From Elusimicrobiota bacterium (GTDB lineage: Bacteria > Elusimicrobiota > Elusimicrobia > Elusimicrobiales > UBA9959), in assembly GCA_019135865.1 (NCBI GenBank), contig JAGVVD010000038.1, positions 364-64,363 of the forward strand: a stretch of DNA of 64,000 nt, in the 5' to 3' direction. Shown here one piece after another: positions 1-64,000 of the stretch. Position 1 is the stretch's first letter, and the number at the start of each line of letters is the position of its first letter. Below the pieces are notes generated by a model. That model worked only from the letters and a program-made list of their open reading frames with translations, searched no databases and was not told where the DNA came from. A program made the translations under genes and the position numbers.

Positions 1-109
1 TATAAGGGTTCTAAAAGTTTGCGCCAAGGGCGGTGTAAATGGGGGGGGGATAGTATATGGCGGTCTCAAGAATCTAACGCAACACTGTAAATCTTTTGCA
101 TCCCTTGGA

Positions 110-141
110 GACTTCGCTTAAAACCTAACAGACACTTTCCC
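110..141. repeat. IS3-family left inverted repeat (core)
   Basis: gacttcg(110-116) and agacactttccc(130-141) reappear inverted at 1587-1595 and 1564-1575. Confidence 0.7.
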
Positions 142-189
142 AGGCTGACCTCCCGGTTGGAAAAGCTATAAAATAGCCAAGGAGGCAGT

Positions 190-582
190 ATGGAAAGCAC
201 GTCACAGCACACCGCGGTAGCCGTAAGCGCCCAGGCGTTCATGGGGAAGGTCAGGCGCTATACCCGCCGCAAGTACAGCGCCGAAGATAAAATCAGAATA
301 GTCCTGGAAGGCATGAAGCGGGAGATCTCCGTAATGGATCTCTGCCGCAAGGAAGGCATTTCCCCGGCGATCTATTACAACTGGGTGAAAGACTTCATGG
401 AAGGCGGCAAAGCCCGCCTGATGGGCGACAGCCGGCGGCAGGCGACGGACGGCGAGGTTAAAAGCCTACGCCGCGAGAACGAAAAGCTGAAGGTCCTTCT
501 GGCCGAGCAGGTCCTGGAAGTGTCCGCTTTAAAAAAAGTCTGCAAGGCTCGGACGATACTGGCATTACCGGATGACCGATGA
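190..582 (+). CDS. IS3-family transposase OrfA (HTH, leucine-zipper-like C-terminus)
   Basis: Translation has YSAEDKIRIVLEG...DLCRKEGISPAIYYNW plus an ENEKLKVLLAE zipper, typical of IS3/IS911 OrfA. Confidence 0.9.
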   Translation: MESTSQHTAVAVSAQAFMGKVRRYTRRKYSAEDKIRIVLEGMKREISVMDLCRKEGISPAIYYNWVKDFMEGGKARLMGDSRRQATDGEVKSLRRENEKLKVLLAEQVLEVSALKKVCKARTILALPDDR

Positions 583-1546
583 GGAGCGACGCGAACTTGT
601 GGGGATGCTAGAGGGTAAACGCGGCAAACGGGCCATTCTCAAAGGGCTCGGCATACCTGAAAGCACGTATTACAGCTGGCGGCAGGGGTATCTAGGCATG
701 GACACGGGGAAGCAGAAGCCGGTGGCCCGGCGCATCTGGAACCGCCTTACAGCGGAGGAAGAGGCCGTGGTGACGACCACGGCCAAAGCGCATCCCGAGC
801 TGTCGCCGAGGCTGCTGGCGGTGAAGATAACTGACGAGAGCGACTTCTACGTATCCGAGTCGAAGGTGTACGGGCTGCTGAAAGAGAAGGGACTGATAGC
901 GCCGCGGCCGCTGGCAGAGCTGCCGGCGGCCAAGGAATGGCGCCACAAGACGAGCCGTCCTAACGAGCTGTGGCAGATAGACGGGACGAACTTCTTTGTG
1001 GTGAACTGGGGCTACTACAAGCTGCTGCCGGTGCTGGACGATTATTCGCGCAAGATAGTCGGCTGGGAGCTGGCCCCCGACGAGACCGGCAATTCGGCCT
1101 CGCAGGCGCTGGAGGCCGCAATCGAGAACGCCGGGATAAAGGCGCTGCCGAAAGAATCCCGCCCGACGCTGTTGTCGGATAACGGGGCTGGATTCGTATC
1201 CGAGGTGCTGGCAAAATACCTGGGCTATCACGGGATAAGGCACATCTTCGGCAAACCCTATCACCCGCAGACGCAGGGCAAGGTGGAGCGGTTCAACCGG
1301 CGGATAAAAGAGGGCGTGTGCCTGCTGGTGTATTGCAGCCCCGGCGAGTTGAAGGCAGCGATAAAAGACGGGGTCGAGCGGTACAACGCCACGCCGCACG
1401 AGGGGCTGAAGAATGTGAGCCCCAATGATGTCTATGCCGGAAAAAAGGAGGAGGTATTAAGGCTGCGGGCGGAAAAGAAGGCCCGGACCCTGGCCAGAAG
1501 AAAAGCGATAAACCTAAAGATGGAAGGAAGTCAGGAAAAGTGCTAG
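572..1546 (+). CDS. IS3-family transposase OrfB (integrase core, DDE)
   Basis: WQIDGT...LLSDNGAGF...YHPQTQGKVERFNRRIK is an rve-domain signature. Its ATG overlaps the orfA stop (ATGACCGATGA). Confidence 0.9.
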   Translation: MTDEERRELVGMLEGKRGKRAILKGLGIPESTYYSWRQGYLGMDTGKQKPVARRIWNRLTAEEEAVVTTTAKAHPELSPRLLAVKITDESDFYVSESKVYGLLKEKGLIAPRPLAELPAAKEWRHKTSRPNELWQIDGTNFFVVNWGYYKLLPVLDDYSRKIVGWELAPDETGNSASQALEAAIENAGIKALPKESRPTLLSDNGAGFVSEVLAKYLGYHGIRHIFGKPYHPQTQGKVERFNRRIKEGVCLLVYCSPGELKAAIKDGVERYNATPHEGLKNVSPNDVYAGKKEEVLRLRAEKKARTLARRKAINLKMEGSQEKC

Positions 1547-1563
1547 ATTAAGCGGAGGCAGCC

Positions 1564-1595
1564 GGGAAAGTGTCTAATAGTTTTGGGACGAAGTC
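1564..1595. repeat. IS3-family right inverted repeat (core)
   Basis: gggaaagtgtct...gacgaagtc is the reverse complement of the left IR core. Confidence 0.7.
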
Positions 1596-2133
1596 TACGA
1601 AAAGGTCAAAAGACATACACTCGATACGATATATGTTCGGAGGGAAGACGAGCGCGCTCAAGCCGCTGGGTAGGTCGCTCAAGAATTCGCCGATAATCGC
1701 GCGGCCGCCCAGGAACGCGGCCGAGGCGATGGCCGTGACCAAGGCGACGCTTTGCCGCTATAACGCCGTGCGGAAAACCAGGAACGGCCCCGCTTTTTAT
1801 AAGGAACAGAAACAGTATCTGGATATGGTACGGAACGGTCAGGTCAGGTCCGTGCTTCTTTTCAAGAACGGCCGGAATGTTGGTATCGCCTCGCTGGCGG
1901 ATATTCCCAGGCCTGAAGCCAGGAAGAGCAGCACCTTCACCTGGTCATGGATAGATAAGCGTCTCCCGAAGGCGGAGTGCGAAGACGCCAGGTACAAGAT
2001 CACCAGGTGGGTGAAGGACAACGCCCAGCCCCATATGGCCTCCGCTAATTTTGACTATAACAAGGAGTCACAGAAGGATGAATCGCGCTTTGGGCTCAAG
2101 CCGTACAGGATCTTTTTCACCCGGAAAAAATAG
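1570..2133 (+). CDS. hypothetical protein; start uncertain because the 5' end of the ORF lies inside the IS right end (possibly a gene truncated by the IS)
   Basis: ORF only. The first roughly 15 codons overlap the IS right IR. The C-terminus FGLKPYRIFFTRKK resembles an acetyltransferase-like end, but no clear motif is present. Confidence 0.35.
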   Translation: MSNSFGTKSTKRSKDIHSIRYMFGGKTSALKPLGRSLKNSPIIARPPRNAAEAMAVTKATLCRYNAVRKTRNGPAFYKEQKQYLDMVRNGQVRSVLLFKNGRNVGIASLADIPRPEARKSSTFTWSWIDKRLPKAECEDARYKITRWVKDNAQPHMASANFDYNKESQKDESRFGLKPYRIFFTRKK

Positions 2134-2145
2134 CCGGCGGGATTT

Positions 2146-2727
2146 ATGAACACTAGCGGGATCTGTGTCTACCACATTAAACAAGCGGACTTTAAGGGTA
2201 CGCGACTTTATCCGCTGAATCGCCTGAAAACGGTGTATCCGGATGTTTATGCCAGGTATATGAAGAAGTATGAGGGCCGCGAATGGATGACGCGGGCCGT
2301 GATAGAGTATTTCGGCTGTCTTTGGAACGATGTCCTGCATTTTTCGCTGATGCATCCGTCCCTGATATACAAGTCTTTGTCGGAAACGGGTTTCGAGCAT
2401 CATAAAGTGAGCCGGGAGTGGTTTGAGGTCCCTCTTTCGCACGTTCTTTCCGCCGACGCCGTGCTTTATCGGAACGAAGAAGAGGGCGATAGGGACGGGA
2501 AAGTGCGGGAATTTCGGAGGGATGAGTTCGAGCCTATCGTCCCGGCGCGTGTCAAAGAGCTTTCGGGGATGCCCGAGCGCAACTTGCGCTATTATCGCCG
2601 CAGTTTCGAAAAGAACCGGCCTCCTGTCATGTGGGGATATGCCCCGCACCTGCTTTATAAAGGGGAGCTCGATGTGAGTTCTTACAAGGTGTTCGACTGG
2701 AAGGCCGACGCGCCAGGTGTTCGTTAG
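2146..2727 (+). CDS. conserved hypothetical protein (unknown function)
   Basis: 193-aa ORF with normal composition, 13 nt after the previous ORF. The YPLNRLK...YEGRE...CLWNDVLHFS segment resembles uncharacterised proteins I recall from Firmicutes. This is unverified. Confidence 0.6.
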   Translation: MNTSGICVYHIKQADFKGTRLYPLNRLKTVYPDVYARYMKKYEGREWMTRAVIEYFGCLWNDVLHFSLMHPSLIYKSLSETGFEHHKVSREWFEVPLSHVLSADAVLYRNEEEGDRDGKVREFRRDEFEPIVPARVKELSGMPERNLRYYRRSFEKNRPPVMWGYAPHLLYKGELDVSSYKVFDWKADAPGVR

Positions 2728-2765
2728 TTTTGAATCCCGCGTAAATCCTGTGGAACCGGAGCTAT

Positions 2766-3368
2766 ATGAAAACGAAAGAGATGAACGTTGACGCGTTGCG
2801 GCGGGAATATTTCCCGCTGAAGGTGAAGGGCGGGTTCACGGTCAGGCCGGCGACGAGAAAAGAGGTCATGGACTTGGTGGCCGAAAAATACTCGCTCGTT
2901 TTCCCCGACCGGGGCGAGACGCCGTGTTTCCGTCTCACGCCCGAGCGCAGGAAAAAAGCGGAGAAGTTTTGGGAGAATTACCACGTTCTCCATCATGAAT
3001 ACTTCCTGTTCCTCGACCCAAAGGGAAAGCCCGTCGGCTGGCATATGGGCGAGGCGGAGGATTTTCAGACCTTCTATATGCGCAATACCGGCATACTGCC
3101 GGAATACCAGGACCGCGGGATATACAGCGCTTTCCTGAAGGCTTTCGTCGCCTATCTGGGGGAGCTGGGTTATGAGCGCATTTCCAGCCAGCATAAGCCA
3201 ACGAACAAGTCGATACTGATCCTTAAGCTGAAGCAGGGCTTCGTCATCGGCGGACTGGAGATGACCGAGACCTGGGGCTCGCTGGTCAAGATGGTTAAGC
3301 TTATCCCCGGCGACCGGCGCGAGTCCTTCTACCGCCAGTTCGGCGATATGGTCCACCTGGAGGAATAG
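2766..3368 (+). CDS. GNAT family N-acetyltransferase
   Basis: Acetyl-CoA motif A-like ILPEYQDRGIYSAFLKAFVAYL. SD ggag sits 5 nt upstream of the ATG. Confidence 0.8.
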   Translation: MKTKEMNVDALRREYFPLKVKGGFTVRPATRKEVMDLVAEKYSLVFPDRGETPCFRLTPERRKKAEKFWENYHVLHHEYFLFLDPKGKPVGWHMGEAEDFQTFYMRNTGILPEYQDRGIYSAFLKAFVAYLGELGYERISSQHKPTNKSILILKLKQGFVIGGLEMTETWGSLVKMVKLIPGDRRESFYRQFGDMVHLEE

Positions 3369-3375
3369 CCGCGAG

Positions 3376-4770
3376 GTGGCGGTGTCCGTGAATATGGAGA
3401 AAAGCGACAAGGCGGCTCCTGCTGCGCCTAAAAAACTTTCGTTCAGGGTTCCGTCGCTGGCCTCGGTGGATCGGAAGATGCTGGCGCTGATAAAGCGGCC
3501 GGAGGGCGTCAGGACGCTGACTTTCTATCCGCGCAGGCAGGTGGACGGCCTTTACGCCTTGCTGCAGAAGAATATTCCGGTAGAGTATGAGGCGTCCCTT
3601 GGGTATATCGCTAAAAGGGCTGACATAAGAGTACCGGTGCCGCCTTCCGGCTGCGCCGCTATCAGGGGCAGGTCTTTCAGGGGCTTCAAGGAATTGATAA
3701 GCGCTTATGCCGCGACAACCCGGCCTCTGATACGGATGTATTTTCCAAAAGAAAAATGGGGAATCCGCATGGCCTCGGGCAAGAAGTTTTATAGCGGGAT
3801 GCCTCTCGATATGGCGCTCCGTATAGTTAAGGGCCGTAGTCTCACCGGGCTCATGCTGCTTAAGGATTATGAGTACAGGGGTGAGCCCGTCAGGATCATA
3901 GGCTGGGTGTGGATACGCAAGACGCTTAATATCCGTGAAAGACGCCGTGTGCAGTATCTGATGTTGTCGTGGCTAAAGCGCAAAACCAAAACTTCTGTTA
4001 TTGCGGCGGTAGATGATTTTAACCCCGTATCCCAGGGCTTTTTCCGGAAATCTGGTTTTGTCGTTGATAGATTAAGTCTGTCCAAGCCTCGTGAGACACT
4101 GCGCGAAGCTCCGGGGATAATGCCCTCGCTGGCCTGGGCGGAGAGCTATAAGAAAATATGGGAGGCGGTCGAGGACGCGGAATACGGGCGGGCTATGTCG
4201 CTTCTTACGCCCTTGTACAGGAAATATCCGCGGGATTTTAAGGTCGCCAAAACTTACGCTATGGTGCTGGGCGATTATGCCGAGAGCCTGGGCGGGGCGC
4301 GCGGCAAGGCGCTTAAGGCGCGCAGCCGCGTCATACTGCGCGGGCTGCTTCGCAAACTGGGTAATATTAGGTGGGAGTGGAATATCGCGGCACGCAATGA
4401 ATACTACTACCATACCGGCCAGTTCAGGAAACAGTATTTCCTTGGACGGGAAGCCGCGGCCGGCGGGCATGCCTGGGGACACTACGGGCAGGGAGTGGGC
4501 GCTGCCAACTACGCCTACGCGCACGCCGCCGCCGGGCGCCGCGGCCTCGCCGGGATGTGGGCTCGCCGGGCCGTGAAGGCCTGGGAGGATTTCTTTAAGT
4601 ACAAGGCCGATTATTATAACGCCTATGTACATTACGCGCTGGCGCTGGGCATACTGGGGCGTACTGGCGACATGGATTCCGCACTGAAAAAAAGCGCCCG
4701 GCTCAGCGGCAAGGCGGATTCCTACCGCGAATTCGCCGAAGTCCGCGCGAAAATATCGGGACTCGGCTGA
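3376..4770 (+). CDS. hypothetical protein, GNAT-like N-terminal half plus TPR-like helical C-terminal half
   Basis: 464-aa ORF with GTG start (alternative ATG at 3394). N-half has IAAVDDFNPVSQGFFRKSGF. C-half has helical repeats (YGRAMSLLTPLYRKYP...). Confidence 0.6.
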   Translation: MAVSVNMEKSDKAAPAAPKKLSFRVPSLASVDRKMLALIKRPEGVRTLTFYPRRQVDGLYALLQKNIPVEYEASLGYIAKRADIRVPVPPSGCAAIRGRSFRGFKELISAYAATTRPLIRMYFPKEKWGIRMASGKKFYSGMPLDMALRIVKGRSLTGLMLLKDYEYRGEPVRIIGWVWIRKTLNIRERRRVQYLMLSWLKRKTKTSVIAAVDDFNPVSQGFFRKSGFVVDRLSLSKPRETLREAPGIMPSLAWAESYKKIWEAVEDAEYGRAMSLLTPLYRKYPRDFKVAKTYAMVLGDYAESLGGARGKALKARSRVILRGLLRKLGNIRWEWNIAARNEYYYHTGQFRKQYFLGREAAAGGHAWGHYGQGVGAANYAYAHAAAGRRGLAGMWARRAVKAWEDFFKYKADYYNAYVHYALALGILGRTGDMDSALKKSARLSGKADSYREFAEVRAKISGLG

Positions 4771-4804
4771 CTGAAGGGGTCAGGTCTTTACTTTTGACCT
4801 TCTG

Positions 4805-4834
4805 GCCGCCGGGGAAGCCCGGCGGTCTTGTTTT
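4805..4834 (+). terminator. rho-independent terminator
   Basis: gccgccggg-gaag-cccggcggt hairpin followed by cttgtttt. Confidence 0.6.
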
Positions 4835-4894
4835 GGGGTGCGACACACCGTTGTCGCGCGCGTCCTCTACGCTATAACAGGCGTGGGCGGGGCA

Positions 4895-4946
4895 TTGACT
4901 ATACAACAATTTTGATGTAAACTGTTAAGACAACAAAATTGTTGTA
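4895..4946 (+). promoter_or_regulatory. sigma70-like promoter with overlapping inverted-repeat operator for the TA pair
   Basis: TTGACT(4895-4900), 17-nt spacer, TAAACT(4918-4923). A perfect 13-bp inverted repeat tacaacaattttg(4902-4914)/caaaattgttgta(4934-4946) straddles the -10. Confidence 0.6.
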
Positions 4947-4976
4947 AATCGTGCGGTGCCCCGGGGAGCCGCCGCG

Positions 4977-5306
4977 ATGTTCAATGTGATCTATTACGTG
5001 TCGCCCCGGGGGGAGAACTTCGTCCGGGATTTTATCCTGTCCCTGCCGGAAAAAGTAGGGAGCAAGGTCGCGGAGCACATAAAGTATCTCTCCCTGACCG
5101 GCCCGCTGGCCAAGCCGCGCTACGCCTGTTATCTGGGCGACAAGATATTCGAGCTGCGCGTCTCATTCGCGCATTACGAGCCGCGGATACTATACTTCTT
5201 TCACTCGCGCGGCATCGTGCTGACGCACGGGTTTCTGAAAAAGGCCCGGGCGGTGCCTCCGGAAGAAATAGAGAGGGCTAAACGGATAAAAGACGGGTTC
5301 CAATAG
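4977..5306 (+). CDS. type II toxin, HigB/RelE-like (phage Gp49-like family)
   Basis: MFNVIYY...GENFVRDFILSLP...IFELRV...RILYFF...IVLTHGFLKK. ATG 4977 has SD ggggag. The track start 4956 is a GTG alternative. Confidence 0.8.
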   Translation: MFNVIYYVSPRGENFVRDFILSLPEKVGSKVAEHIKYLSLTGPLAKPRYACYLGDKIFELRVSFAHYEPRILYFFHSRGIVLTHGFLKKARAVPPEEIERAKRIKDGFQ

Positions 5307-5307
5307 T

Positions 5308-5607
5308 GTGGAGAGACGATATATGAAGAAAAAGGATTATACCCACGAGGATTTCGAGAAAGAATTCCTGAAGACCCCCGCGATGCGGCGGGAATACGAA
5401 CGCGGGGTGGCCGGGCTGTTGATCGCCCACAAGATAGCCGACCTGCGCGAGCGCCATCACATGACCCAGGCCGAGCTGGCGCGCCGTCTGCACACCCGGC
5501 AACAGGTCGTTTCCCGTATTGAGCAGGACAAGTACCGGCCTTCGCTGACCACCCTGGAGAAGATCGCCCGCGTCTTCGGCAAGCGCCTGGAGATAAACTT
5601 CGTCTGA
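5308..5607 (+). CDS. XRE-family HTH antitoxin (HigA-like)
   Basis: HMTQAELARRLHTRQQVVSRIEQ helix-turn-helix, 1 nt after the toxin stop. The likely real start is ATG 5323 (SD ggagag). Confidence 0.85.
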   Translation: MERRYMKKKDYTHEDFEKEFLKTPAMRREYERGVAGLLIAHKIADLRERHHMTQAELARRLHTRQQVVSRIEQDKYRPSLTTLEKIARVFGKRLEINFV

Positions 5608-5775
5608 TCATCCCGCGATGATGACGCGGATGTGTACCCCGATGTAGTAAGGCCAGAGCAGGAGGGCCATCACGCCCTTCCAGAAACTGAGCTGCAGGAA
5701 CCCGATGGTGAACAGCCAGCCCGACAGCCAGGAGAACCCGGTGAAGGCCTGGTTTTCGATCTTTATTTTTTGCAT
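5608..5775 (-). CDS. small membrane protein, 55 aa (below the ORF-track cutoff)
   Basis: Hand translation gives MQKIKIENQAFTGFSWLSGWLFTIGFLQLSFWKGVMALLLWPYYIGVHIRVIIAG. It has two hydrophobic segments and is convergent with higA. Confidence 0.4.
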   Translation of the reverse strand: MQKIKIENQAFTGFSWLSGWLFTIGFLQLSFWKGVMALLLWPYYIGVHIRVIIAG

Positions 5776-5830
5776 GCGGAAATAATACTACAGTGTCCGC
5801 CCCAAAACAAACTCCGGCGGTTTTCTTTTG

Positions 5831-5836
5831 TAGAAT
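5831..5836 (+). promoter_or_regulatory. -10 box TAGAAT exactly 6 nt upstream of ATG 5843 (leaderless geometry)
   Basis: ttttcttttgTAGAATttagtcATG with no SD. Confidence 0.5.
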
Positions 5837-5842
5837 TTAGTC

Positions 5843-6496
5843 ATGCCGGGGGATATCTGCGGGAAATACGAGAGGATAGCCGGGTGGTTCGACGCCAACC
5901 GCGGCAGGCAGTTGATGGAGCGCGAATACCTGGAGGCCATGACCTCCCGGCTGCCGGAGGGCGGCAGCGTGCTGGACCTGGGCTGCGGTTCGGGCGAGCC
6001 GCTGGCGGGCTTCTTCATCCGCAAGGGTTTCAAGGTGACCGGCATGGACGGCTCGCCGGCCATGATAGCGCTGTGCCGCGAACGCTTCCCGTCCATGGAA
6101 TGGCTGGTCGGCGATATGCGCGGCCTGGCGCTGGGGCGCCGTTTCGACGCGGTGCTGGCCTGGGACAGTTTCTTCCACCTCTCGATGGACGAGCAACGCG
6201 CCATGTTCCCGGTCTTCGGCGCTCATCTTAAGCCCGGAGGCTGCCTGCTCTTCACCTCGGGCCCTTCGGCCGGCGATATTACCGGCGACATACAGGGAGA
6301 GGAATTCCCTTATTCCAGCCTGGACGCCGAGGAGTACCGCCGTCTGCTGGCGGAGCAGGGTTTGAGCGTGTTGCTGCACAGGACGGAGGACCCGGATTGC
6401 GGTAAGCACACCGTCTGGCTGGCCGCCGGGAAAACGGGACCGGCATTAAAATTGCTTCGTGTTTTTTGCGGGATATTTCAGTCGGTCGGAGGATGA
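5843..6496 (+). CDS. class I SAM-dependent methyltransferase
   Basis: Motif I VLDLGCGSGEP, followed by VTGMDGSPAMI and DAVLAWDSFFHL. Confidence 0.85.
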   Translation: MPGDICGKYERIAGWFDANRGRQLMEREYLEAMTSRLPEGGSVLDLGCGSGEPLAGFFIRKGFKVTGMDGSPAMIALCRERFPSMEWLVGDMRGLALGRRFDAVLAWDSFFHLSMDEQRAMFPVFGAHLKPGGCLLFTSGPSAGDITGDIQGEEFPYSSLDAEEYRRLLAEQGLSVLLHRTEDPDCGKHTVWLAAGKTGPALKLLRVFCGIFQSVGG

Positions 6497-6718
6497 ATGG
6501 ACGTCGGAAATGTGGGCGTTTCGGGTATATGGGTGCTGGCGAATATAAGTTACGCGGGAATGCGCGCGCAGAACAATCCTGACGTTCTCTGGCGCATCCT
6601 TTCCTTCATTTTTGGCCTGCCGGGCACCATAGTCACGTTGCTGGCGGTCCGTGAAGGCTCCATGCGCGCCTACGGCGTCAACCTGGGCTTCACTTCGCAG
6701 AAGGATAACCAGCAATGA
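6497..6718 (+). CDS. small membrane protein
   Basis: 73 aa with two hydrophobic helices. The ATG directly follows the methyltransferase stop, with a ggagg SD. Confidence 0.5.
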   Translation: MDVGNVGVSGIWVLANISYAGMRAQNNPDVLWRILSFIFGLPGTIVTLLAVREGSMRAYGVNLGFTSQKDNQQ

Positions 6719-7443
6719 TACTTGAAGCGTGGAAAGGGGCGCTCGGTCTAATAGCCAGGTCCAGGGGCGAGGCGCTCTCCTATGTCGCAGCTACTGTATT
6801 CGGCGGATGGTTCTATATACTGGTCTGCGGCGCCCTGGGGGTGGCCGAGCCTTATTCGGTGAACCAGGCGGTGAAAGCGGCGCCCGGACTGACGCTGATC
6901 GCCTACCTGCCGGGAATGCTGGTAGGGGCCTGGTTCGGCGCCGGCCTGGCCGGGCGCATGATAATGCACGCGCTTGGCGGTTCGGCGGAGCGTATGACCT
7001 TCTATGTGGGCAAATGGTTCGGCCGCAAGCTGCGCTGGGACCTGTTTTTCATGCTGGTCATGTTCCTGCCGGTGCCCGTGCTGGTAATGGTGCCGGCCGG
7101 ATTGTTGTTCGCCATACCCTGGATGCTGGCCGCGCTGTGGCTGGGGGTGAGGTTCGCGCTCTGGCTCAATATCAGCGTGGAGGGGGACCTGCCTCTCATT
7201 GAATCGCTCAAACGCAGTTTCACGGTCACCGAAGGCAGGTTCTTCCAACTGTTGTTCATAACCGCGCTTCCAATGGGGGCGCTGCGGTCGCTGCATTGGC
7301 TGGTGTCGAAGGCCGCGCCGGGAGAAGTCGTCCTGTTCTACCTCAAGTTCCTGTTCGATGGGATGGGCTACGCGCTTGTTCTTGGGGCGCTGGCGTTTTT
7401 CTACGCACGGCTATCCAGTCCTGCGGAGGGGACGGCTTCTTGA
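6715..7443 (+). CDS. polytopic membrane protein, unknown function
   Basis: 242 aa with several TM segments. Its start overlaps the previous stop (ATGA). Confidence 0.6.
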   Translation: MILEAWKGALGLIARSRGEALSYVAATVFGGWFYILVCGALGVAEPYSVNQAVKAAPGLTLIAYLPGMLVGAWFGAGLAGRMIMHALGGSAERMTFYVGKWFGRKLRWDLFFMLVMFLPVPVLVMVPAGLLFAIPWMLAALWLGVRFALWLNISVEGDLPLIESLKRSFTVTEGRFFQLLFITALPMGALRSLHWLVSKAAPGEVVLFYLKFLFDGMGYALVLGALAFFYARLSSPAEGTAS

Positions 7444-7483
7444 ACGCGATAAGTCGATCACGGGAAACGCGTCAGGAGGAGAA

Positions 7484-7576
7484 ATGCAAAAGGCGAAATT
7501 TGTTCAGAATGAAAATGGTCTGTCTTTTTACAGGGCCTGCCGCGGCGGTTCTGTTCCCGGTAAACCGCGGTATTAA
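7484..7576 (+). CDS. candidate 30-aa small ORF
   Basis: aggaggagaaATG is a strong SD. Translation is MQKAKFVQNENGLSFYRACRGGSVPGKPRY. There is no other support. Confidence 0.25.
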   Translation: MQKAKFVQNENGLSFYRACRGGSVPGKPRY

Positions 7577-7587
7577 GGAACACCATA

Positions 7588-8034
7588 GTGAATATCTATC
7601 TGATAGTCCTTAGGACGGTCGTAGTTCTCACCGGTATCGGCGTCCTCGCCTTCATGCTCTGGCTGCCGCCGCATGAAGGACGGAACGCGGGCGCGACGCT
7701 GGTCGAGATATATTTCAAGGACCCGTTCCTGGCTTATGTATATATCGGTTCGATACCGTTCTTCGCGGCGCTGTACCAGGCGTTCAAGCTGCTGGGGTAT
7801 ATCGGGCGCGATGATACGCGCTCGCCGGCCGCCGCGAAGGCCCTGCGGACCATCAAGTACTGCGCGCTGGCCAACGCGGGCCTGATCGCGGGGGCGGTAG
7901 TCTATATATTCATGACCGCGGGCGCTAATGACGATCCCGTCGGCTTCGTCATCCCCGGTGTTCTCGCCGTTTTCGCCTCCCTGGCCGCGGCCGCCGCCGC
8001 TGCCGTATTCGAAAAAAAGCGGACCGGGACCTAA
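7588..8034 (+). CDS. 4-TM membrane protein, DUF2975-like
   Basis: GTG start with aaggaa SD. Topology and the YQAFKLLGYI segment resemble DUF2975. This is from memory and unverified. Confidence 0.55.
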   Translation: MNIYLIVLRTVVVLTGIGVLAFMLWLPPHEGRNAGATLVEIYFKDPFLAYVYIGSIPFFAALYQAFKLLGYIGRDDTRSPAAAKALRTIKYCALANAGLIAGAVVYIFMTAGANDDPVGFVIPGVLAVFASLAAAAAAAVFEKKRTGT

Positions 8035-8149
8035 GGGCCTATTCCGGGGGCGCTATTTTCCGGCTTAAAACCGGGACTTTCCGCTCTTTTGTTCGATGCC
8101 GGTCCGGGCTACAATATCCTATCCGTAAATCCAGGATAGGGGTGTGTTG

Positions 8150-10018
8150 ATGAAAAAGCCTTTCTACGCAGTATCGTTGGTCCCGTCTCTTCTGATAGCC
8201 TCGAGCGTGGTCTTCGCCTCGAACGGGTCTGTCATGCGGCTGTCGGACGTGAGCGACAGCGTCTCGGAGATCCTCCAGGAATACAAGGACAACCAGGTCA
8301 GGCCCAAGCCGGGCGAAAAACCCGGTCAGCCCGGGCATCAGCAGCCCCCCAAACCCGGCCAGCCCAATCATCCCGGGCCTAAACCGCCGCAGCCCCAACC
8401 GCCCAAGCCGCCGCAGCCTCAGCCTCCGCAGCCCCAGCCGCCCAAGCCGGTGGATACCACCCACGCTTATAACGCCGGCGTCAGGGACGGTGCCGAGAAA
8501 GGCACGAGAGAGGGCAGGCGCAGGGGCCATGAGGACGGCGTCCGCGAAGGCGAAAGGGAAGGCCGCAGGAACGGCAACCGCGAAGGCGATATAGCCGGCC
8601 GCGCCGCCGGCAAGCGGGACGGTTACGGAGTGGACCAGGCCGCCGGGACTTTGAACGGCAGCCGTGAAGGCCAGAGCGCCGGTATCACCAACGGTACCGC
8701 CGCCGGCGAGCGCCGCTGCTACGACGAGGGTTACTCCGATGCCTACAATCCCGCCTACGCCGAGGCGAAAGCGCTCGGTCTGCAGGATTCCGCCTCCTAC
8801 GAAGCCGGTTACGCGAAAGGCCAGTCCGACGCCGCCGTGATGGAAGCCGAGAACGGCCAGAAGGCCGGCTACCAGGCCGGTTTCAGCCAGCGCGAGACCG
8901 AGATACATAACTCCTTCCCCGCCGCGCTCGCCGCGCAGGGCGGTTTCACCAAGGGCTTCTCCGTGGAGATGGGCCTCCCCCTGGAGCTGGTCAGCAAAGG
9001 GTATACCACTCCCGAAGAGAAGCGGGCCTATGAGAAGGGCTATAAAGAAGGTTATGACCGGGCTTACAGGCGGGAGTACAACGACTCCAAGCGGAGGGCC
9101 TACGACGAGAGCTACCGCCGCGAGTACAGGCGCGCCTACGACGCCCAGTATTCCATCAGCTACCGCACCGGCTACACCGAAGGCAGGGAGGAGGGCTACC
9201 AGGACGCCTACGGCGCCGCGTACAACTCCGCCTATAACGCCTACTTCGCGGAATACAAGAACAGGGAATACTCCGAGGAGCGCTCCCGCGGTATGAGGGA
9301 CGGCCAGGTCAACGGCCAGCGCGAGGGCTTCGAGGCCGGCTGCGCCGAGCAGAACAAGCGCGGCTATAAGACCGGCTACGCCGACATGGCGGCCCAGGTC
9401 TATCCCGGCGCCTTCGAGGCCGGCAAGGTGTCCGGCATCGCGGCGGCCGACAGGTACTACGCCGAGAACGCCGTCCTGAAGACCTTCGACATCGCCTTCT
9501 ACGACGAGAACGGCGACGGCAGGTTCGAGGCCGGCGAGAACGTCATGCTCCGGGCCGAGATCAGGAACTTCGGCGCGCGGACTTCGGGCGCCGTGGCCAT
9601 AGCGGTCAGGAGCGAGCGCGGGGAGATAACCCTGGCCTCCGACCTGAGCGCCGCCGGGGTCGGCGGGCGCTCGACCGGGATGGTGAACCTCGCCGTCGGC
9701 AGGCTGCACGACGTGGTCGCGCCCAACTCCGACGCCCTGCGGGTCGTCTTCTCCGAGAACGGCAAGCCCGTCGGGGATTTCCGCCAGATGTACACGCGGA
9801 CCAATCCCAACAAGGTCGGCGTGGTCATCAAGGACGGCACCGACGTGCTCAAGAAGGCCACCTGGTTCTTCCCGGGCAAGGTGACCGAGCTCAACAGCGG
9901 CGACAAGGTGATCATCACCGAGACCAAGGGCGATTACTACAAGGTCCGCAAGTCCGAGGTCGCCGCCGGCGACTGGACCGAGGGCTATATCAAGTCCGAC
10001 AAGCTGAACCTGCAGTAA
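8150..10018 (+). CDS. secreted low-complexity protein: signal peptide, Pro-rich PQPQPPKP repeats, charged G/Y/R/E repeats, Ig-like region, C-terminal SH3b-like domain
   Basis: MKKPFYAVSLVPSLLIASSVVFA signal. The C-terminus GDKVIITETKGDYYKVRK...GYIKSDKL is SH3b-like. ATG 8150 is preferred over the upstream GTG. Confidence 0.7.
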   Translation: MKKPFYAVSLVPSLLIASSVVFASNGSVMRLSDVSDSVSEILQEYKDNQVRPKPGEKPGQPGHQQPPKPGQPNHPGPKPPQPQPPKPPQPQPPQPQPPKPVDTTHAYNAGVRDGAEKGTREGRRRGHEDGVREGEREGRRNGNREGDIAGRAAGKRDGYGVDQAAGTLNGSREGQSAGITNGTAAGERRCYDEGYSDAYNPAYAEAKALGLQDSASYEAGYAKGQSDAAVMEAENGQKAGYQAGFSQRETEIHNSFPAALAAQGGFTKGFSVEMGLPLELVSKGYTTPEEKRAYEKGYKEGYDRAYRREYNDSKRRAYDESYRREYRRAYDAQYSISYRTGYTEGREEGYQDAYGAAYNSAYNAYFAEYKNREYSEERSRGMRDGQVNGQREGFEAGCAEQNKRGYKTGYADMAAQVYPGAFEAGKVSGIAAADRYYAENAVLKTFDIAFYDENGDGRFEAGENVMLRAEIRNFGARTSGAVAIAVRSERGEITLASDLSAAGVGGRSTGMVNLAVGRLHDVVAPNSDALRVVFSENGKPVGDFRQMYTRTNPNKVGVVIKDGTDVLKKATWFFPGKVTELNSGDKVIITETKGDYYKVRKSEVAAGDWTEGYIKSDKLNLQ

Positions 10019-10038
10019 GAGGATATCGGCTCGAAAAA

Positions 10039-10073
10039 GACCGCCGGGGCGCTCCCCCGGCGGTCCTGTTTTT
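10039..10073 (+). terminator. rho-independent terminator
   Basis: gaccgccgggg / ccccggcggtc hairpin followed by ctgttttt. Confidence 0.65.
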
Positions 10074-10089
10074 GGCGGTCGGGGCGGTC

Positions 10090-10117
10090 GGGGACGTTGT
10101 TAAGTTCTTTAGTCGTT
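10090..10117 (+). repeat. dispersed motif copy 1 (GGGGACGTTGTTAAGTTCTTTAGTCGTT)
   Basis: Shares GGGGACGTTGTTnAGT with the copies at 11387, 20545 and 22856. Confidence 0.6.
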
Positions 10118-10198
10118 TCGGCTGGCCGCCGGGGAGTTCCTCCGGCGGATTTTGATATCATAAGAGCAGCCCGCCGTGCCGGCGGGAGCGGGAGGGAT

Positions 10199-10675
10199 AT
10201 GTTCGATCTTGAGACCTGGGAAATGCTCAGCTACGTGGTGACCGTCATCGGTCTGCCGATGGCTATCGTCGTCTTCATCTATGAGCAGCGCAAGGGGCGC
10301 GAGAACGAGGAGGACGAGGTATACCAGCTGCTGTCGGATAGTTACGATAAATTCCTGCGGGTCGCGCTGGACAACCCGGACCTGCGGCTTTTCTCCCAGG
10401 AGAAGGTGGCGGACCTGTCGCCGGACCAGCGCGAGCGGATGCTGATCATCTTCGATATGCTTATCTCGCTGTTCGAGCGCGCCTACCTGCTGCTTTACGA
10501 CGACAAGATGGACGAGAAGCAGTCCCGGCGCTGGCGGTCCTGGGAGGATTACATGGGCGACTGGTGCCGCCGCGACGATTTCCGCACCGAACTGCCCGGG
10601 CTCCTGCAGGGCGAGGACCCCGAGTTCTCGGACTATATCAAGGGCCTGGCGGAAAGGACGGCGGCCGGGGCCTGA
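10199..10675 (+). CDS. N-terminally membrane-anchored hypothetical protein
   Basis: ATG 10199 has SD gggaggga. One TM segment (LSYVVTVIGLPMAIVVFIY) is followed by a soluble acidic domain. Confidence 0.55.
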   Translation: MFDLETWEMLSYVVTVIGLPMAIVVFIYEQRKGRENEEDEVYQLLSDSYDKFLRVALDNPDLRLFSQEKVADLSPDQRERMLIIFDMLISLFERAYLLLYDDKMDEKQSRRWRSWEDYMGDWCRRDDFRTELPGLLQGEDPEFSDYIKGLAERTAAGA

Positions 10676-10693
10676 GGCCTCCGCCGGAACGGC

Positions 10694-11440
10694 ATGGAAT
10701 TTTCTTTTCGCCATAATATCCCGCGCAAGGACATCGGCGTCGCCGTCGTGGCGGCCTCCGGGGTGAAAGGGAGCGCGGCGCTCCCTCCCGATACGGAAAG
10801 CGAGTTGGCTGTGCTGCTGGAGTCCCGGCGGGCCGCGCCTTTGTCCGCGGACGAGGAGCGGCGGCGGGCGGCCTGCCGCGACATACTGCGCAACGGGGTC
10901 TATAAGCCGACCGGCCGGGGCAAGCCGGCCAGCGAATACCTGCTGGGCGCGGCCAAGGAGGGCTCTTTCCCCAGGGTCAGCGCGCTTGTGGACGTGAACA
11001 ATTTCATAAGCCTTAAATATGTCCTGCCGATATCGCTCTGGGACCCGGGCCGCTGCCAGTCGCCGGCTTTCGAGTTCCGGCTGGGCCGTGAAGGCGAGAA
11101 ATACGTCTTCAATAATTCCGGTCAGGAGATAGACCTGGCCGACCTGGTCTGCGGCTGCGAGGTATCGCCGGACGGAACTTCGAGGCCGATAGTCAATCCC
11201 ATCAAGGACGGCATGGCCACCAAGGTGCGCCCGGAGACCGGCGCCGTTATCGGCGCGATATTTTATCCGCTGGGCGCGATAGGCCCGGCGGAGATAGACG
11301 CCGCCGCCGCCGAGTTCCTGGAGAAGCTCCTGCGCGGCTCCGCCGGCAGCGGGAGCCGGGCCCTGCTGCTCCCCGGAGATGGGAGAGGGGACGTTGTTGA
11401 GTTGTCGGCCGGCCGCCGGACCGGTCCATGGGGGCGATAA
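10694..11440 (+). CDS. B3/B4 tRNA-binding domain protein (PheT-related)
   Basis: RGKPASEYLL...LVDVNNFISLKYVLPISLWD...NPIKDGMATKV pattern is typical of stand-alone B3/4 domain proteins. Confidence 0.75.
   Translation: MEFSFRHNIPRKDIGVAVVAASGVKGSAALPPDTESELAVLLESRRAAPLSADEERRRAACRDILRNGVYKPTGRGKPASEYLLGAAKEGSFPRVSALVDVNNFISLKYVLPISLWDPGRCQSPAFEFRLGREGEKYVFNNSGQEIDLADLVCGCEVSPDGTSRPIVNPIKDGMATKVRPETGAVIGAIFYPLGAIGPAEIDAAAAEFLEKLLRGSAGSGSRALLLPGDGRGDVVELSAGRRTGPWGR
11387..11405 (+). repeat. dispersed motif copy 2 (GGGGACGTTGTTGAGTTGT)
   Basis: With the preceding a (from 11386), a 20-nt stretch is identical to copy 4 (from 22855). It lies in the last codons of the B3/4 ORF, just upstream of the IS110 transposase region. 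Confidence 0.6.
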
Positions 11441-11451
11441 TCATATAAAGG

Positions 11452-11513
11452 TCCCCTCCTCAGGTTGTGTAATATTGCTTTGTCGAAGAGCAATCACACA
11501 CCCAAGGAGGGGA
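11452..11513 (+). promoter_or_regulatory. long imperfect hairpin sequestering the transposase RBS
   Basis: tcccctcct(11452-11460) pairs with aggagggga(11505-11513, containing the SD). There is an inner stem attgct/agcaat. Confidence 0.5.
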
Positions 11514-12538
11514 TGTATATGAAATTATACGCGGCAATCGACCTGCATTCAAATAACAGCGTGCTTGTAGTGCTGGACGGCGAGGATAAGATCGTCTATG
11601 AAAAGCGGCTGCCCAACGAGCTGCCGGTCATCCTGGCCGAGCTGGAGCCTTACCGGGAACGCATCCACGCGATAGCGGTGGAATCCACGTTCAACTGGTA
11701 CTGGCTGGTGGACGGGCTCATGGACGCCGGCTACGAAGTGAAGCTGGTGAACACGGCGGCGGTGAAGGTCTACGAGGGGCTCAAATACAGCGCCGACGAG
11801 CACGACGCCAGACACCTGGCGCACCTATCGCGCCTTGGCCTGCTGCCCGTGGGACACATATACCCGAAAGAGGACCGCGCCGTGCGCGACCTGCTGCGCA
11901 AGCGCTCGCAGCTGGTGCGCTACCGCACGATGCAGATACTGAGCATACAGAACCTGATAGGCAGGAACAGCGGCAGGCGGATCAACACCGACGGGGTCCG
12001 CAAGCTGACCGACGAGGCGATAGCCGACTACTGCGGCGGCGACGAAGTCCTGGAGCTGGCTATAAAAAGCAACCTCAAGACGCTGCGCTGCCTCGACGGG
12101 CAGACAACCGAACTGGAAGAAGCCGTCCTTAAAAGAGCGAAGCTCAAACCCCAGTTCAAGCAGCTGCTGACGGTGGACGGCATCTGGCATATCCTGGGGA
12201 TGACCATTATGTACGAGGCCGGCGACATGTCGCGCTTCAAGAAAGTCGGCCACTTCGCTTCCTACGCCCGCTGCGTCGGCAGTTCGCGCTGGAGCAACCA
12301 CAAGAAGAAAGGCGAAGGCAACCGGAAGAACGGCAACAAGTACCTGGCCTGGGCGTTCATAGAGGCGGCGCATTACGCGGTGCGCTACAATGATCGGATC
12401 CGCAGATTCTACCAGCGCAAGCGGGACAAGACCAATAAGATAGTGGCGGCCAAGGCGGTGGCGCATAAGCTGGCTCGGGCCTGCTATCACGTGCTGAAAG
12501 AGCAGACGCCCTTCGAGGAGGCGCGCGCTTTCAGTTGA
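11513..12538 (+). CDS. IS110 family transposase (DEDD/RuvC-like N-domain plus Transposase_20 C-domain)
   Basis: MKLYAAIDLHSNNSVLVV... N-terminus. C-terminus LLTVDGIWHILGMTIMYEAGDMSRF...ASYARCV...GNKYLAWAFIEAAHYAV. Confidence 0.9.
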   Translation: MYMKLYAAIDLHSNNSVLVVLDGEDKIVYEKRLPNELPVILAELEPYRERIHAIAVESTFNWYWLVDGLMDAGYEVKLVNTAAVKVYEGLKYSADEHDARHLAHLSRLGLLPVGHIYPKEDRAVRDLLRKRSQLVRYRTMQILSIQNLIGRNSGRRINTDGVRKLTDEAIADYCGGDEVLELAIKSNLKTLRCLDGQTTELEEAVLKRAKLKPQFKQLLTVDGIWHILGMTIMYEAGDMSRFKKVGHFASYARCVGSSRWSNHKKKGEGNRKNGNKYLAWAFIEAAHYAVRYNDRIRRFYQRKRDKTNKIVAAKAVAHKLARACYHVLKEQTPFEEARAFS

Positions 12539-12546
12539 CTGTTTCG

Positions 12547-12613
12547 GTGGAGGAAGCCAGCTCGGCGTAGTGTTGGGAAAACCAGCCCACCGCGATTAGA
12601 GACTTCCTCCACC
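12547..12613 (+). ncRNA. candidate structured RNA (possible part of an IS1111-type bridge/seek RNA)
   Basis: An 11-bp perfect stem ggtggaggaag(12547-12557)/cttcctccacc(12603-12613) encloses about 45 nt. More short hairpins lie at about 12626-12637 and 12694-12709. Confidence 0.3.
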
Positions 12614-12953
12614 CCGCTGTTTTAAGGCGAAGACGCCTCTGACGCGAGCCAGGTGAGTGTTGGCCGGGGCATTGCCCGGAACCATTAACGCGAGGGCGGA
12701 GGGATCCGCCGATAGATGGACGCGGCAGGGAACCAAAGGTTTTCTGGGCCTTCAGATGAAGGCAGGGGCGACGGTGGAGTTATCGCCGGAGTCTTGATCC
12801 TGATGAGTGACTGGTGCGGCTTCGTCCGACGCCAGATTATAGAGAACCCGGACGCGCAAGGCCTTGAACAGCGGGAAGAGAGAAGGATTTTTTTATATGG
12901 AACGCCACAAACTTGTGGGAGGGGAGCTTTTTTTCTTGCAAAAAGGACCTTTA

Positions 12954-15788
12954 ATGAGCGACACTACGCTGTCGCCCCAATGTTTTATAATTACCCTGAT
13001 GGAGCTCGAGGTCATCGGCCATAAAGAGAGCCTGGCGGAGCGGGCGGGGGAGATCCTGCTCGGCGCCCGGTCATTGGCCGATAATATCGTCGTCTTTCCC
13101 GGCAAACGGCCCGGCCACTTCCTGCGCCGTTACCTGGCGGAGAAGCGCGGGGCCGCGCAGCGCGCGCCGGTCATCGTCTCCATGGACGGCTTCATCGACC
13201 TGGCGGCGGAACAACTGGGCGTGAAAGGCCCGACCGCCGCGACGCTGGACCTGGCCGGCCTGCTTTACGAGCGCCTGGGCAAGGAACTGGCCGGCGTCAT
13301 CGCCCGGGCCCCCGGCGAGCTGCCGCTGGACGCCTTCCTGCCCTGGGCCTTCAAGCTGATAGGCGATCTGGAGGAGCTGAAGATAGAGCGTAAGACCGCG
13401 CGCGACCTGGCGGCCTACGACAAGCTGCTGCCGGAGGACCTGCGCGGCGACGCTTTCATGCGCCGGCTGGAGAACTTCAGCCGCCTCTACGACGATTTTT
13501 ACAAAGAGGCCGGGAAGGCCGGCCTGCCGACGCGCGCCATGAAGTACGCGGCCGTGGCGGAGCGGATAGCGGAATTCGACGCTAAGAAATACGAGAACAT
13601 AGTCTTCGCGGGGCTCTTCGCCCTCACCGCGTCGGAGAAGGCGATACTTAAGCACCTGGTGTCCCGCGGCGCCCGCGTGCTGCTCGAACCCGGGCCGGGG
13701 CTGGAGGAGCAGTTCGCCTTCCTGGGCAAAGTGGAGCAGCCGCCGGTGGAGGAGTGGGCCGCGCCGTTCTTCTACAAGGCGGCCGACTTGCACGGAGAGG
13801 TGTTCGGCCTGGCGCGGGCGCTCAAGGACCCCGGCCCCGGCGACGTGATAGTGCTGCCCGAGCCGGCCGCGCTGTTCCCCGTCATGGAGAACGTCCTGCC
13901 GGCCGCGGGCGAATACAATGTCTCGATGGGCTACCCGCTTTCCGCCACGCCCGTCTACGCGCTCATCGACGCTCTGGGCGACCTGCTGGACAAGCGCAGC
14001 GGCGACGCCTATTTCGCTCCCAACTATCTCAAGTTCGTTTTCCATCCTTACGTGAAGAACGTCTTCCTGGGCGGTTCGGCCGAGCCGGGCCGCGTCATCT
14101 TCCAGACGGTGGAGGAGGAGCTTTCGGAGCGGATGGACAAGTATGTCCGGCTGGAGGAGCTGGAGAACGACGAGCGCGTCCTCAACGGTTCCGCCGCCCG
14201 GCTGAAAGAGTACGGCCGCGGCGTCACTCCCGCGGAAGTGAAGGCGCATCTCTCCGGCCTGCACGGCGCGCTGATACGGCCTTTCGAGGCCGTGAAGGAC
14301 ATAGCCGGCTTCGCCGGGCGGCTGCTGGACCTGCTTTCCTATATCTCGGAGAACAGCACGGCGCCGCTGCACCCTTACTGGGCGCCTTTCGCCGAGAAGG
14401 CGATGGAGCATATACTGGAGCTGAAGAATTGCCGGCTGGCCGGCGCCGGTTTCGCCTCGCCGTCGGGCTATTTCAAGTTCTTCAAGACGGCGCTCGCCGG
14501 CGCCTCCTACCCTTTCCCCGGCACGCCGCTGCGCGGCCTGCAGGTGCTGGGCCTGCTGGAGACGCGCGGGCTGCGCTTCGACCGCGTCTTCTTCCTCGAC
14601 GCCAACGCCGACGTGCTGCCGGCCGCGCGCAAGGAGGATACGCTGCTGTCGCATTTCGTGCGCGAGGGGCTGGGGCTGTCCACCTACAAGACGCGCGAGC
14701 GGCTCTCCCGCTACCATTTTTCCGCGCTGGTCGCCGGCGCGCGCGAGGCGCATATCTTCTACAAGGACTCGGCCGAGAAGGAGCGCAGCCCCTTCGTCGA
14801 GCGGCTGGCCTGGGAGCTGGAGCGCGCGGGCGGGAAGCCCGCCGGCGCGGAGGTGCATCTGCGCGTGGACTTCTCGCAGGCCGAGCCGCGGCCGGCCGCC
14901 AAGACGCCGGAGCTCATAGCCGCGCTTAAAAAACGCGAGTTCTCGCCTTCCGCGATAGACGCCTACCTGGCCTGCGGCCTGCGCTTCTATTACCGCTACG
15001 CGCTGGGGCTCGACGAGAAGGCGGAGATAGCCGACGAGGTGGAGCAGCGCGACATCGGCGTGCTGGTCCACGCCGTGCTGGAGGATTTCTTTAAGGCCCG
15101 CGCGGGCAGGCCGCTGGAGATAAAGGAAGAGGACTACGCCGAGGCGCTGGAATCGGCCGGGAGGATCTTCGACCGGGACTTGCGCGGCCACGGCGCGGGC
15201 GTGGAATACCTGATAAAGCGCCAGGTGGAGCGGCGGCTGCGCGACATACTCGACTATCACCGCGACAACCTGGCCGGGGTGAAGATACTCGGCTGCGAGA
15301 CCAAATTGCGGGCGGAGCTCGATACCCGCTTCGGCCCGGTGGCGCTGCGCGGCTTCGCCGACCGCGTGGACGAGCGCGGCGGCGTGACGCATATACTCGA
15401 TTACAAGACCGGCTCCAGCGCGCGGGTGCCCAACTGGCAGAAATTCGACCCGAGCATGAGGGAGGACTGGCCGCGGACGCTGCGGTCCGTGCAGCTGCCT
15501 TTCTACGTGCTGGCCTGGATGGAGGCCAACGGTGTGAAGGATCCGGCGCGGATGGACGCCTCGCTGATGCTGCTGGGCTCGGAGACTATAACCGAGGAGA
15601 CGCTCTACCGCGAGCGCAACAGGAAGGCGCCGGACAAGGCCGTCGTTTTCGGCATCTACAAAGAGGCGATAAAGACGCTGGTGGAGGAGATACTCGACCC
15701 GGCCCTGCCCTTCTCGCCGCCGGCCGGCGAGGAGCCCTGCCGCGGCTGCGCCTTCCGCGGCCTCTGCGGCCGCCAGTGGACGGCCTGA
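12954..15788 (+). CDS. PD-(D/E)XK nuclease family protein, AddB-like with C-terminal Fe-S cysteine cluster
   Basis: Nuclease motif HILDYKTGS. Cysteines are YLACGLRFYY...CRGCAFRGLC (C-x2-C-x5-C as in AddB). No Walker A was seen. Start is uncertain (12864, 12897, 12954 or 12999). Confidence 0.8.
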   Translation: MSDTTLSPQCFIITLMELEVIGHKESLAERAGEILLGARSLADNIVVFPGKRPGHFLRRYLAEKRGAAQRAPVIVSMDGFIDLAAEQLGVKGPTAATLDLAGLLYERLGKELAGVIARAPGELPLDAFLPWAFKLIGDLEELKIERKTARDLAAYDKLLPEDLRGDAFMRRLENFSRLYDDFYKEAGKAGLPTRAMKYAAVAERIAEFDAKKYENIVFAGLFALTASEKAILKHLVSRGARVLLEPGPGLEEQFAFLGKVEQPPVEEWAAPFFYKAADLHGEVFGLARALKDPGPGDVIVLPEPAALFPVMENVLPAAGEYNVSMGYPLSATPVYALIDALGDLLDKRSGDAYFAPNYLKFVFHPYVKNVFLGGSAEPGRVIFQTVEEELSERMDKYVRLEELENDERVLNGSAARLKEYGRGVTPAEVKAHLSGLHGALIRPFEAVKDIAGFAGRLLDLLSYISENSTAPLHPYWAPFAEKAMEHILELKNCRLAGAGFASPSGYFKFFKTALAGASYPFPGTPLRGLQVLGLLETRGLRFDRVFFLDANADVLPAARKEDTLLSHFVREGLGLSTYKTRERLSRYHFSALVAGAREAHIFYKDSAEKERSPFVERLAWELERAGGKPAGAEVHLRVDFSQAEPRPAAKTPELIAALKKREFSPSAIDAYLACGLRFYYRYALGLDEKAEIADEVEQRDIGVLVHAVLEDFFKARAGRPLEIKEEDYAEALESAGRIFDRDLRGHGAGVEYLIKRQVERRLRDILDYHRDNLAGVKILGCETKLRAELDTRFGPVALRGFADRVDERGGVTHILDYKTGSSARVPNWQKFDPSMREDWPRTLRSVQLPFYVLAWMEANGVKDPARMDASLMLLGSETITEETLYRERNRKAPDKAVVFGIYKEAIKTLVEEILDPALPFSPPAGEEPCRGCAFRGLCGRQWTA

Positions 15789-15901
15789 GGCGCGACAACA
15801 GCCGAAAGGGCTTCTGGTTCCCCGCGGTCTTGTTTTTGTATGGGCCCAAAGACCATGAGGCCCTGGCCCCTAAGCCTCATTCCCCGGAAGCGGCGGGAAT
15901 A

Positions 15902-15907
15902 TATACT
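15902..15907 (+). promoter_or_regulatory. -10 box TATACT 6 nt upstream of ATG 15914 (leaderless geometry)
   Basis: aTATACTttatgtATG with no SD. Confidence 0.45.
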
Positions 15908-15913
15908 TTATGT

Positions 15914-16729
15914 ATGGTAAAAACCCGCGCTTTCCTGTCCCTTATTCTCTTCATATCGGTTTCTTTCGCGCAGGCCCCCGCTCTGCGGGCTTCCGTGCTG
16001 GACGAACTGCCGGGCATAGCCGACATAATGGTCCCGGAAGTTCCCGCGCCGGCGGCCGCAGAGACTTTCCCGGATTACGAGCAGGACCGGAAGCCGGCTT
16101 TCATGGTTTCGGGATCGGGCGGCGAGCGCGTCCTGGGCGGCGTGCGCTTCGAGCGTTTTCCTGATACCGGGCTCTACTCCTGGCGCGAAGTCAGCTTCGC
16201 GAACGAGGACCTCAAGGAGGTCTATTGGGGCTACCGGTCGGGCGGTACGGGCCATATCTTCCTGCTTTTCACTTTCAATTCCGCCAGATCGGGAGACAGG
16301 GCCGTGCCCGGCATAGTCATAGAGGGGCTGCCGTGGAAGAAGAAGGGCGAGTCCTTCAAGCCCTTCACCGCCGGCATCTCGGACCATTACCCGCTGGTCT
16401 GGAACGTGGTGGAGTGGAACAGCTTTCTCGAGACCTCGATAGGCCGCGACGACCTGCGCATAGACATCTATCCCATGAAGCTCGACCGCGCGGAGAAACT
16501 GCGCATGCTCGACGAAGCCGTGAAGGAGGCCGTCCGGGACCTCAAGGGCGAGAAGTACCACACTTTCACCAATTCCTGCAGCAGCAATGCGCTGAAGGTG
16601 TTCAGGAACGCCACCGGCCACCGCCTGGTCATAGCGAAGATGCTGCCGGCCGTGGTGGTGAAGCACATGAAACTGCGCGGCTTCCTGGGCGAGGGGGAGA
16701 CCTTCGACTCTTCCAACTGGAAGAACTGA
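15914..16729 (+). CDS. secreted protein, DUF4105-like
   Basis: Signal peptide MVKTRAFLSLILFISVSFAQA. GHIFLLFTF and YHTFTNSCSSNALKVF resemble DUF4105. This is from memory and unverified. Confidence 0.55.
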   Translation: MVKTRAFLSLILFISVSFAQAPALRASVLDELPGIADIMVPEVPAPAAAETFPDYEQDRKPAFMVSGSGGERVLGGVRFERFPDTGLYSWREVSFANEDLKEVYWGYRSGGTGHIFLLFTFNSARSGDRAVPGIVIEGLPWKKKGESFKPFTAGISDHYPLVWNVVEWNSFLETSIGRDDLRIDIYPMKLDRAEKLRMLDEAVKEAVRDLKGEKYHTFTNSCSSNALKVFRNATGHRLVIAKMLPAVVVKHMKLRGFLGEGETFDSSNWKN

Positions 16730-16734
16730 GAGAG

Positions 16735-17085
16735 TTAGAGCGTGTTCTGCCAGGGACCGGCGTTGGTGACGTCCCTGAACCCCATCCCGCGCATCATCCC
16801 GGCGGCTATCCCGCTCCGGGCTCCCGAGGCGCAGCAAAGTATCACCGGCTTGGTCTTATCGAGTCCCTTAGCGCCTTCGGCTATGGAATCCAGCGGTATG
16901 TTTATGCTGCCGGGCCTGTTGCCCGCGGCGAACTCTCCCGGCGTGCGCACGTCCACGAAAACGGCGCCTCTCGCGGCCAGGTCCGGGATCTTCTTTTTCA
17001 CGGTCATGTAGCGCACCTGCCTGTATATGAGGTAGCCGGCGATAAGCGCCGGCAGTATGTAAGGCTGTATTGTTTCTATGTCCAT
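16735..17085 (-). CDS. rhodanese-like sulfurtransferase domain protein with N-terminal TM helix
   Basis: VDVRTPGEFAAG...ILCCASGARS active-site loop. Confidence 0.85.
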   Translation of the reverse strand: MDIETIQPYILPALIAGYLIYRQVRYMTVKKKIPDLAARGAVFVDVRTPGEFAAGNRPGSINIPLDSIAEGAKGLDKTKPVILCCASGARSGIAAGMMRGMGFRDVTNAGPWQNTL

Positions 17086-17142
17086 TATTTTTTGGATGCC
17101 GGCGCGCCGCGAAAAGTTTCAGGACGGCGCGCTTTTGTTTTG

Positions 17143-17148
17143 TAGAAT
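17143..17148 (+). promoter_or_regulatory. -10 box TAGAAT 6 nt upstream of ATG 17155 (leaderless geometry)
   Basis: gcgcgcttttgttttgTAGAATttagcgATG, preceded by the hairpin ggcgcgccg/cggcgcgc. Confidence 0.5.
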
Positions 17149-17154
17149 TTAGCG

Positions 17155-17826
17155 ATGAAAAATACCGCCCTTCCTCCTCACCGGGAGGAATGCTATACCT
17201 GCTTCCGGGTGAAGAAGAACTGCCTCTGCGGCGGCGTGAAACCTTTCGCCACGCGGATGCGCTTCGTCATCCTGATGCATACCAAGGAGGCGCGCAAGCA
17301 GCGGACGGGCACGGCGCGGCTGGCCTGGCTGTGCCTGAAGAACGCCGACCTTTTCATCGGCACGGAATTCGGGCGGGACGAGAGGGTGAATGCGCTGCTG
17401 CGCGACCCGGCCTATGTCCCTTTCGTGCTCTACCCCGGGCCAAAAGCCGTCAATTTCAGGGATATGGACCGCGCCGCGCTGCCCGCCGGCAAGACGCCGC
17501 TGGTCTTCGTCATAGACGGCACCTGGAACACCGCGCGGACGCTGCTCAACAAAAGCCCCAATGTCAAAGCCCTGCCGCGCCTCTCTTTTTCCCGCCCGTA
17601 CCTGTCCCGGTTCTCCATAAAGAAGCAGCCCAAGCCGCATTGCGTCTCCACCATAGAGGCCATCTACCATCTCTGCGGCGAGGCCGGGGAGGCCGGTTTC
17701 GAAAGTTGCGGCGACAAGAAGGAAGTCCTGATGGAACTGCTCGGGAAACTGGTCGAGACCCAGCTCTGGTACAGCCGCCGGCACCGCCACCGCCGCGAGG
17801 ACAACAAGAAAATTAAGCGCGCCTGA
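17155..17826 (+). CDS. tapT: DTW-domain tRNA-uridine aminocarboxypropyltransferase
   Basis: N-terminal CYTCFRVKKNCLCG cysteines and a VFVIDGTWNTARTLL (DTW) motif. Confidence 0.75.
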   Translation: MKNTALPPHREECYTCFRVKKNCLCGGVKPFATRMRFVILMHTKEARKQRTGTARLAWLCLKNADLFIGTEFGRDERVNALLRDPAYVPFVLYPGPKAVNFRDMDRAALPAGKTPLVFVIDGTWNTARTLLNKSPNVKALPRLSFSRPYLSRFSIKKQPKPHCVSTIEAIYHLCGEAGEAGFESCGDKKEVLMELLGKLVETQLWYSRRHRHRREDNKKIKRA

Positions 17827-17854
17827 CCGCCGGGGGAGCCCGGCGGTTCTTTTT
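17826..17854 (+). terminator. rho-independent terminator
   Basis: accgccggg-ggag-cccggcggt followed by tcttttt. Confidence 0.65.
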
Positions 17855-17922
17855 CGGCGGGGACCGAAGTACCCTGTCGCGGCCTGGGCCGTTCTTCCCT
17901 TACGCCCCCGCCTTGTAATTGT

Positions 17923-17928
17923 AATAAT
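17923..17928 (+). promoter_or_regulatory. -10-like AATAAT 6 nt upstream of ATG 17935 (leaderless geometry)
   Basis: ttgtaattgtAATAATgatggtATG with no SD. Confidence 0.4.
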
Positions 17929-17934
17929 GATGGT

Positions 17935-18504
17935 ATGAAAAGATTCCGCGCACCCCTGCTCGTCTCCGCCCTCTTCGCCGCCGCCCTGCCGCTGCTTTTC
18001 GCCGCCGGTCCCGTTTACGATCAGCTCTCCGGGCTGGCCGGGACGCCCGCCGTCGACCTTCCGGTCCCCGAGGCTCTCGAAGCGGAGGACGGGGTATACA
18101 AGTACGAGAACCCGCCCTGCGTGCCCAGCGACGAGCTGCTGCCCGGCAGGGGTTTCTTCCCGGTGGTCAGCGACGCGCGCCGCGAGCGGGCCATCGAAGA
18201 CCTGCTGGCCAGGCTGGCGGTTTGCCGGCCGATGCCCTACGACAATGACGGCAATATCCACAGCAAGCCGCGCCCCGGCCTGCCCAGGAAACCTTACGGC
18301 TATTACAGGGAATACACGCTGATAGTTCCCGGCCGCCCGACGGGCTCCGGCCCGGAACCGGTGGTGATAGGCGGCCAGACCTACATGGCCGGCCCCGTGC
18401 TCAGCTTCCGCGGAGCGGAGCGCCTGCTGATAGGCGATCACCGCGAGATCTACTACACGCCGGACCACTATTCGACTTTCGTGCGCCTCGACATAGTGCG
18501 CTGA
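17935..18504 (+). CDS. secreted guanyl-specific ribonuclease (barnase/RNase Sa, N1/T1 superfamily)
   Basis: Signal peptide MKRFRAPLLVSALFAAALPLLFA. YGYYREYTL (catalytic Glu), RGAERLL (Arg) and YYTPDHYSTF (His) match RNase Sa/barnase motifs. Confidence 0.8.
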   Translation: MKRFRAPLLVSALFAAALPLLFAAGPVYDQLSGLAGTPAVDLPVPEALEAEDGVYKYENPPCVPSDELLPGRGFFPVVSDARRERAIEDLLARLAVCRPMPYDNDGNIHSKPRPGLPRKPYGYYREYTLIVPGRPTGSGPEPVVIGGQTYMAGPVLSFRGAERLLIGDHREIYYTPDHYSTFVRLDIVR

Positions 18505-18523
18505 ACCGGGTCTCCCGAACGAG

Positions 18524-18556
18524 GCCGCCGGGACGTTTTCCCGGCGGTTTTGTTTT
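18524..18556 (+). terminator. rho-independent terminator
   Basis: gccgccggga-cgtt-tcccggcggt followed by tttgtttt. Confidence 0.65.
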
Positions 18557-18557
18557 G

Positions 18558-18563
18558 TAAAAT
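18558..18563 (+). promoter_or_regulatory. -10 box TAAAAT 6 nt upstream of ATG 18570 (leaderless geometry)
   Basis: ttttgttttgTAAAATacaactATG with no SD. Confidence 0.5.
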
Positions 18564-18569
18564 ACAACT

Positions 18570-19100
18570 ATGGCGAATATGAACGTGAATGGCGGGAACC
18601 GGATCCTCATTATCGCGGCGATAATAGCGGTTACTCTGCTGGCCCTGGCCGGCATCAAGTTCATGATGAGCGACAGCTCTTCAGGGACGTCCGCGGGGAC
18701 TCTTGAGAACAGGGAGATATTCACTCCCTCCGATACCGCGGCTCCGCCCCCGGAATTGAACCCGCTGTCGCGTCCCGCCAGTTCCAGCGGCGGCGCCCTG
18801 GACATGTTCAGCAAGACCAATGCCGGCTATTACGGCGAGGAGGAAGAGGCCGAACCATCCGCGGCGCAGCCCGTTCCCAAGGCCGAAAAGCCGGCCGCAA
18901 AGGTTCCCAAAAAAACCTCCTCCGCCAAGCCCAAGGCGAAGACCACCGTCATCCCCCGCATGACGACGACCCCTTTCAAATCCATAACCCCCACCAATGT
19001 CTCGCCCGCCGGCGCGGGCGGTCAGCAGGGAATGCCCGACCTTTCCACCATAATGAAGCAGGCCCAGGAACAGTCCGGGCGGGGCGGGTCCGGCCAGTAG
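18570..19100 (+). CDS. membrane-anchored Pro/Ala/Ser/Lys-rich protein
   Basis: One N-terminal TM segment (ILIIAAIIAVTLLALAGI) followed by a low-complexity tail. Confidence 0.5.
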   Translation: MANMNVNGGNRILIIAAIIAVTLLALAGIKFMMSDSSSGTSAGTLENREIFTPSDTAAPPPELNPLSRPASSSGGALDMFSKTNAGYYGEEEEAEPSAAQPVPKAEKPAAKVPKKTSSAKPKAKTTVIPRMTTTPFKSITPTNVSPAGAGGQQGMPDLSTIMKQAQEQSGRGGSGQ

Positions 19101-19126
19101 CGGGATGAACTCCAGCGCTGGGTGAA

Positions 19127-19157
19127 GCCGCCGGCCGGGAGCCGGCGGTTTTTTTAT
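19127..19157 (+). terminator. rho-independent terminator overlapping the convergent MATE stop
   Basis: gccgccggc-cggga-gccggcggt followed by ttttttt. Confidence 0.6.
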
Positions 19158-20521
19158 TGCTGCGGAACCAATTGCGGCGCGCCCGGTTCGAGCAGCCGCA
19201 GGGTGCTCCCGCCGCGGTGGAAGAGCCACGACGCCCAGATCCCTTTCAGGAATGTGGAGACGCTTATGGCCCACCAGATGCCGGCGGTGCCCAGGCCGAA
19301 GGTGACGGCCAGCAGCCAGGCGGCGGGCCAGCGGGCCACGGTCAGCGGCACGGCGATGAGCATATAGTCGCGCGTGTGGCCGAGCCCGGTGAAAACTCCT
19401 TCGAACATCAGTTCCCAGCCCAGGAAGATCTCGAAATAGCCGATGACGCGCAGGTAGCGCGCCGCGTTGGCTATCACCTCGGGGTCCTGCGTGAGCGGGC
19501 TCACCAGCAGTTCGGGGATGAAGACGAAGGCCAGCGCCACCGGCATGAGCAGCGCCGTTATCAGGAAGCGGCCGCGGGTCACCACCTGTCTGACCCGGGC
19601 CATGTCGCCGCGGCCGTAGGCCTGGCCCACCAGCGCGGCCATCGCCGTGGAGAAGCCGATCCCCAGGAAGTAGGGGAAGCCTTCCAGGCGGAAGCAGACG
19701 CTCAGCCCCGCCAGCGGCGCCTCGCCGAAGCGCGTGATTATGGAGGTCAGCGCCGGGTAGACCAGCGACCAGACCACGTTGACCGCGGCGGCCGGCACGC
19801 CTATCTGGAGTATCCTCAGCGAACGCCCGAAGGCGGGCACGCGCAGCACCTCGGAGAGCGGGGGCAGGTAGCCCCGGCGGCGCAGGAAGACCAGCTGTAC
19901 GGCAAGGGCGCACGCGGTGCAGATGGCGGAGGCCGAAGCCGCGCCGGCCGCGCCGAAGGGCCGGCCCGTGCCCCAGCCCAGTATCAGCACCGGGTCGAGC
20001 GCTATGTTGAGCGCCACCGACGAGGACATTATGAGCACGTTGGTGCGCGTGTCGCCGTAGGCGTTGAATATCGCGCCGGCCAGGTTGCAAAGGTAGTAGA
20101 GGGGCATGGCGAAGGTGAAGATGGTGAGGTACTGCCTGGCGTAGGCGGCGGTCTCCGGCCGCAGTCCCATGAGGCGGAAGAGGCCGCCGATGGAAGGCAA
20201 CAGCAGCGCCATGAAGAGCAGGCAGGCGCCCAGGCTCAGCCAGGCGGCCTCGACGGCGATGTCGCGCGCCTCGTCCCGCCTGCCGGCGCCATAGGCCTGG
20301 GCTATCAGGCTGTTGGCTCCGGCATTGGTCGCGTTCATGGCGGCATAGACCGCCCAGGTCAGGAACGCGGCCGAAGCCACGCCGGCGATAGCGGAGGTGC
20401 CGAGCCGCCCTATCCAGAATATATTGACGGCGTCGAAGAGTATGAAGGCCAGGAAACCGAGGAAAGCCGGCACGGCTATGCGGTAAATTTCGCGGTCCAG
20501 CGGGTGCTTCAGCCAGCGCAT
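19154..20521 (-). CDS. MATE family efflux transporter
   Basis: 455 aa, 12-TM-like, with REIYRIAVPAFLGFLAF...IGRLGTSAIAGVA... Confidence 0.9.
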   Translation of the reverse strand: MRWLKHPLDREIYRIAVPAFLGFLAFILFDAVNIFWIGRLGTSAIAGVASAAFLTWAVYAAMNATNAGANSLIAQAYGAGRRDEARDIAVEAAWLSLGACLLFMALLLPSIGGLFRLMGLRPETAAYARQYLTIFTFAMPLYYLCNLAGAIFNAYGDTRTNVLIMSSSVALNIALDPVLILGWGTGRPFGAAGAASASAICTACALAVQLVFLRRRGYLPPLSEVLRVPAFGRSLRILQIGVPAAAVNVVWSLVYPALTSIITRFGEAPLAGLSVCFRLEGFPYFLGIGFSTAMAALVGQAYGRGDMARVRQVVTRGRFLITALLMPVALAFVFIPELLVSPLTQDPEVIANAARYLRVIGYFEIFLGWELMFEGVFTGLGHTRDYMLIAVPLTVARWPAAWLLAVTFGLGTAGIWWAISVSTFLKGIWASWLFHRGGSTLRLLEPGAPQLVPQQ

Positions 20522-20544
20522 ACGTACAAGTTTACCTTATAGCC

Positions 20545-20564
20545 GGGGACGTTGTTTAGTCGTT
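20545..20564 (+). repeat. dispersed motif copy 3 (GGGGACGTTGTTTAGTCGTT)
   Basis: Lies in the divergent intergenic region between the MATE and kinase genes. Confidence 0.6.
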
Positions 20565-20653
20565 CAATTCCCGTATGGCGCCGCGCGGTTTTTCCGGCCA
20601 TTTCCGGAAGACGGGCGCGAAAAAGCCTCAAAAAGGTATAGAATATCGTAGTT

Positions 20654-21340
20654 ATGGCCGACACCGACAAAAAAGACAAGCCCGACCTGCTCAGGCAGAT
20701 GTCCAGCGTGGTGAGCCACGAGATACGCAACCCGCTGGCTATAATCTCCAATTCGCTCTATTTCATAAAGACCAAGCTGTCGGCCGGCGGCGCGGGACCC
20801 GATCCCAAGGTCGCCAAGCATCTCGGCATCATCGATGGCGAGGTGAAGCACGCCAACGAGGTCATCGAGGAGATGCTCTGCTTCACGCGCGACCGCGAAC
20901 TGCAGCTGGCGCCGGCCAAGATGAACGCCGGTATCGACGACATCGTCGGCGCCTTCCCGCTGCCCGAGGGCGTGAAAGTGGAGGCCGCGCACGACCCCGG
21001 CGACCCCAGGGTCAGCGTCGATATAGAGGCTATGCGTTACGCGCTGCGCCTGGTCATGACCAACGCGGTGCAGGCGATGCCCGAAGGCGGCACGGTGAAG
21101 ATAGAGTGCGCGCACGACGCGAACACGGCCCGGCTGACCTTCACAGACGGCGGACCGGGTTTCCCTAACGGGGACGGCGAGAAGGCCTTCGAGCCCTTCT
21201 TCACCACCAAGCCGCGCGGCGTGGGCCTGGGCCTGAGCATAGTCCGCAAGTACGCCGAGCGCCACGGCGGTTCGGCGAAGGCGGAGAACGCTCCCGGCGG
21301 CGGCGCGCGGGTGATCATCTCGCTGCCGCTGCTGAAATAA
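20654..21340 (+). CDS. histidine kinase, HisKA plus HATPase_c only (no sensor domain)
   Basis: H-box VVSHEIRNPLAI. G-boxes DGGPGF and GVGLGLSIV. TAGAAT lies 9 nt upstream of the ATG. Confidence 0.85.
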   Translation: MADTDKKDKPDLLRQMSSVVSHEIRNPLAIISNSLYFIKTKLSAGGAGPDPKVAKHLGIIDGEVKHANEVIEEMLCFTRDRELQLAPAKMNAGIDDIVGAFPLPEGVKVEAAHDPGDPRVSVDIEAMRYALRLVMTNAVQAMPEGGTVKIECAHDANTARLTFTDGGPGFPNGDGEKAFEPFFTTKPRGVGLGLSIVRKYAERHGGSAKAENAPGGGARVIISLPLLK

Positions 21341-21401
21341 GTCGGCTGGACGGGCGGCCCCGCGGGAAGGGAAAGTTTTAATTTCGGAGGAGGATGGCCA
21401 T

Positions 21402-21983
21402 ATGACGAATTGTCCCAAATGCAGTTCCGAAACGCTGGTGAAGACCGAGGCGCTGGGGAATATCCCGCTCGATGTCTGTCCCGGCTGCAAAGGCATCTTT
21501 TTCGACAAGGGCGAGCTCGAGGCCCTGCTCAAGCAGTCGCAGGGCGATGTGCCCGCCGGTTTCGAGCTGATCTCGCCCAGGCCCGAGGGGCTGCCCTGCC
21601 CCAGGTGCAATGTGAAGATGTCGCGCGGCGGCCTGGTCAACCCTCTTCTGCTGGTGGACAAGTGCGGGGCCTGCGGCGGCGTCTGGCTGGACCCGCGCGA
21701 GCTGGCGCTGCTCAAGAAACTGCTGGGCCTGACCGGCGGCGCCGAGAGCGTGGAAGTCTCCCGGCCGGCCCCGGCCGCACCGGAGCCCGAGAAAAAGGGT
21801 CTCCCGCTCCTCAAATACGCGCTGGTCCTGGCCGGGCTGCTGGGGCTGGGGATGGTCAGCTACGAGCTGTACGTTTACTTCAGCCCGGAGGGTTCGGCTC
21901 CCGGCAGTTTCTCCGCCGCGATGGCGTCGTTCGGCTTCCTGCTCTTCCTCGGCGGCGGTATAGGTTCGATGAAGGTCAAATAG
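21402..21983 (+). CDS. double zinc-ribbon (TFIIB-type zf) protein with C-terminal TM helices
   Basis: CPKC...CPGCKGIFFDKGELE and CPRC...CGACGGVWLDPRELA, followed by two hydrophobic helices. Confidence 0.7.
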   Translation: MTNCPKCSSETLVKTEALGNIPLDVCPGCKGIFFDKGELEALLKQSQGDVPAGFELISPRPEGLPCPRCNVKMSRGGLVNPLLLVDKCGACGGVWLDPRELALLKKLLGLTGGAESVEVSRPAPAAPEPEKKGLPLLKYALVLAGLLGLGMVSYELYVYFSPEGSAPGSFSAAMASFGFLLFLGGGIGSMKVK

Positions 21984-22009
21984 AGGTCCGCGGGGTCCGC
22001 GGCCGTGAA

Positions 22010-22040
22010 ACCGCCGGGGGCCCCCCGGCGGTTTTATTTT
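22010..22040 (+). terminator. hairpin plus T-tract, followed by TAAAAT (22043-22048)
   Basis: accgccggggg/cccccggcggt followed by tttatttt. Confidence 0.55.
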
Positions 22041-22073
22041 GCTAAAATAGGCCGGTAAGTCCAAGGGGAGCGC

Positions 22074-22445
22074 ATGGCGGGAATACTTATCATAGACGAC
22101 GACAAGGATTTCAGCGGCCTCGCGGCGGCTTATTTCTCCAGACAGGGCCATACCGTCACCCTTGCCGGCGGCGGCCGGGAAGGACTCTCGAAGGCCGTCT
22201 CCGCCGGACCCGACATAGTGTTCCTCGACATCATGATGCCGGACATGAACGGGATCGAGGTGCTGCGCGAGCTCAACTCGGACCCCGAGACTTCCGGTAT
22301 CCCCGTGCTCGTGCTCACCGGCAGGTACATAGACCCGGGCATGAGCGATATGTTCGCGCAGGAACGCAACTACCGCGGCGTGATCTCCAAGCCGGTGGAC
22401 CTCGACGCGCTGCAGCGAAAGATGAACGAGGTCCTCAAGATCTGA
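22074..22445 (+). CDS. single-domain response regulator (receiver only)
   Basis: ILIIDDD...FLDIMMPDMNG...LVLTG...ISKP. Confidence 0.9.
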   Translation: MAGILIIDDDKDFSGLAAAYFSRQGHTVTLAGGGREGLSKAVSAGPDIVFLDIMMPDMNGIEVLRELNSDPETSGIPVLVLTGRYIDPGMSDMFAQERNYRGVISKPVDLDALQRKMNEVLKI

Positions 22446-22469
22446 CCCCGGCCGCGGCCGCCGGACCGG

Positions 22470-22856
22470 ATGGAGCGAAAAATGCCTTCCATACTGTTGA
22501 TAGACGATGACGACGATTTCAGCGGGCTGACCTCCGAGTTCTTCACCCGGCGCGGTTATAAAGTGGAACTGGCGACCGGCGGAAAGACCGGCCTGGCCAA
22601 GGTGGCCGACTCGCCTCCCGACCTGATCTTCCTCGATATCATGATGCCGGACATGAACGGGATCGAGGTGCTGCGCGAGCTGAGCTCGGATTATGACACG
22701 GCCTCCATCCCGGTGCTGGTGATGAGCAGCCGGAACGTGGACGCGGGCATGCAGAGGATGTTCGCGCAGGAACGCAATTTCAAGGGTTTCGTCGCCAAGC
22801 CGCCGAATTTCGACGCCCTGGAGATGAAGGTCGCCGGCCTCATCCGCGGCAGTTAG
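22470..22856 (+). CDS. single-domain response regulator (receiver only), paralog of the previous gene
   Basis: ILLIDDD...FLDIMMPDMNG...VAKP. Confidence 0.9.
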   Translation: MERKMPSILLIDDDDDFSGLTSEFFTRRGYKVELATGGKTGLAKVADSPPDLIFLDIMMPDMNGIEVLRELSSDYDTASIPVLVMSSRNVDAGMQRMFAQERNFKGFVAKPPNFDALEMKVAGLIRGS

Positions 22857-22888
22857 GGGACGTTGTTGAGTTGTTGACTTGTTGAGTT
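22856..22888 (+). repeat. dispersed motif copy 4, extended (GGGGACGTTGTTGAGTTGTTGACTTGTTGAGTT)
   Basis: Starts at the last base of the RR stop codon. It contains three 8-nt TGTTGA(G/C)T units. Confidence 0.6.
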
Positions 22889-22956
22889 ATCCGGTTCTTA
22901 CGCAGTATAGAACTTTCCGGCAGGTCCCGTCCCGCCGGAGCATCAAGGAGTCGAAG

Positions 22957-23625
22957 ATGAAACAGATCGGACTCGTTCTATTGGCGGTCGCGCTGGCCTG
23001 CCCCGCGCCGGCCCTTGCCAAAAAAAAGCCGGCGGCCGCCCCGGCCGCCGCCAAAACACGGACGGCGGCGGTGGTCCCGCCGGCCGCCGCCAAAACACAG
23101 GCGGAGGCGCCGGCCGCGCCAGCCGCCGCCGAAGCACCGACGGAGGCCCCGGCCGCGCCGGCCGTCGAAACACAGACGGAAGTACCCGCCGCGGCGGAGC
23201 AGGCCCCTGCTCCCGTCCCGGCCGCCAAGCCGGCCTTCCGTTCCGCCTGCCCGTACTGTTTCCAGCCGCTGCTGGACGGTTACGCCGCTCTTATCGAGGA
23301 CCTGAAACCCTGGCTGGCCGAACTGGAGACGAGCGCCGCGGACTTCGAGGCGACCCTTTCGGGCATACAGAAGGAGATCGACGCCAAGGACGCCGCGATC
23401 TCCGCGGCTAAAGAGGGGGCGGACAAGAAGGCCGTTAAGGCCGAGGTCAAGAAGCTCACGGCCGACCGCAAGGTCCTTCTGAAAAAATACGTGTCGGTCA
23501 GCGATGAGAAAGAGAAATTCTACAAGCGCTATTCCAAGGAAGTCGCCAAAAGGATAGAGGCGCAGATAGGGAAGGTCCAGCAGATGCTGAGGCAGGTCCA
23601 GTCGGCCGCTTCGAGCCAGGGCTAG
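22957..23625 (+). CDS. secreted Ala/Pro-rich repeat protein with CxxC and a coiled-coil C-terminus
   Basis: SD aaggag. Signal peptide MKQIGLVLLAVALACPAPALA. About four 13-aa A/P repeats, then ACPYCFQP and a K/E-rich helix. Confidence 0.6.
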   Translation: MKQIGLVLLAVALACPAPALAKKKPAAAPAAAKTRTAAVVPPAAAKTQAEAPAAPAAAEAPTEAPAAPAVETQTEVPAAAEQAPAPVPAAKPAFRSACPYCFQPLLDGYAALIEDLKPWLAELETSAADFEATLSGIQKEIDAKDAAISAAKEGADKKAVKAEVKKLTADRKVLLKKYVSVSDEKEKFYKRYSKEVAKRIEAQIGKVQQMLRQVQSAASSQG

Positions 23626-23711
23626 GGCCGGTCCTCGGAGAGGAAAGCGTGGAAACAGGCGCGCGCGGACATTACAGGTCCGGCTGAGCCGTTCCTAAGC
23701 GCCCCCCTGCG

Positions 23712-23741
23712 GCCGCCCCGGCGACGGGGCGGCTTTTTTTT
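23712..23741 (+). terminator. rho-independent terminator
   Basis: gccgccccg-gcga-cggggcggc followed by tttttttt. Confidence 0.7.
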
Positions 23742-23787
23742 ACCCCGATTTTACACTGGCGGCGGCGGCCGGTTTTACAAAAAAAGG

Positions 23788-23793
23788 TATTAT
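23788..23793 (+). promoter_or_regulatory. -10 box TATTAT 6 nt upstream of ATG 23800 (leaderless geometry)
   Basis: aaaaaaaggTATTATttgggtATG with no SD. Confidence 0.45.
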
Positions 23794-23799
23794 TTGGGT

Positions 23800-25242
23800 A
23801 TGGACGCCCCCGAACATTCTTCCGCCTACCGTTTCCGCCGCGCCCTGAACTGGGTGCCCCTCGGTTTCGCCTACGCCTTCCTCTACATGGGCCGCTACAA
23901 CCTGACGGTCTCGAAAAGCGTGCTGGGCGACGCCCTTATGACGAAAGCCCAGTTCGGCGAGATCTTCGCCGTCGGCGCCTGGGTCTACGCTCTCTCGTTC
24001 CTGATAACCGGCCCGCTGACCGACAAGCTGGGCGGCCGCGTCGCGATGCTGGTCGGCACCGCGGGCGCGATGATCGCCAACTTCCTGATGGGCCTTACGC
24101 TCTACGGCATAACCTTCTGGGGCTGGAACGTCTCGATAGCTACCTCCTTCCTCTTCCTCTATGCGCTTAACATGCACTTCCAGAGCTACGGCGCGATATC
24201 GATAGTTACCGTCAAGGCGCCGTGGTTCCACGTGCGCGAGCGCGGCACCTTCTCCACGATATTCGGCGCGATGATCGCCTTCGGCCTCTACTTCGCCTTC
24301 GACTGGGGCTTCGCGCTGGCCGAGGCGACGCGCGCGGCCGCCGGCGCCGAGCCGTCGGTGATGGCGCGGGTCTTCGCGGCCGTCTTCGGCCTGGGCGGCA
24401 CCGGCGTGGACCAGAACTGGTGGATCTTCTTCGCGCCGGCGGCGATACTGGGCGCCTTCTGGCTGATCATGTTCTTCTTCCTGCGCAACAAGCCCTCCGA
24501 GGCCGGCTACCAGGACTTCGACACGGGCGAGGAGTCGGTCTCCGACACGGGCGAGCGGCTGCCTATAAAGAAGGTCTTCCTCAAGATAATCACGCATCCC
24601 GTGCTGCTGGTGGTCTGCGGCATAGAGTTCTGCAGCGGTATACTGCGCAACGGCATCATGCACTGGTACCCGCTGTTCGCGGGCGAAGTCGGCATCAGGA
24701 AGGACTTCTGGATCACCGACAACTGGGGCCTGATGCTGCTGCTGACCGGCCTGGCCGGCTCTTTCCTGACCGGCTGGTGCTCGGACAAGCTCTTCCAGTC
24801 CCGCCGCGGGCCGATGGCCGCGATACTTTACGGCGTGATGGGCTCCAGCGCGGGCGTGATGGCCCTGACGCTGGGCGCCAATGTCTGGTGGGCCGGCGCG
24901 GCGACGATGCTCATCTCCATGTCGGTGACCGGCGTGCACGGCATACTCTCGGGCACCTCGACCACCGACTTCGGCGGCGCCAGGAACGCCGGCGCGGCCA
25001 CCGGCATAGTGGACGGCATGGTCTATCTCGGCACCGGCTTCCAGTCGATAGTCATCGGCCATATCACGCCGGTCGGCGAACTGGCCAAGGACCCGGGCAA
25101 CTGGAAGATGTGGCCGGTGTTCCTGGTGCCCTTCGCGCTCATAGGTTTCTTCCTCTCGGTGAAGATCTGGCACGCGCTGCCCAAGAAGGCGAAGAAGCCG
25201 GCGGCGGTGCCGGCCGAGCCGGAATTCCAGCCCGGCAGCTGA
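23800..25242 (+). CDS. MFS transporter, organophosphate:Pi antiporter (GlpT/UhpC-like) family
   Basis: YMGRYNLTVSK..., 12-TM-like. The track start 23794 is TTG, and ATG 23800 is preferred. Confidence 0.8.
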   Translation: MDAPEHSSAYRFRRALNWVPLGFAYAFLYMGRYNLTVSKSVLGDALMTKAQFGEIFAVGAWVYALSFLITGPLTDKLGGRVAMLVGTAGAMIANFLMGLTLYGITFWGWNVSIATSFLFLYALNMHFQSYGAISIVTVKAPWFHVRERGTFSTIFGAMIAFGLYFAFDWGFALAEATRAAAGAEPSVMARVFAAVFGLGGTGVDQNWWIFFAPAAILGAFWLIMFFFLRNKPSEAGYQDFDTGEESVSDTGERLPIKKVFLKIITHPVLLVVCGIEFCSGILRNGIMHWYPLFAGEVGIRKDFWITDNWGLMLLLTGLAGSFLTGWCSDKLFQSRRGPMAAILYGVMGSSAGVMALTLGANVWWAGAATMLISMSVTGVHGILSGTSTTDFGGARNAGAATGIVDGMVYLGTGFQSIVIGHITPVGELAKDPGNWKMWPVFLVPFALIGFFLSVKIWHALPKKAKKPAAVPAEPEFQPGS

Positions 25243-25473
25243 ATGGACGCGCCGCAGAAGCATTCGAAGGACCCGCTGCACGGCGTGACGCTCGAGACCG
25301 TGGTCAAGAGCATAGTCCGGCGCCACGGCTGGCGGGAGATGGCGCGGCGCATCCCCGTCCGCTGCTTCATGTTCGACCCCACCGTGAAGTCCAGCCTCAC
25401 CTTCCTGCGCAAAACCCCGTGGGCGCGCAAGAAGGTGGAGGACTGGTACGTCGAAGACCTCCGCCGCGGATAA
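25243..25473 (+). CDS. VF530/DUF2132-like small DNA-binding protein
   Basis: DPLHGVTLETVVKSIVRRHGW...FMFDPTVKSSLTFLRKTPWARKKVEDWY. The ATG overlaps the MFS stop. Confidence 0.65.
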   Translation: MDAPQKHSKDPLHGVTLETVVKSIVRRHGWREMARRIPVRCFMFDPTVKSSLTFLRKTPWARKKVEDWYVEDLRRG

Positions 25474-25481
25474 AGCCCCGT

Positions 25482-26642
25482 ATGGAACTTTCGCAGGACC
25501 AGGAAAAGGCGCTCGCCGCGCTGCTGGGCTGGTATAAAGACCCGGCCCGCCGGCCTTTCGTCACCCTGGGCGGCTATGCCGGCACCGGCAAGACCACGCT
25601 GATCGCGGTCTTCAGGCGCGAGCTGGCCCGGCTCCAGAGGGGACTGAAGGTCTCTTTCTGCAGCTATACCGGCAAGGCCGCCCAGAACATGCGCAACCGG
25701 CTCAAAGAGTCCGGCGCCATGCTGCCGGGCGACACGGTCGGCACCATACACGGGCTCATCTACACGCCGCGCGAGACCTCCGACGGCCGCATCGCGGGCT
25801 GGGACCGCAAGGAGTCGCTGGAACGCCACCTCGTCATCGTCGACGAGGCGTCGATGGTGGATTCCGTCATCTGGCACGACCTGCTCTCTTACGGAGTGCC
25901 GATAGCGGCGGTCGGCGACCACGGCCAGCTGCCGCCCATAGAGGGGAAGTTCAACCTGATGCGCGCGCCGGAGATCATGCTGACGCATATCCACCGGCAG
26001 GCGCGCGGCAATCCCATCATCGAGGTCTCCGAGCTGGCCCGCTCGACGGGCATCGTCGAGCCGCGCCGCTACGGCCAGGGCGTGGTCAAGTTCCTTAAAG
26101 AGGACCCCGACGCGCAGGAAAAGTCGGGCGAACTGCTCGAGAGCTGGTCGCCGGAGACGATGATCCTCTGCGGCTATAATTCCACCCGCAACAAGCTCAA
26201 CCAGTTCATACGCGGCAACCGCGGCTTCGAGACGGCCGAACCGTCGAGCGGAGACCGCGTCATCTGCCTGCGCAACAACCGGAAGAAAGGGATATACAAC
26301 GGCATGCTGGGGACCTTGTCGCATATCGCCCGGCACGACAAGGACTGGTACGAGGCCGAGATAGACCTCGACGACCGCGACAAGCCCTATCACGGGCTGA
26401 TCTACGCGCCGCAGTTCGGCGCCAAGACCGGCGTCAATTTTACGGCGGACAGGAAACTGGCGATGCTGGGCGACCTTTTCGATTTCGGCTACGCGCTGAC
26501 CGTGCATAAGGCGCAGGGCGGCCAGGCCCGGCGGGTCGTGATGTTCGAGGAGCGGTTCCCGAAGATGGACGACGATACCTGGCGGCGCTGGCTCTACACC
26601 GGCGTCACCCGCGCGGAAGAGGAACTCTACCTTTTCGGTTAG
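25482..26642 (+). CDS. SF1 RecD/Dda-like DNA helicase
   Basis: Walker A GYAGTGKTT, Walker B LVIVDEASM, AVGDHGQLPP, and C-terminal ALTVHKAQGGQARRV. The 806-aa track ORF is a frame artefact upstream of this ATG. Confidence 0.85.
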   Translation: MELSQDQEKALAALLGWYKDPARRPFVTLGGYAGTGKTTLIAVFRRELARLQRGLKVSFCSYTGKAAQNMRNRLKESGAMLPGDTVGTIHGLIYTPRETSDGRIAGWDRKESLERHLVIVDEASMVDSVIWHDLLSYGVPIAAVGDHGQLPPIEGKFNLMRAPEIMLTHIHRQARGNPIIEVSELARSTGIVEPRRYGQGVVKFLKEDPDAQEKSGELLESWSPETMILCGYNSTRNKLNQFIRGNRGFETAEPSSGDRVICLRNNRKKGIYNGMLGTLSHIARHDKDWYEAEIDLDDRDKPYHGLIYAPQFGAKTGVNFTADRKLAMLGDLFDFGYALTVHKAQGGQARRVVMFEERFPKMDDDTWRRWLYTGVTRAEEELYLFG

Positions 26643-26650
26643 GAGGGACT

Positions 26651-26869
26651 ATGGACCTGGACCCGAGGGGCTACGAGGGCGAAACCGACCTCGACAAGAT
26701 AAAGGCGCAGCAGAAGCTGTCGGAAATAAGGAGCGTGCGCCGTTCCACCGGGGCCGTCCTGCTCCTGCTGGCCGGGCTCCTGCTCCTGGCCGTCTACCTG
26801 CTCGGTTCGCGGCGCGGTTCAATCATGTCCCAGTACGGCTACCCGTCCCCCAAGGCCGCCGACCGTTAG
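26651..26869 (+). CDS. small single-TM protein
   Basis: SD aggaggg and a TM segment AVLLLLAGLLLLAVYLL. Confidence 0.45.
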   Translation: MDLDPRGYEGETDLDKIKAQQKLSEIRSVRRSTGAVLLLLAGLLLLAVYLLGSRRGSIMSQYGYPSPKAADR

Positions 26870-26919
26870 AAACGGGAGGCGCCTTCGCGGCGCTTAATGT
26901 CTTATAACCGCTCTTAAAT

Positions 26920-28011
26920 ATGAAGGAAGACAAGGATATCGTTTTTTTCGACCCGGCCGCGGCTCCCGAGGAGTTGTGGACTGTCCATTACGACCATTTG
27001 GACGCCATAAGCCGCGAGCTGGACCCCGACGAGCCGTTGGTGCCCCGGGCCAAGCGCCGCGAGATGCTGCTCGCTTCGCTGGAACTCCGGTACACGAACA
27101 AGTACACCTGGTTCCTGATGGAGGGCGGCGCCGCCGCGGGTTATCTCTGGCTTTCAGTGGAGAACCCCAAGTCGCCGACCTACGGTACGAACAAAGCGTC
27201 GGCGCAGATGAAACTTTCGGTGGCGCCGGGAAACAGGCGCCGGGGACTGGGGAAAAGGCTCCTGGCTTTCGCCGCCGCCGAACTGGCCGCCCGCGAACCG
27301 CAGGTGAAAGAGGTCCTCTCGCCGGTCATGACCGGGGAAGGAAAACTTTTCATCGAGGCCGCGGGAGGCGCTCTTTCGCTGGAGCAGGCCGAGAACCGGC
27401 TTTACCTGTCGGAAGTCGATTGGGCCGCGGTGGAACGCTGGGCGGAGGAAGGAAAGCTCCGCAATCCCGGCACGAGCGTGCTGGCCGTGACCTCCATACC
27501 CGAAGAGGACATAGAGGAATACGCGCGCATTTACAGCGAGACCATGAATCAGCAGCCGCTGGGCGACATAAACCTGACCATAGCGGTGACGCCGGCGCAG
27601 ATACGGCTGGGCGAGAGGAAGCAGGAAGAACTCGGCGCCACCCACCTCACCATGTACTGCAAGGACCCCGACGGTTCCGTCGCGGGCCTTACCGAGACCC
27701 ATTACATGCCGGAATCTGGCCACTGCGTCCGGCAGTTCCTGACCGGCGTGCGCGAGCCCTGCCGCGGCAGGGGCCTGGGCAAACTGCTCAAGGCCCTGAT
27801 GCTGCTTCACATAAGGAAGAACTGGCCCGGGGTGAAATACGTGGCCACCAGCAACGCGGGTTCCAACGCGCCGATGATGGCGATAAACACGGCCCTGGGC
27901 TTTAAAAAACGGCGTCCGGTGCTGATATACAAACTGCGCCTGGACGGCGTCAGGGCCGGGGAAGGAAGCGCCGGTATTCCTCCGGCATCCCGCCCAGTCC
28001 GCGGAGGTTGA
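26920..28011 (+). CDS. tandem-GNAT N-acetyltransferase
   Basis: Two motif A copies: NRRRGLGKRLLAFA and CRGRGLGKLLKALM. Confidence 0.8.
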   Translation: MKEDKDIVFFDPAAAPEELWTVHYDHLDAISRELDPDEPLVPRAKRREMLLASLELRYTNKYTWFLMEGGAAAGYLWLSVENPKSPTYGTNKASAQMKLSVAPGNRRRGLGKRLLAFAAAELAAREPQVKEVLSPVMTGEGKLFIEAAGGALSLEQAENRLYLSEVDWAAVERWAEEGKLRNPGTSVLAVTSIPEEDIEEYARIYSETMNQQPLGDINLTIAVTPAQIRLGERKQEELGATHLTMYCKDPDGSVAGLTETHYMPESGHCVRQFLTGVREPCRGRGLGKLLKALMLLHIRKNWPGVKYVATSNAGSNAPMMAINTALGFKKRRPVLIYKLRLDGVRAGEGSAGIPPASRPVRGG

Positions 28012-28738
28012 TGAAACGCTCCGTCTCCGGGGGCGGCCAGGTCCGCGGACCGGAGCGCGCCGCGGAAACGTCATAGGGGGAGAAGTAGAATTTGCGCGTT
28101 CCCGGAGGGTTGTCCGCGCAATGGCCGGCCGGCCCGGCGAGGTAATAAACGCGCTTCTCCTTCTTTTCCGTCCACCCCCGCGCGAAAAGCCGGCCCCGGT
28201 TCCAGGGTTTGCGCTTCTCGGCTATCTCGTTCTCCCGCAGGGTTTCCGCCTCAAGCACGCTGCCGTCGTCCGCCGCCAGCAGTCCCGTCATATCCTCCCG
28301 CCAGCCGGACCGGGGTTCGGCCCAGGTGACGGCGTCGACCCGTTTCTGCCAGTAGTCGAGGGTGGCCGCGGTCAGGGAGGCCGGCCGGAAGCAGCCGGTC
28401 ACGCGCAGTTCCACGGCCCAGCCGCGCGTCACGGGGCCCGGCTGCACGAAAAAGAGAGTTCCCAGCGCCAGCGCCGCCGAGGAGCCCAGCAGCAGGCGCC
28501 ATTGCGTTCCGGCGGACAGGCCGGCCAGGCGGGAGACCAGCAGGAGCAGCAGCCCGAGGGCCGCGCCGCCGGGGCCGGTGATGAAAATGCCGACCAGCGG
28601 GCCCTGGTTGGCCTCCGGCACGAAAACTATCGGCCCGAAGAAGCCCGCCGCGAAACCCGCGGCCGCGGGCAGCAGCGCCCACAGCGATCTTGGAGGCTTT
28701 ATCCCTTCCCTCGCGCTGTCGGTATCCATGGTCCTCAA
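27950..28738 (-). CDS. membrane protein (3 N-terminal TM segments) with a soluble C-domain
   Basis: ORF with plausible composition. Its 3' end overlaps the convergent GNAT gene by 62 nt. Confidence 0.5.
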   Translation of the reverse strand: MRTMDTDSAREGIKPPRSLWALLPAAAGFAAGFFGPIVFVPEANQGPLVGIFITGPGGAALGLLLLLVSRLAGLSAGTQWRLLLGSSAALALGTLFFVQPGPVTRGWAVELRVTGCFRPASLTAATLDYWQKRVDAVTWAEPRSGWREDMTGLLAADDGSVLEAETLRENEIAEKRKPWNRGRLFARGWTEKKEKRVYYLAGPAGHCADNPPGTRKFYFSPYDVSAARSGPRTWPPPETERFINLRGLGGMPEEYRRFLPRP

Positions 28739-28876
28739 TGATACAATCTTTCGGGCCGGGGCGGGCTTCCCCGTCCGCCCGCCTAATGTTTTATAATCTT
28801 CCTGCGGGGCCGGTGATACCGCGGGGCGGAAGCGCGGCGGCGGTCCCCGACCCGGGTCCAGGGAGGTCCATTTCTT

Positions 28877-30199
28877 ATGAGGACGGAACTTTTACGCGCC
28901 GCATTGGCCCTGCCGTTGTGCTGCCTGGCGGCGGGCTGCGGCGGCAAGGCCGGGGAGGGTATGCCGAAGCCGGCCCGCCCCTCGCCTTACGCCGCGGCCG
29001 GAGAAGCCCTGCGCGTGGACGACGCCATGAACAAGAGCCTCCGGACCATGGTCCTGAAGCCCGCCTCCGCTCTGGCGGCGGACGGGGACTTCGGCCGCCT
29101 GCTGGAAAGGAATTCGACGGCATTGTCCCTCTTTTCGGCCGCTGCGGCCGACCCCGGGGACGGCTACATGTTCTCCCCGAAAAAAGAGAAGCCGGACCTG
29201 CCCGAACTCCTGCCGGTATACTGGCAAAGCCTTTCGGCCTTCCGGCTGCTGCTTATGCGCGCGAAACTGGCCTACGCCCAGGGACGCCTGGACGACGCGG
29301 AGCGCGACCTGCTGGCGGCCCTCGGTTATATGGCGCACCTGGCCGAGCAGTCCTCCGACCGGACCATGGCCTCTTTGTACCTGGTGCAGGCGATGAAGGA
29401 CGGCTACCCTTTCATAACCGAAACTCTCGGCGGCGGCGCGGCTTCGGAGCGCTACACGGAAGGAGCTGCCGCCGCTTTCGCCAGGATATGCGCGCGCCTG
29501 GACCGGATGCGCGCGGCCGTGCTGGAGGACGGCGAAGCCTTCAAGCTCACCGCGGAGGACGGGCTCTCCCCGGCTGGCATAAAAAGGGCCCTGAAAGGAC
29601 AACCGCTGCACAAGCGCCTCTTCCTCACGTTCCTGCAGAACGCGGATTACCGCAAGACCGTCAAGTCCCGCTTCTCGGAGATCATCGACGCGCGCGTGGA
29701 GGCCTGCATCGGCGCTTTCGGGACGAACGATCCCGCCGCGGCCGCCGAGCTCATACAGGCCCAGAGCGCGGAACTGGAGGCGGCGGCCGCCGCGGATTTC
29801 CCGTGGTCGCCGGGCGGGCTAAGGTCGCGCATGGCCGCCCGGTCGGTCCGCATGCTGGCCGAAAAAGCGATGGTCCATTACCCGGAGATGGTCGACCGCT
29901 ATCACTGGCTTTACGCCGCCGCGGGCACGATCAGGACCGGCCTGGCGATGAAAGCTTACCGTCGGGCCAACGGCGGCCGCCTTCCCGCGGATACGGCCGC
30001 GCTGGCGCCCGCTTTCGTCGACCGGCTGCCCGGCGACCCGTATAACGCTTTCGCCCCTTTCGTCCTCTCGAGGACGGCGGACGGTTTCTCCGTCGCCGGC
30101 CGCGGCGCCGTGCCGCCTTTCCTGGACCGTTCCGGCGGCGGCGCGGCCAGAAGCGGACGACGGCGTCCCGTGCGGAAGGCCGCGGGGGGGAACATATGA
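28877..30199 (+). CDS. putative lipoprotein, helical
   Basis: SD gggagg and lipobox LAAGC in MRTELLRAALALPLCCLAAGCGG. Confidence 0.6.
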   Translation: MRTELLRAALALPLCCLAAGCGGKAGEGMPKPARPSPYAAAGEALRVDDAMNKSLRTMVLKPASALAADGDFGRLLERNSTALSLFSAAAADPGDGYMFSPKKEKPDLPELLPVYWQSLSAFRLLLMRAKLAYAQGRLDDAERDLLAALGYMAHLAEQSSDRTMASLYLVQAMKDGYPFITETLGGGAASERYTEGAAAAFARICARLDRMRAAVLEDGEAFKLTAEDGLSPAGIKRALKGQPLHKRLFLTFLQNADYRKTVKSRFSEIIDARVEACIGAFGTNDPAAAAELIQAQSAELEAAAAADFPWSPGGLRSRMAARSVRMLAEKAMVHYPEMVDRYHWLYAAAGTIRTGLAMKAYRRANGGRLPADTAALAPAFVDRLPGDPYNAFAPFVLSRTADGFSVAGRGAVPPFLDRSGGGAARSGRRRPVRKAAGGNI

Positions 30200-30250
30200 A
30201 CGGGACCGCTCCGGCGGAAGGGGCCGGGCGGGCGCGGCCGGGAGGCGCGG

Positions 30251-30763
30251 ATGCTTAAAGCGGTTAAAGGCGACATAACGGGCCTGAAGGTCGACGCGAT
30301 AGTCAACGCCGCCAATACCTCCCTGCTGGGCGGCGGCGGCGTCGACGGGGCCATACACCGGGCCGCGGGCCCCGGTCTGCTGGAGGAATGCCGCGGGCTG
30401 GGCGGCTGCCGCACCGGCGAGGCGAAGTTCACCGGCGGCTATGACTTGCCGGCGAAGTATGTCATCCACACGCCCGGCCCCGTCTGGCACGGCGGCGGAA
30501 GAGGCGAGCCGGAACTGCTGGCCGCCTGCTACCGCAATTCGCTGCGGCTGGCCGCCGGCACAGGCGCGCGCTCGATAGCTTTTCCGTGCATCAGCACCGG
30601 GGTTTACGGCTACCCGGCGCGCGCGGCCGCGGAGACGGCGGTGCGGGTCTGCCGGGAGTTCCTGTCCGCCGGCGCGGATATGGAGATAGTCTTCTGCTGC
30701 TTTTCTTCTTCCGACCTGACGATATACGAGGGACTGCTCGGTGTTGACCGGGAGCGCCGATAA
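30251..30763 (+). CDS. ymdB: macro domain protein, O-acetyl-ADP-ribose deacetylase
   Basis: [34 protein letters not shown]. Confidence 0.85.
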
Positions 30764-30801
30764 ACGGGAAAATGTAAGGCATAGACTCAACGGAGGTTGA
30801 C

Positions 30802-31305
30802 ATGGGAACAAGAGCAAGGGAGATAGTCGGACTAGACGTGGACGAGCTGCTCAAGAAGCTCAACAGCGCTTTCGCCAGCGAATGGCTGGCCTATTACCAG
30901 TACTGGCTGGGCGCCAAGGTCATCAAGGGGCCGATGAAGGACGCGGTGGCCTCCGAGCTCAACCTGCACGCGACCGAGGAGCTCAATCACGCCGTGATGC
31001 TGGCCGGCCGCATCATACAGCTGGGCGGCACGCCGGTGCTTACCCCCGAGGGCTGGGCCAAGGAATCGCCGTGCAAATACGACGCGCCGGCCGATCCCTA
31101 CGTGGCCGTCCTGCTGGACCAGAACATAGCCGGCGAGCAGTGCGCCATAAGCGCGTACAAGGCGCTGATGGACATGACCAAGGACAAGGACATGGTCACC
31201 TACAACATGGCCCTGACGATACTGGAGCAGGAAGTGGAGCACGAAGAAGACCTGCAGAGCCTGCGCGAGGACCTGGACCTGATGGTCCGCCGCGGCAGCA
31301 AGTAG
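30802..31305 (+). CDS. ferritin-like (DPS-like/bacterioferritin-related) protein
   Basis: Di-iron ligand pattern EWLAYYQY...ATEELNHA...ILEQEVEHEEDL. Confidence 0.8.
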   Translation: MGTRAREIVGLDVDELLKKLNSAFASEWLAYYQYWLGAKVIKGPMKDAVASELNLHATEELNHAVMLAGRIIQLGGTPVLTPEGWAKESPCKYDAPADPYVAVLLDQNIAGEQCAISAYKALMDMTKDKDMVTYNMALTILEQEVEHEEDLQSLREDLDLMVRRGSK

Positions 31306-31321
31306 GCCAGGGCGGCGGTTG

Positions 31322-32344
31322 TTACCTGGAAAGGCGCAGGTAGAGAGCTTCGGCCCTGGCGGAGGCTTCCCCGCCCGGGCTGAAGAAGGCCGTCCGGCCG
31401 GACGGCTCCTTGTATTTAACGCGGCAGGAAGAACCCAGAAGCCGCCGCGTGGCGGAGTACACCATCATTTCCGCCGCGTCCTCGGCCCAGTTCTGCGAGC
31501 CGTAAAGGGAGACGAAGGGGGAGGCCGAAAGCGCGTCGTAAACCGCGGCGGCCTCCGCGGCTTTCAGCTTCGGGCCGCCTCCCATCCCGTAGAAAGCGAG
31601 CTTTTTCCTGGCGGCGAAGTCGTGCTCCGGCAGCGGCGTGCGGTAGCCGCGCCAGACTTCCCAGCGCGGTTCGGGCCACGGGGGAGCGCCCGCCAGGAGT
31701 TCGTACCATTCCGGCTCGACATAGGGGGTTATGCCCGCGGTGTAGTCGTAGGCGTGGGTGATCTCGTGCGTCAGCGCGTAGAATATTCCCGCCGGTTCCC
31801 GGCCGCCGCATTCCACCGAGACCCCGCCGCCCATGAAGGCCGAAGCCTCGCGGCCGGTAAGCGTCCCGGAGAGGGTGCGGGAAAAGCCTTCGGTATTGAG
31901 GACCACCCAGGCGTAACGCTCTCCCGGCCCGCTTCCGAGGACCAGGTTGCTGAGGCCGTTGCCGAGGAAATTCTCCACCAGGTATATCCCGATCAACCGA
32001 CGCCGAAGGACGCCCTCCATCCCGGCCGGGAGCAGCTGCAGCCAGCCGGCGATCATTTTTCTCTCCGACGCCGTCGGGGTATAGGGCAGGTAATCGGCGC
32101 GGCCGTCGTTCGTCCGGAGCCAGTCCAGCAGGAAGGGGGGCGGCGGCCCTACGCGGCTCTCCATCGTCGAGGACGGGTCGAAATCGTAGTTTTTCGCGTG
32201 CAGCACCGGCTGCGCCAGCAGCCCCGCGCGCTGTTCCGGGGTCATGGGCACGGGAACGGCCGGGGTTCGCCAGGCACGGTAACCCGCCCAGGCCAGCGCC
32301 GCGGCGAGGAGGAGTCCGGATAGGAGCGCGGTCTTTTTCTTCAT
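31322..32344 (-). CDS. secreted putative zinc metalloprotease (HExxH)
   Basis: N-terminal signal/anchor MKKKTALLSGLLLAAALAWA and ALTHEITHAYDY. Confidence 0.6.
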   Translation of the reverse strand: MKKKTALLSGLLLAAALAWAGYRAWRTPAVPVPMTPEQRAGLLAQPVLHAKNYDFDPSSTMESRVGPPPPFLLDWLRTNDGRADYLPYTPTASERKMIAGWLQLLPAGMEGVLRRRLIGIYLVENFLGNGLSNLVLGSGPGERYAWVVLNTEGFSRTLSGTLTGREASAFMGGGVSVECGGREPAGIFYALTHEITHAYDYTAGITPYVEPEWYELLAGAPPWPEPRWEVWRGYRTPLPEHDFAARKKLAFYGMGGGPKLKAAEAAAVYDALSASPFVSLYGSQNWAEDAAEMMVYSATRRLLGSSCRVKYKEPSGRTAFFSPGGEASARAEALYLRLSR

Positions 32345-32376
32345 GATGTCCGGCCGCCGCCGGGAACAGGATTATA

Positions 32377-32412
32377 GAAAAAAAAGGCCCGCCCCCGGAC
32401 GGGGACGGGCTT
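32377..32412 (-). terminator. terminator of 32430..33848, followed on the minus strand by TATAAT for the next gene
   Basis: Minus strand reads gcccgtcccc-gtcc-gggggcgggc followed by ctttttttt ctataat. Confidence 0.5.
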
Positions 32413-32429
32413 CGCGGCGCGCCGCGGGT

Positions 32430-33848
32430 TCAGGGGGCGGAGGGATTGTCCTCGTCGCCGTTGACGTGGGTGAGCGCGGTCATGTCGCCCTCGGCGGCGT
32501 GTATGCGGTTGATGATGGTCTGCCAGGAGGGGCGGTTGCCCATCGTCACGCTGGTCAGGAAGGCCGTGTCGGCCTTCGCGCCCACGTCGAAAGCGGCGCC
32601 TATGCCGGTGGTGATGATATCCAGGTTCTTCGTGCCTTTGGGGTCCCCGGCGCCGCGCTTGAGGCGGAAATAGCTGCCGTTGTAGTAGGCGTAGGTGGAG
32701 CAGCCCTGGAAGACGAAGATCTGGTACTTGTCCTTAGGCAGCGCCAGCGGAGCGCCGGAATCGGCGGCGAGACGCTCCGGGTCCAGGTAGCCGCCCAGGC
32801 CGGAATGGCCGTCGTAGAGGAAAATATCGGAGCCGCGCATGGCCTCCGCGGCCGCGGAGGCGAACTCGGCGCTGTCGGGGTCCATCAGGCGCATGTCGAT
32901 GACGGTGCGGGAGGAGCCGCGGCGGAAGTAGAGGGCCTTGCGGCGGCTCTCGTCGGCCGAGACCTCGAAGCCGGCGGCCCTGAGCCCCTCGAAGGCGTCG
33001 CGGAAGGTGCGGCGGCCGAGGTCGCCGCTGTGGAAACTCTCGTCTATGCCCACCAGGTAGGTGACCTTGAGTTCGGGACCGTTGCCGTTGTCGCCGTAAA
33101 GCCTGTCGTACTCCGGGTAGGTGCCGCGCGTCATCGGCAGCGGTTCCAGGTCGGTCTCCACCAGGATCAGTTCGTCCTCCGTGATGGGACAGCCTTCCTG
33201 GTAGGGGTTCCAGAAGTACCAGAAGTCGCCTTCGCTGTTGTAATGCTCGTCGGTGCAGAGGTTCTTCCTGGCGCCGGGATGGGGGAAGCCGCTGGAGTAG
33301 ATCGTGGACGGGTCCACGGGGAGGGCGAAACGGATCTTTTGTGGACCGCCGCCGGAGAAAAGTCCGGAGGCGAAGACCGCGATATCGTCGTAGGAATAGC
33401 TTATCCAGGCATAGTCCTCGTTGGGGACTTTCTGCGCCTCCAGCAGGCGCAGCTTGAAGTCGCCCGACGGTATGCCGGGATTCTCGGTGAAGCCGGGATG
33501 CATGGTGAAGGCGCCGTACATGTGCTGCAACTGCAGGTGAACCAGTTCCTCTATCTTCTCGCGCTGGCGGCGGTCCTCCAGGATGCGCGAGACCGCTCCG
33601 GTGTAGCTCCCGGGTACGCGGTAGAGCATATAGGTGCCGAAGCGCAGCCGCGCCTGGCGGGAATCGGCGCCGTACCAGCGGTCGCCGCCTTTTTGCGCGG
33701 CGCCGGGCAGCGCGAGAGCCGAGGCCGCCGGCGGGACGAAGGTGCGTCCGGACAGCGCGCCGGCGCTCACGGCGAGGTCGCCGAAACCTGCGGAGAATGA
33801 AGCGGAGGGGAGCAGCAATACGAAAAGGGATATGGCTTTGTTCATCAC
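32430..33848 (-). CDS. secreted protein with a caspase/gingipain-like (clan CD-like) His...Cys dyad pattern
   Basis: Signal MMNKAISLFVLLLPSASFSA. DIFLYDGHSGLGG is followed about 30 aa later by YQIFVFQGCSTYAYY. Confidence 0.55.
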   Translation of the reverse strand: MMNKAISLFVLLLPSASFSAGFGDLAVSAGALSGRTFVPPAASALALPGAAQKGGDRWYGADSRQARLRFGTYMLYRVPGSYTGAVSRILEDRRQREKIEELVHLQLQHMYGAFTMHPGFTENPGIPSGDFKLRLLEAQKVPNEDYAWISYSYDDIAVFASGLFSGGGPQKIRFALPVDPSTIYSSGFPHPGARKNLCTDEHYNSEGDFWYFWNPYQEGCPITEDELILVETDLEPLPMTRGTYPEYDRLYGDNGNGPELKVTYLVGIDESFHSGDLGRRTFRDAFEGLRAAGFEVSADESRRKALYFRRGSSRTVIDMRLMDPDSAEFASAAAEAMRGSDIFLYDGHSGLGGYLDPERLAADSGAPLALPKDKYQIFVFQGCSTYAYYNGSYFRLKRGAGDPKGTKNLDIITTGIGAAFDVGAKADTAFLTSVTMGNRPSWQTIINRIHAAEGDMTALTHVNGDEDNPSAP

Positions 33849-33987
33849 GTTCCTTTACCGGGCTTTCCTGTACTCTTAGATTATGCGATAACCGGCGCCG
33901 TTGTTGATGGGGCTTAAAGCCCATGTCCGGAGCGTTTTCTTTCCCTGCCGGGACTGGGCCCCTTGGGCCCCACGGGCCGCTTTTTGG

Positions 33988-33993
33988 TATATT
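33988..33993 (+). promoter_or_regulatory. -10 box TATATT 6 nt upstream of ATG 34000 (leaderless geometry)
   Basis: ctttttggTATATTggccttATG with no SD. Confidence 0.45.
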
Positions 33994-33999
33994 GGCCTT

Positions 34000-35082
34000 A
34001 TGAGGATAAAGGAATATTTCAGCGAGATGGAGAACGTGCGCAAGGAGATCTACGCCCTGCCGGGGATGAGCGACACCCGCGCGACGCTGGGAGCCGGGCT
34101 GGCCGGCTTCTGGGAACGCACGAAGTTCGCCGCCGGCCTTATCCTCAGGGAGAAGGAACTCATCGTTTTCGCGCTGCTGCAATGGGCCTGCATAGCGGCC
34201 GGCTATTATCTCTGGGTGGAGATCATCGGCTGGATCCCCGAGGAGGCCTGGCGGCGCTCCTCCAATTCCGACGGAGCCACGATAGGCGACCTGATCCTGC
34301 TGCTCTGGTCCTTCGCGGTGGTGGGACTGACCGCCTTCCCGCTCGGGATACTCTCGGGGGCCATGGGCGCGGTGCACGTGCAGTCCCGGCTGGGCTGCGA
34401 ATCCACCGTCGCCGGCTGCATGCGGATGGCGCTGCCGCGCGCTATGCCGTTGTGGATCTTCCACTGGATAGACGGCTGGTGGACGGTGATGCGCATACTC
34501 GACCGCTTGCCCAAGAAGCGTGACCGCCGTACGCCGCTGGAGAAGGCGATGAGCGAGGCGTTCTATTACGCATGGAAGGTGGCGACCATCGGCATACTGC
34601 CCGGGCTGGTGACGGGCCGGGGGCTGATCGACGCGGGCAAGCGGTCGGTAGGCATGGTCGCGGCCAGGTTCAGGGACGTTATGATACTGCGCGGCGGATA
34701 TTCCGCGCTGTGCTGGATAGTCGGGATAGGCGCCTATATCGGCACGATAGTTTTCTTCGTGATGTTCCCGGAGCTCGTGAACTTCGACCTGCCGATAGAG
34801 AGCACGATCTACAAGTTCTACTTCTGGGCCGGAGTGCCGGTGGTGACGGCGGCGGGCATGGTGCTGCTTTTCCTGCGGCCGATCTACATCATCTCGGCCT
34901 GCGACATCTACGCGGACTACGTGAGGGAGAAGGGGGAGAACCTGGTGCTGCCGCCGCCGCCGCGGGGCGTCGTGGGCGGCGACACTTTCGCCTTCCTCTT
35001 TTTCGCGATACTCGCCTTCATCGTGCTGGCGGCGTTCAAATTCCGCCACGAACTTGGGTTGATGGACCTGCTGGCCCGTTAG
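34000..35082 (+). CDS. polytopic membrane protein, unknown function
   Basis: MRIKEYFSEMENV... followed by at least 6 TM segments. The N-terminal part of the track ORF (from 33901) was dropped. Confidence 0.55.
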   Translation: MRIKEYFSEMENVRKEIYALPGMSDTRATLGAGLAGFWERTKFAAGLILREKELIVFALLQWACIAAGYYLWVEIIGWIPEEAWRRSSNSDGATIGDLILLLWSFAVVGLTAFPLGILSGAMGAVHVQSRLGCESTVAGCMRMALPRAMPLWIFHWIDGWWTVMRILDRLPKKRDRRTPLEKAMSEAFYYAWKVATIGILPGLVTGRGLIDAGKRSVGMVAARFRDVMILRGGYSALCWIVGIGAYIGTIVFFVMFPELVNFDLPIESTIYKFYFWAGVPVVTAAGMVLLFLRPIYIISACDIYADYVREKGENLVLPPPPRGVVGGDTFAFLFFAILAFIVLAAFKFRHELGLMDLLAR

Positions 35083-35091
35083 CGGTCGGCT

Positions 35092-36156
35092 TCAGTCGGG
35101 TTCGGCCGGGTAGACGCCCTTCGAGATGAGTTCCGATATCTTTTCCATCAGCCGCGCGTCGGCCGGGCAGGTCAGCGCGGCGTTGAGGCAGGTCCAGAGC
35201 GCCTCGCCGGGCAGGTCCTGACGCTCGAACCACAGCGCCAGGGCGTAGTGCGAGTAGGCGTCGTAGGGGTCGGCCTTGAGCGCCCTGTCGATGAAATCAG
35301 AGGCCTTATTGAAGTCGCCCAGTTCCGTGTAGCAACGGCCGATATTGGCCATGGCCTGGGCGTTCTTCCTGTCGGCGGCCAGCGCTTCGCGGAAATGGGC
35401 CATCGCCCCGCGGTAATCCTCTCCCGCGGCCGCCAGCCAGCCCAGTATCAGCCGGGGCCAGGCGTCCTTATGACCCATGTCCACGGCCAGCTGCGCGTCG
35501 GCGGCGGCCTCCTCCGGCCTGTCCAGGTTGAAAAGGGCCAGCGCGCGGTGCGTGCGGACCTCGCTGTCGTCGCGGCCCAGTTCCAGCGCCCGGTCGCAGT
35601 CGGCCAGGGCGGCGGCGTGGTCGTCGCGGTAGATATGGGCCAGCGCCCGCTCCACGTAGAGCTGCGGGGAATCCGGTTTCAGCGCCGCGGCCCGGGTGAG
35701 GTCGGCCACGGCCTCGCCGCCCCAGTCGCGGGCGGGGTCGTCTATGCCGTACCAGCGCAGCCGGTCGGAGGCGCGGTAGCCGGCGCGGTGCATGGAGGCT
35801 ATCTCGCTCTTGAGCTGCGAGCGCAGGACCAGCAGGTTCTCGTTCTCGCCGTCGGCCTTGACGGCGCGGTCGAGGTCGGCCAGCGCGCGGCCGTAATCGG
35901 CCTTCTCCCACCAGCACAGGGCCCGGCCCGAGAGGGCGCGCGGTTCGGGCGATTTTTTTATGACGGAATTGAAGCGCCTCAGGGCCGGCGCCAGGCGGCG
36001 GCGCCCGAGCAGCTTCATCGCCGCCTCCAGCGACCGGCTGCGGCCGGCCGACGGTTTGTAGCCGGGCAGGACGTCCCGCATGATGCTGTCGAAGCGGGCC
36101 GCCGCCGCGTCCGGGCGGGCCTTCTTGATGAGGCTGAATCTTTTCCTGAGGTCCAT
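35092..36156 (-). CDS. TPR repeat protein
   Basis: Repeated A..Y..A..D..A..L.P pattern. ATG 36156 is preferred, with TAGAAT 11 nt upstream on the minus strand. Confidence 0.75.
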   Translation of the reverse strand: MDLRKRFSLIKKARPDAAAARFDSIMRDVLPGYKPSAGRSRSLEAAMKLLGRRRLAPALRRFNSVIKKSPEPRALSGRALCWWEKADYGRALADLDRAVKADGENENLLVLRSQLKSEIASMHRAGYRASDRLRWYGIDDPARDWGGEAVADLTRAAALKPDSPQLYVERALAHIYRDDHAAALADCDRALELGRDDSEVRTHRALALFNLDRPEEAAADAQLAVDMGHKDAWPRLILGWLAAAGEDYRGAMAHFREALAADRKNAQAMANIGRCYTELGDFNKASDFIDRALKADPYDAYSHYALALWFERQDLPGEALWTCLNAALTCPADARLMEKISELISKGVYPAEPD

Positions 36157-36260
36157 GGCTTCCCTATATTCTACCAGTTTGACCGCCGCCGACGGAAATT
36201 TGCCGCCGCCCCGCAAAAAGGTGTAACATTCCCGGACCAGATCTTTTCCCGGAGAAACAA

Positions 36261-36887
36261 ATGCCCCACAATAAGAAACGCCCCTACAAGATCTCCCTTA
36301 TCTCCACCCACGGCACCGGCAAGACCACCCTCTGCTACGAGGTGGCGGCCGAGCTCAAGAAGCGGGGCCTCAAGGTGAAGGTCTTCTCCGAGATAGCGGC
36401 CGCCGCCTTCGAGCAGGGCATACCGATAAACGAGAGCACCACGCTGCCGGCGCAGATGTACATCATGATGCAGCACATCACCGAGGAACTGCGCGGCACG
36501 CTGCGCCATTACCAGGTGGTGGTCTGCGACCGCAGCGTCTTCGACAACCTGGTCTACCTGGAGCGCCGCTGCGGCGAGAACAGGATGCTGCGCGACTTCC
36601 TGCGCGGCTACGCCGAGACCTTCCCCTACGACGTCATCTACAAGCTGCCGATGGTGGGAGAGCTGGTGGACGACGGCATCCGCGACGCGCAGAGCGAGGA
36701 GTTCCGCAAGGACATCTACGACCGGCTCAATACGCTGCTCGACGAATTCCGCATAAACCACCGCACGCTGCCCGAGCCGACCACCGAGCTCCGCAAGGAA
36801 TGGGCCGACCATATAGTGGACGAGACCCTGGCCGCCCTTAACTGGAGCCCGTCCAGGATCGCCAAAAAGACCGCCGCCGCGGCCTGA
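36261..36887 (+). CDS. P-loop NTPase (AAA_28/NadR-kinase-like)
   Basis: Walker A STHGTGKTT and Walker B-like VVVCDRS. Confidence 0.7.
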   Translation: MPHNKKRPYKISLISTHGTGKTTLCYEVAAELKKRGLKVKVFSEIAAAAFEQGIPINESTTLPAQMYIMMQHITEELRGTLRHYQVVVCDRSVFDNLVYLERRCGENRMLRDFLRGYAETFPYDVIYKLPMVGELVDDGIRDAQSEEFRKDIYDRLNTLLDEFRINHRTLPEPTTELRKEWADHIVDETLAALNWSPSRIAKKTAAAA

Positions 36888-36903
36888 AACCCGCGGCAAA
36901 GCG

Positions 36904-36940
36904 AAAGCCCCCGGGCCTTGCGAAGGCCGGGGGCTTTTTC
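36904..36940. terminator. bidirectional terminator between convergent genes
   Basis: aaagcccccgggcc-ttgcgaa-ggccgggggcttttt. Confidence 0.6.
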
Positions 36941-36952
36941 ATGGCGGCGATC

Positions 36953-37570
36953 CTATTTCGCGGCTTCCTTTATGGCGGACCGCACGGCGGCGGCCATAAG
37001 GGCCAGGGGCAGAGAGGGGGAAATGTTCTTCCCGGGCTTCTCTTTCAGCGCCATCTCCGTGCTGACCGGAATGTGGATGAAAGCGTATTTCGTCTTCATA
37101 CCGGCCTTGTCTATCGCCCGCATGGCGCGGTACATCAGCGTATTGCAGACGTATCCGCCGGCGTGGTTGCTGACATAAGCGGGCGCGCCGGCGCGGCGGC
37201 AGGCGGCCGAAAGTTCTCGCGGGTCGATCGTCACGGCATAGGCCGCCGGTCCGGACGGGTCCAGCTTCTCTCCTTCGGGACGCCAGCCCGCATTATCCTT
37301 TATCCCGTAATCCGCGACATTGAGACCGAAGCGCTCCACCCGTATGGCGGCCTCGCCGGCTGCCAGGCCCAGCGATATCAGTAGGTCCGGCTTCAGGCGG
37401 GCCAGCAGGGCCTCGATCTTTTTGCCTACGGACCGGCCTTCCACGGGCAGCCGCGCCTTTAAAAGACGCGCGCCGGGCGGGGCCTTCAATACCGCCAGCA
37501 CGCGCAGGGTGGGGTTCTCCGCCCTGCCGCCGAAAGGTTCGAAAGCGGTAACGAGTATTTTCTTCGCCAT
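36953..37570 (-). CDS. pcp: pyroglutamyl-peptidase I
   Basis: MAKKILVTAFEPFGG..., GGYVCNTLMY (Cys) and AFIHIP (His). The upstream 94 codons of the track ORF were rejected. Confidence 0.85.
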   Translation of the reverse strand: MAKKILVTAFEPFGGRAENPTLRVLAVLKAPPGARLLKARLPVEGRSVGKKIEALLARLKPDLLISLGLAAGEAAIRVERFGLNVADYGIKDNAGWRPEGEKLDPSGPAAYAVTIDPRELSAACRRAGAPAYVSNHAGGYVCNTLMYRAMRAIDKAGMKTKYAFIHIPVSTEMALKEKPGKNISPSLPLALMAAAVRSAIKEAAK

Positions 37571-37576
37571 GGCGAT

Positions 37577-37582
37577 ATTATA
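37577..37582 (-). promoter_or_regulatory. -10 box TATAAT 6 nt upstream of pcp ATG 37570 (leaderless geometry, minus strand)
   Basis: Minus strand reads acaTATAATatcgccATG. Confidence 0.5.
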
Positions 37583-37588
37583 TGTAAG

Positions 37589-37617
37589 TTGACAGGACTT
37601 TCCGTATGGCTTAAAAT
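37589..37617 (+). promoter_or_regulatory. near-consensus sigma70 promoter for 37647 and mgtE
   Basis: TTGACA(37589-37594), 17-nt spacer, TAAAAT(37612-37617). Confidence 0.6.
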
Positions 37618-37646
37618 TGGGTGTAGCGATCCTGCGGGTGAGGACG

Positions 37647-38045
37647 ATGACCACGAACAGGAAATATGATCCGGCCGTTGAAATGGCGAAAGGCGCCAAA
37701 CTGACGGCGCTTTCTTTTGACAAGCTGCAGAAGGTTTCCGTGACCAGGCCTCTCGTCACGGTGGGCGGGCGGCCGGGTTCCGTCGAGTTCTCCGGAAGGG
37801 CCAGGGGCCGGGGCGCCGGCATAGAAGGGACCATGTCCGTCTGGCTCTCCATCTTCCGCTACGGCCGGCCCGACGGTACGGTGAACCATGTCGCGGGCTG
37901 GAACGTGACGCTGCCGCTCAAGCCCGGTCAGAAGCCCGAGATCACCGCGAAGGATTTCGAGAAGTTCATCAATTCCGCCTCCCGCCCGTACCGGGCGAAG
38001 GCGGTCGGGACCGCGCTGAGCATAACCTACGCCGAAAAGGACTGA
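37647..38045 (+). CDS. hypothetical protein
   Basis: ATG with SD gaggacg. 132 aa, ending 3 nt before mgtE. Confidence 0.5.
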   Translation: MTTNRKYDPAVEMAKGAKLTALSFDKLQKVSVTRPLVTVGGRPGSVEFSGRARGRGAGIEGTMSVWLSIFRYGRPDGTVNHVAGWNVTLPLKPGQKPEITAKDFEKFINSASRPYRAKAVGTALSITYAEKD

Positions 38046-38048
38046 ACC

Positions 38049-39290
38049 GTGACCTCATCGACCATCGAAGCCCCCGAAAGAACGGCCGTTCCTTCCGACC
38101 CGGAAGAACTGGCGCAGTCCCTGTCCGGCCTGGATACGCCGGCGGCCGCCTCGCTGCTGGAGAGGGCGGAGACCGGACCGGCCATGGGCGCGCTGCGCCT
38201 CATGGACCCGCAGGCCGCCGAGCATATATTGGCGGCCCTCCCGGCCGGGGACCGCGACAGGATAACCGCCGCGCTGCCCAAGGAGGTGCGCGACCAGTGG
38301 GCCTCCAACCTGACCTTCCCGAAGGGCAGCGTGGGCCGGATGATGGACCCGGTCTGGGCCGTATTCCGGCCGGAGACGACCGTGGCGCAGGCGATAGAGG
38401 CGCTGAGGGTACTGGTCAAGCGCGAGTTCATCACCTACGCCTTCGTGACCGGCGAGGAGAATCGCCTCACAGGCGTGATAGTCATGCGCGATCTGCTTTT
38501 CGCCGATCCGCGGGCGAGGCTCGACGAGGTCATGCTCAGGGCCCCGTTCAGCCTGCGCGCCGACATGCAGCTCATGGACGCCATGCGCGAGGTCCTGACG
38601 CGCCATTTCCCCGTCTACCCGGTGACCAATTCGCTCGGAACGCTGGTAGGCGCCGTGCGCGGCCGGAGATTGTTCGAGGCGCAGGCCATCGAGATAAGCG
38701 CGCAGGCCGGCAGCATGGTCGGCGTCGAAAAGGAAGAGAAGCTTTCCACCCCTTGGCCGCGCAGTTTTAAGTACCGCCATCCCTGGCTGCAACTGAACCT
38801 CCTCACCGCCTTCGTCGCCGGCGGCGTGGTCAGTCTCTTCCAGGGCACGATAGACCAGATAGTGATACTGGCGGCCTTCCTGCCGGTGCTGGCCGGCCAG
38901 TCGGGCAACGCGGGCTGCCAGGCTCTGGCCGTGACCATACGCGGCATGACGCTGCACGAGCTGAAGGACGGCTCGGCCTGGCGGCTGATGAGCAAGGAGA
39001 GCCTGCTGGGCCTGCTCAACGGAGGCATCGTGGGAGTGGTGGCGGGCATAGGCATGTTCCTGCTGGCCAGGAGCCAGGGGAATCCGCAGGCGCTGCCGCT
39101 GGCGCTCATCGTGGTGGCCGCCATGACCGGCAGCTGCGTGGTCAGCGGCCTCTTCGGCGCGATAGTGCCGATAGCGCTCAAGCGCCTCGGTGCGGACCCG
39201 GCGACCGCCTCGAGCATCTTCCTGACCACGGCCACCGACGTGGCCAGCATGGGCCTGCTGCTGTCGCTGGCAACGGTCTTTCTGCTGTGA
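38049..39290 (+). CDS. mgtE: magnesium transporter MgtE
   Basis: MgtE N-domain, CBS pair (VIVMRDLL..., YPVTNSLGTLVGAV) and TM domain with AGQSGNAGCQ. Confidence 0.9.
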   Translation: MTSSTIEAPERTAVPSDPEELAQSLSGLDTPAAASLLERAETGPAMGALRLMDPQAAEHILAALPAGDRDRITAALPKEVRDQWASNLTFPKGSVGRMMDPVWAVFRPETTVAQAIEALRVLVKREFITYAFVTGEENRLTGVIVMRDLLFADPRARLDEVMLRAPFSLRADMQLMDAMREVLTRHFPVYPVTNSLGTLVGAVRGRRLFEAQAIEISAQAGSMVGVEKEEKLSTPWPRSFKYRHPWLQLNLLTAFVAGGVVSLFQGTIDQIVILAAFLPVLAGQSGNAGCQALAVTIRGMTLHELKDGSAWRLMSKESLLGLLNGGIVGVVAGIGMFLLARSQGNPQALPLALIVVAAMTGSCVVSGLFGAIVPIALKRLGADPATASSIFLTTATDVASMGLLLSLATVFLL

Positions 39291-39365
39291 AGCCGCGCAC
39301 GGTCAGGGTCTTTTGACGCGGCCGCCCTGGGCCTTTCTTCCCTGTCGCGGACGCGCGGCTGATAT

Positions 39366-39371
39366 TAAAAT
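39366..39371 (+). promoter_or_regulatory. -10 box TAAAAT 6 nt upstream of ATG 39378 (leaderless geometry)
   Basis: gatatTAAAATagacgcATG with no SD. Confidence 0.5.
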
Positions 39372-39377
39372 AGACGC

Positions 39378-40100
39378 ATGAGCAAAAAACTCCTGCGTCT
39401 TTTTATCCTCCCGCTTTATCTCCTTACTCTCCCGTTCTTCCTCTCGGCCCAGGCCGTTCCGGCGGTCCTCTCAGCTGCGGAGGAGAAAGCCGCCTCTTCC
39501 GGTTACTACCTGGACCCCTCCTCGCTGGACCTCTCCCCCGTGCCGGCCGCTCCGGCGTCAGGCTCGAGCGCCGACCTGGAGGATTTCGAGACCCTCTTCG
39601 CCTGGCAGCAGTACCGCACCGCGGAGCAATGCGCCGCGGCCAGGGCCGAGATGTCGCATAATTTTCAGGTCTTCTTCGGCGCCATCGACCCGTTCTACGA
39701 CGACCAGGCCCCGGAGGTGAAGGGCTTCTTCAAGAACCTCGAGAAGGATTCCACCGCGGCCCACCGCTATTTCAAGGACATCTACCGCCGCGACAGGCCC
39801 TTCCTGCGCGACGCCCGCCTGAAACCCTGCCTGCCGCGGGTGGCGGGCTACGCCTATCCCAGCGGCCATTCCACTATGGCCCGGCTCTTCGCGCGCGTGC
39901 TTTCCGACCTGGTCCCGTCGCGCGCCGCGGAGTTCATGGCCCGCGCCGACCAGGCCGCGCTCAACCGCGTCATAGGCGGCGTCCATCATCCCACGGACCT
40001 CGAGGCAGGCAAGGCCCTCGCCGACGCGCTTTACGCGGAACTGCGGGCGCTGCCGTCGTTCAACGCCGACATGAACGCGCTCCGCCGCCACCTGCGCTGA
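39378..40100 (+). CDS. secreted PAP2-family (class A) acid phosphatase
   Basis: KDIYRRDRPF, YPSGHS and RVIGGVHHPTD motifs, plus a signal peptide. Confidence 0.85.
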   Translation: MSKKLLRLFILPLYLLTLPFFLSAQAVPAVLSAAEEKAASSGYYLDPSSLDLSPVPAAPASGSSADLEDFETLFAWQQYRTAEQCAAARAEMSHNFQVFFGAIDPFYDDQAPEVKGFFKNLEKDSTAAHRYFKDIYRRDRPFLRDARLKPCLPRVAGYAYPSGHSTMARLFARVLSDLVPSRAAEFMARADQAALNRVIGGVHHPTDLEAGKALADALYAELRALPSFNADMNALRRHLR

Positions 40101-40178
40101 ACGACCGCCGCCGTTTTTTTTTGTATCATTTAGGTATACCGGGCCCGCTGGAACGCGGGCCTTCTCAATGGAGAGACG

Positions 40179-41090
40179 ATGAAGAACACTATCCTGGTGG
40201 TGGGTTCGGTCGCCCTGGATTCGGTCAGGACCATACACGGCAGTACGGACAGGGCGCTGGGCGGTTCGGCGGTGCATTTTTCGCTCTCGGCCTCCAATTT
40301 CTCGCCGGTCAAGATGGTCGGCGTGGTGGGCGAGGACTTCCCGGCCCACTTCAGCCGGTTCCTTTCACGCAGGAACATCTGCACCGCGGGCCTGCAGGTG
40401 GAGCCCGGCAAGACCTTCCACTGGGTGGGGGAGTACGACAAGGATTTCAAGAACGCGACCACCATCGCCACGCATCTCAACGTCTTCCAGCAGTTCAGGC
40501 CCTGCCTCAACAAGGACCACGCGCGCTGCGGCGTGCTTTTCCTGGCCAATATCGACCCCGACCTGCAGCGCGGCGTGCTCAAGCAGGCCAGGACCGGCCG
40601 GCTGGTGGCCTGCGACACCATGAACTACTGGATCTCGCTCAAGCGGCGGTCGCTGCTCAAGCTCCTGCCCGACGTGGACCTCCTGTTCGTCAACGAGGAG
40701 GAGGCGCGGCAGCTGACCGGCGAGCATAACCTGATAAAGGCCGCGCGGATAATCTCGAAAATGGGGCCCGACGCCGTGGTCATCAAGCGCGGCGACAGCG
40801 GCGCCATGCTGTTCTACGGCGGCGAGACGCTCTCCATGCCGGCGCATCCCGTGGAGAAAGTGGTGGACCCCACCGGGGCCGGCGATACCTTCGCCGGCGG
40901 GTTCGTGGGCTACCTGGCCTCGACGCCGGACTGGAAGAGTTTCGCCGCGCTGCGCCGCGCCATGGCCTACGGCACCGTCATGTCCTCGTTCAGCGTGGAG
41001 GATTTCAGCGTGCGGCGCATGGGCCGGCTCACCAGGGCCGAGATGTGCCGGCGCTATGAGAAGTACATCGGCGCGCTCAGGGTTTCCTGA
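40179..41090 (+). CDS. PfkB-family carbohydrate kinase
   Basis: N-terminal GSVALD and DPTGAGDTFAGGF. Confidence 0.85.
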   Translation: MKNTILVVGSVALDSVRTIHGSTDRALGGSAVHFSLSASNFSPVKMVGVVGEDFPAHFSRFLSRRNICTAGLQVEPGKTFHWVGEYDKDFKNATTIATHLNVFQQFRPCLNKDHARCGVLFLANIDPDLQRGVLKQARTGRLVACDTMNYWISLKRRSLLKLLPDVDLLFVNEEEARQLTGEHNLIKAARIISKMGPDAVVIKRGDSGAMLFYGGETLSMPAHPVEKVVDPTGAGDTFAGGFVGYLASTPDWKSFAALRRAMAYGTVMSSFSVEDFSVRRMGRLTRAEMCRRYEKYIGALRVS

Positions 41091-41200
41091 AGATATAGGC
41101 CTTTAGACCTATACGGAGTATAGGTCTCCCGCCCTTACCCCCCGGTTCCGCCGGGGGGTATACTTTTTATATCCCCCAGCGCAGTAAAGGTGCTACGCCT

Positions 41201-42394
41201 ATGCTCAATAAGACTATCCTGCCGCTGTTCCTTGCGACTTTCCTTTGCGCGGGCGCTCCCCCTGAGCGCGATCTTTCCAACCCCCTGCCCAACTGGGTGG
41301 ACCCGGCCCGCGAAGCGCCGGTATCCTCGGATAAGATATTCGTCAACCGCCTCCGCACTCCCACGCCCTCCGGTTTCCGCATACCGGCCGAGTACGAGCC
41401 GGTCGGCGCGGTGGTCATGGGTTGGGCCGGCTATACCGATATGCTCTCCTCCATAGCGCGCGCCGCGGCCGGCACGGGCGCCAATGTGCTGGCCGTCTGG
41501 GGCCCGCAGTCCATCTCCGGCGTGCCCGCAGAGAACTATACCCCGGTGAACCTGTCCATCGACACCGTCTGGGTGCGCGACTACGGCCCGTTCGGCCTTA
41601 CCGGCCCCGGCCGCCTCGGCATAGTCGATTCCATCTACCGCCACTATAACTACAGGCCGGACGACGACGCGCTGCCGGTCAACCTCGGCCGCGCCATGAG
41701 CGTGGAAGTGTTCGGCGTGCCGGTGATACTCGACGGCGGGAACATCATGTTCGACTCCTACGGCAACCTGTTCATGACCAGGCGCACCTACCTGTGGAAC
41801 TCGAACATGAGCCAGGAGCGGGTGGACGCGGCGCTCAAGGAATATTTCAAGGTCAAGAACGTCTACGCCTTCGACTACGCCGGCTATCCCGGCCAGCCGG
41901 AGGACGGCACCGGCCATATCGACATGTTCATGAAGCTGCTCAACGACCACACGGTGCTGATAGCGCTGGCCGATACCGAGCCGTTCAAGTCCAATTCCGA
42001 GAAGGCGCTGGCCTGGTTCCAGGGCCGCCGCGCCCCGGACGGGCAGCCTTATAAGATAATAACGGTGAAGGGCTGGGAGAATTACGGCACCTGGTACACC
42101 TACACCAATTCGCTGATAGTCAACAACACGGTCATCATGCCGTCCTACCGCGGGGCTTCCTCCCAGGAGGCCCAGGCGATCGCGGCCTACCGCGAGGGCA
42201 TGCCTGGCGTGAACGTGGTGCCGGTCAACTCCGATTCCAGCATACGCTCCGGCGGCTCCATACACTGCGTGACGCAGACGCTGCCGGTGCTGCCTGGCAA
42301 GAAGGACGCGAAAGACTATGCCGGCGAAGTGAAAGAGTCCTCCGCTCCGGTCTCCCCGGCCATGGACCAGCTCGTGGAGATGTCGTCGAAGTAA
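41201..42394 (+). CDS. agmatine deiminase / PAD_porph family protein with an N-terminal signal-like extension
   Basis: VWVRDYGPF, GTGHIDMF and GGSIHCVTQ (catalytic Cys). The N-terminus is MLNKTILPLFLATFLCAGA. Confidence 0.85.
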   Translation: MLNKTILPLFLATFLCAGAPPERDLSNPLPNWVDPAREAPVSSDKIFVNRLRTPTPSGFRIPAEYEPVGAVVMGWAGYTDMLSSIARAAAGTGANVLAVWGPQSISGVPAENYTPVNLSIDTVWVRDYGPFGLTGPGRLGIVDSIYRHYNYRPDDDALPVNLGRAMSVEVFGVPVILDGGNIMFDSYGNLFMTRRTYLWNSNMSQERVDAALKEYFKVKNVYAFDYAGYPGQPEDGTGHIDMFMKLLNDHTVLIALADTEPFKSNSEKALAWFQGRRAPDGQPYKIITVKGWENYGTWYTYTNSLIVNNTVIMPSYRGASSQEAQAIAAYREGMPGVNVVPVNSDSSIRSGGSIHCVTQTLPVLPGKKDAKDYAGEVKESSAPVSPAMDQLVEMSSK

Positions 42395-42413
42395 ATAACC
42401 CCTCCTTCACATG

Positions 42414-42447
42414 AAAAAGGCCCCAGACAGGGGCCTTTTTCGTTTTT
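42414..42447. terminator. bidirectional terminator (ends both the aguA-like gene and the ech operon)
   Basis: aaaaaggcccc-agaca-ggggccttttt cgttttt. Confidence 0.75.
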
Positions 42448-42462
42448 GCGGAGAGAAAACGG

Positions 42463-42837
42463 TTACTTCGCAGGGGCCGTCGGCGGCGCGGCCGGGCCGG
42501 TCTTCTTCTCAACGCTGCCGGCTCGGTCGGAGCCGTAAGGAGCGGGGCGCGCGCTGCGCGCCTCTATGCACTTCTTCGGGCAGACCTCCACGCAGCGCAT
42601 GCAGGCCAGGCAGCGCAGCTGGTCCACCTGCCAGGTCTTCTCGGCCCGCACCACGGTTATGGCCTTGCTGGGACACTTGTTCTGGCAGATGCCGCAGAAA
42701 ATGCACTCGGCCTCGCGCATGGTTATGCTGCCGCGCGTGCGGGCGAAAGGTTCGCGCACCTCGTGCGGGTAAAGCCTGGTGGCGGGCTTCTTGAAGAGAT
42801 TAGCGAGAGCGGCGGGTATGAGCGGAGAGATGGCCAT
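42463..42837 (-). CDS. echF: Ech hydrogenase subunit F (2x[4Fe-4S] ferredoxin, NuoI-like)
   Basis: CIFCGICQNKCP and CLACMRCVEVCP. Confidence 0.85.
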   Translation of the reverse strand: MAISPLIPAALANLFKKPATRLYPHEVREPFARTRGSITMREAECIFCGICQNKCPSKAITVVRAEKTWQVDQLRCLACMRCVEVCPKKCIEARSARPAPYGSDRAGSVEKKTGPAAPPTAPAK

Positions 42838-42843
42838 TGCTCG

Positions 42844-43917
42844 TCACCTTTCCATGCAGCTGATGCACGGGTCTATGGTCAGTATTATGGTCGGCACGTC
42901 GGCCAGCTCCGTGCCCTTGAGGAGTTTCACCACGGCCGGCACGTTGGCGAAGGTGGGCGTGCGCAGGCGGAAGCGCTCCAGCATGCGGGTGCCGTTGCCG
43001 CGCACGTAGTAAATGGCCTCGCCGCGCGGCTGCTCGGCGCGGTAGAAGGCCTCGCCGTTGGGCGCGGAGGCGATCTTGGCGGCTATGCCGTCCGCGGCCA
43101 TGGCCCCCGCGGCCTGGGCTATGATGTCTATGGACTGGAAGATCTCCTTCACGCGCACGCGGCAGCGGGCGTGGCAGTCGCCGTCCTTTTCCACCGCGGC
43201 CTCCCACCGCAGGCCCTCGTACATGGGGTTGCCGAGGCGCTGGTCCGAGACCACGCCGCTGGCGCGCAGCATGGGGCCCACTACGCCTAGCTCCCGGGCC
43301 TCGGCTTCGGGCAGCACGGCGAGCCCGGAGAGGCGGTGCTTAACGGTATAGTCGTTGAGGAAAATGTCGGTGATCTCTTTGAGCTGCGGCTTCATGGCCG
43401 TGAGCCGGGAGGAAATGCGCGAGAGCGTAGCGTCCTCGATATCCTTCCTCATGCCGCCGACCTTCACGATATTGAAGATCACGCGGCCGCCGGTGGTCTC
43501 CTCGAACATGTCCAGCACTTCCTCGCGCAGGCGCCAGGTCTGCATGAACAGGTTCTCGAAGCCGAAGGCGTCGGCCGCGAGCCCCAGCCACAGCAGGTGG
43601 CTGTGCACGCGGGAGAGCTCGGCCAGGATCACGCGCAGCTGCCGCGCGCGGCGGGGCACCGGCAGGGCGAGGACGCTTTCCACCGCCGAACTGTAGCCCA
43701 TGCCGTGCATGAAGCTGCAGATGCCGCAGACCCGCTCGGCGATCATCACGTATTCTTCGAAATCGCGCTTGGGGGCCAGCAGCTCGAGGCCGCGGTGGAT
43801 GAAGCCTATGGAAGGGACGGCGTCGATCACGCGCTCATTGTCGAGCACCAGGTCGAAGCTCAGCGGCTCCGGCAGCACCGGGTGCTGGGGGCCCAGCGGG
43901 ACGATGGTGGTCTTCAT
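42844..43917 (-). CDS. echE: group 4 [NiFe] hydrogenase large subunit (NuoD-like)
   Basis: N-terminal RVCGICSFMH and C-terminal DPCISCMER Ni-Fe ligands. 357 aa with no C-terminal extension. Confidence 0.9.
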   Translation of the reverse strand: MKTTIVPLGPQHPVLPEPLSFDLVLDNERVIDAVPSIGFIHRGLELLAPKRDFEEYVMIAERVCGICSFMHGMGYSSAVESVLALPVPRRARQLRVILAELSRVHSHLLWLGLAADAFGFENLFMQTWRLREEVLDMFEETTGGRVIFNIVKVGGMRKDIEDATLSRISSRLTAMKPQLKEITDIFLNDYTVKHRLSGLAVLPEAEARELGVVGPMLRASGVVSDQRLGNPMYEGLRWEAAVEKDGDCHARCRVRVKEIFQSIDIIAQAAGAMAADGIAAKIASAPNGEAFYRAEQPRGEAIYYVRGNGTRMLERFRLRTPTFANVPAVVKLLKGTELADVPTIILTIDPCISCMER

Positions 43918-44309
43918 GAGTTCGCCCCCGGGACCGGCTTCTTCACCGGCGCCGCCACGGCGAACGGCACGCGCACCGCGGTCTTGTAGAGGGTCCCCTT
44001 GAAATCCAGCACCAGCCCCTCGAACTCCACGCCGAACTGCTCGCGGATCTCGTTCTCGTAGAGGAAGGCGGAGAAATAATCCCCGGAGACGCTGGGCACT
44101 TTCTGCCCGGGCGCGGCGGTCAGGCGCAGGTGGCTCAGCGCGCCGTCCTTGTCGAAAGAATAGGTCAGCTCCACGGCCGGGGCCTCGCCCGCGGCGGCCA
44201 CCGGCAGCGCCACGGCCGAGATGACCGCCAGGCGCGAGCCCGCGGCGCGCAGGCCCTTCACGCGCTCCGGCAGCGCGGCGGCTTCTATGAGCGCGATATC
44301 CATGGTCAT
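43914..44309 (-). CDS. echD: Ech hydrogenase subunit D (NuoC/30-kDa-like)
   Basis: FLYENEIREQFGVEFEG motif and its position between the small and large subunits. Confidence 0.75.
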   Translation of the reverse strand: MTMDIALIEAAALPERVKGLRAAGSRLAVISAVALPVAAAGEAPAVELTYSFDKDGALSHLRLTAAPGQKVPSVSGDYFSAFLYENEIREQFGVEFEGLVLDFKGTLYKTAVRVPFAVAAPVKKPVPGANS

Positions 44310-44737
44310 TTCTTCGCCTCCGCGGCGGCCCGCTTCTGCTCCAGCACGCCGAGGGCGCGGACTATGCCGTCTATGATGGCCTCGGGCCTGGCGGCGCAGC
44401 CCGGCACGTACACGTCCACGGGCAGCACCTTGTCGGCGCCGCCCTTTACGTTGTAGCAGTCGGCGAACACGCCGCCCGAGGTGGCGCAGATGCCCACGGC
44501 CAGCACCACCTTGGGCTCGGGCATCTGGGCGTAAAGATTGCGCACCACCTCTTCGTTCTGGTGGTTGATGGAGCCGGTCAGCAGCAGCAGGTCGGCGTGG
44601 CGCGGGTTGCCGGTGTTGATCACGCCGAAGCGCTCCGCGTCGTAAAGCGGGGTAAGGCAGGCCAGCACCTCTATGTCGCAGCCGTTGCAGCTGGAGCCGT
44701 CGTAGTGAAGCAGCCAGGGCGACTTTTTAAGCGACAT
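44306..44737 (-). CDS. echC: group 4 [NiFe] hydrogenase small subunit (NuoB-like)
   Basis: SCNGCDIE...GICATSGG...VPGCAARPE. Confidence 0.9.
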   Translation of the reverse strand: MSLKKSPWLLHYDGSSCNGCDIEVLACLTPLYDAERFGVINTGNPRHADLLLLTGSINHQNEEVVRNLYAQMPEPKVVLAVGICATSGGVFADCYNVKGGADKVLPVDVYVPGCAARPEAIIDGIVRALGVLEQKRAAAEAKK

Positions 44738-45594
44738 CAGTTGCCCCCCAGCGCGTACAGGGCCAGCAGGTTGCCGCCGGCCAGCAGCAGCGTTATGGTC
44801 CAGGTGGAGGACAGCGCCAGCTGCCAGCGCACGCGGGCGTTGGTGTTATCGGCCAGCACTTCCAGGAAATAGGTCAGGGCCACGGCGGCCAGCGCCAGCG
44901 GGGCGCTGAAAGCGAAGAACAGGTACACCAGCCCCAGCAGCAGGATATTCTCGTACCAGTGGGTGATCTCGATGAGCGCCAGAGTGCGGCCGCCGAGGTC
45001 GGTGGTGATGCCCTTCACTATCTCCTGGTGGGCGTGGTGGGAATAGGACAGGTCGAAGGGCGACTTGCGCAGCTTCATCGTGAGCACGTAGAAAAGGCAC
45101 AGGAACACGCCCGGCAACTGCTTTATCAGCGGCGCGCCGGAAGCGGCCACGGCGTGGAAGTTCAGCGAACCGGAGACCTTGTAGATGGCCGCCGCGGCTA
45201 TCAGCAGCGCGGGCTCGGCGGCGAGGATGATGATCAGCTCGCGCTCGGCGCCCACGAAGCTGTACGGCGAAGCGGAGGAGAAGGCCGCCGCCACGAGGAA
45301 CAGCGCCGCCACGGTGAAGACGAAGATGACCAGCAGGATATCGCCCCCGCCGAAGAACAGCGCGCCGGCCAGGGCCATGAAGAGCAGGTGGCACAGCGCC
45401 AGCGGGTACTGCAGGCTGTTCACCTCCACGTCGCCCTTGGAGAAGAGCTTGGCCACGTCGTAGAAGGGCTGCAGCAGCGGCGGGCCCACGCGGCGCTGCA
45501 TGCGGGCCGAGACTATGCGGTCGGCGCCGGCCAGCAGGCCGCCGGCCAGCGGGGCCAGCAGCGCGTAGGCGAGAGCGGGCATCAGTTTTTCCAT
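44737..45594 (-). CDS. echB: Ech hydrogenase membrane subunit B (NuoH-like)
   Basis: 285 aa, 8-TM-like, with RRVGPPLLQPFYDVAKLF. Confidence 0.85.
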   Translation of the reverse strand: MEKLMPALAYALLAPLAGGLLAGADRIVSARMQRRVGPPLLQPFYDVAKLFSKGDVEVNSLQYPLALCHLLFMALAGALFFGGGDILLVIFVFTVAALFLVAAAFSSASPYSFVGAERELIIILAAEPALLIAAAAIYKVSGSLNFHAVAASGAPLIKQLPGVFLCLFYVLTMKLRKSPFDLSYSHHAHQEIVKGITTDLGGRTLALIEITHWYENILLLGLVYLFFAFSAPLALAAVALTYFLEVLADNTNARVRWQLALSSTWTITLLLAGGNLLALYALGGN

Positions 45595-47513
45595 ATTACC
45601 CCCGCCGCCAGCATGAAGGCCACCACGGCCCCCAGGAAATAGTTGGAATAGCGCAGGATGGCTCCCGAGTCAAAGAAGCCGTCGAGATAGTAGTTCTTCA
45701 GCGTGATCTCGCGCCAGGAGCCCATGGCCCCACCCACCAGCAGGTGCGAGTCCATCTGCCGGCCGCAGACGTAGGTGTCGGAGAGGCGGTAGGCCGCGCG
45801 CCGGTGCAGCGCCCAGGCCAGCGCCGGCAGCGCCACCAGCAGGAAAAGCAGCATGGTTATGACGCCGTAATTGAAGTTCCCCAGCCCGCCGGGGGCGCCG
45901 TACTGGGCCAGCAGGTAAGGCTCCACCAGCCAGGCAGACAGCAGCGGCAGGCCCGCGCAGACGGCGAAGCTCAGCAGCGCGTGGGCCCACTCGGCCGTCC
46001 ACTCGTCGTTGCCTATGGTGGCCTCGCGCTTCTTTTCCACGCCGGGCTGGTCGCGCATCGAGAGGATCTTGCCCAGCAGTTTGCTCCAGTAGAACACCGT
46101 GGCGGCGCTGCCGTAGGCGATCATGATCACCAGCGCCGCGCCGAAAGCCGACGGGACCTTGAGGAAGGCCTCTATGGCGGCCCACTTGCTGACCACCACG
46201 CCGAAGGGCGCTATGAACATGCCGGCGATGCCCGCCACGAACAGCAGCGCGGTGACCGGCATCTTGACGATGAGGTTGTCGTAGTTCTCCATGTCCTTGG
46301 TGTAGAAGCGGTTCTCCACCGTGCCCACCACCAGGAACAGCAGGGACTTGGAAACGGCGTGGAACACTATCAGCACCAGGCCTATCCAGACCGCGGCTGG
46401 GCCGCCCACGCCGCCGCAGGCCACTATCAGGCCCAGGTTGGCCACGGTCGAGTAGGCCAGCACCTTCTTGACGTTGGGTTCGGTGATATTGACGATGGAG
46501 GCGGCCAGGAAGGTGCCGGCGCCTATCAGCGCGACGGCGTTGCCCACGGCCGTGCCCGCGATAACGGGCGCCATCTTGAGCACCAGGAAGACGCCCGCCT
46601 TGACCATGGTGCTGGAGTGCAGCAGCGCGGAGGTGGGCGTGGGGGCCACCATGGCGCCCAGCAGCCACGACGAGAACGGGAACTGCGCGGCCTTGGTGAT
46701 GGCCGCGTAGCAGAGCAGCGCGGCCGGCAGCAGCGCGGCCCCGCGCAGGGCCAGCATCTTGTCCAGTTCCACTATGCCGCTGTTCCGGGCCAGCCAGATC
46801 AGCGCCAGCGAGAAAGCCAGCCCGCCGGTAAGGTTGATGTTCAGGGCGAGGAAAGCGTTGTTGACGGCCTCCCTGGTGCGGGTGTGGCCTATCAGCAGGA
46901 AGGAGCAGACCGTCGTGACCTCCCAGAAGAACAGCATGTGGCCCAGGTGGTTGGAGAAGACCACGCCGAACATGGCCGAGAGGAAGACGAAAAGCAGGAA
47001 GAAGAAGAAGTTGCGCCGGTCGGGCAGGCGCGGGTAGTGGCGGTGGAAATCGCGCATGTAGCCCAGCGCGTAGACGCAGATCAGCGGCCCCAGCACGCCG
47101 ATCACCAGCGCCATCAGCAGCGAGAACTTGTCGGCGTAAAAAGCGTTGTCCGCGGCCACGCCCGGCGCGCAGGCCAGGTCGAAATACAGCGTGAGGCCGG
47201 CCTGGGCCAGCGCCAGCGCCCCGGCCAGCGGGCGCTTATACTTGAAGGCGTAGCGCAGCATGACGCCGGCCAGCCCCAGGCTGGCGGCGAGGAAAAGGGT
47301 CTCCAGGCCGTGGATCTCGCCGCGGAAATAATAGGCCCCTGCGCCGCCCGCGGCGGCGCAGGCCAGCGCCCCGGCCCCGGTGAGCAGCGCGCCCGCGCGC
47401 ACCAGCAGATTGCGCGTACGCAGGCCGGGAGCCGCCAGGAGCGCCAGCGCCAAGGCCAGCGGGCAGAGTATAAGGGAAGCTACCAGGTAAGACACAGCCG
47501 TATCAGTGTGCAT
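45582..47513 (-). CDS. echA: Ech hydrogenase membrane subunit A (NuoL/antiporter-like)
   Basis: 643 aa, polytopic, with a proton-pump motif region (WLLGAMVAPTPTSALLHSSTMVKAGV). Confidence 0.85.
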   Translation of the reverse strand: MHTDTAVSYLVASLILCPLALALALLAAPGLRTRNLLVRAGALLTGAGALACAAAGGAGAYYFRGEIHGLETLFLAASLGLAGVMLRYAFKYKRPLAGALALAQAGLTLYFDLACAPGVAADNAFYADKFSLLMALVIGVLGPLICVYALGYMRDFHRHYPRLPDRRNFFFFLLFVFLSAMFGVVFSNHLGHMLFFWEVTTVCSFLLIGHTRTREAVNNAFLALNINLTGGLAFSLALIWLARNSGIVELDKMLALRGAALLPAALLCYAAITKAAQFPFSSWLLGAMVAPTPTSALLHSSTMVKAGVFLVLKMAPVIAGTAVGNAVALIGAGTFLAASIVNITEPNVKKVLAYSTVANLGLIVACGGVGGPAAVWIGLVLIVFHAVSKSLLFLVVGTVENRFYTKDMENYDNLIVKMPVTALLFVAGIAGMFIAPFGVVVSKWAAIEAFLKVPSAFGAALVIMIAYGSAATVFYWSKLLGKILSMRDQPGVEKKREATIGNDEWTAEWAHALLSFAVCAGLPLLSAWLVEPYLLAQYGAPGGLGNFNYGVITMLLFLLVALPALAWALHRRAAYRLSDTYVCGRQMDSHLLVGGAMGSWREITLKNYYLDGFFDSGAILRYSNYFLGAVVAFMLAAGVIWKN

Positions 47514-47566
47514 TTTACAGAGACGCGGTGTTCAATACGACTAAACGGGGGGAACGGCGGCGGGCG

Positions 47567-47589
47567 CCGCTCCCCGGGGAGGGGAGCGG
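47567..47589 (-). other. 9-bp-stem GC hairpin directly after the RR stop and 54 nt before echA, with no U-tract
   Basis: ccgctcccc-gggga-ggggagcgg. Confidence 0.5.
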
Positions 47590-48003
47590 TCAGGAAGGGC
47601 GCTTGCCCTTTTTCTCTTTGGCCGCTTTGAGGGCGGCCTCGATTTCCTCGGCCAACTTGGTCGGGGGGATGGGTTTGGCGAGGAATTTGCGGACCGGGAG
47701 CCAGTCTGCGTCCTTGTCCTCGTCGAACTTCCAGTCGCTTCTCATGTGTTCCTGCACTCCGGTCAGCATCAGCACCGGCATGTCGGGGAACTTTATGCTC
47801 ACGTCCCGGGCCAGCTCGAAGCCGGAAGTGAACTCCTCCATCATTACGTCCATCACGAGCAGGTCCGGCCGCCGCTTCTCCAGCAGCTTCCAGGCGTCGT
47901 CGCCGGTATACGCGACGGAAACCTCGTGTCCTTTGGCTTCAAGCACCAGTTTATTGGCGTCCACCAAACCCGCGTCGTCGTCTATCAGAAGTATATGGGC
48001 CAT
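47590..48003 (-). CDS. single-domain response regulator
   Basis: MAHILLIDDD...LLVMDVMM...FLAKP. Confidence 0.9.
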   Translation of the reverse strand: MAHILLIDDDAGLVDANKLVLEAKGHEVSVAYTGDDAWKLLEKRRPDLLVMDVMMEEFTSGFELARDVSIKFPDMPVLMLTGVQEHMRSDWKFDEDKDADWLPVRKFLAKPIPPTKLAEEIEAALKAAKEKKGKRPS

Positions 48004-48049
48004 ATGGTTCCAACTCTCCGGAGGGTCGTCTCTGACTAAATGGTATTAA

Positions 48050-49201
48050 TTATGCGGCCTTAAGGTCAATCGAGCCCGGCGCCGGAAGGGAGAGGGTGAA
48101 GCGCGACCCTTTCCCGGGCTCGCTCTCCACTTCTATGTCCCCGCCCGCCTGCAAGGCGAGCTTCCGCGCTATAGCCAGGCCCAGTCCGCTGCCCGGTATG
48201 CCGATGGTCGCGCGGTTCTTGATACGGACGAATTCGCTGAACAGGCGCGCCGCGTCCTTTTTTTCCATGCCGATGCCCGTATCCTCTACGGTGATGCGCA
48301 CTTTCCCTCCGTCCGCGGCCGCGGAGGCGCGCACCAGGCCGCCGTCCCGGTTGTATTTCACGGCGTTGGTGAAAAGGTTGTTGAGTATCATTCCGACTTC
48401 GGAGGGGTCCGCCTCCACGAGCAGACCGGCCCCTTCCGTTTCCAGTTTTATCCCGCGCCGCGCCGCTTCGGCGGCCACGCCCTCGGCGGCGGCGGCCAGC
48501 GCGCCGGCCACCTCAAGCGCGGCGGGAGCGCGCCTGAACTGGCCCGACTCGATGCGCGTCAGGTCCAGCAGGTCCGCTATCATCTTGCGCATCCCGTCGG
48601 TGCGCTCCGAGCATTTGGCGATGATGCCGGCGTAGGCCGTCATGTCCTTGCCGAGCGTCATGTCCCGCATCACGTCCAAGTAGGCGTCGAAGGTGTTGAT
48701 GGGGGCTTTGAGCTCATGCGCCAGTACCGAGATGAACTGGAAGCGGATCCGCTTCTTCTCCTGCGCCAGCAGGCGCGCGTGCCGGCTGACGATGAGGTGG
48801 TGGGCCGCTTTCTTTACGGTGTAGCGCACCTCCTCCGGGGTACAGGGCTTGGCCAGGAAATCGAAGGAGCCGAGGCGGGTCGCCTGTATGGCAGTCTCGA
48901 TGTTGGCGTAGGCCGTCATGATTATGACGGCCGTCTCCCGCTTCTCTTCCGAGAAGCGGCCTAGAATGTCCATGCCGCTGATCCCCGGCAGTTTGTAGTC
49001 CAGGAGCACCAGGTCGGCGGGGTCCGTTTCCATCCGGGTGAGGAGTTCCTCCCCGGTGGAGACCAGGCTCACTTCGAGTTCCGCCTCCACGCCGAGGGTG
49101 CGGACCTCGGGCCTGAAGCCGTCGAGGATGATCTTTATGGCCGAGCACATCTTGGGCTCGTCGTCGCAGACTATCACCTTGAGTTTTTCGCTGACGGCCA
49201 T
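48050..49201 (-). CDS. hybrid histidine kinase (REC-HisKA-HATPase_c)
   Basis: VIVCDDE...LVLLDYKLPG, H-box SVLAHELKAPI, and DTGIGM...GSGLGLAI. Confidence 0.9.
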   Translation of the reverse strand: MAVSEKLKVIVCDDEPKMCSAIKIILDGFRPEVRTLGVEAELEVSLVSTGEELLTRMETDPADLVLLDYKLPGISGMDILGRFSEEKRETAVIIMTAYANIETAIQATRLGSFDFLAKPCTPEEVRYTVKKAAHHLIVSRHARLLAQEKKRIRFQFISVLAHELKAPINTFDAYLDVMRDMTLGKDMTAYAGIIAKCSERTDGMRKMIADLLDLTRIESGQFRRAPAALEVAGALAAAAEGVAAEAARRGIKLETEGAGLLVEADPSEVGMILNNLFTNAVKYNRDGGLVRASAAADGGKVRITVEDTGIGMEKKDAARLFSEFVRIKNRATIGIPGSGLGLAIARKLALQAGGDIEVESEPGKGSRFTLSLPAPGSIDLKAA

Positions 49202-49202
49202 T

Positions 49203-51179
49203 TCATTCGCCCCCTCTGGGTAGAGTGATGGTGAACACGGTGCCGGTGGGGCCGGCCGCGGGATCGCTGTTGGAGGCCACCTTCAGCTCGCCCTTGTGCA
49301 TCCTCACTATACCGTAGGTTATCGCCAGGCCCAGGCCGGTGCCCTTGCCGATCTGCTTGGTGGTGAAGAAAGGCGTGAACACCTTGGGAAGGTTCTCGGC
49401 CGAAATGCCCGAACCGGTGTCGGCCACCTCTATGCGGACGGCGGACTCATCGTCGAGCAGACGCACGTCCACCCGCCCGCCGCCCGGCATCGCGTCGGCC
49501 GCGTTGACCACCAGGTTGGTCAGGGCCTGTATGAGGCGGTCCCTGTCCACTTCGATCTCGGGGTCCCGCATCCGGTTCTCCAGGACCGCGCTGATCCCCG
49601 GCGGCAGGGTCAAGGTCTTGAGAAAAGCCCCGACCAGTTCCGGAAGGCCGGTCTTCTCCGGGACCACGCGGTTCTGCCGCGCGAAATTCAGAAGCCCGGA
49701 AACTATCTTCTTGCAGCGGTCCGATTGCTCCACGATGTTCTGGAGCCACTCCTTCATGGAGGGGTCGGTGCAGCGCTCCAGCATGATATGGGAGTACATC
49801 AGCACTATTCCCAACGGGTTGTTGACCTCGTGGGCGATACCCGCGGCGAGCTGGCCTATGCTGGAAAGCCGTTCGGAATCGGCCAGTTGCTGGCGCGTCT
49901 CGGAGAGCTCCCGGTAGAATTTGCCCACCTTCGCGAGCGAATCGTTGAGCTGGTCGATGGTATAGGGCAGGCACATCCGCTCTTCGGCGAAACCGCGGCA
50001 GATGGCGGAGGCGTGGGCGCGGCAGGTGTCGTAGCCGCAGGCGCCGCAGTTAAGCTCGTCCTCCGCGCTGTTCTTGCCCATTTCGGAAAGCACTTCTTTC
50101 AGCGCGGTCTCGGACACCTCCGGCTGCGGCTGGGGGTCCGGCTTGTAGACGCGGCTGAGGTCCAGGTCCCTGAAACTCTCCACGTCCCGATACCACTTGC
50201 CGGTATCCAGGCCGGCCATGGTCACCCGCGCGCAGCGGCTGACCTGGAAGCGGCGATTGAACAGCGGGATGTCCTTGTCTATGCCCGGCCCCATGATGCA
50301 GCCCATGCAACTGGTCACTTCCAGCAGCCGGGTGTTGAGCTGCTCGTTGCGGAATTCCCTTATGGCCTCCACGAACTCCGTTCGTCCCTCGGCGGAGACC
50401 GCATTGCCGGTCAGCAGGTCCTCCGGGATGCCGGCCGACTGCAGCAACCCGCGTCCTATGGGGTACAGGCGGCCCTTGCCGGCCCTGGGCGGATCGAAAT
50501 CGGACGGGACTATGTTCGAAGTTCCGGTTTTTTCCCCGAAGATACGGTCCAGTTCGCTGAAGGTCAGCGCGGCGTCCACGTCCATATCGAGGGCTTCGAG
50601 CTTTTTGGCGACGCAGGGGCCGATGAAGACGACTCGCAGCGCGGCACCGTGCAGCCGGCGGGCCACCCTGGCGGCTGCCGCCATGGGGGAGACGACCGGC
50701 GCCAGGTTCGGCACCAGGTCAGGGAAATACTTGGTTATATGAGAGACCACCGCCGGACAGGTGGCGGCGATCAGGCGCGTGGTGGCGGGGTTGGTGAGCA
50801 GCTCCTGGTAGCGTTGCGACACCAGGTCGGCGCCGAAAGCCACTTCGTGCACGTACTTGAAGCCGAGCGCGCGCAGCGTGCCCACCAGGCGCTGCTGATC
50901 CCATTCGGGGAACTGGCAGGGCCAGCTGGGGGCCACCAGGGCCGCCGTTTCCGCCCCGGAAGCCAGCAGGTCCAGAACCTCGCGGGTGGAATCGTAGAAC
51001 CGCTTGGCGCCGCGGCCGCAGACCCGCACGCAGTTGCCGCAACCTATGCAGAGTTCGCTCATGACCTCGGCGCGGCCCTTGTGGATGCGTATGGCCTTGG
51101 CCGGGCATTCGCGCACGCAGGTATAGCAGGCCCGGCATTTGTCGGCGTCGGTCCAGATGAGCTTGTCGGTCTTCTTCAT
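49203..51179 (-). CDS. sensor histidine kinase with N-terminal 2x[4Fe-4S] ferredoxin, [FeFe]-hydrogenase-like (H-cluster-type) domain and a CxxC Fe-S motif
   Basis: CRACYTCVRECP and CIGCGNCVRVC. H-cluster-like motifs AATCPAV, GPCVAKKLE and EVTSCMGCIMGPG. Also CGACGYDTCRAHASAIC, H-box IAHEVNNPL and DTGSGI...GTGLGLAI. Confidence 0.85.
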   Translation of the reverse strand: MKKTDKLIWTDADKCRACYTCVRECPAKAIRIHKGRAEVMSELCIGCGNCVRVCGRGAKRFYDSTREVLDLLASGAETAALVAPSWPCQFPEWDQQRLVGTLRALGFKYVHEVAFGADLVSQRYQELLTNPATTRLIAATCPAVVSHITKYFPDLVPNLAPVVSPMAAAARVARRLHGAALRVVFIGPCVAKKLEALDMDVDAALTFSELDRIFGEKTGTSNIVPSDFDPPRAGKGRLYPIGRGLLQSAGIPEDLLTGNAVSAEGRTEFVEAIREFRNEQLNTRLLEVTSCMGCIMGPGIDKDIPLFNRRFQVSRCARVTMAGLDTGKWYRDVESFRDLDLSRVYKPDPQPQPEVSETALKEVLSEMGKNSAEDELNCGACGYDTCRAHASAICRGFAEERMCLPYTIDQLNDSLAKVGKFYRELSETRQQLADSERLSSIGQLAAGIAHEVNNPLGIVLMYSHIMLERCTDPSMKEWLQNIVEQSDRCKKIVSGLLNFARQNRVVPEKTGLPELVGAFLKTLTLPPGISAVLENRMRDPEIEVDRDRLIQALTNLVVNAADAMPGGGRVDVRLLDDESAVRIEVADTGSGISAENLPKVFTPFFTTKQIGKGTGLGLAITYGIVRMHKGELKVASNSDPAAGPTGTVFTITLPRGGE

Positions 51180-51203
51180 GATGCGGCGTCTCCGGCCGCG
51201 CTC

Positions 51204-51596
51204 TCAGCGCCGGCGGTCTTTAAGCAGGGATTCTATCTCGCAGAGCAAAACGGTCGGGGAGACCGGCTTCTCCATGAAGCGGTGCACCGGCAGCCAGGAC
51301 TTGTCCTCGTCGAAAGACTGCTTCCAGGCGTCGTCCATGTACTCGTAGACGCCGGTCAGCATGATCATCGGCAGGTCCGGGAAGGAACCACCGATATGCC
51401 TGGCCAGTTCGAAACCGGAGTCGAAATCCTCCATCATAACGTCAAGGACCACTATGTCGGGCTTGTCCTTTGCCAGGAACTCGCGGGCCTCGGCGCCGCT
51501 GTGCGCGTGCGAGACCTTGTGCTTGTTGGCCGAGAGGACTATCGTGTTGGCTTCCAGGAGTTGCGTGTCGTCGTCTACCAGCAGAACATGGGCCAT
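51204..51596 (-). CDS. single-domain response regulator (paralog of 47590..48003)
   Basis: MAHVLLVDDD...IVVLDVMM...FMEKP. Confidence 0.9.
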   Translation of the reverse strand: MAHVLLVDDDTQLLEANTIVLSANKHKVSHAHSGAEAREFLAKDKPDIVVLDVMMEDFDSGFELARHIGGSFPDLPMIMLTGVYEYMDDAWKQSFDEDKSWLPVHRFMEKPVSPTVLLCEIESLLKDRRR

Positions 51597-51843
51597 GGCG
51601 GTTCCTCGACTGCGGTGTTTGAAAGGCGTGACCGACCGTATATATAAGGATAAATTCTTAGCGTCGTGCTTGTCAAGGAACGGGGAGGGGCCTCTGATCC
51701 AATATCCCGCGGGCGCCGCATGGATGACGCGCAGAGGTACGTGTCGTCGGGATCGCCGGGGCCGCGCCGGCGGTTTTACTATAATCCCGGTAGCGGCCGC
51801 CGGGGACCGTTGCCGTCAGCGCCGCGCACTGGAGGGAGGGACC

Positions 51844-52422
51844 ATGGACGTGAAAGAAGCTATAGCGAAAAGGCGGGCTTACCGGGCGCTGGGGCCCGTG
51901 GAGATCACCGACGGGCTGATGAGGGAGCTGGCCGAGGCGGCGCGCCTGATGCCGTCATGCTTCAACAATCAGCCCTGGAAATTCGTTTTCGTGCGGTCGC
52001 CGGAAGCGCTGGCGAGGGTGCACGTCTGCCTCAGCAGGAACAACGACTGGGTGAAGGGCGCGTCGCTGATAATAGCGGCCTTCGCCGCCAGGGACCGCGA
52101 CTGCGTGGTCAAAGGAAGGGAGTATTATCTCTTCGATCTGGGACAGGCCGTCGGGGCCGTGCAGCTGCGCGCGACGGAACTCGGCCTGGTGGCCCACCCG
52201 ATAGCCGGTTTCGACGGCGAAGCCGTCCGCGCGACCCTCGGCATCCCCGAGGGCAACACGGTCATCACCCTGGTCAATGTCGGCAAAAAAACGGGGGACA
52301 AGGGCGCGCTGACGCCGCAGCAGGCGGCCGCCGAGGATGAACGGCCGGAAAGGCTGCCGCCCGAGGCCATCTACAGTGTGGACGCCTATGACGAGCGTCT
52401 GGCTGCCGCGCCAGACAGGTAA
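51844..52422 (+). CDS. nitroreductase family protein
   Basis: AIAKRRAYRA...SCFNNQPWKFVFV.... ATG 51844 has SD ggagggaggg. Confidence 0.85.
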   Translation: MDVKEAIAKRRAYRALGPVEITDGLMRELAEAARLMPSCFNNQPWKFVFVRSPEALARVHVCLSRNNDWVKGASLIIAAFAARDRDCVVKGREYYLFDLGQAVGAVQLRATELGLVAHPIAGFDGEAVRATLGIPEGNTVITLVNVGKKTGDKGALTPQQAAAEDERPERLPPEAIYSVDAYDERLAAAPDR

Positions 52423-52438
52423 GCCGGCACGGTTCCCC

Positions 52439-52474
52439 AAAAAAAAGCCCCCCGGGCGACGGGGGGCTTTTTTT
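52439..52474. terminator. bidirectional terminator
   Basis: aaaaaaaagccccccg-ggcga-cggggggcttttttt. Confidence 0.75.
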
Positions 52475-52490
52475 ATATGCCGCTCCGGTA

Positions 52491-53450
52491 TCAGTTGAGG
52501 CCGGAGAGCGACTCGAGCAGCTGGTAGGCGGGGAAGTTGCCGGCCACCTGGTAGTCCGGGTCGTCCACGCGCAGCGCCAGTTCGGGCAGGCTCCGCGACG
52601 GGATCGTGGCGGTGATGGCCGAGAGCTTGGTCACGTCCTCGCCGCGGCAACCGTCGGAGGCGCAGACATTGGAGACGCGGCAGTTGCCCTTCCAGACATA
52701 GTCGTTCGCGCCGCGCACCAGTATACCCTCGATGACGCGGGTCCTGGCGTTGAATACCGCGGAGCCGGAGTTGCCGCCGTAAGTGTCGAGGTTGGCCACG
52801 AAGTAGCCATTGGGCGAGGAGTCGCGCACCGTGGCGCCGCCCGCGATCTTGGTGGGCAGGCCGGCCGGGTGGCCGATGACCAGCAGCGGGTCGCCGTTCT
52901 TGAGCGTGTCGGCGGTGTTATACTTGAGCACGGCGTGGTTGGCCACGGGCCTGTCGAGCTTGATCAGGGCCCAGTCGGCGCCGGTGCCGACTTCCTCGCG
53001 GCCTATCAGCTGCTTGCAGGAGTAGACCTCGCCGGCGGGCACGCTGTCGGGCATGACGCCGGCCTGCCTGACCGCGAAGCCGAAGACGAACTTGGTCCCG
53101 GCGCAGGCGGACTCGCTCCTGACGCAGTGGCCGGCCGTCATGATGACGTCCGGGGCCACGAGCGAACCGGAGCAGAAGGCGCCGTTGACCTGGTCGTAGA
53201 AGGGCTCTTCCTTACAGAGGCTGTAGCCCTGCGCGTAGGAGCGGGTGTTGAGCCTGGCGGTGGCGCCGTCGATGGTCACGTCGGCCGCCTTGAACAGGCC
53301 CACGGTGGAATCGGCCAGCTTGAGCAGGGACTGGTCGGCGACCTGGTAGAGGTCGAACCTGTCGTCCGCGCCGTAGATGACCTTGTCGTTGGCGAAAGCG
53401 CCGGCGGAGAAGGCCGCGAGCGCGAGTACGGTGATGAGAGCTTTTTTCAT
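52491..53450 (-). CDS. secreted trypsin-like (S1) serine protease
   Basis: Signal peptide, TAGHCV (His), DWALIKL (Asp) and GNSGSAVF (Ser). SD aggagg. Confidence 0.85.
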   Translation of the reverse strand: MKKALITVLALAAFSAGAFANDKVIYGADDRFDLYQVADQSLLKLADSTVGLFKAADVTIDGATARLNTRSYAQGYSLCKEEPFYDQVNGAFCSGSLVAPDVIMTAGHCVRSESACAGTKFVFGFAVRQAGVMPDSVPAGEVYSCKQLIGREEVGTGADWALIKLDRPVANHAVLKYNTADTLKNGDPLLVIGHPAGLPTKIAGGATVRDSSPNGYFVANLDTYGGNSGSAVFNARTRVIEGILVRGANDYVWKGNCRVSNVCASDGCRGEDVTKLSAITATIPSRSLPELALRVDDPDYQVAGNFPAYQLLESLSGLN

Positions 53451-53476
53451 GCAGTTCCTCCTGCTTTATTGCTGAC

Positions 53477-53495
53477 TAATGTCAATTTGACATTA
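53477..53495. promoter_or_regulatory. perfect 19-bp palindrome (9-bp arms) upstream of the protease gene
   Basis: TAATGTCAA-T-TTGACATTA. A third TGTCAA lies at about 53509. Confidence 0.5.
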
Positions 53496-53558
53496 ATCTA
53501 TTGAGTATTGTCAAGAAGTTTTTTCCCGAAAGGCCTACGCGGGTATGGGCAGGGGGGC

Positions 53559-54386
53559 CTATTCGTCGGCCATGGCGCGGAAACCGCAGCCGGCGCAGTG
53601 GGCGGGCATGGGGCCGCGTCCGGCTATGGAGGCGCGCAGGGCGGCGGCCTCCGGCGAGGAGAGTATCTCCGCCAGGGGCTTCTCCCGCAGGTCGCCCAAG
53701 GCCATGGCCCCGTCGCAATCTATGCAGCAGGGGACCACCCGGAGGTCGGAGAGGACGGCGAAATGATGGCGCAGACCCAGGCAGCCGGTCTTGCCGCCCC
53801 CCGGCCCGGAGCCGGGCCAGGAGAACAGGCCTCCGCCGGCGAAAAAGGTGCGCTCCGCCAGCTTCAGTCGCCGCTTGCCCGGGTCGGGGGCGTAACCGGG
53901 GAAGGCGGCCAGCAGCGCCGACCTGGCGGCCAGGCTGAAAGGATCGTCCGCGCCGCGAAGCCGGAACACCACGGTCAGCGCCGGCGGCCTGGAGCGGGCG
54001 AAGTCTATGAGCCTGCCCAGGGCCTCTTCCCATTTTTCGGGCGGCAGGGCCGAGAGGGCCTGGAGGGAGGGAGAGACCTGCGCCAGGCAGGGTTCGCGGA
54101 ATATCCCGGGCCCGAAACGGTCTATGAGCGTGCCGTTGGTCACCAGAGTGACTTTCAGCCCCAGTTCCGATGCCGCCGACAGGATGGCCGGGAATTCCGG
54201 GTGCAGCATCGGTTCCCCGAGAACGTGGAGGAAGACGCCGCCGGCCAGCGGCTTCACCTGGACGGCGACGGAGCGGAACTCGTCCGGGGTCATGACCCGC
54301 GGCGGGCGGGTCGAGCGCGCGCAGAAGGAGCAGGAGAGGTTGCACCTGTTGGTTATTTCTATGAAAGCCCGCCGGAACCTTGCCAT
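53559..54386 (-). CDS. radical SAM / SPASM-like domain protein
   Basis: CNLSCSFC (CxxxCxxC). C-terminal cysteines are VPCCIDCDG...HCAGCGF. Confidence 0.85.
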   Translation of the reverse strand: MARFRRAFIEITNRCNLSCSFCARSTRPPRVMTPDEFRSVAVQVKPLAGGVFLHVLGEPMLHPEFPAILSAASELGLKVTLVTNGTLIDRFGPGIFREPCLAQVSPSLQALSALPPEKWEEALGRLIDFARSRPPALTVVFRLRGADDPFSLAARSALLAAFPGYAPDPGKRRLKLAERTFFAGGGLFSWPGSGPGGGKTGCLGLRHHFAVLSDLRVVPCCIDCDGAMALGDLREKPLAEILSSPEAAALRASIAGRGPMPAHCAGCGFRAMADE

Positions 54387-54530
54387 AGCAGGATAATTCT
54401 ATGTTTTTAGTTGACCGCGGTCATAGGCCTCCGGTCCTACGAAAGAGAGGGACTAAAGTCTCTTATGGAGAATGTCTTAATATTCGTAAGATTTTACCGT
54501 TCGGTCAAATTCTGTCAGGGGGTTCTACTG

Positions 54531-55646
54531 ATGATGAAAGTTATAGCCTTTTCCGTCCTCGCCGGCCTGGCCGGCCAGGGCTGGTGCTCGGAGATAGAGA
54601 ACCTGCGCGCGCAGGGACTGCCCGACGCCGGCAGCATAATGGCGCAGATACAACAGCAGCCGCCGCAGTTCCCGCAGCCGACGCCCGCCGCGCTGGAGAT
54701 GTGCGTCTTCAGCGAGTTCAGGAACAATAAGTGCTATTTCAAGTGCGAGAGCGGCGCCACGCTGATGGAGCCGGCCGTCAGGCCGGACTTCAGCTCCGGC
54801 GAGCCGGCCGGCGCCTGCGCCACCCATATCTTCAGGCCGGCGCCGTCGCCTTTCGCCGCGTTCCCCAAGTACATAAGCTCCTCGGACCTGCGCGATCTGC
54901 TGCGCGATCCGAACCCCGAGGTCCGCAAGGCCGCGGTGAAGGCTTCCCGCGGCTATATCGGCAACAGCTACGCCCTGGACCCGGTGCTCGACATCCTCGG
55001 CAACGGCAATGAGCGGACCGATATACGCGTGGAGGCGGCCCGGGTCCTTTCCTACGCCACCGGCCATTCCAGGGTCAGGGACGAGCTCGAAGAGGCCATA
55101 CGTTTCGGCAATGAACCGCGCGAACTTCGCGTGATGGCCTATAAGGCCCTCTGGTCCGCTACCGGACATTCCCGCGTGCAGGACCTGCTCATGGACGCCG
55201 TCAGGTACGGCGAGAAGGACCGCGACGCCCGCCGCGCGGCCATCTGGGCGCTGTTCTCCGCCTCGCCCAATTCCCGGCCGCAGGACGTCCTTGCGGACGT
55301 GCTCCGCTCCCGCAACGAGGAGGAGGCGACGCGCATAGAAGCCCTCAAGAGTCTCTATAACGCGATGGGTAATTCCCGGGTCAGGGACCTCGTGATGGAC
55401 CTGGTGCGCGACTCCAACGAGCGCAAGCCGGTGCGCCTGGCCGCCATAAAGGCGCTTTCCGCGGCCAACGGCGATTCCCGCGTGAAGAGCCTGCTCGAGG
55501 ATATCATGGAGCGCGCTTCCGACCCCGAGTTCCGCACGGCGGCCATCGCCGCGGCGGCCCCGGAACCGGCGGACATACGGGAGTATTTCCACCTGGGCTG
55601 GAAAATGGAGAACGGCGCCTTCGTAAGCCCCATAGAAAAAGAGTAA
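54531..55646 (+). CDS. secreted HEAT-repeat (PBS-lyase-type) protein
   Basis: Signal MMKVIAFSVLAGLAG. At least 6 repeats of about 36 aa, of the form R..A..AL....G.SRV.D.L. Confidence 0.75.
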   Translation: MMKVIAFSVLAGLAGQGWCSEIENLRAQGLPDAGSIMAQIQQQPPQFPQPTPAALEMCVFSEFRNNKCYFKCESGATLMEPAVRPDFSSGEPAGACATHIFRPAPSPFAAFPKYISSSDLRDLLRDPNPEVRKAAVKASRGYIGNSYALDPVLDILGNGNERTDIRVEAARVLSYATGHSRVRDELEEAIRFGNEPRELRVMAYKALWSATGHSRVQDLLMDAVRYGEKDRDARRAAIWALFSASPNSRPQDVLADVLRSRNEEEATRIEALKSLYNAMGNSRVRDLVMDLVRDSNERKPVRLAAIKALSAANGDSRVKSLLEDIMERASDPEFRTAAIAAAAPEPADIREYFHLGWKMENGAFVSPIEKE

Positions 55647-55667
55647 GGCCGGCGCGGTCTCCTTGCG

Positions 55668-55698
55668 AGCCCCGGGAAAAGTCCCGGGGCTCTTTTTT
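55668..55698 (+). terminator. rho-independent terminator
   Basis: gagccccggga-aaag-tcccggggctc followed by tttttt. Confidence 0.7.
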
Positions 55699-55715
55699 AT
55701 ATATTTGGTCGATGT

Positions 55716-55764
55716 GTGACTTTTGTGACTTTTATTGACTTTGCGATAAAACTGTTGCTAGAAT
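55716..55764 (+). promoter_or_regulatory. three tandem 9-bp repeats merging into a TTGACT-18-TAGAAT promoter for the LuxR gene
   Basis: GTGACTTTT GTGACTTTT ATTGACTTT(55716-55742). -35 TTGACT at 55735-55740 and -10 TAGAAT at 55759-55764. Confidence 0.5.
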
Positions 55765-55845
55765 CTTGAACGGGGAGGGGAACGATCCGCGAGCGGCGCT
55801 CGCCGGCGACCGGGCCCGCCCGTATCAGGCTTTCAGGGAGGGGTC

Positions 55846-56301
55846 ATGAATTTCAGGCATTCAAGGTCCGCGGCGGCCGCCGCCGCCGGCAGGTCGGGCG
55901 CCGGGCTCGGCGCGCTGATAATGAAACTCGATTCCCTGCTTTTTCTGGCCTCCGCGGAGGCGGGGTCCCCCGAAAAAGTCAAGCCCAGGCTGGCGGAGGC
56001 CCGTTCGGCCCTGGGGGAACTTTTCTCGGCCTGCGAGCGGCTGGACCCCTCGACGGCCCGGGTCCATGCCGGGACGCCCTCCCGTTCCGGGGCGGGAAGG
56101 ACCGGCCGCCTCACCCCCAAGGAGAAGGAGATAATAGTCCTTATAGCCCGGGGCCGGGCCGACAAGGAACTGGCCCGCGAACTCGGCGTTTCCGTCAATA
56201 CCATACACGCGCACCGCAATAATATAGCCCGCAAACTGGACATACATAAGCAGACGGACCTGGTGCGCTTCGCCATAAAGGAGAAGCTCGTCAGGGTCTG
56301 A
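55846..56301 (+). CDS. LuxR/GerE-family HTH regulator with an uncharacterised N-terminal region
   Basis: LTPKEKEIIVLIARGRADKELARELGVSVNTIHAHRNNIARKL. Confidence 0.85.
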   Translation: MNFRHSRSAAAAAAGRSGAGLGALIMKLDSLLFLASAEAGSPEKVKPRLAEARSALGELFSACERLDPSTARVHAGTPSRSGAGRTGRLTPKEKEIIVLIARGRADKELARELGVSVNTIHAHRNNIARKLDIHKQTDLVRFAIKEKLVRV

Positions 56302-56488
56302 CCGTTACGCTTTAGTCATTAACGGCTAGATATATTTTCAGCGCGAAATAGCCCTTTACGGCGATTCCATTCATGCCGGAGTAAAAGTAGCATCTTTATC
56401 GGGGGTAGGGGGAAGTTAAAAAGCAGTCTGCCGGGAACGGGTCCCTCAGCCGGGGACCGATGCGCCGTCCGCGCCGCGGGGGACGGGA

Positions 56489-56719
56489 TCAGATCAGGCC
56501 CTTGTAATTGAGGACGAACAGCAGCATCAGCAGTACCGCGAGTATACCGCACCAGAAAAGGATATTACCGATCAGCCGGCCGGCCCTGGCGCCACGGGGG
56601 GGCGCCTGGCCGGCTTCCGTTTTGGGGAATTTCCTGAGCAACAGGCGGCCCGCCACGATCGGCGCGAGCGGGATGGCGGCCAGCAGCAGCAGTTCGAGCA
56701 GGGCTTTGAAGTCGCTCAT
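56489..56719 (-). CDS. small 2-TM membrane protein
   Basis: MSDFKALLELLLLAAIPLAPIV.... The start overlaps the upstream stop (ATGA coupling). Confidence 0.5.
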   Translation of the reverse strand: MSDFKALLELLLLAAIPLAPIVAGRLLLRKFPKTEAGQAPPRGARAGRLIGNILFWCGILAVLLMLLFVLNYKGLI

Positions 56720-57621
56720 GGTTCCACTTCCGCCCCGTTGATATAGCATGCCCTGACTCCCGCGACATAGCCGGGACTGGTGGCCTCTTCCCTGCCGAGC
56801 AGGTGGCTGACGCCCGGCAGGCGTTCCGGCACGAGGCCGAAGGTGCGGTAGCCGCAGACCTTGGTCCCGCGCAATTCAAGGCTGGTATCCTGGGCCAGGT
56901 CCTTGTTCCACGCGTCTTCCCAGAATTCGCGCGCCTCCCGCGCGTCCACGCCGTTGAGACGGTCGCTGAAATAGGGGAGGCTGAAATAGACCAGGCGGCG
57001 GGTGATGGTCGAGAGCCCGAAAAAAGGATTAAAGCTCGTACGCGTGCCCACGGAGGAAGTATTGCAGCCGGAGAAATCCAGTGTGGCGCCGGGGGCCATT
57101 TTTCCCCTGAGCAGTTCCCCCGCATCTTCAGACCCGAGGCCGTAGGCCGGGTCCACAGTCTGATAGCCCGGCGCGCCGTGGCCGTAGAACTGGATGTAGG
57201 TTATGGACCCGTCCGGCAGTTTTCGTATGGCGGCCGCCGCGTCGGCGCCTTTCCTGAAGGTCAGGGGCTCCGAGGACCCGCGGACATGGATGGTCACGCC
57301 ATGCGCCCCCGTGGACTTCTCCTCCGCCGCGCCGGAAGAGGCCGCCTTGTTCGAGCTCACGGGAGGGGGCGTGACAGGCACGGACTTGGGCTGGGGGGCG
57401 GTGTACTGTACCGGCTGGCTGCGCGACGGCGCTATGTCCATCTCCGGCGCGCCGGAGCCCCGGCCGGCATTGTCGTAGAATTCGGCCAGGTCCTGCATCC
57501 CCATCTCCCCGCCGGCGGGTACGTCGTCGGCGATAGTGGCCGGGGACGGAGGGGCCTCCGTCTCCGCCGAAAGGGCGGCCGCCGGCGGCAGGACCAGCGC
57601 CAGTACCAGGAACTTAAGCAT
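56716..57621 (-). CDS. secreted protein with a DUF4347-like HG...C pattern
   Basis: Signal MLKFLVLALVLPPAAALSA. YIQFYGHGAPGY...ATLDFSGCNTSS. Promoter TTGACA-16-TAAACT ends 8 nt upstream of the ATG. Confidence 0.6.
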   Translation of the reverse strand: MLKFLVLALVLPPAAALSAETEAPPSPATIADDVPAGGEMGMQDLAEFYDNAGRGSGAPEMDIAPSRSQPVQYTAPQPKSVPVTPPPVSSNKAASSGAAEEKSTGAHGVTIHVRGSSEPLTFRKGADAAAAIRKLPDGSITYIQFYGHGAPGYQTVDPAYGLGSEDAGELLRGKMAPGATLDFSGCNTSSVGTRTSFNPFFGLSTITRRLVYFSLPYFSDRLNGVDAREAREFWEDAWNKDLAQDTSLELRGTKVCGYRTFGLVPERLPGVSHLLGREEATSPGYVAGVRACYINGAEVEP

Positions 57622-57679
57622 AGCGATATAGTTTACCCTGTCCCCCGTCATTGTCAAGGGCCCCGGAGGAGGCCGGATG

Positions 57680-58279
57680 TCAGCGATACCGCCGCAGGAG
57701 CAGCAGCGCCGCCCTGTAGACGGCGTAGGAAGCCAGAAGGAAGAGCCCCAGGTTGAAAGCGGGGCGGGCGCGGGGTATGGCGAGCGATATGACGATCACC
57801 GCGCAGGAGACCGGCAGCAGCAGGTAGTCGAAGAAACCCCTTACCAGAGGGCCGGGCCTGTAGCCGGCGGCGCGGGCGGGCCTGTCGGCAGCCAGCAGGG
57901 AGAGGGTGTAGATCTTTTTCAGCAGGGGCCCGGCGTCCGGGTCCTTTTCGGCCCGGGCTTTGAATTCCCGCGCGAGTTCGTCCAGGCGGCCCGCTTTGAA
58001 GCCGGCCGTTATGAGCCTGTCCGCCGCTTCCGGGTCCAGGGTCCCGCCGGAGCCGGAGCGCCTGGCCGCCTCCATCGCCAGCACATAGAACTGGGTCTCG
58101 CCGGCGTCGCCCCTGGCCATGAAAGCCCTGTAAAGGCCCAGCCGGGCCGCGGCCGAGGAGGGGGAGAGCTTCAGAACGGCGTTGAAATTGCTTATCGCGG
58201 CGGCGGCGTCGCCTTCGCCCAGGCAGCGCCTGCCCGCCTCCAGCAGTTTCTCTTCGTCCGCCGCGCCCTCGCCGGTCAT
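57680..58279 (-). CDS. TPR-like protein with C-terminal TM helices
   Basis: MTGEGAADEEKLLEAGRRCLGEGD.... The start overlaps the stop of the upstream pilin-like gene. Confidence 0.55.
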   Translation of the reverse strand: MTGEGAADEEKLLEAGRRCLGEGDAAAAISNFNAVLKLSPSSAAARLGLYRAFMARGDAGETQFYVLAMEAARRSGSGGTLDPEAADRLITAGFKAGRLDELAREFKARAEKDPDAGPLLKKIYTLSLLAADRPARAAGYRPGPLVRGFFDYLLLPVSCAVIVISLAIPRARPAFNLGLFLLASYAVYRAALLLLRRYR

Positions 58280-59565
58280 CTCATGTGCCAGGTCACCAGT
58301 ACCGGGCGCTCCGGCAGGCCGGGCGGGGGATTGGTGTTGAGGCCGGTGTCGTAGGTCATCGTGGTGCCGCCGCCGAAACCGCTGGTGGTTATCGGCTTGT
58401 TCCTGGTCCCGTATATGTAAAGCCGTTTCGAGGAGCCGCCGGAGGCGCTGATATTGGCCGAACTGCGGTTGAAGATGACGGCGCAGACGGTGAGGTCCTG
58501 ATCGGTGCCGGAGGTCTTCCCCGTCAGCGTTATGCCGTTGGAAGCTACCAGGGCCATGGAACTGCCGAGCGCGGCGGAGGTGGTGGTCCCGCCGGTGAGC
58601 GGATCGTAATAGAACAGGTCCGAATCGGCCGAGGACTGCCCTACCGTTATCTTTCCCTTGGAGCCGCTGGTATTGGTGGTGGCCACCGTGACCCGGCCCC
58701 GTACCGTGCCGTAGACGGTGAGATTGACGTTGTCGCCCAGCACTATCATCCCGCTCTCCACCACCGGCACGGTTATCGTGGTCCCGATTATGCTGAAGGT
58801 GGAGGAAGAGGGATGGGCGTTGAACCGCAGCGTCCTGTCGGACCCGGATATCCGGTAGGCGTAGTTCGCCTCGTAGTAATCCTCGCGCATCTCCGGATAG
58901 ATCATGTCGCTGGGATAGAAGTTGTAGGCGGTGCCGTCCACGGCGGGAGAGCCGCTCAGCGAGCCGCCGTAGTAAAGGTCGCCGTCGACCCTGACATTGC
59001 CGCCGCTGACGGAGAGATTGCCGCCGACGATCAGCGGCCCGCCTGCGAAGCGCACATTGTCGCCGGTTATGGAGAGGTTGCCTGTTATCCACCATTTGCC
59101 GTAATAGGTGACGTTGTCGGCGCTGATCGTGAAGGCCCCGTTGATCAGCGTGCCGTAGTCGGTCAGGTCCGAGATGAACTGCACGGCGGCGGAAAGTCTC
59201 CTGCCGGCCAGCGGCGCGTCCGGGTCCTTCCCGTACTTCCCCCTGGCCTCTATGTAAAGCGCGTGCGCGGCGGGATAGGCCTCGTAATCCACCTCGGTGA
59301 AGCCGGCCTCGTAAAAGGAGCGGTTCCTGTCGAGCGACGCCGCGTCGTAATGCCCGGCGAAATAATCCTGGGAGAACTGCCGCATGTAGTCGATCATGGC
59401 CTGCGAAGCCAGCGCCGCCGCTTCGCTCTGCTGCCGCTCGCGCATGGAATGGCGCAGGGCCACCCCCGCGTTCCAGGAAAGATAGACGAAGGTCGGCAGC
59501 AGGAAGAGGGACAGCAGTATGACCATCACCAGCCCCATGCCGGGCCGCGAGCGGAGGGGCTTCAT
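58276..59565 (-). CDS. PilX/GspK-like minor pseudopilin with a beta-helix-like repeat region
   Basis: MKPLRSRPGMGLVMVILLSLFLL (no Glu+5). Repeats GNLSITGDNVRFAGGPLIVGGNLSVSGGNVRVDGDLYYGG. Confidence 0.6.
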   Translation of the reverse strand: MKPLRSRPGMGLVMVILLSLFLLPTFVYLSWNAGVALRHSMRERQQSEAAALASQAMIDYMRQFSQDYFAGHYDAASLDRNRSFYEAGFTEVDYEAYPAAHALYIEARGKYGKDPDAPLAGRRLSAAVQFISDLTDYGTLINGAFTISADNVTYYGKWWITGNLSITGDNVRFAGGPLIVGGNLSVSGGNVRVDGDLYYGGSLSGSPAVDGTAYNFYPSDMIYPEMREDYYEANYAYRISGSDRTLRFNAHPSSSTFSIIGTTITVPVVESGMIVLGDNVNLTVYGTVRGRVTVATTNTSGSKGKITVGQSSADSDLFYYDPLTGGTTTSAALGSSMALVASNGITLTGKTSGTDQDLTVCAVIFNRSSANISASGGSSKRLYIYGTRNKPITTSGFGGGTTMTYDTGLNTNPPPGLPERPVLVTWHMR

Positions 59566-60404
59566 CTCCTCCTCCTCAGCGGCAGCAGCGGCGGCGAGAT
59601 ATGCGTGCGCAGGAAGGCGTCCGCCCTGCCGTCGGAATTGTAGTCGCACTCGGCGTAGAGCTCTATGGTCGTGACGTACTTGAGCTCGTCCGGGGTGTTT
59701 ATGGACCCGCTGCGGTTGCCGTGCCCGCCCTGGGCCGGCCGGACCCAGTCGATCTCGCGCGCGGTTATCATGCCGTCGCCCTCCCCCGTGTCGTTGGTGG
59801 AGGGCATGCCGTCGTTGCCCAGGTCTATATTGCGGCCCAGGTCCTCCCGCTTGGAGCCCTGCGGGATGAAGGAGAAGGAACTGATGTTCACGCCCAGCCG
59901 CTTCACGGCCGCGGCTCCGCCGTTGTATACGGACGAAAGGTACACCGCGCGCTCGGCCGGGACATAATAGAAGGACCTCATGCAGTCGCGGTTCCCGTCG
60001 TTGTCGTCGTCGTCGTCCTCCAGGTCGTAACCCACCCGCCACTGCTGGCTGGAGGGGAGGGAGAAGCGCTGGGCCGCGTCCCCGTCGTCGTCGGTGTCCT
60101 TCAGGTCGGGGATGCCGTCGCCGTCGCGGTCGCCGGCCGGCGTGTACCAGGGGGCCTCCTCCGAGCCGCAGAGGATGGTGACGGAGGAGGCCGAGACGCC
60201 GGTGAAGGCTACGGCGGGGTGCAGGCCGTCCGAGAGCCGGGAAAATAGCAGCCGCAGCTCGGCCGAGGCCTGTACCTTATGTTCGGCGGTCTTGGCGCTC
60301 TTCATGAAGCCGCCGAAATAGCCGGCGAAAGCGACGATGGCGATGGACATCACCGCCAGGTAGACCATCAGCTCGACAAGGGTGACGCCCTTTCTCAGGC
60401 TCAT
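59562..60404 (-). CDS. type IV pilin-like pseudopilin with thrombospondin-type-3-like Ca-binding Asp repeats
   Basis: MSLRKG|VTLVELMVYLAV prepilin motif. DRDGDGIPDLKDTDDDGD and DDDDDNDGNRD. Confidence 0.75.
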   Translation of the reverse strand: MSLRKGVTLVELMVYLAVMSIAIVAFAGYFGGFMKSAKTAEHKVQASAELRLLFSRLSDGLHPAVAFTGVSASSVTILCGSEEAPWYTPAGDRDGDGIPDLKDTDDDGDAAQRFSLPSSQQWRVGYDLEDDDDDNDGNRDCMRSFYYVPAERAVYLSSVYNGGAAAVKRLGVNISSFSFIPQGSKREDLGRNIDLGNDGMPSTNDTGEGDGMITAREIDWVRPAQGGHGNRSGSINTPDELKYVTTIELYAECDYNSDGRADAFLRTHISPPLLPLRRRR

Positions 60405-60405
60405 A

Positions 60406-62634
60406 TCAGGGCCAGGCGACCGTGAAATTCCAGGACTGCACGGAGGTCTTCTTTTCCGGCGGATCGTCCGCCCAGTGGCTGACCCTGACCTCCACGGTAT
60501 GAGGGGAACCGGGCGCGAAAGCGGCGGAAGGCAGCCAGGACAGTTTCCCGCTTTCCGGGTCCCAGTACGAGGCGATGGTCCCGGAGGAGACGATCGGCTC
60601 CCCGTCCAGCCGCAGCTCTATGCTGTAAGGGTCTATGCCCGACTGATTGTCGAAGAGCCGGCAGCCTATCTCCGGCAGCGGGTCCGCATTGGCTCCCTGC
60701 GGGACCATATTGGCGATAGAAGGCGCGGAAGGGTCCGGGTCCGAGACGGCTACCGTGAAGGTCCAGGTGGAGATGGTCTTGTAATAGGCCCGGTCGCCGC
60801 CCTCCGCCGTTACCGTGTAGGAGGAGCCGTTGGCGAGCTTGTTGGGCAGGCCTCCGGCGCCGCGCCAGGAGATGCGGCCGCTGGCCGCGTCGTAATCGAA
60901 GGGTACCGCGGTCCCGTTCACCCGCAAGGAGACAGTCTCGGGACATATCCCGGAGACGGCCGCGCCGGCCGAAAGCGGCTGGTCCGACAGTACGGCGCCG
61001 ACATAGGGCATCAGGTCCGGCACCGCCCCGGAGGGGGCCTGGCTGGAGACCGCCGGTGGATCGAGGTCCAGCACGACCCGCCGCTGGGCGAACGGGGAAT
61101 AATAGGAGTCCTTGGAGGCCTTGGCGTAGAGCAGGTTCTCTCCCTCCGCCAGGACCGAGGTGACGGCCAGCGACTGGAAGTCGAAAGCGCCCGAGGCGTC
61201 CGCCGGACGCGAGTCGGAGGGGGAGGCCATGGAATTGACGTAAAAACCGACGCTGGCCAGCGGCGCCGTCTCTCCCGCGAGGCGCAACGGGTAGCCGGCG
61301 TCGGCCCTGTAAGCGATGACCTCCGCGGGGTAGGATTTTGCGATGCCGGCCGCGAAGGCCGCCGCCCGTCCGGCTTCCATCAGGTCGTAAAGATAGGTGT
61401 CGTTGGCCGGCTCTTCCACGAGCATCTTGAGCTCGGCGCCGCTGGACCGGCTCTCTATGCCGCTGAGCATTTCCAGGGAGATCAGCTCGGTCCTGGAATG
61501 CAGCCGGCGGCCGCGCTTGTAGAGACGCAGCGTGACCTCTTTCAGGTTGGTGTCCGGCAGTTCGCTGACGGTCCGGCCCGGCGAGCCGGTGACATAGGTG
61601 TCGTAATAGTCGGCGTCGGCGTTGGCCTTGTAATAGCGTATCGAGGCGTCGTAGTCGTCGACGAGGTTAGCGTCGGCGTCGGTGAAATCGCGCAGGTCGC
61701 CGGTCAGCCCGTCGCCGGTCACGTCGGAAACGTCCCTGACCTTGAACTTCAGTTCGACGGTCCAGCGGTCCACGGAGTAGCGCGAAGCGATCGCCGTGAT
61801 CTCGTCGAGCAGGCCGCGGTAGGGATAGGAGGGCCGCTGCTGGGTCACGGGACCGTAGGTGCCGGAGAGGCCGTAGTTAGGCTGCGCCGAATCGTAGGCG
61901 AAGAGATAGTGGTACTCTATGCTCTTGAGCTTCTCGAAGATGGAATCCGTCAGCCGCGTGGAGGCGGTGTTCTCCAGGGTGCGCGTCATCATCACCTGCA
62001 GGTAGCGGTGCATATAGGCGACCGAAAGGCTCAGCACCGCCAGCAGGAAGATGGAGATCATGGCCTCCACGAGGCCGAAGCCCGCCCGGAGCCGCGCGCC
62101 CTGCGGCCGGCGCGCGCCGGCCGGGAGCCGGCCGCCCGAAGCCAGGGCGTAGAAGACGAGCAGGGAGAGCGGCAGGACCAGGGCCGAATGCGCGACCAGG
62201 CTCAACAGGGCCTCCCCGTGGACCCGTCTTATGACGGCCGGTCCCAGTTCGGGATAGGAAGCGGAAGCGAAGAGCAGCGCCCCCGAGTAAAATCCCAGGA
62301 AAAGGGCGAAGAGGGCGAAAACGGCGCCGGAAACGGCCTTTTCGGCCGGGGTGCGTTCCGAAGCCCGCGTCCCGGCGAAGGAGCCTCCGGCCAGCAGGTA
62401 GAAGAAAAGCAGAGAAAAGGGCAGGAGGATGGAGGAGAGCAGGAGCAGGCCGGAACGCGAGCCGGACTGCAGCGCGGCGGCCAGTTCCAGGGTGAGCACG
62501 GACGAGGTCCCGGGCAGGAAGACCGCGGCCCCGGCGTAGAAGCCGACCAGGACGGCGAAAAGGGAGAGCACGAAGCCGGCCGCGGCGTAGACCGCGGGAG
62601 AGGAAAGACCGGCCCGGGGAAGGGCTTTTTTCAT
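60406..62634 (-). CDS. large pseudopilin-like protein: about 185-aa 4-TM N-terminal region, internal prepilin motif, Ig-like C-terminal repeats
   Basis: RLRAG|FGLVEAMISIFLLAVL at residues 181-200. Upstream are two copies of a 2-TM unit. The C-terminus has SGRISWRG...YTVTA and SGKLSWLP...HTVEV. Confidence 0.65.
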   Translation of the reverse strand: MKKALPRAGLSSPAVYAAAGFVLSLFAVLVGFYAGAAVFLPGTSSVLTLELAAALQSGSRSGLLLLSSILLPFSLLFFYLLAGGSFAGTRASERTPAEKAVSGAVFALFALFLGFYSGALLFASASYPELGPAVIRRVHGEALLSLVAHSALVLPLSLLVFYALASGGRLPAGARRPQGARLRAGFGLVEAMISIFLLAVLSLSVAYMHRYLQVMMTRTLENTASTRLTDSIFEKLKSIEYHYLFAYDSAQPNYGLSGTYGPVTQQRPSYPYRGLLDEITAIASRYSVDRWTVELKFKVRDVSDVTGDGLTGDLRDFTDADANLVDDYDASIRYYKANADADYYDTYVTGSPGRTVSELPDTNLKEVTLRLYKRGRRLHSRTELISLEMLSGIESRSSGAELKMLVEEPANDTYLYDLMEAGRAAAFAAGIAKSYPAEVIAYRADAGYPLRLAGETAPLASVGFYVNSMASPSDSRPADASGAFDFQSLAVTSVLAEGENLLYAKASKDSYYSPFAQRRVVLDLDPPAVSSQAPSGAVPDLMPYVGAVLSDQPLSAGAAVSGICPETVSLRVNGTAVPFDYDAASGRISWRGAGGLPNKLANGSSYTVTAEGGDRAYYKTISTWTFTVAVSDPDPSAPSIANMVPQGANADPLPEIGCRLFDNQSGIDPYSIELRLDGEPIVSSGTIASYWDPESGKLSWLPSAAFAPGSPHTVEVRVSHWADDPPEKKTSVQSWNFTVAWP

Positions 62635-62715
62635 AATGGCGACCCGCCTGTCATAGTATAGCAGAAGGACGGGGTTTTTTCAGCACCCCCCTTCGCGGCC
62701 CGGCGGCCCGCGCCG

Positions 62716-64000
62716 TCAGCGGTAATACTTGTCCGGGTTGTGGATGAAATAGAAGTCAAAAGGCTCCAGCCGCGGCAGGTTCACGTATCTGCGGCCGGAT
62801 TCGTCCGTTCGCTCCTCCAGGCGCGGAAAGGACATCTTGTGCCCGCTGGCGGCCGGTCCGAAGTCGGGGTTCTTTACGAAGCCCGTCTCCTCGATGCGGT
62901 CGACCAGGTGGTCCACCCATTTCAGGGCGACCGCCTTGTCGGCGAATTCCTCCCAGTTGCCGTCGGAACTGTTCTCGTACATGCGCTTGCGGAAGGCGTC
63001 CGTGGAGATCCCCATTTTTTTCGCGACCGGGTCGAGTATGCGCCGCTCCCAGTCCTTCGCCTTTTCCAGCTGCTCCTTCAGCTGCGTCATGTTGCCCCAG
63101 TTCACGGTGGACATCTGGTGATGGAGTATTATGGCGTTGGGATAGGCGAACGACTTTTTAGCCAGCGTCGTTATGCCGGCGGCCATGCTGGCGGCGTAGG
63201 ATTTCACTACGACGTAGACGGGGGCCTTGCTGGATTCCATGGCCTTGAGTATGCGGTAGCCGGACATCACCGAACCGCCCGGGGAACTGTCGATGACCAG
63301 GAAGATGGGGGCGGTGCTGATATTGTTGAAGTAATGGATCCTGTCGGTGATATAGTCCGCGCTCACGGAGTAGACCGGGCCGTTGAGCGGTATGCGCCGG
63401 TCGCTTATGGTCAGCACGCCTTTGCTGAAAGGCTGCGGGTCGTATACCGGTTCGGTGTTGGATTCCTTCTTCCATTCCTCTTTCTTCGCGCGCAGGGAGA
63501 GGTCGGAGTTGAGCTTGTCCATGCGGCTCTCGAGCAGCAGCTTCTCGAACTTGAGCTTGCGCTCCTTGAGGTCCATGCGCTTCATCTCCAGCTCGATGGA
63601 CATCTTCTCCGCCGAGTCGGTTATCATGGCCTTCTTCTCCTGTTCGGAGAGCAGTTCGTTCTCGGCCTTGAGCTTGAGTATGGAGGCGGTCATGGACTCA
63701 ATCTCTTTCTTGGCCGCTTCGGCGGCCAGCTTGTTCTCCAGCGTCAGGCGCTGGAACTCGGAGTTCTTGAGCGCGGTTTCGGCTTTTATCTTTTCGTCGG
63801 CCAGCCTGTTCCCGGAGGAGAGGCGCTCCAGCTCCTCCTTTATTTTACGCAGTTCGAGCCCCTGCTTTTCGGAGGCGAGCCTGCTCTCGGTGGAGAGGCG
63901 GTTTATCTCGGCCTCCATCTCCGCGATCTTGTTCTTCTGCTTCTGCAGCAGCAGTTCGTATTCGGCCTTGAGCTCGTCGCGCTCCTCGTTGAGCTGCTGG
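62716..64000 (-). CDS. ClpP-fold (S14-like) serine protease with a long N-terminal coiled coil; 5'-partial (frame stays open to the window edge)
   Basis: IFLVIDSSPGGSVMSG...KSYAASMAAG (Ser)...ILHHQM (His). Hand translation upstream of M(63918) continues as coiled coil with no stop. Confidence 0.7.
   Translation of the reverse strand, partial: QQLNEERDELKAEYELLLQKQKNKIAEMEAEINRLSTESRLASEKQGLELRKIKEELERLSSGNRLADEKIKAETALKNSEFQRLTLENKLAAEAAKKEIESMTASILKLKAENELLSEQEKKAMITDSAEKMSIELEMKRMDLKERKLKFEKLLLESRMDKLNSDLSLRAKKEEWKKESNTEPVYDPQPFSKGVLTISDRRIPLNGPVYSVSADYITDRIHYFNNISTAPIFLVIDSSPGGSVMSGYRILKAMESSKAPVYVVVKSYAASMAAGITTLAKKSFAYPNAIILHHQMSTVNWGNMTQLKEQLEKAKDWERRILDPVAKKMGISTDAFRKRMYENSSDGNWEEFADKAVALKWVDHLVDRIEETGFVKNPDFGPAASGHKMSFPRLEERTDESGRRYVNLPRLEPFDFYFIHNPDKYYR

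Follow-up and report, generated by a model that had tools for sequence, protein, structure and literature searches.

A putative H2-sensing histidine kinase relay encoded beside a membrane [NiFe] Ech hydrogenase in an Elusimicrobiaceae-type lineage

The 64-kb stretch of DNA analysed here (hereafter, the window) carries on its minus strand ten genes that make up an operon-like unit, in which a putative H2-sensing kinase relay is joined to a membrane [NiFe] hydrogenase of the Ech type. This analysis establishes the domains, ligand motifs, synteny and promoter footprint of the cassette, which is most likely an H2- or redox-responsive four-component phosphorelay that was recruited to an older partnership between a response regulator (RR) and Ech. 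More specifically, we put at roughly 0.55 the probability that a sensor kinase of the group C1 type reports H2 partial pressure to this phosphorelay, which would control the Ech hydrogenase encoded downstream. The fusion of the C1 sensor to a kinase and its HydABC/Rex context are known already; what is new here is the linkage to Ech in one lineage, a rare rewiring of a known family of putative sensors that normally resides beside iron-only hydrogenases.

All ten minus-strand open reading frames were reproduced exactly where the first-pass annotation had placed them, and each of its domain calls was borne out by the Pfam searches. The intergenic gaps are 1-76 nt long, and every gene lies in a high-GC3 coding frame (GC3 of 0.80-0.93 in all ten). 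The reported lack of hyp and hydEFG was confirmed as well: Pfam scans of about 58 ORFs detected neither hyp nor hydEFG nor any hydrogenase gene besides ech in the 64-kb window, and tblastn searches with representatives of HydA, HydE, HydF, HydG, NuoE, NuoF and Rex found no such genes there. The hydEFG genes are required for the assembly of the [2Fe] subcluster.

The putative sensor is a histidine kinase of 658 aa (49203-51179), which was analysed with Pfam, HMMER, AF2 and Foldseek as well as by inspection of its sequence. It matches Fe_hyd_lg_C (1.2e-39), Fer4_10 (2e-9) and FeS (PF04060; 3.2e-7) and, in the kinase core, HisKA (4.7e-13) and HATPase_c (4.8e-26); the order is two N-terminal [4Fe-4S] motifs, the H-domain, a C-terminal Cx2Cx4Cx16C cluster motif (C378/C381/C386/C403), a helix, HisKA (H450) and HATPase_c. 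In the AF2 model, the H-domain has a pLDDT of 85-97 and the helix starts directly after C403; the best Foldseek matches are solved [FeFe] hydrogenases for the H-domain and ZraS for the kinase part, so that the earlier description of the protein as an [FeFe]-hydrogenase-like kinase holds for both domain match and fold. The H-domain, with the motifs AATCP (L1), GPCVAKKLE (L2) and EVTSCMGC (L3), keeps all four cluster cysteines, as seen in the HMMER alignment to TmHydA and HydA1 and in a motif census; the same alignment reveals the substitutions C299 to Thr, M353 to Gly and M497 to Thr. In 22 relatives of the sensor kinase at 53-81% identity, APS, CPA, SPM, GPCxAKKxE and CxGCxxGxG are invariant. 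The L3 spacing is Cx2C, whereas that of catalytic enzymes is Cx3C (motif census of 85 relatives); PAS-type group-C-like proteins from the relatives' loci have the same Cx2C spacing. Judging from its sequence, the sensor kinase belongs to HydDB [FeFe] group C1 ("histidine kinase-linked"), a very large class defined by bioinformatics, the role of which is listed in HydDB as putative, and its active-site substitutions match the HydS-like pattern.

The second kinase (REC-kinase, 383 aa, 48050-49201) begins 1 nt after the sensor kinase and consists of an N-terminal receiver (Response_reg, 2e-21) followed by HisKA (1e-9) and HATPase_c (1.7e-26), with neither a sensor nor an output domain; its H-box reads LAHELKAPIN, and the receiver Asp lies in DLVLLDYKLPG. 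In 58 of the 80 genome loci surveyed, an orthologue comes next after the sensor kinase, either immediately or with an RR in between. The remaining two signalling proteins are single-domain receivers. RR1 (130 aa, 51204-51596; Response_reg 2.8e-15 and no other domain) has D8-D10, D52, T81 and K110 as well as an extended alpha4 region with W91/W101, and is 85-87% identical to its counterparts in three related cassettes (L051, L082 and L083). RR2 (137 aa, 47590-48003; Response_reg 2.2e-17 only), which is encoded directly upstream of echA, is a paralogue of RR1 with 52% identity, and is 81-88% identical to its counterparts in related cassettes. RR2 falls within a clade of Ech-linked receivers that is set apart from the receivers of HydABC modules (96/100 bootstrap), and RR1 clusters with those from RR-ech operons that lack kinases (72/100 NJ bootstrap); the receivers have in common a conserved extended alpha4-beta5 surface and invariant Trp residues. 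As noted previously, none of the four signalling proteins has a DNA-binding or other output domain in Pfam.

The hydrogenase genes constitute a complete echABCDEF set with the Ni-Fe ligand motifs that had been described. The membrane subunits are EchA (643 aa, 45582-47513), which is antiporter-like (NuoL/MrpA-like; Proton_antipo_M 4.4e-43, Proton_antipo_N 1.9e-8), and the NuoH-like EchB (285 aa, 44737-45594; NADHdh 6e-38). They are followed by the NuoB-like small subunit EchC (143 aa, 44306-44737; Oxidored_q6 2.1e-31), with four cysteines for one [4Fe-4S] cluster (C17, C20, C84, C114), the NuoC-like EchD (131 aa, 43914-44309; Complex1_30kDa 2.9e-6), the [NiFe] large subunit EchE (357 aa, 42844-43917; Complex1_49kDa 2.8e-58, NiFeSe_Hases 2.5e-12) and the NuoI-like ferredoxin-type EchF (124 aa, 42463-42837; Fer4 families), with two CxxCxxCxxxCP motifs for 2x[4Fe-4S]. 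EchE has intact ligand motifs (RVCGICSFMH and the C-terminal DPCISCMER) and no C-terminal extension; its nearest solved relatives are the MBH subunit alpha (6cfw_L, 2.4e-74) and HycE of FHL (7z0s_E), and its relatives at 59-82% identity are annotated by JGI as "ech hydrogenase subunit E".

The neighbourhood of the kinase was surveyed across many phyla, in 80 genome loci of GTDB, with 64 species-level loci having at least 4.5 kb upstream. Most of the 80 are Rex-HydCBA-HK-RR-RECHK(-HydEGF) clusters, where the kinase lies beside bifurcating [FeFe] hydrogenases and not Ech: HydA is present in 51 of the 64 loci, NuoE, NuoF, Rex or HydEGF in most of the others, and Ech in a single one (L051), while the HydE, HydG and HydF genes adjoin kinase relatives in 16-30 of the 80. 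Since the relatives mostly adjoin HydABC, Rex and HydE/G/F, the signal is probably hydrogenase-related. With Ech in 1/64 and HydA in 51/64 loci, the proposal that the relay is dedicated to Ech stands for one narrow lineage and fails family-wide; likewise, co-occurrence of the kinase with ech is seen in the Elusimicrobiaceae-type lineage, and elsewhere the partner is mostly HydABC.

Within this lineage, the named members of which are Elusimicrobiaceae MAGs, the predicted kinase-ech synteny is preserved: the full ten-gene cassette occurs in at least six contigs (the window, L051, L082, L083, L167 and L168) with unrelated flanks, and with respect to shared neighbouring genes the whole cassette is inverted in L051. 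With Ech identities of 76-97% among the cassette members, part of this conservation may be due to recent shared ancestry. In three kinase-less relatives (L084, L085 and L086, with EchE identities of 71, 69 and 64%), a single-domain receiver is encoded directly upstream of echA, and in L141 the receiver gene overlaps echA, also without adjacent kinases; about 47 other Ech loci have no receiver upstream, and two-component genes are absent upstream in about 47 of the 48 Ech operons surveyed at 54-61% EchE identity. On this comparison, the single-domain receiver, and not the kinases, is the older conserved partner of Ech in the lineage.

Upstream of RR1, a consensus scan and cross-locus conservation reveal a promoter-like site with an operator-like palindrome (51645-51676, minus strand): TTGACA (51671-51676), an 18-nt spacer and TATCCT (51647-51652) match the consensus at 10 of 12 positions, and the palindrome TAAGAATTTATCCTTA (consensus TAAGGAT-N2-ATCCTTA, 51645-51660) overlaps the -10 hexamer. 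This palindrome occurs nowhere else in the 64-kb window, the chance expectation being 0.05 matches. The window, L051, L082 and L083 all carry the block TTGACAAG-N9-TAAGGATTTATCCT unchanged, the DNA around it is not conserved, and homology to L051 and L083 stops exactly at the -35 hexamer (51676). That a palindrome is conserved over the -10 suggests control of the cassette by a DNA-binding regulator. At the other end, a bidirectional hairpin resembling an intrinsic terminator (42414-42447; AAAAAGGCCCC-TGTCT-GGGGCCTTTTT as read from the sequence), with an A-tract/GGCCCC-loop-GGGGCC/T-tract build and the hairpin proper at 42414-42440, is present, as annotated, between echF and a convergent agmatine-deiminase-like gene (Pfam PAD_porph). 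The 76-nt RR2-echA spacer (47514-47589, minus strand), its GC-rich hairpin and the TTTAGTCGT motif were all found again. The hairpin is an 11-bp stem (47549-47575) with an alternative 9-bp stem (47567-47589) and no U-tract; the spacer folds with -24.8 kcal/mol (z=-3.1), the box lies 3' of the hairpin (47537-47545), and no Shine-Dalgarno sequence before echA is evident in the spacer. At the corresponding position, a hairpin of other sequence is found in L051, L082 and L167 and a weak one in L083, and the box, (T/C)(A/G)GTCGTA, is partly conserved across related cassettes. Hairpin and box allow for separate transcription of ech.

The cassette would be transcribed as one unit or as two tightly coupled ones. 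In the proposed mechanism, the sensor would react slowly with H2 at its H-cluster, the proton-relay Cys being replaced by Thr, and this reaction would alter the redox state of the chain that links the H-cluster with the C-terminal Cx2Cx4Cx16C [4Fe-4S] cluster. The state of the latter could set the balance of autokinase and phosphatase activities because C403, the fourth Cys of this cluster, lies at the base of the helix that runs to H450. The sensor kinase would then phosphorylate RR1 and the receiver of the REC-kinase, and the REC-kinase would phosphorylate RR2, the conserved neighbour of echA, an order of phosphotransfer suggested by gene order only. Since RR2 has no output domain, RR2~P would require a protein partner, for which the Ech complex itself and an unlinked transcription factor acting at the TAAGGAT-N2-ATCCTTA operator are candidates. 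Such a circuit would amount to product feedback, in which Ech makes H2 from reduced ferredoxin and the build-up of H2 would adjust the level or activity of Ech. As to the origin of the cassette, both kinases may have come from the widespread HydABC-associated module and joined an RR-echABCDEF operon that existed before them, and the receiver may have been duplicated.

Speaking against this reading are the Cx2C spacing of L3, the putative status of the C1 role, the absence of hydEFG from the window, the narrow Ech linkage and the spacer hairpin. It is rather unlikely, in our view, that the kinase senses redox state and not H2, the H-domain being a degenerate scaffold with only [4Fe-4S] clusters; the sensor would then report the redox state of ferredoxin or NAD(H), and through the relay Ech would be adjusted to the amount of reduced ferredoxin available. 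The L3 spacing and the missing proton relay would fit such a sensor, as would the lack of hydEFG in the window, the three accessory clusters, which could exchange electrons with ferredoxin, and the usual proximity of the relatives to Rex, another redox sensor; moreover, one study had difficulty in finding canonical H-cluster motifs among C1 proteins (PMC11406978). However, the four cluster Cys and the APS, K of PCxxK and SP that contact the [2Fe] subsite in catalytic enzymes are invariant across phyla, a conservation not readily explained if the cofactor is missing, the maturase genes adjoin many of the relatives, the Cx2C spacing recurs in PAS-type group-C-like proteins encoded at these loci, and TmHydS and TamHydS, with the same pattern of active-site substitutions, bind a functional H-cluster (PMC8163306).

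The other two alternatives concern the output of the relay. That RR2~P or RR1~P binds Ech and directly controls how active it is or how it is assembled, without a transcription factor, seems distinctly doubtful: there is no output domain anywhere in the cassette, the receivers share the extended alpha4-beta5 surface with invariant Trp, and four lineages that have no kinases nearby keep a receiver of the same clade directly before echA, in one of them overlapping it, but the palindrome over the -10 suggests that the cassette is under a DNA-binding regulator, and single-domain receivers of two-component systems are often phosphate sinks or relay intermediates. Quite improbable is adjacency without dedicated control, whereby the relay would act on, for example, HydABC elsewhere in the genome and would have come to lie beside ech by a lineage-specific rearrangement. 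Although the family-wide association of the module with HydABC, the confinement of the Ech linkage to one narrow clade and the hairpin and conserved box between RR2 and echA would agree with this, the composition and order of the cassette are kept despite flank changes and inversion, the receiver-ech pairing is older than the kinases, and there is one conserved promoter-like site 5' and one terminator-like hairpin 3'.

Members of HydDB group C1 from many phyla, which are 46-56% identical to the sensor kinase, have the same 2x[4Fe-4S], H-domain, C-terminal cluster and kinase core, and in their loci, too, a REC-kinase and a single-domain receiver come after the sensor kinase. However, their order is HK-RR-RECHK rather than RR-HK-RECHK-RR, and their structural genes are HydABC, whereas the cassette has echABCDEF ([NiFe] group 4) downstream, receivers of another clade and no Rex or HydEGF nearby. 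A kinase-fused sensor adjoining HydABC and Rex was already noted in Elusimicrobia (bioRxiv 10.1101/765248), and group C1 beside trimeric group A3 HydABC and Rex has been published for Elusimicrobia lineage V and Hydrogenedentota. TmHydS of Thermotoga maritima (group C) and TamHydS of Thermoanaerobacter mathranii (group D), both biochemically characterised and putatively sensory, resemble the sensor kinase, as compared by published pattern (PMC8163306), in the two N-terminal clusters, the C-terminal Cx2Cx4Cx16C and the loss of Cys299. The M353/M497 positions hold Gly and Thr in the sensor kinase and Gly and Ser in TmHydS; unlike both proteins, the sensor kinase has no PAS domain, and its cluster domain runs into HisKA/HATPase.

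HoxBC-HoxJ-HoxA of Cupriavidus necator and HupUV-HupT-HupR of Rhodobacter capsulatus (HydDB group 2b) are not homologous to the cassette. Their logic, by which a slow sensor hydrogenase and a histidine kinase control the expression of an energy-conserving [NiFe] hydrogenase, is like that proposed here, but in the cassette an [FeFe]-class sensor is fused to the kinase, the putative target is an H2-evolving group 4 Ech rather than an uptake hydrogenase, and there is no NtrC-type DNA-binding regulator. A genetic precedent for an [FeFe]-type sensor influencing ech comes from Thermoanaerobacterium saccharolyticum, where deletion of hfs, including the PAS-type sensory HfsB, lowers hyd and ech transcripts (reviewed in PMC8924675). 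Unlike the cassette sensor, this HfsB is neither adjacent to ech nor fused to a histidine kinase. Multi-kinase relays ending in single-domain receivers are represented by Myxococcus RedCDEF and Caulobacter DivJ/PleC-DivK; likened by generic domains only, they share with the cassette two kinases, several receivers and the absence of a DNA-binding output from the operon, which suggests output via protein-protein contacts, whereas signal and target differ. Finally, the six-gene echABCDEF order is that of the group 4e Ech of Methanosarcina barkeri, Desulfovibrio gigas and Caldanaerobacter, which also has the same subunit sizes and Ni-Fe ligand motifs and no C-terminal extension of the large subunit; the locus differs from usual Ech operons in the receiver that precedes echA and, in one subclade, in the whole relay.

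The ten-gene minus-strand cassette at 42463-51596 is, judging from the sequence comparisons described below, a lineage-specific rewiring of a known and widespread putative-sensor kinase module from its bifurcating [FeFe] hydrogenase to the [NiFe] hydrogenase Ech, and this rewiring apparently builds on an older pairing between a receiver protein and Ech. The ten open reading frames predicted by the first-pass annotation were reproduced with identical coordinates, each of them falls in the frame with high GC3 (0.80-0.93 in a window with 64% GC), and the profile searches proposed at that stage returned the anticipated Pfam domains for each of the ten proteins. Specifically, echA-F (47513-42463) encode six subunits which are, in this order, NuoL-, NuoH-, NuoB-, NuoC-, NuoD- and NuoI-like, a layout that is consistent with Ech, a group 4 energy-converting hydrogenase that is tentatively placed in subgroup 4e. 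The Ni-Fe ligand motifs that had been claimed along with the Ech gene order are indeed in place: EchE contains RVCGICSFMH and a terminal DPCISCMER, both invariant in 18 relatives, while EchC has four cysteines and EchF has two CxxCxxCxxxCP motifs. JGI annotates the EchE relatives at 59-82% identity as 'ech hydrogenase subunit E', and the best solved relatives of EchE are MBH (4d) and FHL (4a). The receivers RR1 (51204-51596) and RR2 (47590-48003) have Response_reg as their sole Pfam domain; REC-HK (48050-49201; 383 aa) combines Response_reg with HisKA and HATPase_c; and HK (49203-51179; 658 aa) yields two Fer4 matches, Fe_hyd_lg_C, PF04060 ('FeS'), HisKA (4.7e-13) and HATPase_c (4.8e-26). The signalling proteins were said to lack an output domain, and NCBIfam adds none to the Pfam result.

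The sensor part of HK is built around a region matching Fe_hyd_lg_C (residues 78-298; 1.2e-39), preceded by two CxxCxxCxxxCP motifs under the Fer4 families (residues 8-58). The AlphaFold model of this H-domain is confident (pLDDT 85-97), the top Foldseek matches of the HK model are CbA5H, DdHydAB, TmHydA and CpI (E down to 9e-20), and the kinase part is matched by ZraS; a sequence search of the PDB agrees with this structural picture. Hence, the sensor domain is predicted to carry the [FeFe]-hydrogenase fold. Among 22 aligned relatives (53-81% identity), the four cysteine ligands of the H-cluster (C141, C189, C291 and C294) are invariant in 22 of 22 sequences, as are APS, CPA, SPM, GPCxAKKxE and CxGCxxGxG and the four cysteines of a C-terminal motif. 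The active-site surroundings are altered (CpI numbering): the L1 motif is AATCP, with Thr in place of the proton-relay Cys299; L2 is GPCVAKKLE, with M353 replaced by Gly and with K358 and E361 retained; and L3 is EVTSCMGCIMGPG, with M497 replaced by Thr (EVTSC). The L3 cysteines are spaced Cx2C, not Cx3C, throughout the HK family and in the PAS-type group-C-like proteins of the same loci; the neighbouring HydA genes have CPGGC at this position. The C-terminal cluster motif, C378-x2-C381-x4-C386-x16-C403 (PF04060 over residues 376-405), is found in 85 of 85 members of the HK cluster, and a long helix runs from it directly to the H-box histidine, H450. To our knowledge, a signalling role has never been demonstrated for any of the widespread group C 'sensory' [FeFe] hydrogenases, and we know of no C1 protein that has been studied experimentally. 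The putative sensory proteins TmHydS and TamHydS share two N-terminal clusters, a C-terminal Cx2Cx4Cx16C motif, the loss of Cys299 and the replacement of the methionines (Land et al., PMC8163306); the cluster and active-site pattern of HK is thus like theirs, except that HK has a kinase core where the PAS domain stands. With its H-domain, four cysteines, substitutions, accessory clusters and fused kinase, HK has the sequence hallmarks of group C/C1 (partly as defined in PMC8163306).

The phosphotransfer parts appear complete as well. Both kinases possess the H-box histidine and the N, G1, F and G2 boxes, with AHEVNNPL (H450), NLVVNA, DTGSGI, FFTTK and GTGLGL in HK and AHELKAP, NNLFTNA, DTGIGM and GSGLGL in REC-HK, and all three receivers have the acidic pocket, the phospho-accepting Asp, the Thr and the Lys. 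The pockets of RR1 and RR2 are intact (D8-10, D52, T81, K110); the receiver of REC-HK, with its DD...D pattern, is the only input of that kinase.

Kinases of this type are common, with 7,689 relatives of HK at E<=1e-20 among the candidates scored, and their usual partner is not Ech. A scan of GTDB species representatives gave 80 HK loci at 46-79% identity, which are the best 80 of at least 595 genome matches and come from Planctomycetota, Hydrogenedentota, Bacteroidota, Myxococcota, Acidobacteriota, Verrucomicrobiota and other phyla. Clustering of the ORFs in these best 80 loci revealed a canonical layout, Rex - HydC (NuoE-like) - HydB (NuoF-like) - HydA - HK - RR - REC-HK, in which HydA is of the TSCCP/CPGGC type and which is often followed by HydE, HydG and HydF. 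Among the 64 of the best 80 loci whose sequence reaches 4.5 kb or more upstream of the kinase, HydA is a neighbour in 51, NuoE in 48, NuoF in 47 and Rex in 41, with the maturases HydG, HydE and HydF in 28, 24 and 15, respectively; most loci without a called HydA still contain NuoE/NuoF/Rex or maturase genes. Ech adjoins HK in only one of the 64 (L051, a Metagenome-assembled Elusimicrobiaceae locus). This agrees with published observations: HydDB lists group C1 as 'histidine kinase-linked (putative)' (PMC5037454), in groundwater Elusimicrobia a fusion of a group C hydrogenase with a HATPase domain is encoded upstream of a trimeric group A enzyme, with Rex nearby (Méheust et al., 10.1101/765248), and 21 of 53 C1 genes in Hydrogenedentota adjoin group A3 genes (PMC11406978). 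Taken together, the survey and these reports indicate that the sensor-kinase module is a known one with HydABC as its usual partner. In several Bacteroidales loci (L040, L041, L044, L048 and others), a second putative sensor, a group-C-like protein with a CxGC L3 motif and Cx2Cx4Cx16C, is encoded some 2-6 kb upstream of HydC, beside a 394-aa gene (cluster c11); HydABC lies between it and the C1 kinase, so that one hydrogenase would be flanked by two different putative sensors.

The Ech-linked arrangement RR-HK-RECHK-RR-echABCDEF was found in five further contigs, namely, L051 (CAYSYJ010000019, from a MAG labelled uncultured Elusimicrobiaceae), two contigs from two JGI metagenomes (L082 and L083), and L167 and L168 from groundwater metagenomes, the last two of which stop within ech. 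Compared with the window, HK is 76-80% identical, REC-HK 75-80%, the receivers 81-88% and the Ech subunits 76-97%. The closest named relatives are Elusimicrobiaceae MAGs, both by HK (L051) and by EchE (P0133); an origin in Desulfovibrio, which the 64% GC had brought to mind, was rejected on these grounds and in view of the groundwater contigs. The flanks of the cassette are entirely different in the window, L082 and L083; in L051, the left-hand neighbours from the window are also present, with the cassette inverted relative to them, and nucleotide homology ends exactly at 51676, where the -35 hexamer begins. These different flanks, the inversion and the sharp homology edge suggest that the ten genes, together with their promoter, behave as one movable unit. 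Because the clade of cassettes is narrow, the conserved synteny is weaker evidence than conservation across phyla would be. The first-pass annotation had read the locus as an H2- or redox-sensing phosphorelay dedicated to Ech and had proposed a survey of gene neighbourhoods: the observation itself is confirmed, the interpretation is supported in part, and the kinase-ech synteny recurs in related cassettes, but a dedication to Ech would be specific to this lineage, given the preponderance of HydA (51 of 64 loci against one for Ech) as the family-wide partner.

One locus, L001, seemed at first sight to join the two contexts. Two Rex genes diverge there from a region (L001:9143-9360) that contains two Rex-box-like palindromes, TTGTGAAATATCTCACG and CTGTGAATGGTTTCACAA, and that has HydCBA on one side and the kinase and Ech genes on the other. 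Its kinase (L001:10001-11998, compared with L051:7250-9220) is a mosaic: the sensor half is of the HydABC type, being 58% identical to the window clade and 63-73% to canonical kinases, whereas the cluster and the kinase half belong to the Ech clade (92-95% identical to L083). From codon ~373 of HK to the end of the Ech operon, L001 and L051 are 99.945% identical, and they are unrelated upstream. The L001 kinase could have arisen by a natural in-frame swap of the sensor or be a chimera of metagenome assembly; we have therefore downgraded this locus as proof of a module shared by HydABC and Ech.

The comparison of Ech operons suggests how the rewiring could have come about. EchE identities to the window fall into tiers, with the cassette clade at 94-82%, followed by 71, 69 and 64% and then by a large cloud near 60%. 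In the three loci of the intermediate tier (L084, L085 and L086, the last labelled Elusimicrobiaceae), a single-domain receiver lies directly upstream of echA, and no kinase was found in the 1.4-5.8 kb upstream of that receiver. The wider set comprises ~48 metagenome loci with EchE identities of 54-61% and usable upstream sequence; none of them has a kinase there, and one, L141 (EchE 57% identical), has a receiver of the same subfamily (L141:1600-1986) that overlaps the start of echA by 4 nt, with no kinase detected on its 8.2-kb contig. The Ech-linked receivers have in common an unusual pattern, MAH(I/V)LL(V/I)DDD ... DVMME ... LTGV ... W(L/I)PV(H/R)(R/K)F(M/L)xKP, and in a neighbour-joining tree RR1, RR2 and the receivers of L084-L086 and L141 form a single clade (support 96/100), apart from the receivers of HydABC modules except for that of the module locus L029, which falls inside; within the tree, RR1 clusters with the receivers from operons that lack kinases (72/100). 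In the simplest history, the receiver would be an older partner of Ech than the kinases: an RR-echABCDEF operon would have come first, HK and REC-HK would have been recruited from a HydABC-type module, and duplication of the receiver would have given RR1 and RR2.

Upstream of RR1, the promoter-like block TTGACAAG-N9-TAAGGATTTATCCT is invariant in four loci, the DNA around it being unconserved. The -10 element is overlapped by an operator-like palindrome, TAAGGAT-N2-ATCCTTA (TAAGGATTTATCCTTA), which occurs once in the window against 0.05 occurrences expected by chance and looks like a candidate operator for a dimeric regulator. The palindrome is conserved neither in the kinase-less loci L084-L086 and L141 nor in L001, which has Rex boxes in its place. 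Between RR2 and echA, the 76-nt spacer (47514-47589) with its hairpin and TTTAGTCGT box, like the bidirectional terminator-like hairpin 3' of the cassette, is just as described from the sequence initially. A GC-rich hairpin of varying sequence is found in four of five spacer variants, along with a partly conserved (T/C)(A/G)GTCGTA box; these elements may serve in attenuation or RNA stability or may belong to an internal promoter. The folding z-scores of the five variants are mixed (-3.1, -2.8, -1.7, +0.8 and -0.7), and we do not claim the hairpin as a conserved functional RNA element. A search of the whole window with Rfam at gathering thresholds gave no matches and hence no known riboswitch or leader in the spacer or the region upstream. 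On the minus strand, 47514-47592 can form two mutually exclusive hairpins with the segment GGGGAGCGG in common; since the 5' arm of the first begins 3 nt past the stop codon of RR2, a terminating ribosome could favour the second. No obvious Shine-Dalgarno sequence for echA was seen on inspection of the spacer.

With regard to function, H2, or the redox state set by H2, would alter the C-terminal cluster of HK, and, since the last ligand of this cluster is placed at the foot of the signalling helix, such a change would shift the kinase output. Judging from the gene order and from the recurrence of HK-RR-RECHK(-RR) in several other phyla, phosphate would pass from HK to RR1 and to the receiver of REC-HK, and from REC-HK to RR2, which, when phosphorylated, would act via a protein partner. 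The output could then be either an unlinked DNA-binding factor at the promoter palindrome or a direct action on Ech. The LuxR-type HTH protein encoded nearby (55846-56301) was considered as the missing output and rejected, as it lacks a receiver domain and the other loci do not have it beside the cassette. In many fermenters, Ech provides a key step of energy conservation. It makes H2 by oxidising ferredoxin, so that product feedback is the natural physiological reading. In its most direct form, the H2-sensing [FeFe]-type kinase relay would end in a stand-alone receiver that docks on Ech and switches it on or off post-translationally; we consider this form improbable, but, if true, it would amount to direct product-feedback gating of a complex-I-like ion pump by a two-component system. 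There is a genetic precedent in T. saccharolyticum, where ech is expressed at a lower level once the hfs genes, among them that for the sensory HfsB, are lost (PMC8924675).

A regulator beside a hydrogenase is not surprising in itself. Comparison of the loci shows a module that is apparently portable between hydrogenase classes, from the bifurcating [FeFe] HydABC to the membrane-bound [NiFe] Ech, and this portability supports the view that the signal is H2 or a linked redox state and nothing enzyme-specific; the retention of a receiver beside echA even without kinases hints at an unexplored mode of Ech control. Our full-text literature search found no published description of an operon with a group C1 kinase and Ech; in a paper on C. 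thermocellum redox metabolism, Ech and kinases appear in unrelated contexts only. The 9.2 kb of the locus, short enough for transfer to a heterologous host, include the putative sensor, the two kinases, the two receivers, the promoter/operator and the enzyme under their presumed control, which makes the locus well suited as a compact system in which to test H2 sensing by group C proteins.

The remainder of the 64-kb window contains no hyp, hyd or other hydrogenase genes according to Pfam scans, and tblastn with representatives of HydA, HydE/F/G, NuoE/F and Rex found no match in the window, in line with the earlier statement that hyp and hydEFG are missing from it. The cassette is flanked by genes without relation to hydrogen metabolism, as judged by Pfam: an agmatine-deiminase-like gene, a PfkB kinase, PAP2 and MgtE on one side, and a nitroreductase, a trypsin-like protease, a radical-SAM/SPASM protein, a HEAT-repeat protein and the LuxR-type HTH protein on the other. 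Many ORFs of the window have no Pfam match. Elsewhere in it there are an IS3-type transposase pair (190-1546), a Gp49/HTH_3 (HigBA-like) toxin-antitoxin pair (4956-5607) and an IS110-family transposase (11465-12538). A second small signalling cluster without an output domain lies on the plus strand at 20654-22856 and consists of a sensor-less HisKA/HATPase protein (228 aa), a zinc-ribbon protein and two single-domain receivers.

Follow-up and report, generated by a model that had tools for sequence, protein, structure and literature searches.

Groups C and D of the [FeFe]-hydrogenases are defined by a C-terminal cluster motif of the type Cx2Cx4Cx16C (PMC8163306), and substitutions at the positions C299, M353 and M497 (CpI numbering) are recognised as typical of group C (PMC10055695). 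Two of the proteins studied, TmHydS and TamHydS, carry substitutions similar to those described below and likewise miss the canonical proton pathway, yet both contain a genuine H-cluster and show slow turnover (PMC10055695, PMC8163306). Still, H2 sensing and the exit of the signal are under debate in both groups, and work so far has dealt with PAS-type or stand-alone members only. [quoted passage not shown] A further class, HydDB [FeFe] Group C1, is catalogued as "histidine kinase-linked (putative)" (Sondergaard et al. 2016, PMC5037454). The underlying fusion of H-domain and kinase was noted in Elusimicrobia lineage V in 2020 (bioRxiv 10.1101/765248) and in Hydrogenedentota in 2024, where the authors doubted the presence of an H-cluster in C1 proteins because standard motif searches failed (PMC11406978). 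No biochemically characterised member of Group C1 was found in the literature searched.

The gene considered here lies in a stretch of 64 kb, the whole of which was analysed and is referred to as the window. It encodes a sensor histidine kinase with an input module derived from [FeFe]-hydrogenases (Table 1). Its third-position GC content (GC3 0.85) is typical for real genes of the window, which together with thousands of full-length homologues led to the rejection of a chance reading frame or pseudogene. The N-terminal part (residues 8-58, Pfam) holds two ferredoxin-type motifs, CRACYTCVRECP at residues 15-26 and CIGCGNCVRVCG at residues 44-55. A preliminary description of this DNA had listed both as CxxCxxCxxxCP, which is right for their number and, as a minor correction, not for the last letters of the second one, CG. 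The following H-domain passes Fe_hyd_lg_C (PF02906) with 136.8 bits at a cutoff of 22.1, and a profile search matched PDB hydrogenases with E-values down to 2e-37. The structure prediction that had been suggested as a check points the same way, as the AlphaFold2 model of residues 1-411 (pLDDT 87.7, pTM 0.89) folds as an [FeFe]-hydrogenase. The top PDB matches found by Foldseek, CbA5H, DdH, TmHydA and CpI among them, are all enzymes of this type (TM-score 0.6-0.71, E-values down to 2e-21). As modelled, the input module (residues 1-410) thus retains the hydrogenase fold.

The "putative Fe-S cluster" motif announced for the region behind the H-domain was recovered as a PF04060 match over residues 376-405 (30.4 bits, cutoff 23), with the cysteines of CGACGYDTCRAHASAICRGFAEERMC at residues 378-403 in the spacing Cx2Cx4Cx16C. 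The kinase part is complete, featuring the H-box AHEVNNPL with His450 as phospho-acceptor and the N, G1, F and G2 boxes NLVVNAADA, DTGSGI, FTPFFTTK and GTGLGLA. All catalytic boxes are intact and characterise a class I (HisKA-type) kinase, the top PDB match of which is ZraS (E = 5e-33). A PAS domain was not detected in the sensor by Pfam (E <= 0.01). The linker between C403 and HisKA comprises about 40-45 residues and therefore offers no space for one; a hidden PAS domain was rejected by this length and by the lack of any match. The direct fusion to HisKA/HATPase, about 40 residues after C403, is accordingly as previously claimed.

Table 1. Features of the sensor gene and of the ten-gene unit, with positions in the window.
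Feature	Position	Strand	Length	Evidence or detail
Sigma70-like promoter candidate, 5' of first unit gene	51647..51676	(-)		TTGACA-18-TATCCT; consensus scan 10/12
Single-domain response regulator, REC only, first in unit	51204..51596	(-)	130 aa	Pfam Response_reg E = 2.8e-15
Sensor histidine kinase with [FeFe]-hydrogenase-derived input module	49203..51179	(-)	658 aa	
Two ferredoxin-type [4Fe-4S] motifs	51006..51158	(-)		C15/18/21/25 and C44/47/50/54; Pfam Fer4 families
H-domain (Fe_hyd_lg_C)	50286..50948	(-)	residues 78-298	Pfam E = 1.2e-39, CpI mapping, PDB profile alignment, fold search
APS pocket motif in H-domain	50919-50933			
L1	50748-50768		residues 138-144	AATCPAV
L2	50595-50621		residues 187-195	GPCVAKKLE
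L3	50283-50321		residues 287-299	EVTSCMGCIMGPG
C-terminal cluster motif Cx2Cx4Cx16C	49971..50048	(-)		C378, C381, C386, C403; Pfam 'FeS' PF04060
HisKA dimerisation/phospho-acceptor domain	49674..49856	(-)	residues 442-502	Pfam E = 4.7e-13
HATPase_c catalytic domain	49215..49547	(-)	residues 545-655	Pfam E = 4.8e-26
Hybrid REC-HisKA-HATPase_c kinase	48050..49201	(-)	383 aa	Pfam
Second single-domain response regulator, paralogue of first	47590..48003	(-)	137 aa	Pfam
EchA-like membrane subunit, NuoL/antiporter-like	45582..47513	(-)	643 aa	Pfam Proton_antipo_M and Proton_antipo_N, NCBIfam
EchB-like membrane subunit, NuoH-like	44737..45594	(-)	285 aa	Pfam NADHdh
EchC-like [NiFe] small subunit, NuoB-like	44306..44737	(-)	143 aa	Pfam Oxidored_q6; NCBIfam NuoB 138 bits, cutoff 116
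EchD-like subunit, NuoC-like	43914..44309	(-)	131 aa	Pfam Complex1_30kDa
EchE-like [NiFe] large subunit	42844..43917	(-)	357 aa	Pfam Complex1_49kDa and NiFeSe_Hases
EchF-like 2x[4Fe-4S] subunit, NuoI-like	42463..42837	(-)	124 aa	ORF and motifs, NCBIfam NuoI-like
Terminator-like stem-loop past echF	42401..42420	(-)		Pattern scan; weak

For a comparison by residue, the H-domain was aligned by MAFFT with that of CpI, using a reference 100% identical to residues 209-574 of PDB 1C4A/3C8Y. The four cysteines proposed earlier by eye as H-cluster ligands all align with those of CpI (C300 = C141, C355 = C189, C499 = C291, C503 = C294). The first cysteine of the CC pair, C299 in the proton relay, is indeed replaced by threonine (T140), and the methionines M353 and M497 correspond to G187 and T289. 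Likewise, the reported shortening of the third motif proved to be the deletion of one residue, G501 of CpI, leaving C-x2-C in L3 (EVTSC-MGCIMGPG). The same gap occurs in HMMER alignments to T. maritima HydA (PDB 7p5h), and all solved hydrogenases have a loop longer by one residue; no characterised protein with C-x2-C in L3 was found. Moreover, the canonical proton pathway is wholly missing, with E279 deleted and E282, R286, S319 and C299 replaced by R, L, A and T, respectively (CpI numbering). The 2Fe-pocket residues A-P-S, S-P, K358 (K192 in the sensor) and E361 (E195) are retained. Since the canonical signatures TSCCPxW, MPCxxKxxE and ExMxCxxGCxxGGG do not occur in this form, a prototypical catalytic enzyme of group A is ruled out, while membership of the superfamily is unaffected.

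These features lie far beyond chance; nevertheless, they are properties of a family and not of this gene. At least 596 loci in species-representative genomes, spread over many phyla, encode relatives. The features are shared by all 121 close homologues, apart from the residue at the M497 position, where leucine prevails (116/121) in contrast to Thr289 of the sensor. K358 and E361 are present in every one of the 121, the M353 position is always glycine, as in the sensor, and cysteine never occurs at the C299 position. Among homologues of 52-81% identity, sixteen cysteines are invariant (eight of the Fer4 motifs, four of the H-cluster site and four of the C-terminal motif), as are A83-P84-S85, S164-P165, G187-P188-C189, K192 and E195. 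The same input module also occurs in fusions with sigma54 activators and with GGDEF and MCP outputs, and can therefore be regarded as a portable signal-input domain. Of the relatives examined, those fused to a kinase, sigma54, GGDEF or MCP part all have the C-x2-C deletion, whereas the 150 best representatives include 58 PAS-type relatives, each with the canonical C-x3-C. The nearest relatives of the sensor are group-C-like, and by its architecture, its motifs and the published descriptions of equivalent MAG proteins it is a predicted member of HydDB [FeFe] Group C1. The unusual character implied by the preliminary description was thus not borne out, as the features are family-wide, the class is already listed and the kinase fusion had been noted before.

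The usual surroundings of the family were counted in its 80 best genome loci. A cassette of sensor, REC and REC/kinase occurs in about 70 of them and in more than 10 phyla, and the sensor is followed by an orthologue of the hybrid REC/kinase in almost all 80 loci and in many phyla. The typical order in most loci is hydCBA - sensor - REC - REC/kinase - hydGEF. HydA lies directly upstream of the sensor in 61 of the 66 loci with enough upstream flank, and maturases follow within 10 kb in part of the 51 loci with enough downstream flank (hydG 26, hydE 19, hydF 13). This hydABC/hydEFG-type setting was verified with NCBIfam above cutoffs in an Elusimicrobium minutum MAG (locus L056). In addition, the NADH sensor Rex stands beside the cassette in 40 of the 80 loci. 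Ech genes were absent from the neighbourhood of the family members in all 80 genome loci, so that the link to Ech described in the following is clade-specific.

In the window, the sensor is part of a co-oriented, tightly spaced unit of ten genes in the order REC - sensor kinase - REC/kinase hybrid - REC - echABCDEF, with the start codon of the hybrid kinase one base past the stop codon of the sensor. The six downstream genes are predicted to encode an Ech-type (group 4) membrane-bound [NiFe] hydrogenase, as all six subunits are represented and the translated EchE-like protein features the nickel-binding motifs RVCGICS (N-terminal) and DPCISCMER (C-terminal). The cassette also precedes echABCDEF in three metagenome contigs (L081, L082 and L085), where the ten-gene unit is 75-98% identical at the amino-acid level between unrelated flanks and includes EchF orthologues; a fourth contig (L001, of the Elusimicrobiales MAG AMR_MDS_1278, DAOPZW01) ends early and shows the upstream end of the unit only. 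The first REC protein shares 86-87% identity with its counterparts in L001, L081 and L082. The second shares 81-88% with those in L081, L082 and L085, and 55% with the upstream REC of L001. The block TTGACAAG...TAAGRATTTATYCT of the promoter candidate is kept in the window, L081, L082 and L001 within diverging surroundings. The intergenic region between the second REC gene and echA is poorly conserved and revealed no clear operator, and the ten genes include neither a DNA-binding domain or transcription-factor output nor a ferredoxin gene. An Rfam scan of the window gave no match. The gene at the left end of the window encodes an IS3 transposase, which is present on many unrelated contigs.

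Nearest to the ech genes of the window are those of L085 (Ech 94-98% identical), in which a catalytic group-A [FeFe] hydrogenase adjoins the unit and Rex is found as well; the lineage of L085 must therefore possess the maturation machinery. L081 and L082 both lacked hydE, hydF and hydG as well as a catalytic [FeFe] hydrogenase within 10 kb. A tblastn search of the window for HydA, B, C, E, F, G and Rex with queries from homologous loci returned the sensor itself and Fer4 cross-matches only.

Taken together, the sensor is most likely a kinase which responds to H2, or to the poise between H2 and ferredoxin, and controls Ech. With moderate confidence, this can be narrowed to a cytoplasmic histidine kinase of the Group C1 type that senses H2 via an H-cluster and tunes Ech. 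The H-domain, matured by HydEFG, would bind a complete H-cluster whose reaction with H2 is slow, like that of TmHydS and TamHydS. Either the H2-dependent state of this cluster or relay clusters equilibrated with H2 and ferredoxin would then shift the C-terminal cluster domain and the linker, and this conformational shift would set the autophosphorylation of His450. The single-domain REC proteins and the second kinase, via its REC domain, may receive phosphoryl groups in turn. Ech, which evolves H2 and depends on ferredoxin, would be tuned by this multi-kinase network in its expression or its activity, in line with ambient H2. PMC8924675 cites, as a precedent, an effect of a group-C sensor on the expression of ech (hfs of T. 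saccharolyticum). The earlier suggestion of a slow sensory rather than catalytic site is supported by the missing proton pathway, the two-component cassette, the hydABC/hydEFG operons elsewhere and the varied output fusions.

The conservation of motifs is, nevertheless, no proof of 2Fe binding. Eukaryotic Nar1/NARFL proteins feature similar motifs and yet carry [4Fe-4S] clusters only. It is in this manner conceivable, if unlikely, that the H-domain holds a [4Fe-4S] cluster without 2Fe and reports redox, oxygen or Fe-S status, a task to which the four predicted clusters of the sensor would be suited. The lack of hydEFG in the window and near the three Ech-linked relatives, the shortened loop with the bridging cysteine and the failure of C1 proteins in standard H-cluster motif searches (PMC11406978) would agree with such a sensor. 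Against it stand the invariance of the 2Fe-pocket residues A-P-S, S-P, Lys and Glu across phyla, the catalytic [FeFe] hydrogenase beside the nearest relative of the ech operon (L085), and TmHydS and TamHydS, C-x3-C relatives which incorporate 2Fe despite similar substitutions (PMC10055695, PMC8163306). The family, moreover, is almost always found in genomes, and usually in operons, with hydA and often hydGEF; still, the neighbouring HydA suffices to account for the adjoining hydEFG of other loci. A quite speculative extension is that in this Elusimicrobia-like lineage the sensor became detached from hydABC/hydEFG and now controls Ech; should HydEFG be absent from the genome, its H-domain would represent a bacterial counterpart of Nar1, an Fe-S module free of 2Fe that was recruited for redox sensing, with the strictly conserved C-x2-C marking a functionally distinct cofactor site.

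The signal itself may also be a different one. Ech-type group 4 enzymes function on the ferredoxin/H2 couple, and a kinase whose N-terminal clusters take electrons from reduced ferredoxin while its H-cluster equilibrates with H+/H2 would read the ratio of reduced ferredoxin to H2, i.e., the driving force of Ech. This rather improbable variant would make use of the two invariant ferredoxin-type relay clusters and of exactly the couple used by the regulated enzyme, and Rex with the cassette in half of the genome loci and in L085 suggests that redox signals are integrated. Nevertheless, it is inseparable from H2 sensing by sequence and still requires a working H-cluster, and the unit lacks a ferredoxin gene. 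That the protein is mainly a slow hydrogenase or an accessory "T" subunit, with a secondary kinase domain, is very improbable. Group C proteins were modelled within bifurcating complexes of Hydrogenedentota (PMC11406978), and the turnover of TmHydS and TamHydS is measurable (PMC10055695, PMC8163306); however, the kinase boxes of the sensor are intact, the conservation of its REC partners and of the second kinase extends across phyla, it has no proton pathway and a HydB/HydC partner was not found in the window.

For the preferred reading, an H2-responsive kinase, the direct fusion provides a built-in and readily measurable output, since the kinase can be followed by its autophosphorylation and by phosphotransfer to the three REC domains nearby; the sensing hypothesis can thus be tested directly. 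The very large C1 family as a whole offers this advantage, and not this gene alone. Specific to the locus is the apparent wiring of an [FeFe]-type sensor to a [NiFe] Ech, which suggests a cross-class feedback on fermentative H2 release, and the mosaic operon shows the input module to be exchanged in cassette form. Besides, C-x2-C may serve as a marker of the directly fused signalling clade; due to this signature, standard motif searches miss the H-cluster site of C1 proteins (PMC11406978).

Among the known systems, TmHydS shares the N-terminal 2x[4Fe-4S] part, the H-domain, Cx2Cx4Cx16C and the exchange of M353 for glycine with the sensor; the proton-relay cysteine is alanine in TmHydS and threonine here, and M497 is replaced by a small polar residue in both, serine and threonine, respectively (PMC10055695). 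It differs by a C-terminal PAS domain in place of the kinase and by C-x3-C, as inferred from the 58 PAS-type relatives. Group C as commonly described (M2f) likewise consists of PAS-containing HydS, whereas the sensor has no PAS domain. TamHydS (group D, M2e) resembles it in the lack of PAS, the C-terminal [4Fe-4S] motif and the missing proton pathway, but has its kinase-like protein encoded by a separate gene. Group D features serine or threonine at the M353 position, and membership was rejected because of the glycine in the sensor. HoxBC/HupUV with HoxJ/HupT (group 2b) employ a slow hydrogenase as H2 receptor and two-component control of hydrogenase genes (PMC5037454); this well-characterised system, compared with the predicted function of the present sensor, uses a [NiFe] site evolutionarily unrelated to [FeFe], and sensor and kinase are separate polypeptides. 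The closest likeness is that to Group C1, comprising the group-C substitutions of the H-domain, Cx2Cx4Cx16C and the link to a histidine kinase, fused as in the cited MAG studies of Elusimicrobia and Hydrogenedentota. The usual neighbours of that class are a trimeric group-A hydrogenase and Rex, whereas the cassette described here is followed by a [NiFe] Ech-type operon and not by hydABC/hydEFG. The class as such is thus catalogued and widespread, and it is the wiring to a membrane [NiFe] Ech-type operon that is unusual at this locus.

The sensor gene (658-aa product) has a third-position GC of 0.85, like the real genes in the window (window GC 64%), and the hydrogenase motifs quoted in the preliminary description were found in its translation where that description had placed them. 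The Pfam domain layout bore out both the 'putative Fe-S cluster' domain behind the H-domain and the direct fusion to HisKA and HATPase; no PAS domain was found by Pfam, and there is too little space for one. Both ferredoxin motifs expected ahead of the H-domain are present, but the second ends in CG and not in CP. The kinase boxes are intact, with His450 lying within AHEVNNPL. The H-domain of the catalytic [FeFe]-hydrogenase CpI (PDB 1C4A/3C8Y, residues 209-574) was aligned with the sensor family, and the same gaps were obtained with HMMER against T. maritima HydA (7p5h), for the sensor as well as for a 17-sequence family profile. Thus, the sensor has all four H-cluster ligands as well as the lysine/glutamate pair, the cysteines proposed beforehand lining up with the CpI ligands. 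Likewise, the suspected replacement of the proton-relay Cys by Thr and the C-x2-C spacing of the last H-cluster motif (L3) were recovered, the latter as a one-residue deletion also seen against 7p5h, and the canonical proton-transfer chain is wholly missing. The structure prediction suggested earlier yielded a hydrogenase fold: for residues 1-411, AlphaFold2 gave a confident model (pLDDT 87.7, pTM 0.89), whose top PDB matches are [FeFe]-hydrogenases without exception (TM-score 0.6-0.71).

Features of the sensor, of its gene unit and of other genes in the window
Feature	Position	Strand	Remark
Sensor ORF	49203-51179	-	
Two ferredoxin-type 4Fe-4S motifs	residues 8-58		Pfam
[FeFe]-hydrogenase large-subunit C-terminal domain	residues 78-298		Pfam, E = 1.2e-39
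'Putative Fe-S cluster' domain PF04060	residues 376-405		Pfam
HisKA	residues 442-502		Pfam
HATPase_c	residues 545-655		Pfam
CpI A230-P231-S232	A83-P84-S85		alignment
CpI E279	within four-residue deletion		alignment
CpI E282	R123		alignment
CpI R286	L127		alignment
CpI C299	T140		alignment
CpI C300	C141		alignment
CpI S319	A160		alignment
CpI S323-P324	S164-P165		alignment
CpI Q325	M166		alignment
CpI M353	G187		alignment
CpI C355	C189		alignment
CpI K358	K192		alignment
CpI E361	E195		alignment
CpI M497	T289		alignment
CpI C499	C291		alignment
CpI G501	deleted		alignment
CpI C503	C294		alignment
REC, first gene	51204-51596	-	single-domain response regulator
Hybrid kinase	48050-49201	-	start one base past sensor stop
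Second REC	47590-48003	-	single-domain response regulator
echA	45582-47513	-	first of six Ech-type [NiFe] hydrogenase genes
echB, echC, echD	between echA and echE	-	Ech-type operon members
echE	42844-43917	-	both CxxC nickel motifs present
echF	42463-42837	-	last gene of Ech-type operon
LuxR-type HTH protein	55846-56301	+	151 aa
IS3-family element	190-1546		HTH_Tnp_1-like ORF, then rve integrase ORF
IS110/IS116/IS902-family transposase	11465-12538		DEDD_Tnp_IS110 + Transposase_20
Small radical SAM/SPASM protein	53559-54386	-	275 aa, 2 kb upstream of unit
Protein with N-terminal prepilin-type methylation motif	59562-60404	-	
Large ORFs near prepilin-type protein	60406-62634; 56716-57657		no Pfam match

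A protein search with the sensor gave thousands of matches, the best 120 of which are full-length, 53-81% identical and of common architecture, their named sources being Planctomycetota, Verrucomicrobiota, Hydrogenedentota and Myxococcota. The C299 position holds T, S, N, A or P in place of Cys (Cys in 0/121 sequences), the M353 position is Gly and L3 reads C-x-G-C (121/121 each), and K358 and E361 are retained. Sixteen cysteines are invariant in the family: four in each ferredoxin motif, four of the H-cluster and four of a Cx2Cx4Cx16C motif. When 1.84 billion cluster representatives were searched exhaustively with the input module, 959 clusters were obtained at E <= 1e-30. In the best 150 representatives (P0122-P0271; relatives of window 49920-51179), the C-x2-C form of L3 occurred with histidine kinases (43), sigma54 AAA+ activators (14), GGDEF (4) and MCP (2) outputs, whereas C-x3-C occurred in PAS-type HydS-like proteins of about 575 aa (58) and one sigma54 protein; short or C-terminally unclassified representatives comprised 17 with C-x2-C and 2 with C-x3-C. 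Apart from this sigma54 exception, L3 spacing separates cleanly by architecture. Judged by these sequence comparisons, the shortened L3 is thus a hallmark of the clade whose hydrogenase module serves as a portable input domain fused straight to signalling outputs, an association not found stated in the literature searched.

A genome scan with one genome per species gave at least 596 loci, and the best 80, from many phyla, were analysed. Nearly all of these have a single-domain REC and a REC-HisKA-HATPase hybrid kinase after the sensor. When the adjacent ORFs of the same 80 loci were clustered without bias, the groups recovered were NuoF-like HydB (66), NuoE-like HydC (54), Rex (39), the radical-SAM maturases HydE/HydG (32) and HydF (16); Ech genes occurred in none. 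With flank length accounted for, HydA lies immediately upstream of the sensor in 61/66 loci, and in the 10 kb downstream, hydG is present in 26/51 loci, hydE in 19/51 and hydF in 13/51. An Elusimicrobium minutum MAG locus shows the order REC - Rex - HydC - HydB - HydA - sensor - REC - REC/kinase - HydG - HydE - HydF, its HydA, HydG, HydE and HydF scoring over the curated NCBIfam cutoffs.

The arrangement in the window differs from this norm in that the cassette and an Ech operon form closely spaced minus-strand genes, while hydA, B, C, E, F, G and rex are absent throughout the 64 kb. Before the first REC gene lies a sigma70-like promoter candidate that has been kept in related contigs, unlike the sequence around it. 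Two JGI metagenome contigs (L081, L082) carry the ten-gene block at 75-97% amino-acid identity between unrelated flanks; L082 overlaps L001, an Elusimicrobiales MAG contig that is the closest genome match among the matches listed (87% identity), which makes an Elusimicrobiota origin of the window probable. The two REC-only proteins are paralogues of each other, and in each the LTGV segment is followed by an unusual insertion (...W..DEDK.WLPV..F..KP).

As for the other genes in the window, the 324-aa transposase of the IS3 element has identical copies on 23 or more further short metagenome contigs, adjoining a DNA methylase there. The radical SAM/SPASM protein was rejected as HydE/HydG, its best NCBIfam matches being tungsten-cofactor/sactipeptide-type maturases far under cutoffs. 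Prepilin-type proteins are numerous in Elusimicrobium minutum, so the one encoded here agrees with the probable Elusimicrobiota origin.

A further relative, contig L085 (ENA ERZ27257504 k141_138234, sensor at 10001-11998), shares ech genes that are 93.5-98% identical to those of the window (DNA 90-99%), whereas the sensor input modules (residues 1-375) are only 53% identical (DNA 59-67%); the kinase half, the hybrid kinase and REC reach 76%, 79% and 88%. Closest to the window input module are those of L082 and L001 (82-87%). The identity changes near window 50,013, just ahead of the highly conserved DELNCGACGY stretch, and again near 47,400, close to the echA start. Because of these opposite patterns, the operon is, as far as sequence identity tells, a mosaic in which the input module was swapped as a cassette between related lineages. 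The L085 unit reads Rex - sensor - REC/kinase - REC - echABCDEF, with Rex directly before the sensor, and divergent from it lies Rex - NuoE - NuoF (fusion, 1091 aa) - HydA - REC - GltD-like (2982-9990). Thus, among known relatives, the one nearest to the window's ech operon adjoins a catalytic [FeFe] hydrogenase, and we infer that the L085 lineage has the maturases. In this contig, one sensor cassette is flanked by catalytic [FeFe] and [NiFe] hydrogenase operons.

The sensory role proposed in the preliminary description agrees with all indirect evidence. Seen directly in the sequences are the architecture, the conserved ligands and pocket residues, the loss of the proton relay, complete kinase boxes, and the conserved cassette with its linkage to ech. 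The most likely explanation, to which we give somewhat better than even chances, is an H2-responsive, H-cluster-bearing kinase that adjusts Ech. The H-domain would be matured with the 2Fe subcluster and, by analogy to the sensory enzymes TmHydS and TamHydS, would react slowly with H2; the state of the H-cluster or the relay clusters could then reach the kinase core conformationally, via the C-terminal cluster domain and the linker. Phosphoryl flow via the REC proteins and the second kinase would in turn adjust Ech, possibly as product feedback on ferredoxin-driven H2 evolution. No DNA-binding or other output domain was found in any gene of the unit (Pfam, translations). A conceivable output regulator is the LuxR-type protein encoded 4.3 kb upstream of the unit on the opposite strand, in which a GerE/LuxR HTH makes up the C-terminal part and REC is not recognisable.

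The main rival, a redox or O2 sensor of the Nar1 kind that lacks 2Fe, is considered unlikely, but motif conservation alone is not decisive against it, and neither is the adjacency of hydEFG elsewhere, since this is explained by the neighbouring HydA. Less probable again is a sensor of ferredoxin/H2 poise, a close variant.

Besides the histidine kinase-linked Group C1, HydDB also set up C2 (chemotactic) and C3 (phosphatase-linked) (PMC5037454). In sensory enzymes, the C299 position is Ala in about 43%, Pro and Ser in about 10% each and Cys in only 17%, the M353 position is Gly in about 51%, and M497 is not conserved either (PMC10055695). Groups C and D both have the Cx2Cx4Cx16C motif and lack the proton pathway (PMC8163306). 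A kinase-fused hydrogenase of Elusimicrobia was reported (bioRxiv 10.1101/765248), its neighbours being a trimeric group A enzyme and Rex. The literature searched yielded no biochemical work on kinase-fused members. For TamHydS, a 2026 paper describes that H2 does not reduce the C-terminal cluster and that signalling partners need identifying (PMC13104023). The sensor is a new member of a catalogued, widespread class; modestly new are its clade-specific link with an Ech [NiFe] hydrogenase, the input-module exchange that left the operon a mosaic, and the clean association of C-x2-C with directly fused outputs.

Follow-up and report, generated by a model that had tools for sequence, protein, structure and literature searches.

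Analysis of a 64,000-nucleotide stretch of DNA from an Elusimicrobiota bacterium (the window) revealed an open reading frame (ORF) that is a real, lineage-specific gene fusion. The encoded protein of 742 aa consists of four hydrophobic helices, which form two homologous two-transmembrane (2-TM) units, followed by a basic linker, the prepilin cleavage motif R-x-G/FGLVEA (the slash marks the cleavage site), a pilin helix of 50 residues, a pilin head, and three Ig/cadherin-like domains. The coordinates of these parts and of the neighboring genes are given in Table 1.

Table 1. Features of the fused pilin gene, the site upstream of it, and the genes downstream of it (nucleotide positions in the window)
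Feature	Position	Strand	Description	Basis
Fused pilin ORF	60406..62634	(-)	open for 742 aa from ATG at 62634
2-TM unit 1	62350..62634	(-)	aa 1-95	hydropathy, BLASTP, AF2
2-TM unit 2	62137..62349	(-)	aa 96-166	BLASTP, phmmer, alignment
Linker	62080..62136	(-)	aa 167-185, GGRLPAGARRPQGARLRAG	AF2, charge count, dN/dS
Alpha1-N of pilin	62014..62079	(-)	aa 186-207, FGLVEAMISIFLLAVLSLSVAY, Phe+1, Glu+5	Pfam N_methyl, family alignment
Remaining pilin module	61438..62013	(-)	aa 208-399	AF2
Three tandem beta-sandwich (Ig/cadherin-like) domains	60409..61437	(-)	aa 400-742	AF2, Foldseek
Promoter-like site	62655..62683	(-)	CTGAAA, 17 nt, TG-n-TATACT (extended -10 at 62660-62655)	consensus scan
Gene 2	59562..60404	(-)	280-aa pseudopilin, MSLRKG/VTLVELM	Pfam N_methyl, aa 1-25, E = 1.9e-5, above gathering score
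Gene 3	58276..59565	(-)	429-aa pilin-like protein, MKPLRSRPG/MGLVMVILL (no Glu+5)	coordinates, sequence
Gene 4	57680..58279	(-)	199-aa TPR protein, hydrophobic C-terminal segments	Pfam TPR_19, E = 3.5e-6

A preliminary description of the ORF, made from the single sequence, had placed a hydrophobic four-TM region ahead of the motif. Kyte-Doolittle analysis agreed with this and located four segments with window values above 1.5, at approximately aa 14 to 40, 60 to 84, 100 to 124, and 142 to 166; a fifth segment covers aa 186 to 207. Unit 1 begins with a basic N terminus (MKKALPR), followed by TM1 (aa 14 to 40), a loop, TM2 (aa 60 to 84), and a basic loop. Unit 2 comprises TM3 (aa 100 to 124), the YPELGPAVIRRVH loop, and TM4 (aa 142 to 166). 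The AF2 model likewise showed four N-terminal helices, those of unit 1 at residues 13 to 37 and 45 to 81, then a disordered linker (aa 169 to 186) and a 50-residue alpha1. The confidence of the four-helix part was moderate (pLDDT of 55 to 80).

Comparison of the two units by BLASTP revealed 37.5% identity over 72 aa (E = 5.7e-10), which bears out the internal duplication of the 2-TM unit proposed earlier. Both units are also homologous to stand-alone 2-TM proteins of Elusimicrobia (P0038 to P0072, approximately 35 sequence clusters), all of which are annotated as "hypothetical protein". The relationship is closer for unit 2 (38 to 45% identity to the stand-alone upstream proteins, E = 1e-13 to 6e-19) than for unit 1 (30 to 36% identity in BLASTP). 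A phmmer search of 1.84 billion representatives matched P0038 to P0040 (98 to 104 aa) to aa 90 to 169 of the fused protein, with a whole-library E value of 3e-10. Unit 2 and the stand-alone partners have the signature G..V.SLFS.FLGFY..A..FA...YPEL...I..H in common. Together with its basic tail (aa 96 to 185), unit 2 carries all features of a 2-TM partner, namely, two TM helices, LGFY in the first of them, the YPEL...I..H loop, and a basic C-terminal tail. Unit 1 is the more diverged copy, in which GFY and the two helices are kept and the YPEL...H loop signature is lost (both YPEL and the His are gone). The stand-alone partners and the fused units have the same N-in/C-in layout and lie directly upstream of the same pilin. 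However, the partners are single units of 95 to 153 aa encoded by separate genes, whereas the window has two copies of the unit, linked covalently to the pilin. The origin of the four-TM region as a duplicated copy of a conserved 2-TM gene goes beyond what the reading of the single sequence had shown.

A Pfam search with 19 units and partners at E values of up to 10 assigned the 2-TM unit to no known family and gave only scattered sub-threshold matches, as TM composition commonly produces: FtsX matched 4 of the 19 sequences (best E = 3e-4) and Flp_Fap matched one, besides matches to DUF2273. The NCBIfam search with the 2-TM units returned no match. The A-E-Y at the start of TM1 had raised the question of a Flp/Fap (type IVc) pilin; this identity was rejected because PF04964 touched only one of the 19 sequences (E = 0.09). 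A Gly at position -5 from the Glu, as in the G/xxxxEY processing motif, was present in few members only. The 2-TM family, undescribed so far, is confined to these pilin loci. The duplication of the unit in the fused clade suggests that the partner works as a dimer.

Among 37 database homologues of the fused protein, 33 are ordinary prepilins of 541 to 570 aa from Elusimicrobia, with leaders of 5 to 14 residues and identities of 49 to 65%. NCBI or JGI lists some of them as prepilin-type N-terminal cleavage/methylation domain proteins. At 17 distinct unfused loci, a separate 2-TM gene of approximately 100 aa ends between -11 and +16 nt relative to the pilin ATG. Comparison of the loci points to a separate 2-TM gene upstream of the pilin as the ancestral state. 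The 2-TM partner is not universally required, given that the most distant homologue, L020 from Endomicrobia, has no 2-TM gene upstream. Six distinct fused sequences were found (the window, L009/L021, L001/L002, L010, L007/L011, and L008), which are 71 to 97% identical and come from independent assemblies. All six carry two units and the pilin in one frame, and in a neighbor-joining tree built from the pilin part they group as one clade. Two copies of the 2-TM unit were seen only together with the fusion, and no intermediate with one unit fused or two units unfused was found among 44 loci from genome and metagenome scans. In the fused clade, the 2-TM gene was duplicated in tandem and joined in frame, and the partner stop codon and the pilin start codon were lost. 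The possibility, considered in advance, that homologues start just before G/FGLVE and that the upstream part is a separate gene holds for the 33 of 37 homologues and for the 17 unfused loci; nonetheless, the fusion stands, in frame, in the clade of six sequences.

In most relatives the two genes are separated by only 1 to 16 nt, so that one sequencing or assembly indel, or a wrongly assigned start, could have run two distinct genes together, the upstream one and that of an ordinary prepilin. This explanation is effectively refuted. The fusion recurs in seven or more independent assemblies from JGI, NCBI, and Logan, with linkers that differ in length and sequence and all remain in frame. The pilin start codon is absent, the 2-TM duplication is restricted to the monophyletic fused clade, and dN/dS values of 0.27 to 0.38 in the extension, compared to 0.15 to 0.19 in the pilin part, indicate purifying selection across the N-terminal extension. 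An assembly frameshift around positions 62080 to 62130, which the preliminary description had named as a point to re-check, is therefore excluded.

The prepilin motif lies inside the ORF, as described from the sequence alone, and reads RLRAG/FGLVEAMISIFLLAVLSLS, with Gly185, Phe186, and Glu190 and a hydrophobic helix. The site combines a small residue at position -1, approximately 21 mainly hydrophobic residues, and Glu+5 (RAG/FGLVEAMISIFLLAVLSLSVAY); in place of a short hydrophilic leader at the N terminus, it has 185 preceding residues that include four hydrophobic helices. Pfam N_methyl matched aa 182 to 205 of the fused protein (E = 0.0018) but scored 18.2 bits, short of the gathering score of 21.2. 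When all six frames of the 64-kb window were scanned in full, only two prepilin-type motifs with a hydrophobic tail of 20/21 residues were detected, one in the fused ORF and one in the next gene downstream. This result indicates that the motif of the fused ORF is not a chance match. Residues F186, G187, L188, and E190 are invariant in the family alignment of 29 sequences, and in the 33 ordinary homologues the equivalent residues follow the leader of 5 to 14 residues.

The linker contains five Arg and no acidic residues according to the charge count, ends in Arg-3 and Gly-1 of the cleavage site, and is predicted to be disordered (pLDDT below 50 at aa 169 to 186). With a dN/dS of 0.6 to 1.7 and in-frame length changes among the fused loci, it evolves approximately neutrally. 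Gly-1 and Arg-3 are each present in six of six fused loci, and position -4 is hydrophobic, in a sample of six sequences from one clade. The site in the fused loci has the same [RK]-x-G/FGLVEA pattern as the leaders of unfused homologues.

From codon 144, a TTG that falls within TM4, up to codon 189, no further ATG, GTG, or TTG occurs, which confirms the earlier statement that no in-frame ATG or GTG there would give a normal short leader. The window linker also lacks CTG and ATH codons. This absence bears on a reading in which two products arise without proteolysis, the long ORF giving the four-TM protein or the fusion and internal initiation giving a prepilin with a short leader. Two in-frame ATG codons in L008 (MHMRKG/F or MRKG/F) and a TTG at -10 in L010 would permit such initiation. 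However, L001 and L007 have no ATG, GTG, or TTG able to give a short leader, L009 has, like the window, no alternative start within 41 codons of Gly-1, and no Shine-Dalgarno sequence precedes the ATG codons of L008. With four fused loci lacking a usable start, internal initiation is no general solution for the clade, and we regard it as very improbable.

In the AF2 model, alpha1 extends to aa 237 (helix at 188 to 237) and is followed by a small beta-sheet head (strands at 290 to 299, 363 to 373, and 376 to 386) with a D-rich insert of low confidence (pLDDT below 50 at aa 298 to 363). The predicted structure thus has an alpha1 of approximately 50 residues followed by a beta-sheet head. No Pfam domain was called in aa 400 to 742. 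The AF2 model of this region consists of beta-sandwiches with a pLDDT mostly above 90, and the best Foldseek matches of the C terminus in the PDB were CELSR1/protocadherin EC repeats, SiiE, RTX adhesin tandem repeats, and SraP, with E values from 4e-10 to 5e-9; BIg repeats were also near. The Foldseek query was the whole AF2 model; helical bundles match nonspecifically. Both analyses support the Ig-like repeats noted earlier in the C-terminal part, and the C-terminal module is predicted to be adhesin-like.

The fused gene is the first of a cassette of four genes. The extended -10-like box upstream of it ends 20 nt before the ATG at 62634. This TATACT box, already noticed in the preliminary description, is kept in the related loci: the TGCTATACT/TGCTATAAT box is found at an equal distance from the ATG in six of six fused loci and also ahead of the 2-TM gene in several unfused loci. 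Gene 2, which has a canonical N-terminal motif, starts 1 nt after the stop codon of the fused gene. Gene 3 is preceded by an GAGGAGGAGGAG Shine-Dalgarno sequence and overlaps gene 2 by 4 nt; a Pfam search with it gave no match. Gene 4 overlaps gene 3 by 4 nt (ATGA). Fused and unfused loci alike keep the cassette, including its two additional pilin-like genes: a gene of 280 to 290 aa holds the position of gene 2 in both, a gene of 420 to 429 aa holds that of gene 3 in all related loci, and related loci carry a TPR gene of 201 to 207 aa. Further N_methyl pilins are encoded near the fused gene in the relatives L001 and L007. Pfam detected no prepilin peptidase or type IV filament machinery among 35 of the larger ORFs of the window. 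A peptidase is nevertheless expected in the cell, given the canonical motif of gene 2 and the N_methyl pilins near L001 and L007. A ClpP/SppA-like protease encoded upstream (62716 to 63918) was rejected as the processing enzyme because it is not kept beside the fused gene in L001, L007, and L008.

The orientation of the protein in the membrane was deduced from its charges. The K+R counts are 3 for the N terminus, 0 for loop 1, 3 for loop 2, 2 for loop 3 (balanced by two acidic residues), and 5 for the linker. The even number of helices and the positive-inside charges suggest that the N terminus, the middle loop, and the Arg-rich linker are cytoplasmic and that the pilin helix runs in-to-out as in any prepilin. 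A cytoplasmic linker would present R-x-G/FGLVEA at the cytoplasmic face of the membrane, where prepilin peptidase works. In our model, the fusion would be a two-product precursor, and the prepilin peptidase of the cell probably cuts it after Gly185 into a 19-kDa four-TM partner and a 60-kDa mature pilin. Phe186 would probably be N-methylated by the same enzyme. The 60-kDa pilin would form an adhesin-bearing minor-pilin (tip) complex with the products of genes 2 and 3, and the 19-kDa product would represent a covalent pseudo-dimer of the 2-TM partner. In this way, the fusion may fix the stoichiometry and the co-insertion of pilin and partner. In the unfused loci, the partner is a small inner-membrane protein whose gene is translationally coupled to that of the large, modular minor pilin. 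The partner may, as a plausible guess, hold or escort the membrane helix of the pilin before assembly.

The preliminary description had offered two mechanisms, a cleaved polytopic leader and an uncleaved fusion. The sequence statements behind them were all confirmed and both readings still stand, with the retained Arg-3 and Gly-1 favoring cleavage. If the fusion is real and uncleaved, the product would be a five-TM inner-membrane protein, in which the pilin-like helix is only the fifth span and the head and the Ig-like domains lie in the periplasm. Such a protein could be a membrane-tethered receptor, or it could anchor or terminate a short pseudopilus as a subunit that cannot be extracted. 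Known leaders are all short and hydrophilic (PMC10191384, PMC8179133), so that the peptidase may refuse a four-TM leader. With four extra helices, the protein would be firmly bound to the membrane, and steric access of the tethered site to the active site of the peptidase might be hindered; the N_methyl score is also sub-threshold. Conservation of Phe+1 and Glu+5 is weak evidence for cleavage, since alpha1-N is conserved family-wide. However, Gly-1 and Arg-3 do not vary, although the rest of the linker drifts neutrally and changes in length; such constancy is hard to explain for an unused site. Phe+1 and Glu+5 are kept as well, and the dN/dS of the pilin part is as in functioning orthologues. 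These orthologues belong to the same four-gene cassette and are cleavable prepilins of the ordinary kind. Moreover, a subunit of 557 residues with three Ig-like domains would fit the tip of a filament, not its base, as judged from the tip-to-base order of assembly (PMC10191384), and the tip is out of reach for a tethered subunit. The uncleaved form is for these reasons considered an unlikely, though serious, alternative to cleavage after Gly185. The fuller proposal, that prepilin peptidase serves as a polyprotein-processing enzyme at an internal site behind four TM helices and that the four-TM pseudo-dimer and the 60-kDa adhesin-type pilin are both functional, has about an even chance of being correct.

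The definition of type IV pilins rests on an N-terminal signal whose leader is short and hydrophilic, and the fused clade breaks this rule in a conserved and selected way. If the fusion is cleaved, prepilin peptidases would tolerate a membrane-embedded leader, which bears on substrate recognition, and the leader of a class III signal peptide could be an entire polytopic protein. No case is known to us in which this peptidase acts on a substrate anchored by four TM helices, and the leader of the fused protein, if cleaved, would be roughly an order of magnitude longer than those known to us. Software for finding pilins assumes an N-terminal motif and would miss such fusions. As a "Rosetta stone", the fusion ties the unannotated 2-TM family to a large adhesin-type minor pilin. 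Cleavage into two functional proteins would also point to the 2-TM protein as a new accessory factor in the assembly of type IV filament minor pilins. For a phylum that has been little studied, the family thus offers a testable candidate for a new component that assists type IV filament systems.

With canonical type IV pilins and pseudopilins (IPR012902; PF07963, N_methyl), the window protein has in common the [RK]-x-G/F-x-L-x-E motif, approximately 21 hydrophobic residues, the 50-residue alpha1, and the beta-sheet head. Canonical pilins are encoded in operons with other minor pilins, as is the window protein, and its orthology to the 33 ordinary prepilins and the conserved cassette connect it to recognized pilins. 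The difference is that its motif starts at residue 185, behind four TM helices, whereas the motif is by definition N-terminal and placed behind a short hydrophilic leader (PMC10191384, PMC8179133). Like PilB and PilC of Streptococcus sanguinis, the protein is a modular pilin (sensu Raynaud et al. 2021, PMC8179133), in which domains not specific to type IV filaments are added as grafts to a small pilin module. The extra modules of the described modular pilins are all C-terminal to the pilin module (PMC8179133); in contrast, the second graft of the window protein is N-terminal, membrane embedded, and upstream of the cleavage site.

Known long leaders, as in type IVb pilins and in PilE1 and PilE2, comprise a few tens of residues at most. 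The segment in the window is 185 residues long, spans the membrane with four TM helices, and has homologues that are separate gene products. The leaders of type IVb pilins and of S. sanguinis PilE1/PilE2 exceed the usual 5 to 10 residues, are hydrophilic, and are still processed by prepilin peptidase (PMC10191384). The literature searched, with limited coverage, gave no precedent for internal or very long prepilin leaders or for non-pilin substrates, the nearest case being the mitochondrial GspG. GspG of the Naegleria gruberi miT2SS has a 160-residue N-terminal extension before its TM/pilin domain (PMC8134430) and resembles the window protein in carrying a pseudopilin TM/pilin domain behind a very long extension. 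In Naegleria, a eukaryote without GspO, the extension is a mitochondrial targeting sequence, whereas that of the window protein is polytopic and derived from a neighboring gene.

The fused gene, the first of four tightly packed genes, represents a clade-specific fusion of a duplicated 2-TM partner gene with a large adhesin-type minor pilin. Through the fusion, a prepilin cleavage site that is ordinary in other respects has come to lie 185 residues from the start of the protein. The gene is a single open reading frame that begins with ATG and spans 742 codons. By hydropathy, four segments are strongly hydrophobic (about aa 14-40, 60-84, 100-124, and 142-166), followed by the Arg-rich linker GGRLPAGARRPQGARLRAG (aa 167-185) and, directly after it, FGLVEAMISIFLLAVLSLSVAY (aa 186-207). 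Pfam N_methyl matched aa 182-205 with E=0.0018 and 18.2 bits, which is below the gathering score of 21.2. The open frame, the hydropathy, and this match bear out the preliminary description, which had proposed one 742-aa ORF with an internal prepilin motif behind a hydrophobic region. A six-frame scan of the 64-kb window found only two prepilin-type motifs with a fully hydrophobic tail, one in the fused gene and one in the next gene. The two halves of the hydrophobic region (unit 1 and unit 2) are homologous, sharing 37.5% identity across 72 aa (E=5.7e-10), in agreement with the two copies of a 2-TM unit claimed earlier. The reported lack of an in-frame ATG or GTG between TTG codon 144, located within the fourth helix, and the motif was likewise confirmed; TTG is also missing up to codon 189, and neither CTG nor ATH occurs among the linker codons. 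The preliminary description was accurate in every checkable particular.

A structural model of the fused protein was generated with AlphaFold2 from a 29-sequence family alignment (mean pLDDT, 73.5; pTM, 0.47). A Foldseek search against the PDB revealed cadherin/protocadherin EC repeats, the SiiE adhesin, tandem repeats of RTX adhesins, and SraP as nearest to the C-terminal part (E, 4e-10 to 5e-9). These matches and the three predicted beta-sandwich domains substantiate the Ig-like C-terminal repeats noted before. Because of the predicted domains and the Foldseek matches, the mature part can be described as a "modular pilin," as PMC8179133 uses the term, with an adhesin-like module; by orthology, motif, and fold, it is a type IV pilin-like protein. 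Asp-rich, DxDxDG-like stretches were observed in the fused pilin and in the next pseudopilin (e.g., DVSDVTGDGLTGDLRDFTDADANLVDDYD and DRDGDGIPDLKDTDDDGD) and are suggestive of calcium binding by both.

Features of the fused protein and of the window (AF2, AlphaFold2)
Feature	Position	Strand	Remarks
Fused gene	60406-62634	-
N-terminal helices	aa 13-37, 45-81, 96-129, 132-165		AF2, pLDDT about 55-80
Disordered linker	aa 169-186		AF2, pLDDT below 50
50-residue helix, pilin hallmark alpha1	aa 188-237		AF2
Small beta-sheet head			AF2; split by Asp-rich low-confidence insert
Asp-rich stretch (insert)	61546-61743; aa 298-363	-	pLDDT below 50
Three beta-sandwich domains	aa 400-742		AF2, pLDDT mostly above 90
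Gene 2, pseudopilin	59562-60404	-	280 aa; canonical N-terminal motif, above Pfam threshold
Gene 3, pilin-like protein	58276-59565	-	429 aa; G|MGLVMV, without Glu+5
Gene 4, TPR protein	57680-58279	-	199 aa; hydrophobic C-terminal segments
ClpP/SppA-like protease	62716-63918	-	400 aa; Pfam CLP_protease E=6.6e-18
Protein with [FeFe]-hydrogenase domain	49203-51179	-	658 aa; 4Fe-4S ferredoxin, large-subunit C-terminal domain, HisKA, HATPase_c
Hybrid receiver-kinase and two stand-alone receivers	48050-49201, 47590-48003, 51204-51596	-	flank the 658-aa protein
Complex-I-like/group-4 [NiFe]-hydrogenase-type module	42844-47513	-	compact; 49-kDa/NiFeSe, 30-kDa, 20-kDa subunits, NADHdh, Proton_antipo_M
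rve-family integrase	572-1546	+	mobile element
IS110-family transposase	11465-12538	+	mobile element

Searching a set of 5.8 billion proteins revealed 37 homologues of the fused protein, from Elusimicrobia wherever the source gives a name. The extension preceding the pilin part is present in four of them (740-746 aa; 97, 76, 73, and 71% identity). The other 33 have 541-570 aa and 49-65% identity, and the complete short homologues begin with 5-14 residues (e.g., MQALLPRRRPG, MHSSSRLRKG, and MKKEPG) followed immediately by FGLVEA. The DNA around homologues was compared for 44 loci from assemblies, a species-representative genome set, and JGI metagenomes. In all but one of the unfused loci with upstream DNA, a separate gene of ~100 codons (17 distinct sequences), the partner, precedes the pilin gene and ends at -11 to +16 nt relative to the pilin ATG. 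The exception, locus L020 from an Endomicrobia MAG, encodes the most distant pilin homologue (50% identity) and has no upstream 2-TM gene (L020 3300-4100); the partner thus accompanies only some members of the pilin family. The possibility raised in the preliminary description, that homologues start shortly before the motif downstream of a separate gene, thus applies to 33 of the 37 homologues and to 17 unfused loci, but the four-TM region is kept as a fusion in six distinct sequences.

The partners are 2-TM proteins with the shared signature A-E-Y...G..V.SLFS.FLGFY..A..FA...YPEL...I..H...P...LFY.LARR (alignment A2). Unit 2 is 38-45% identical to stand-alone partners (E, 1e-13 to 6e-19) and unit 1 is 30-36% identical, its YPEL/His loop being lost. 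This homology indicates that the four-TM region, which is in frame with the pilin, arose by tandem duplication of the conserved partner gene that lies upstream in unfused loci. TM1 starts with a conserved A-E-Y in the stand-alone partners, with A-E-K in unit 2 (window aa 96-100), and with A-V-Y in unit 1. The A-E-Y recalls the G/xxxxEY motif of Flp pilins; this kinship was not supported, as Pfam Flp_Fap matched 1 of 19 units and partners, with E=0.09. When aa 1-180 were compared exhaustively with 1.84 billion cluster representatives by phmmer, four proteins matched at E<=0.001: P0004, which represents the fused form, and three stand-alone proteins (98-104 aa). Searching the 5.8-billion set with a profile built from 19 units and partners gave 35 proteins with lengths of 95-153 aa, each of them "hypothetical," without a Pfam domain, and from Elusimicrobia where named. 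The partner and pilin families correspond in size almost one to one. No family in Pfam or NCBIfam matched the 2-TM unit, and the partner gene is previously unrecognised.

Six distinct fused sequences (the window, L009/L021, L001/L002, L010, L007/L011, and L008) were obtained from NCBI MAGs, JGI metagenomes, and Logan assemblies, and all six contain two units plus the pilin. Their varied sources and intact frames exclude the frameshift or assembly error considered earlier as the origin of the long ORF, and an artefact has little to recommend it. In a neighbour-joining tree of the pilin part, the fused sequences form a single clade, sister to the P0005-P0016/P0007/P0011 group of homologues, which indicates one duplication-and-fusion history. 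Intermediates (a one-unit fusion or an unfused two-unit gene) were not seen among the 44 loci, and the fusion is confined to uncultured Elusimicrobiaceae. Nei-Gojobori dN/dS estimates for pairs among four fused genes were 0.27-0.38 in the extension and 0.15-0.19 in the pilin part, compared with 0.6-1.7 over the final 15 codons of the linker. The extension is thus translated and constrained; the linker drifts and varies in length, always by whole codons. Internal initiation would require a start near the motif. ATG codons at -6 and -4, without a Shine-Dalgarno sequence, occur in L008 and a TTG at -10 in L010; the window, L009, L001, and L007 have no short-leader start codon, and this alternative deserves little credence. 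The TATACT box noted upstream of the first ATG was found in all six fused loci as TG-n-TATACT ending 20 nt before it, and many unfused loci have a comparable box ahead of the stand-alone 2-TM gene. This fits a predicted promoter from which the entire cassette would be served. We conclude that the fusion is genuine, has been inherited, and is under selection.

The gene set of the cassette is common to fused and unfused loci, and the flanks vary. The ClpP/SppA-like gene, whose product has a coiled-coil-like N-terminal half of roughly 170 residues, lies directly upstream of the fused pilin in the window, and this placement is not conserved among the other fused loci. Upstream of the fused pilin, L001 (5388-7954) and L007 (4008-7950) carry a RiPP-like radical-SAM/SPASM-PqqD cluster with ScmC-like and 45-aa ORFs, and further upstream 820-874-aa N_methyl plus CarboxypepD_reg modular pilins; neither is found in the window. 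A scan of the window's larger ORFs revealed no type IV filament ATPase, platform protein, secretin, or prepilin peptidase. Elsewhere in the window, the 658-aa protein, judging by its domains, resembles a histidine kinase with a fused hydrogenase-like sensor.

Counting of K+R residues gave 3 in the N-terminus, 0 in loop 1, 3 in loop 2, 2 in loop 3 (offset by 2 acidic residues), and 5 in the linker. The even number of helices and this pattern point to a linker and cleavage site at the cytoplasmic face and a normal in-to-out pilin helix, the geometry required by prepilin peptidases (PMC10191384). Right-aligned linkers of the six fused sequences share only Gly-1 (6/6), Arg-3 (6/6), and a hydrophobic residue at -4, and their [RK]-x-G pattern is that of most unfused leaders. 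Retention of precisely these residues where dN/dS is close to 1 is the strongest indication at hand of continued use of the site. We consider it somewhat probable that the site is cleaved; an uncleaved, anchored five-TM protein appears less likely. Cleavage would likely produce a mature pilin of 60.3 kDa and a four-TM protein of 18.9 kDa. Stand-alone partners consist of one unit only, so the duplication suggests that the partner acts as a dimer; the fusion may then supply two covalently linked copies, a pseudo-dimer, at a fixed ratio to the pilin. The partner might, as a guess, shield or hand over the Glu+5-bearing helix of the bulky pilin before the latter associates with the products of genes 2 and 3 to form a priming or tip complex.

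The fusion, with its displaced cleavage site, would surprise specialists. The literature searched contained no prepilin with a polytopic leader, which does not prove absence. Type IVb pilins and PilE1/2 of S. sanguinis have long leaders, but these are hydrophilic peptides (PMC10191384), in contrast to the four-TM extension of the fused protein. The extra modules of described modular pilins are C-terminal (PMC8179133), whereas the fused protein also has an N-terminal four-TM part. The mitochondrial GspG of Naegleria likewise has a long N-terminal extension (160 residues), but this, unlike that of the fused protein, serves for targeting, and the system to which it belongs lacks GspO (PMC8134430).
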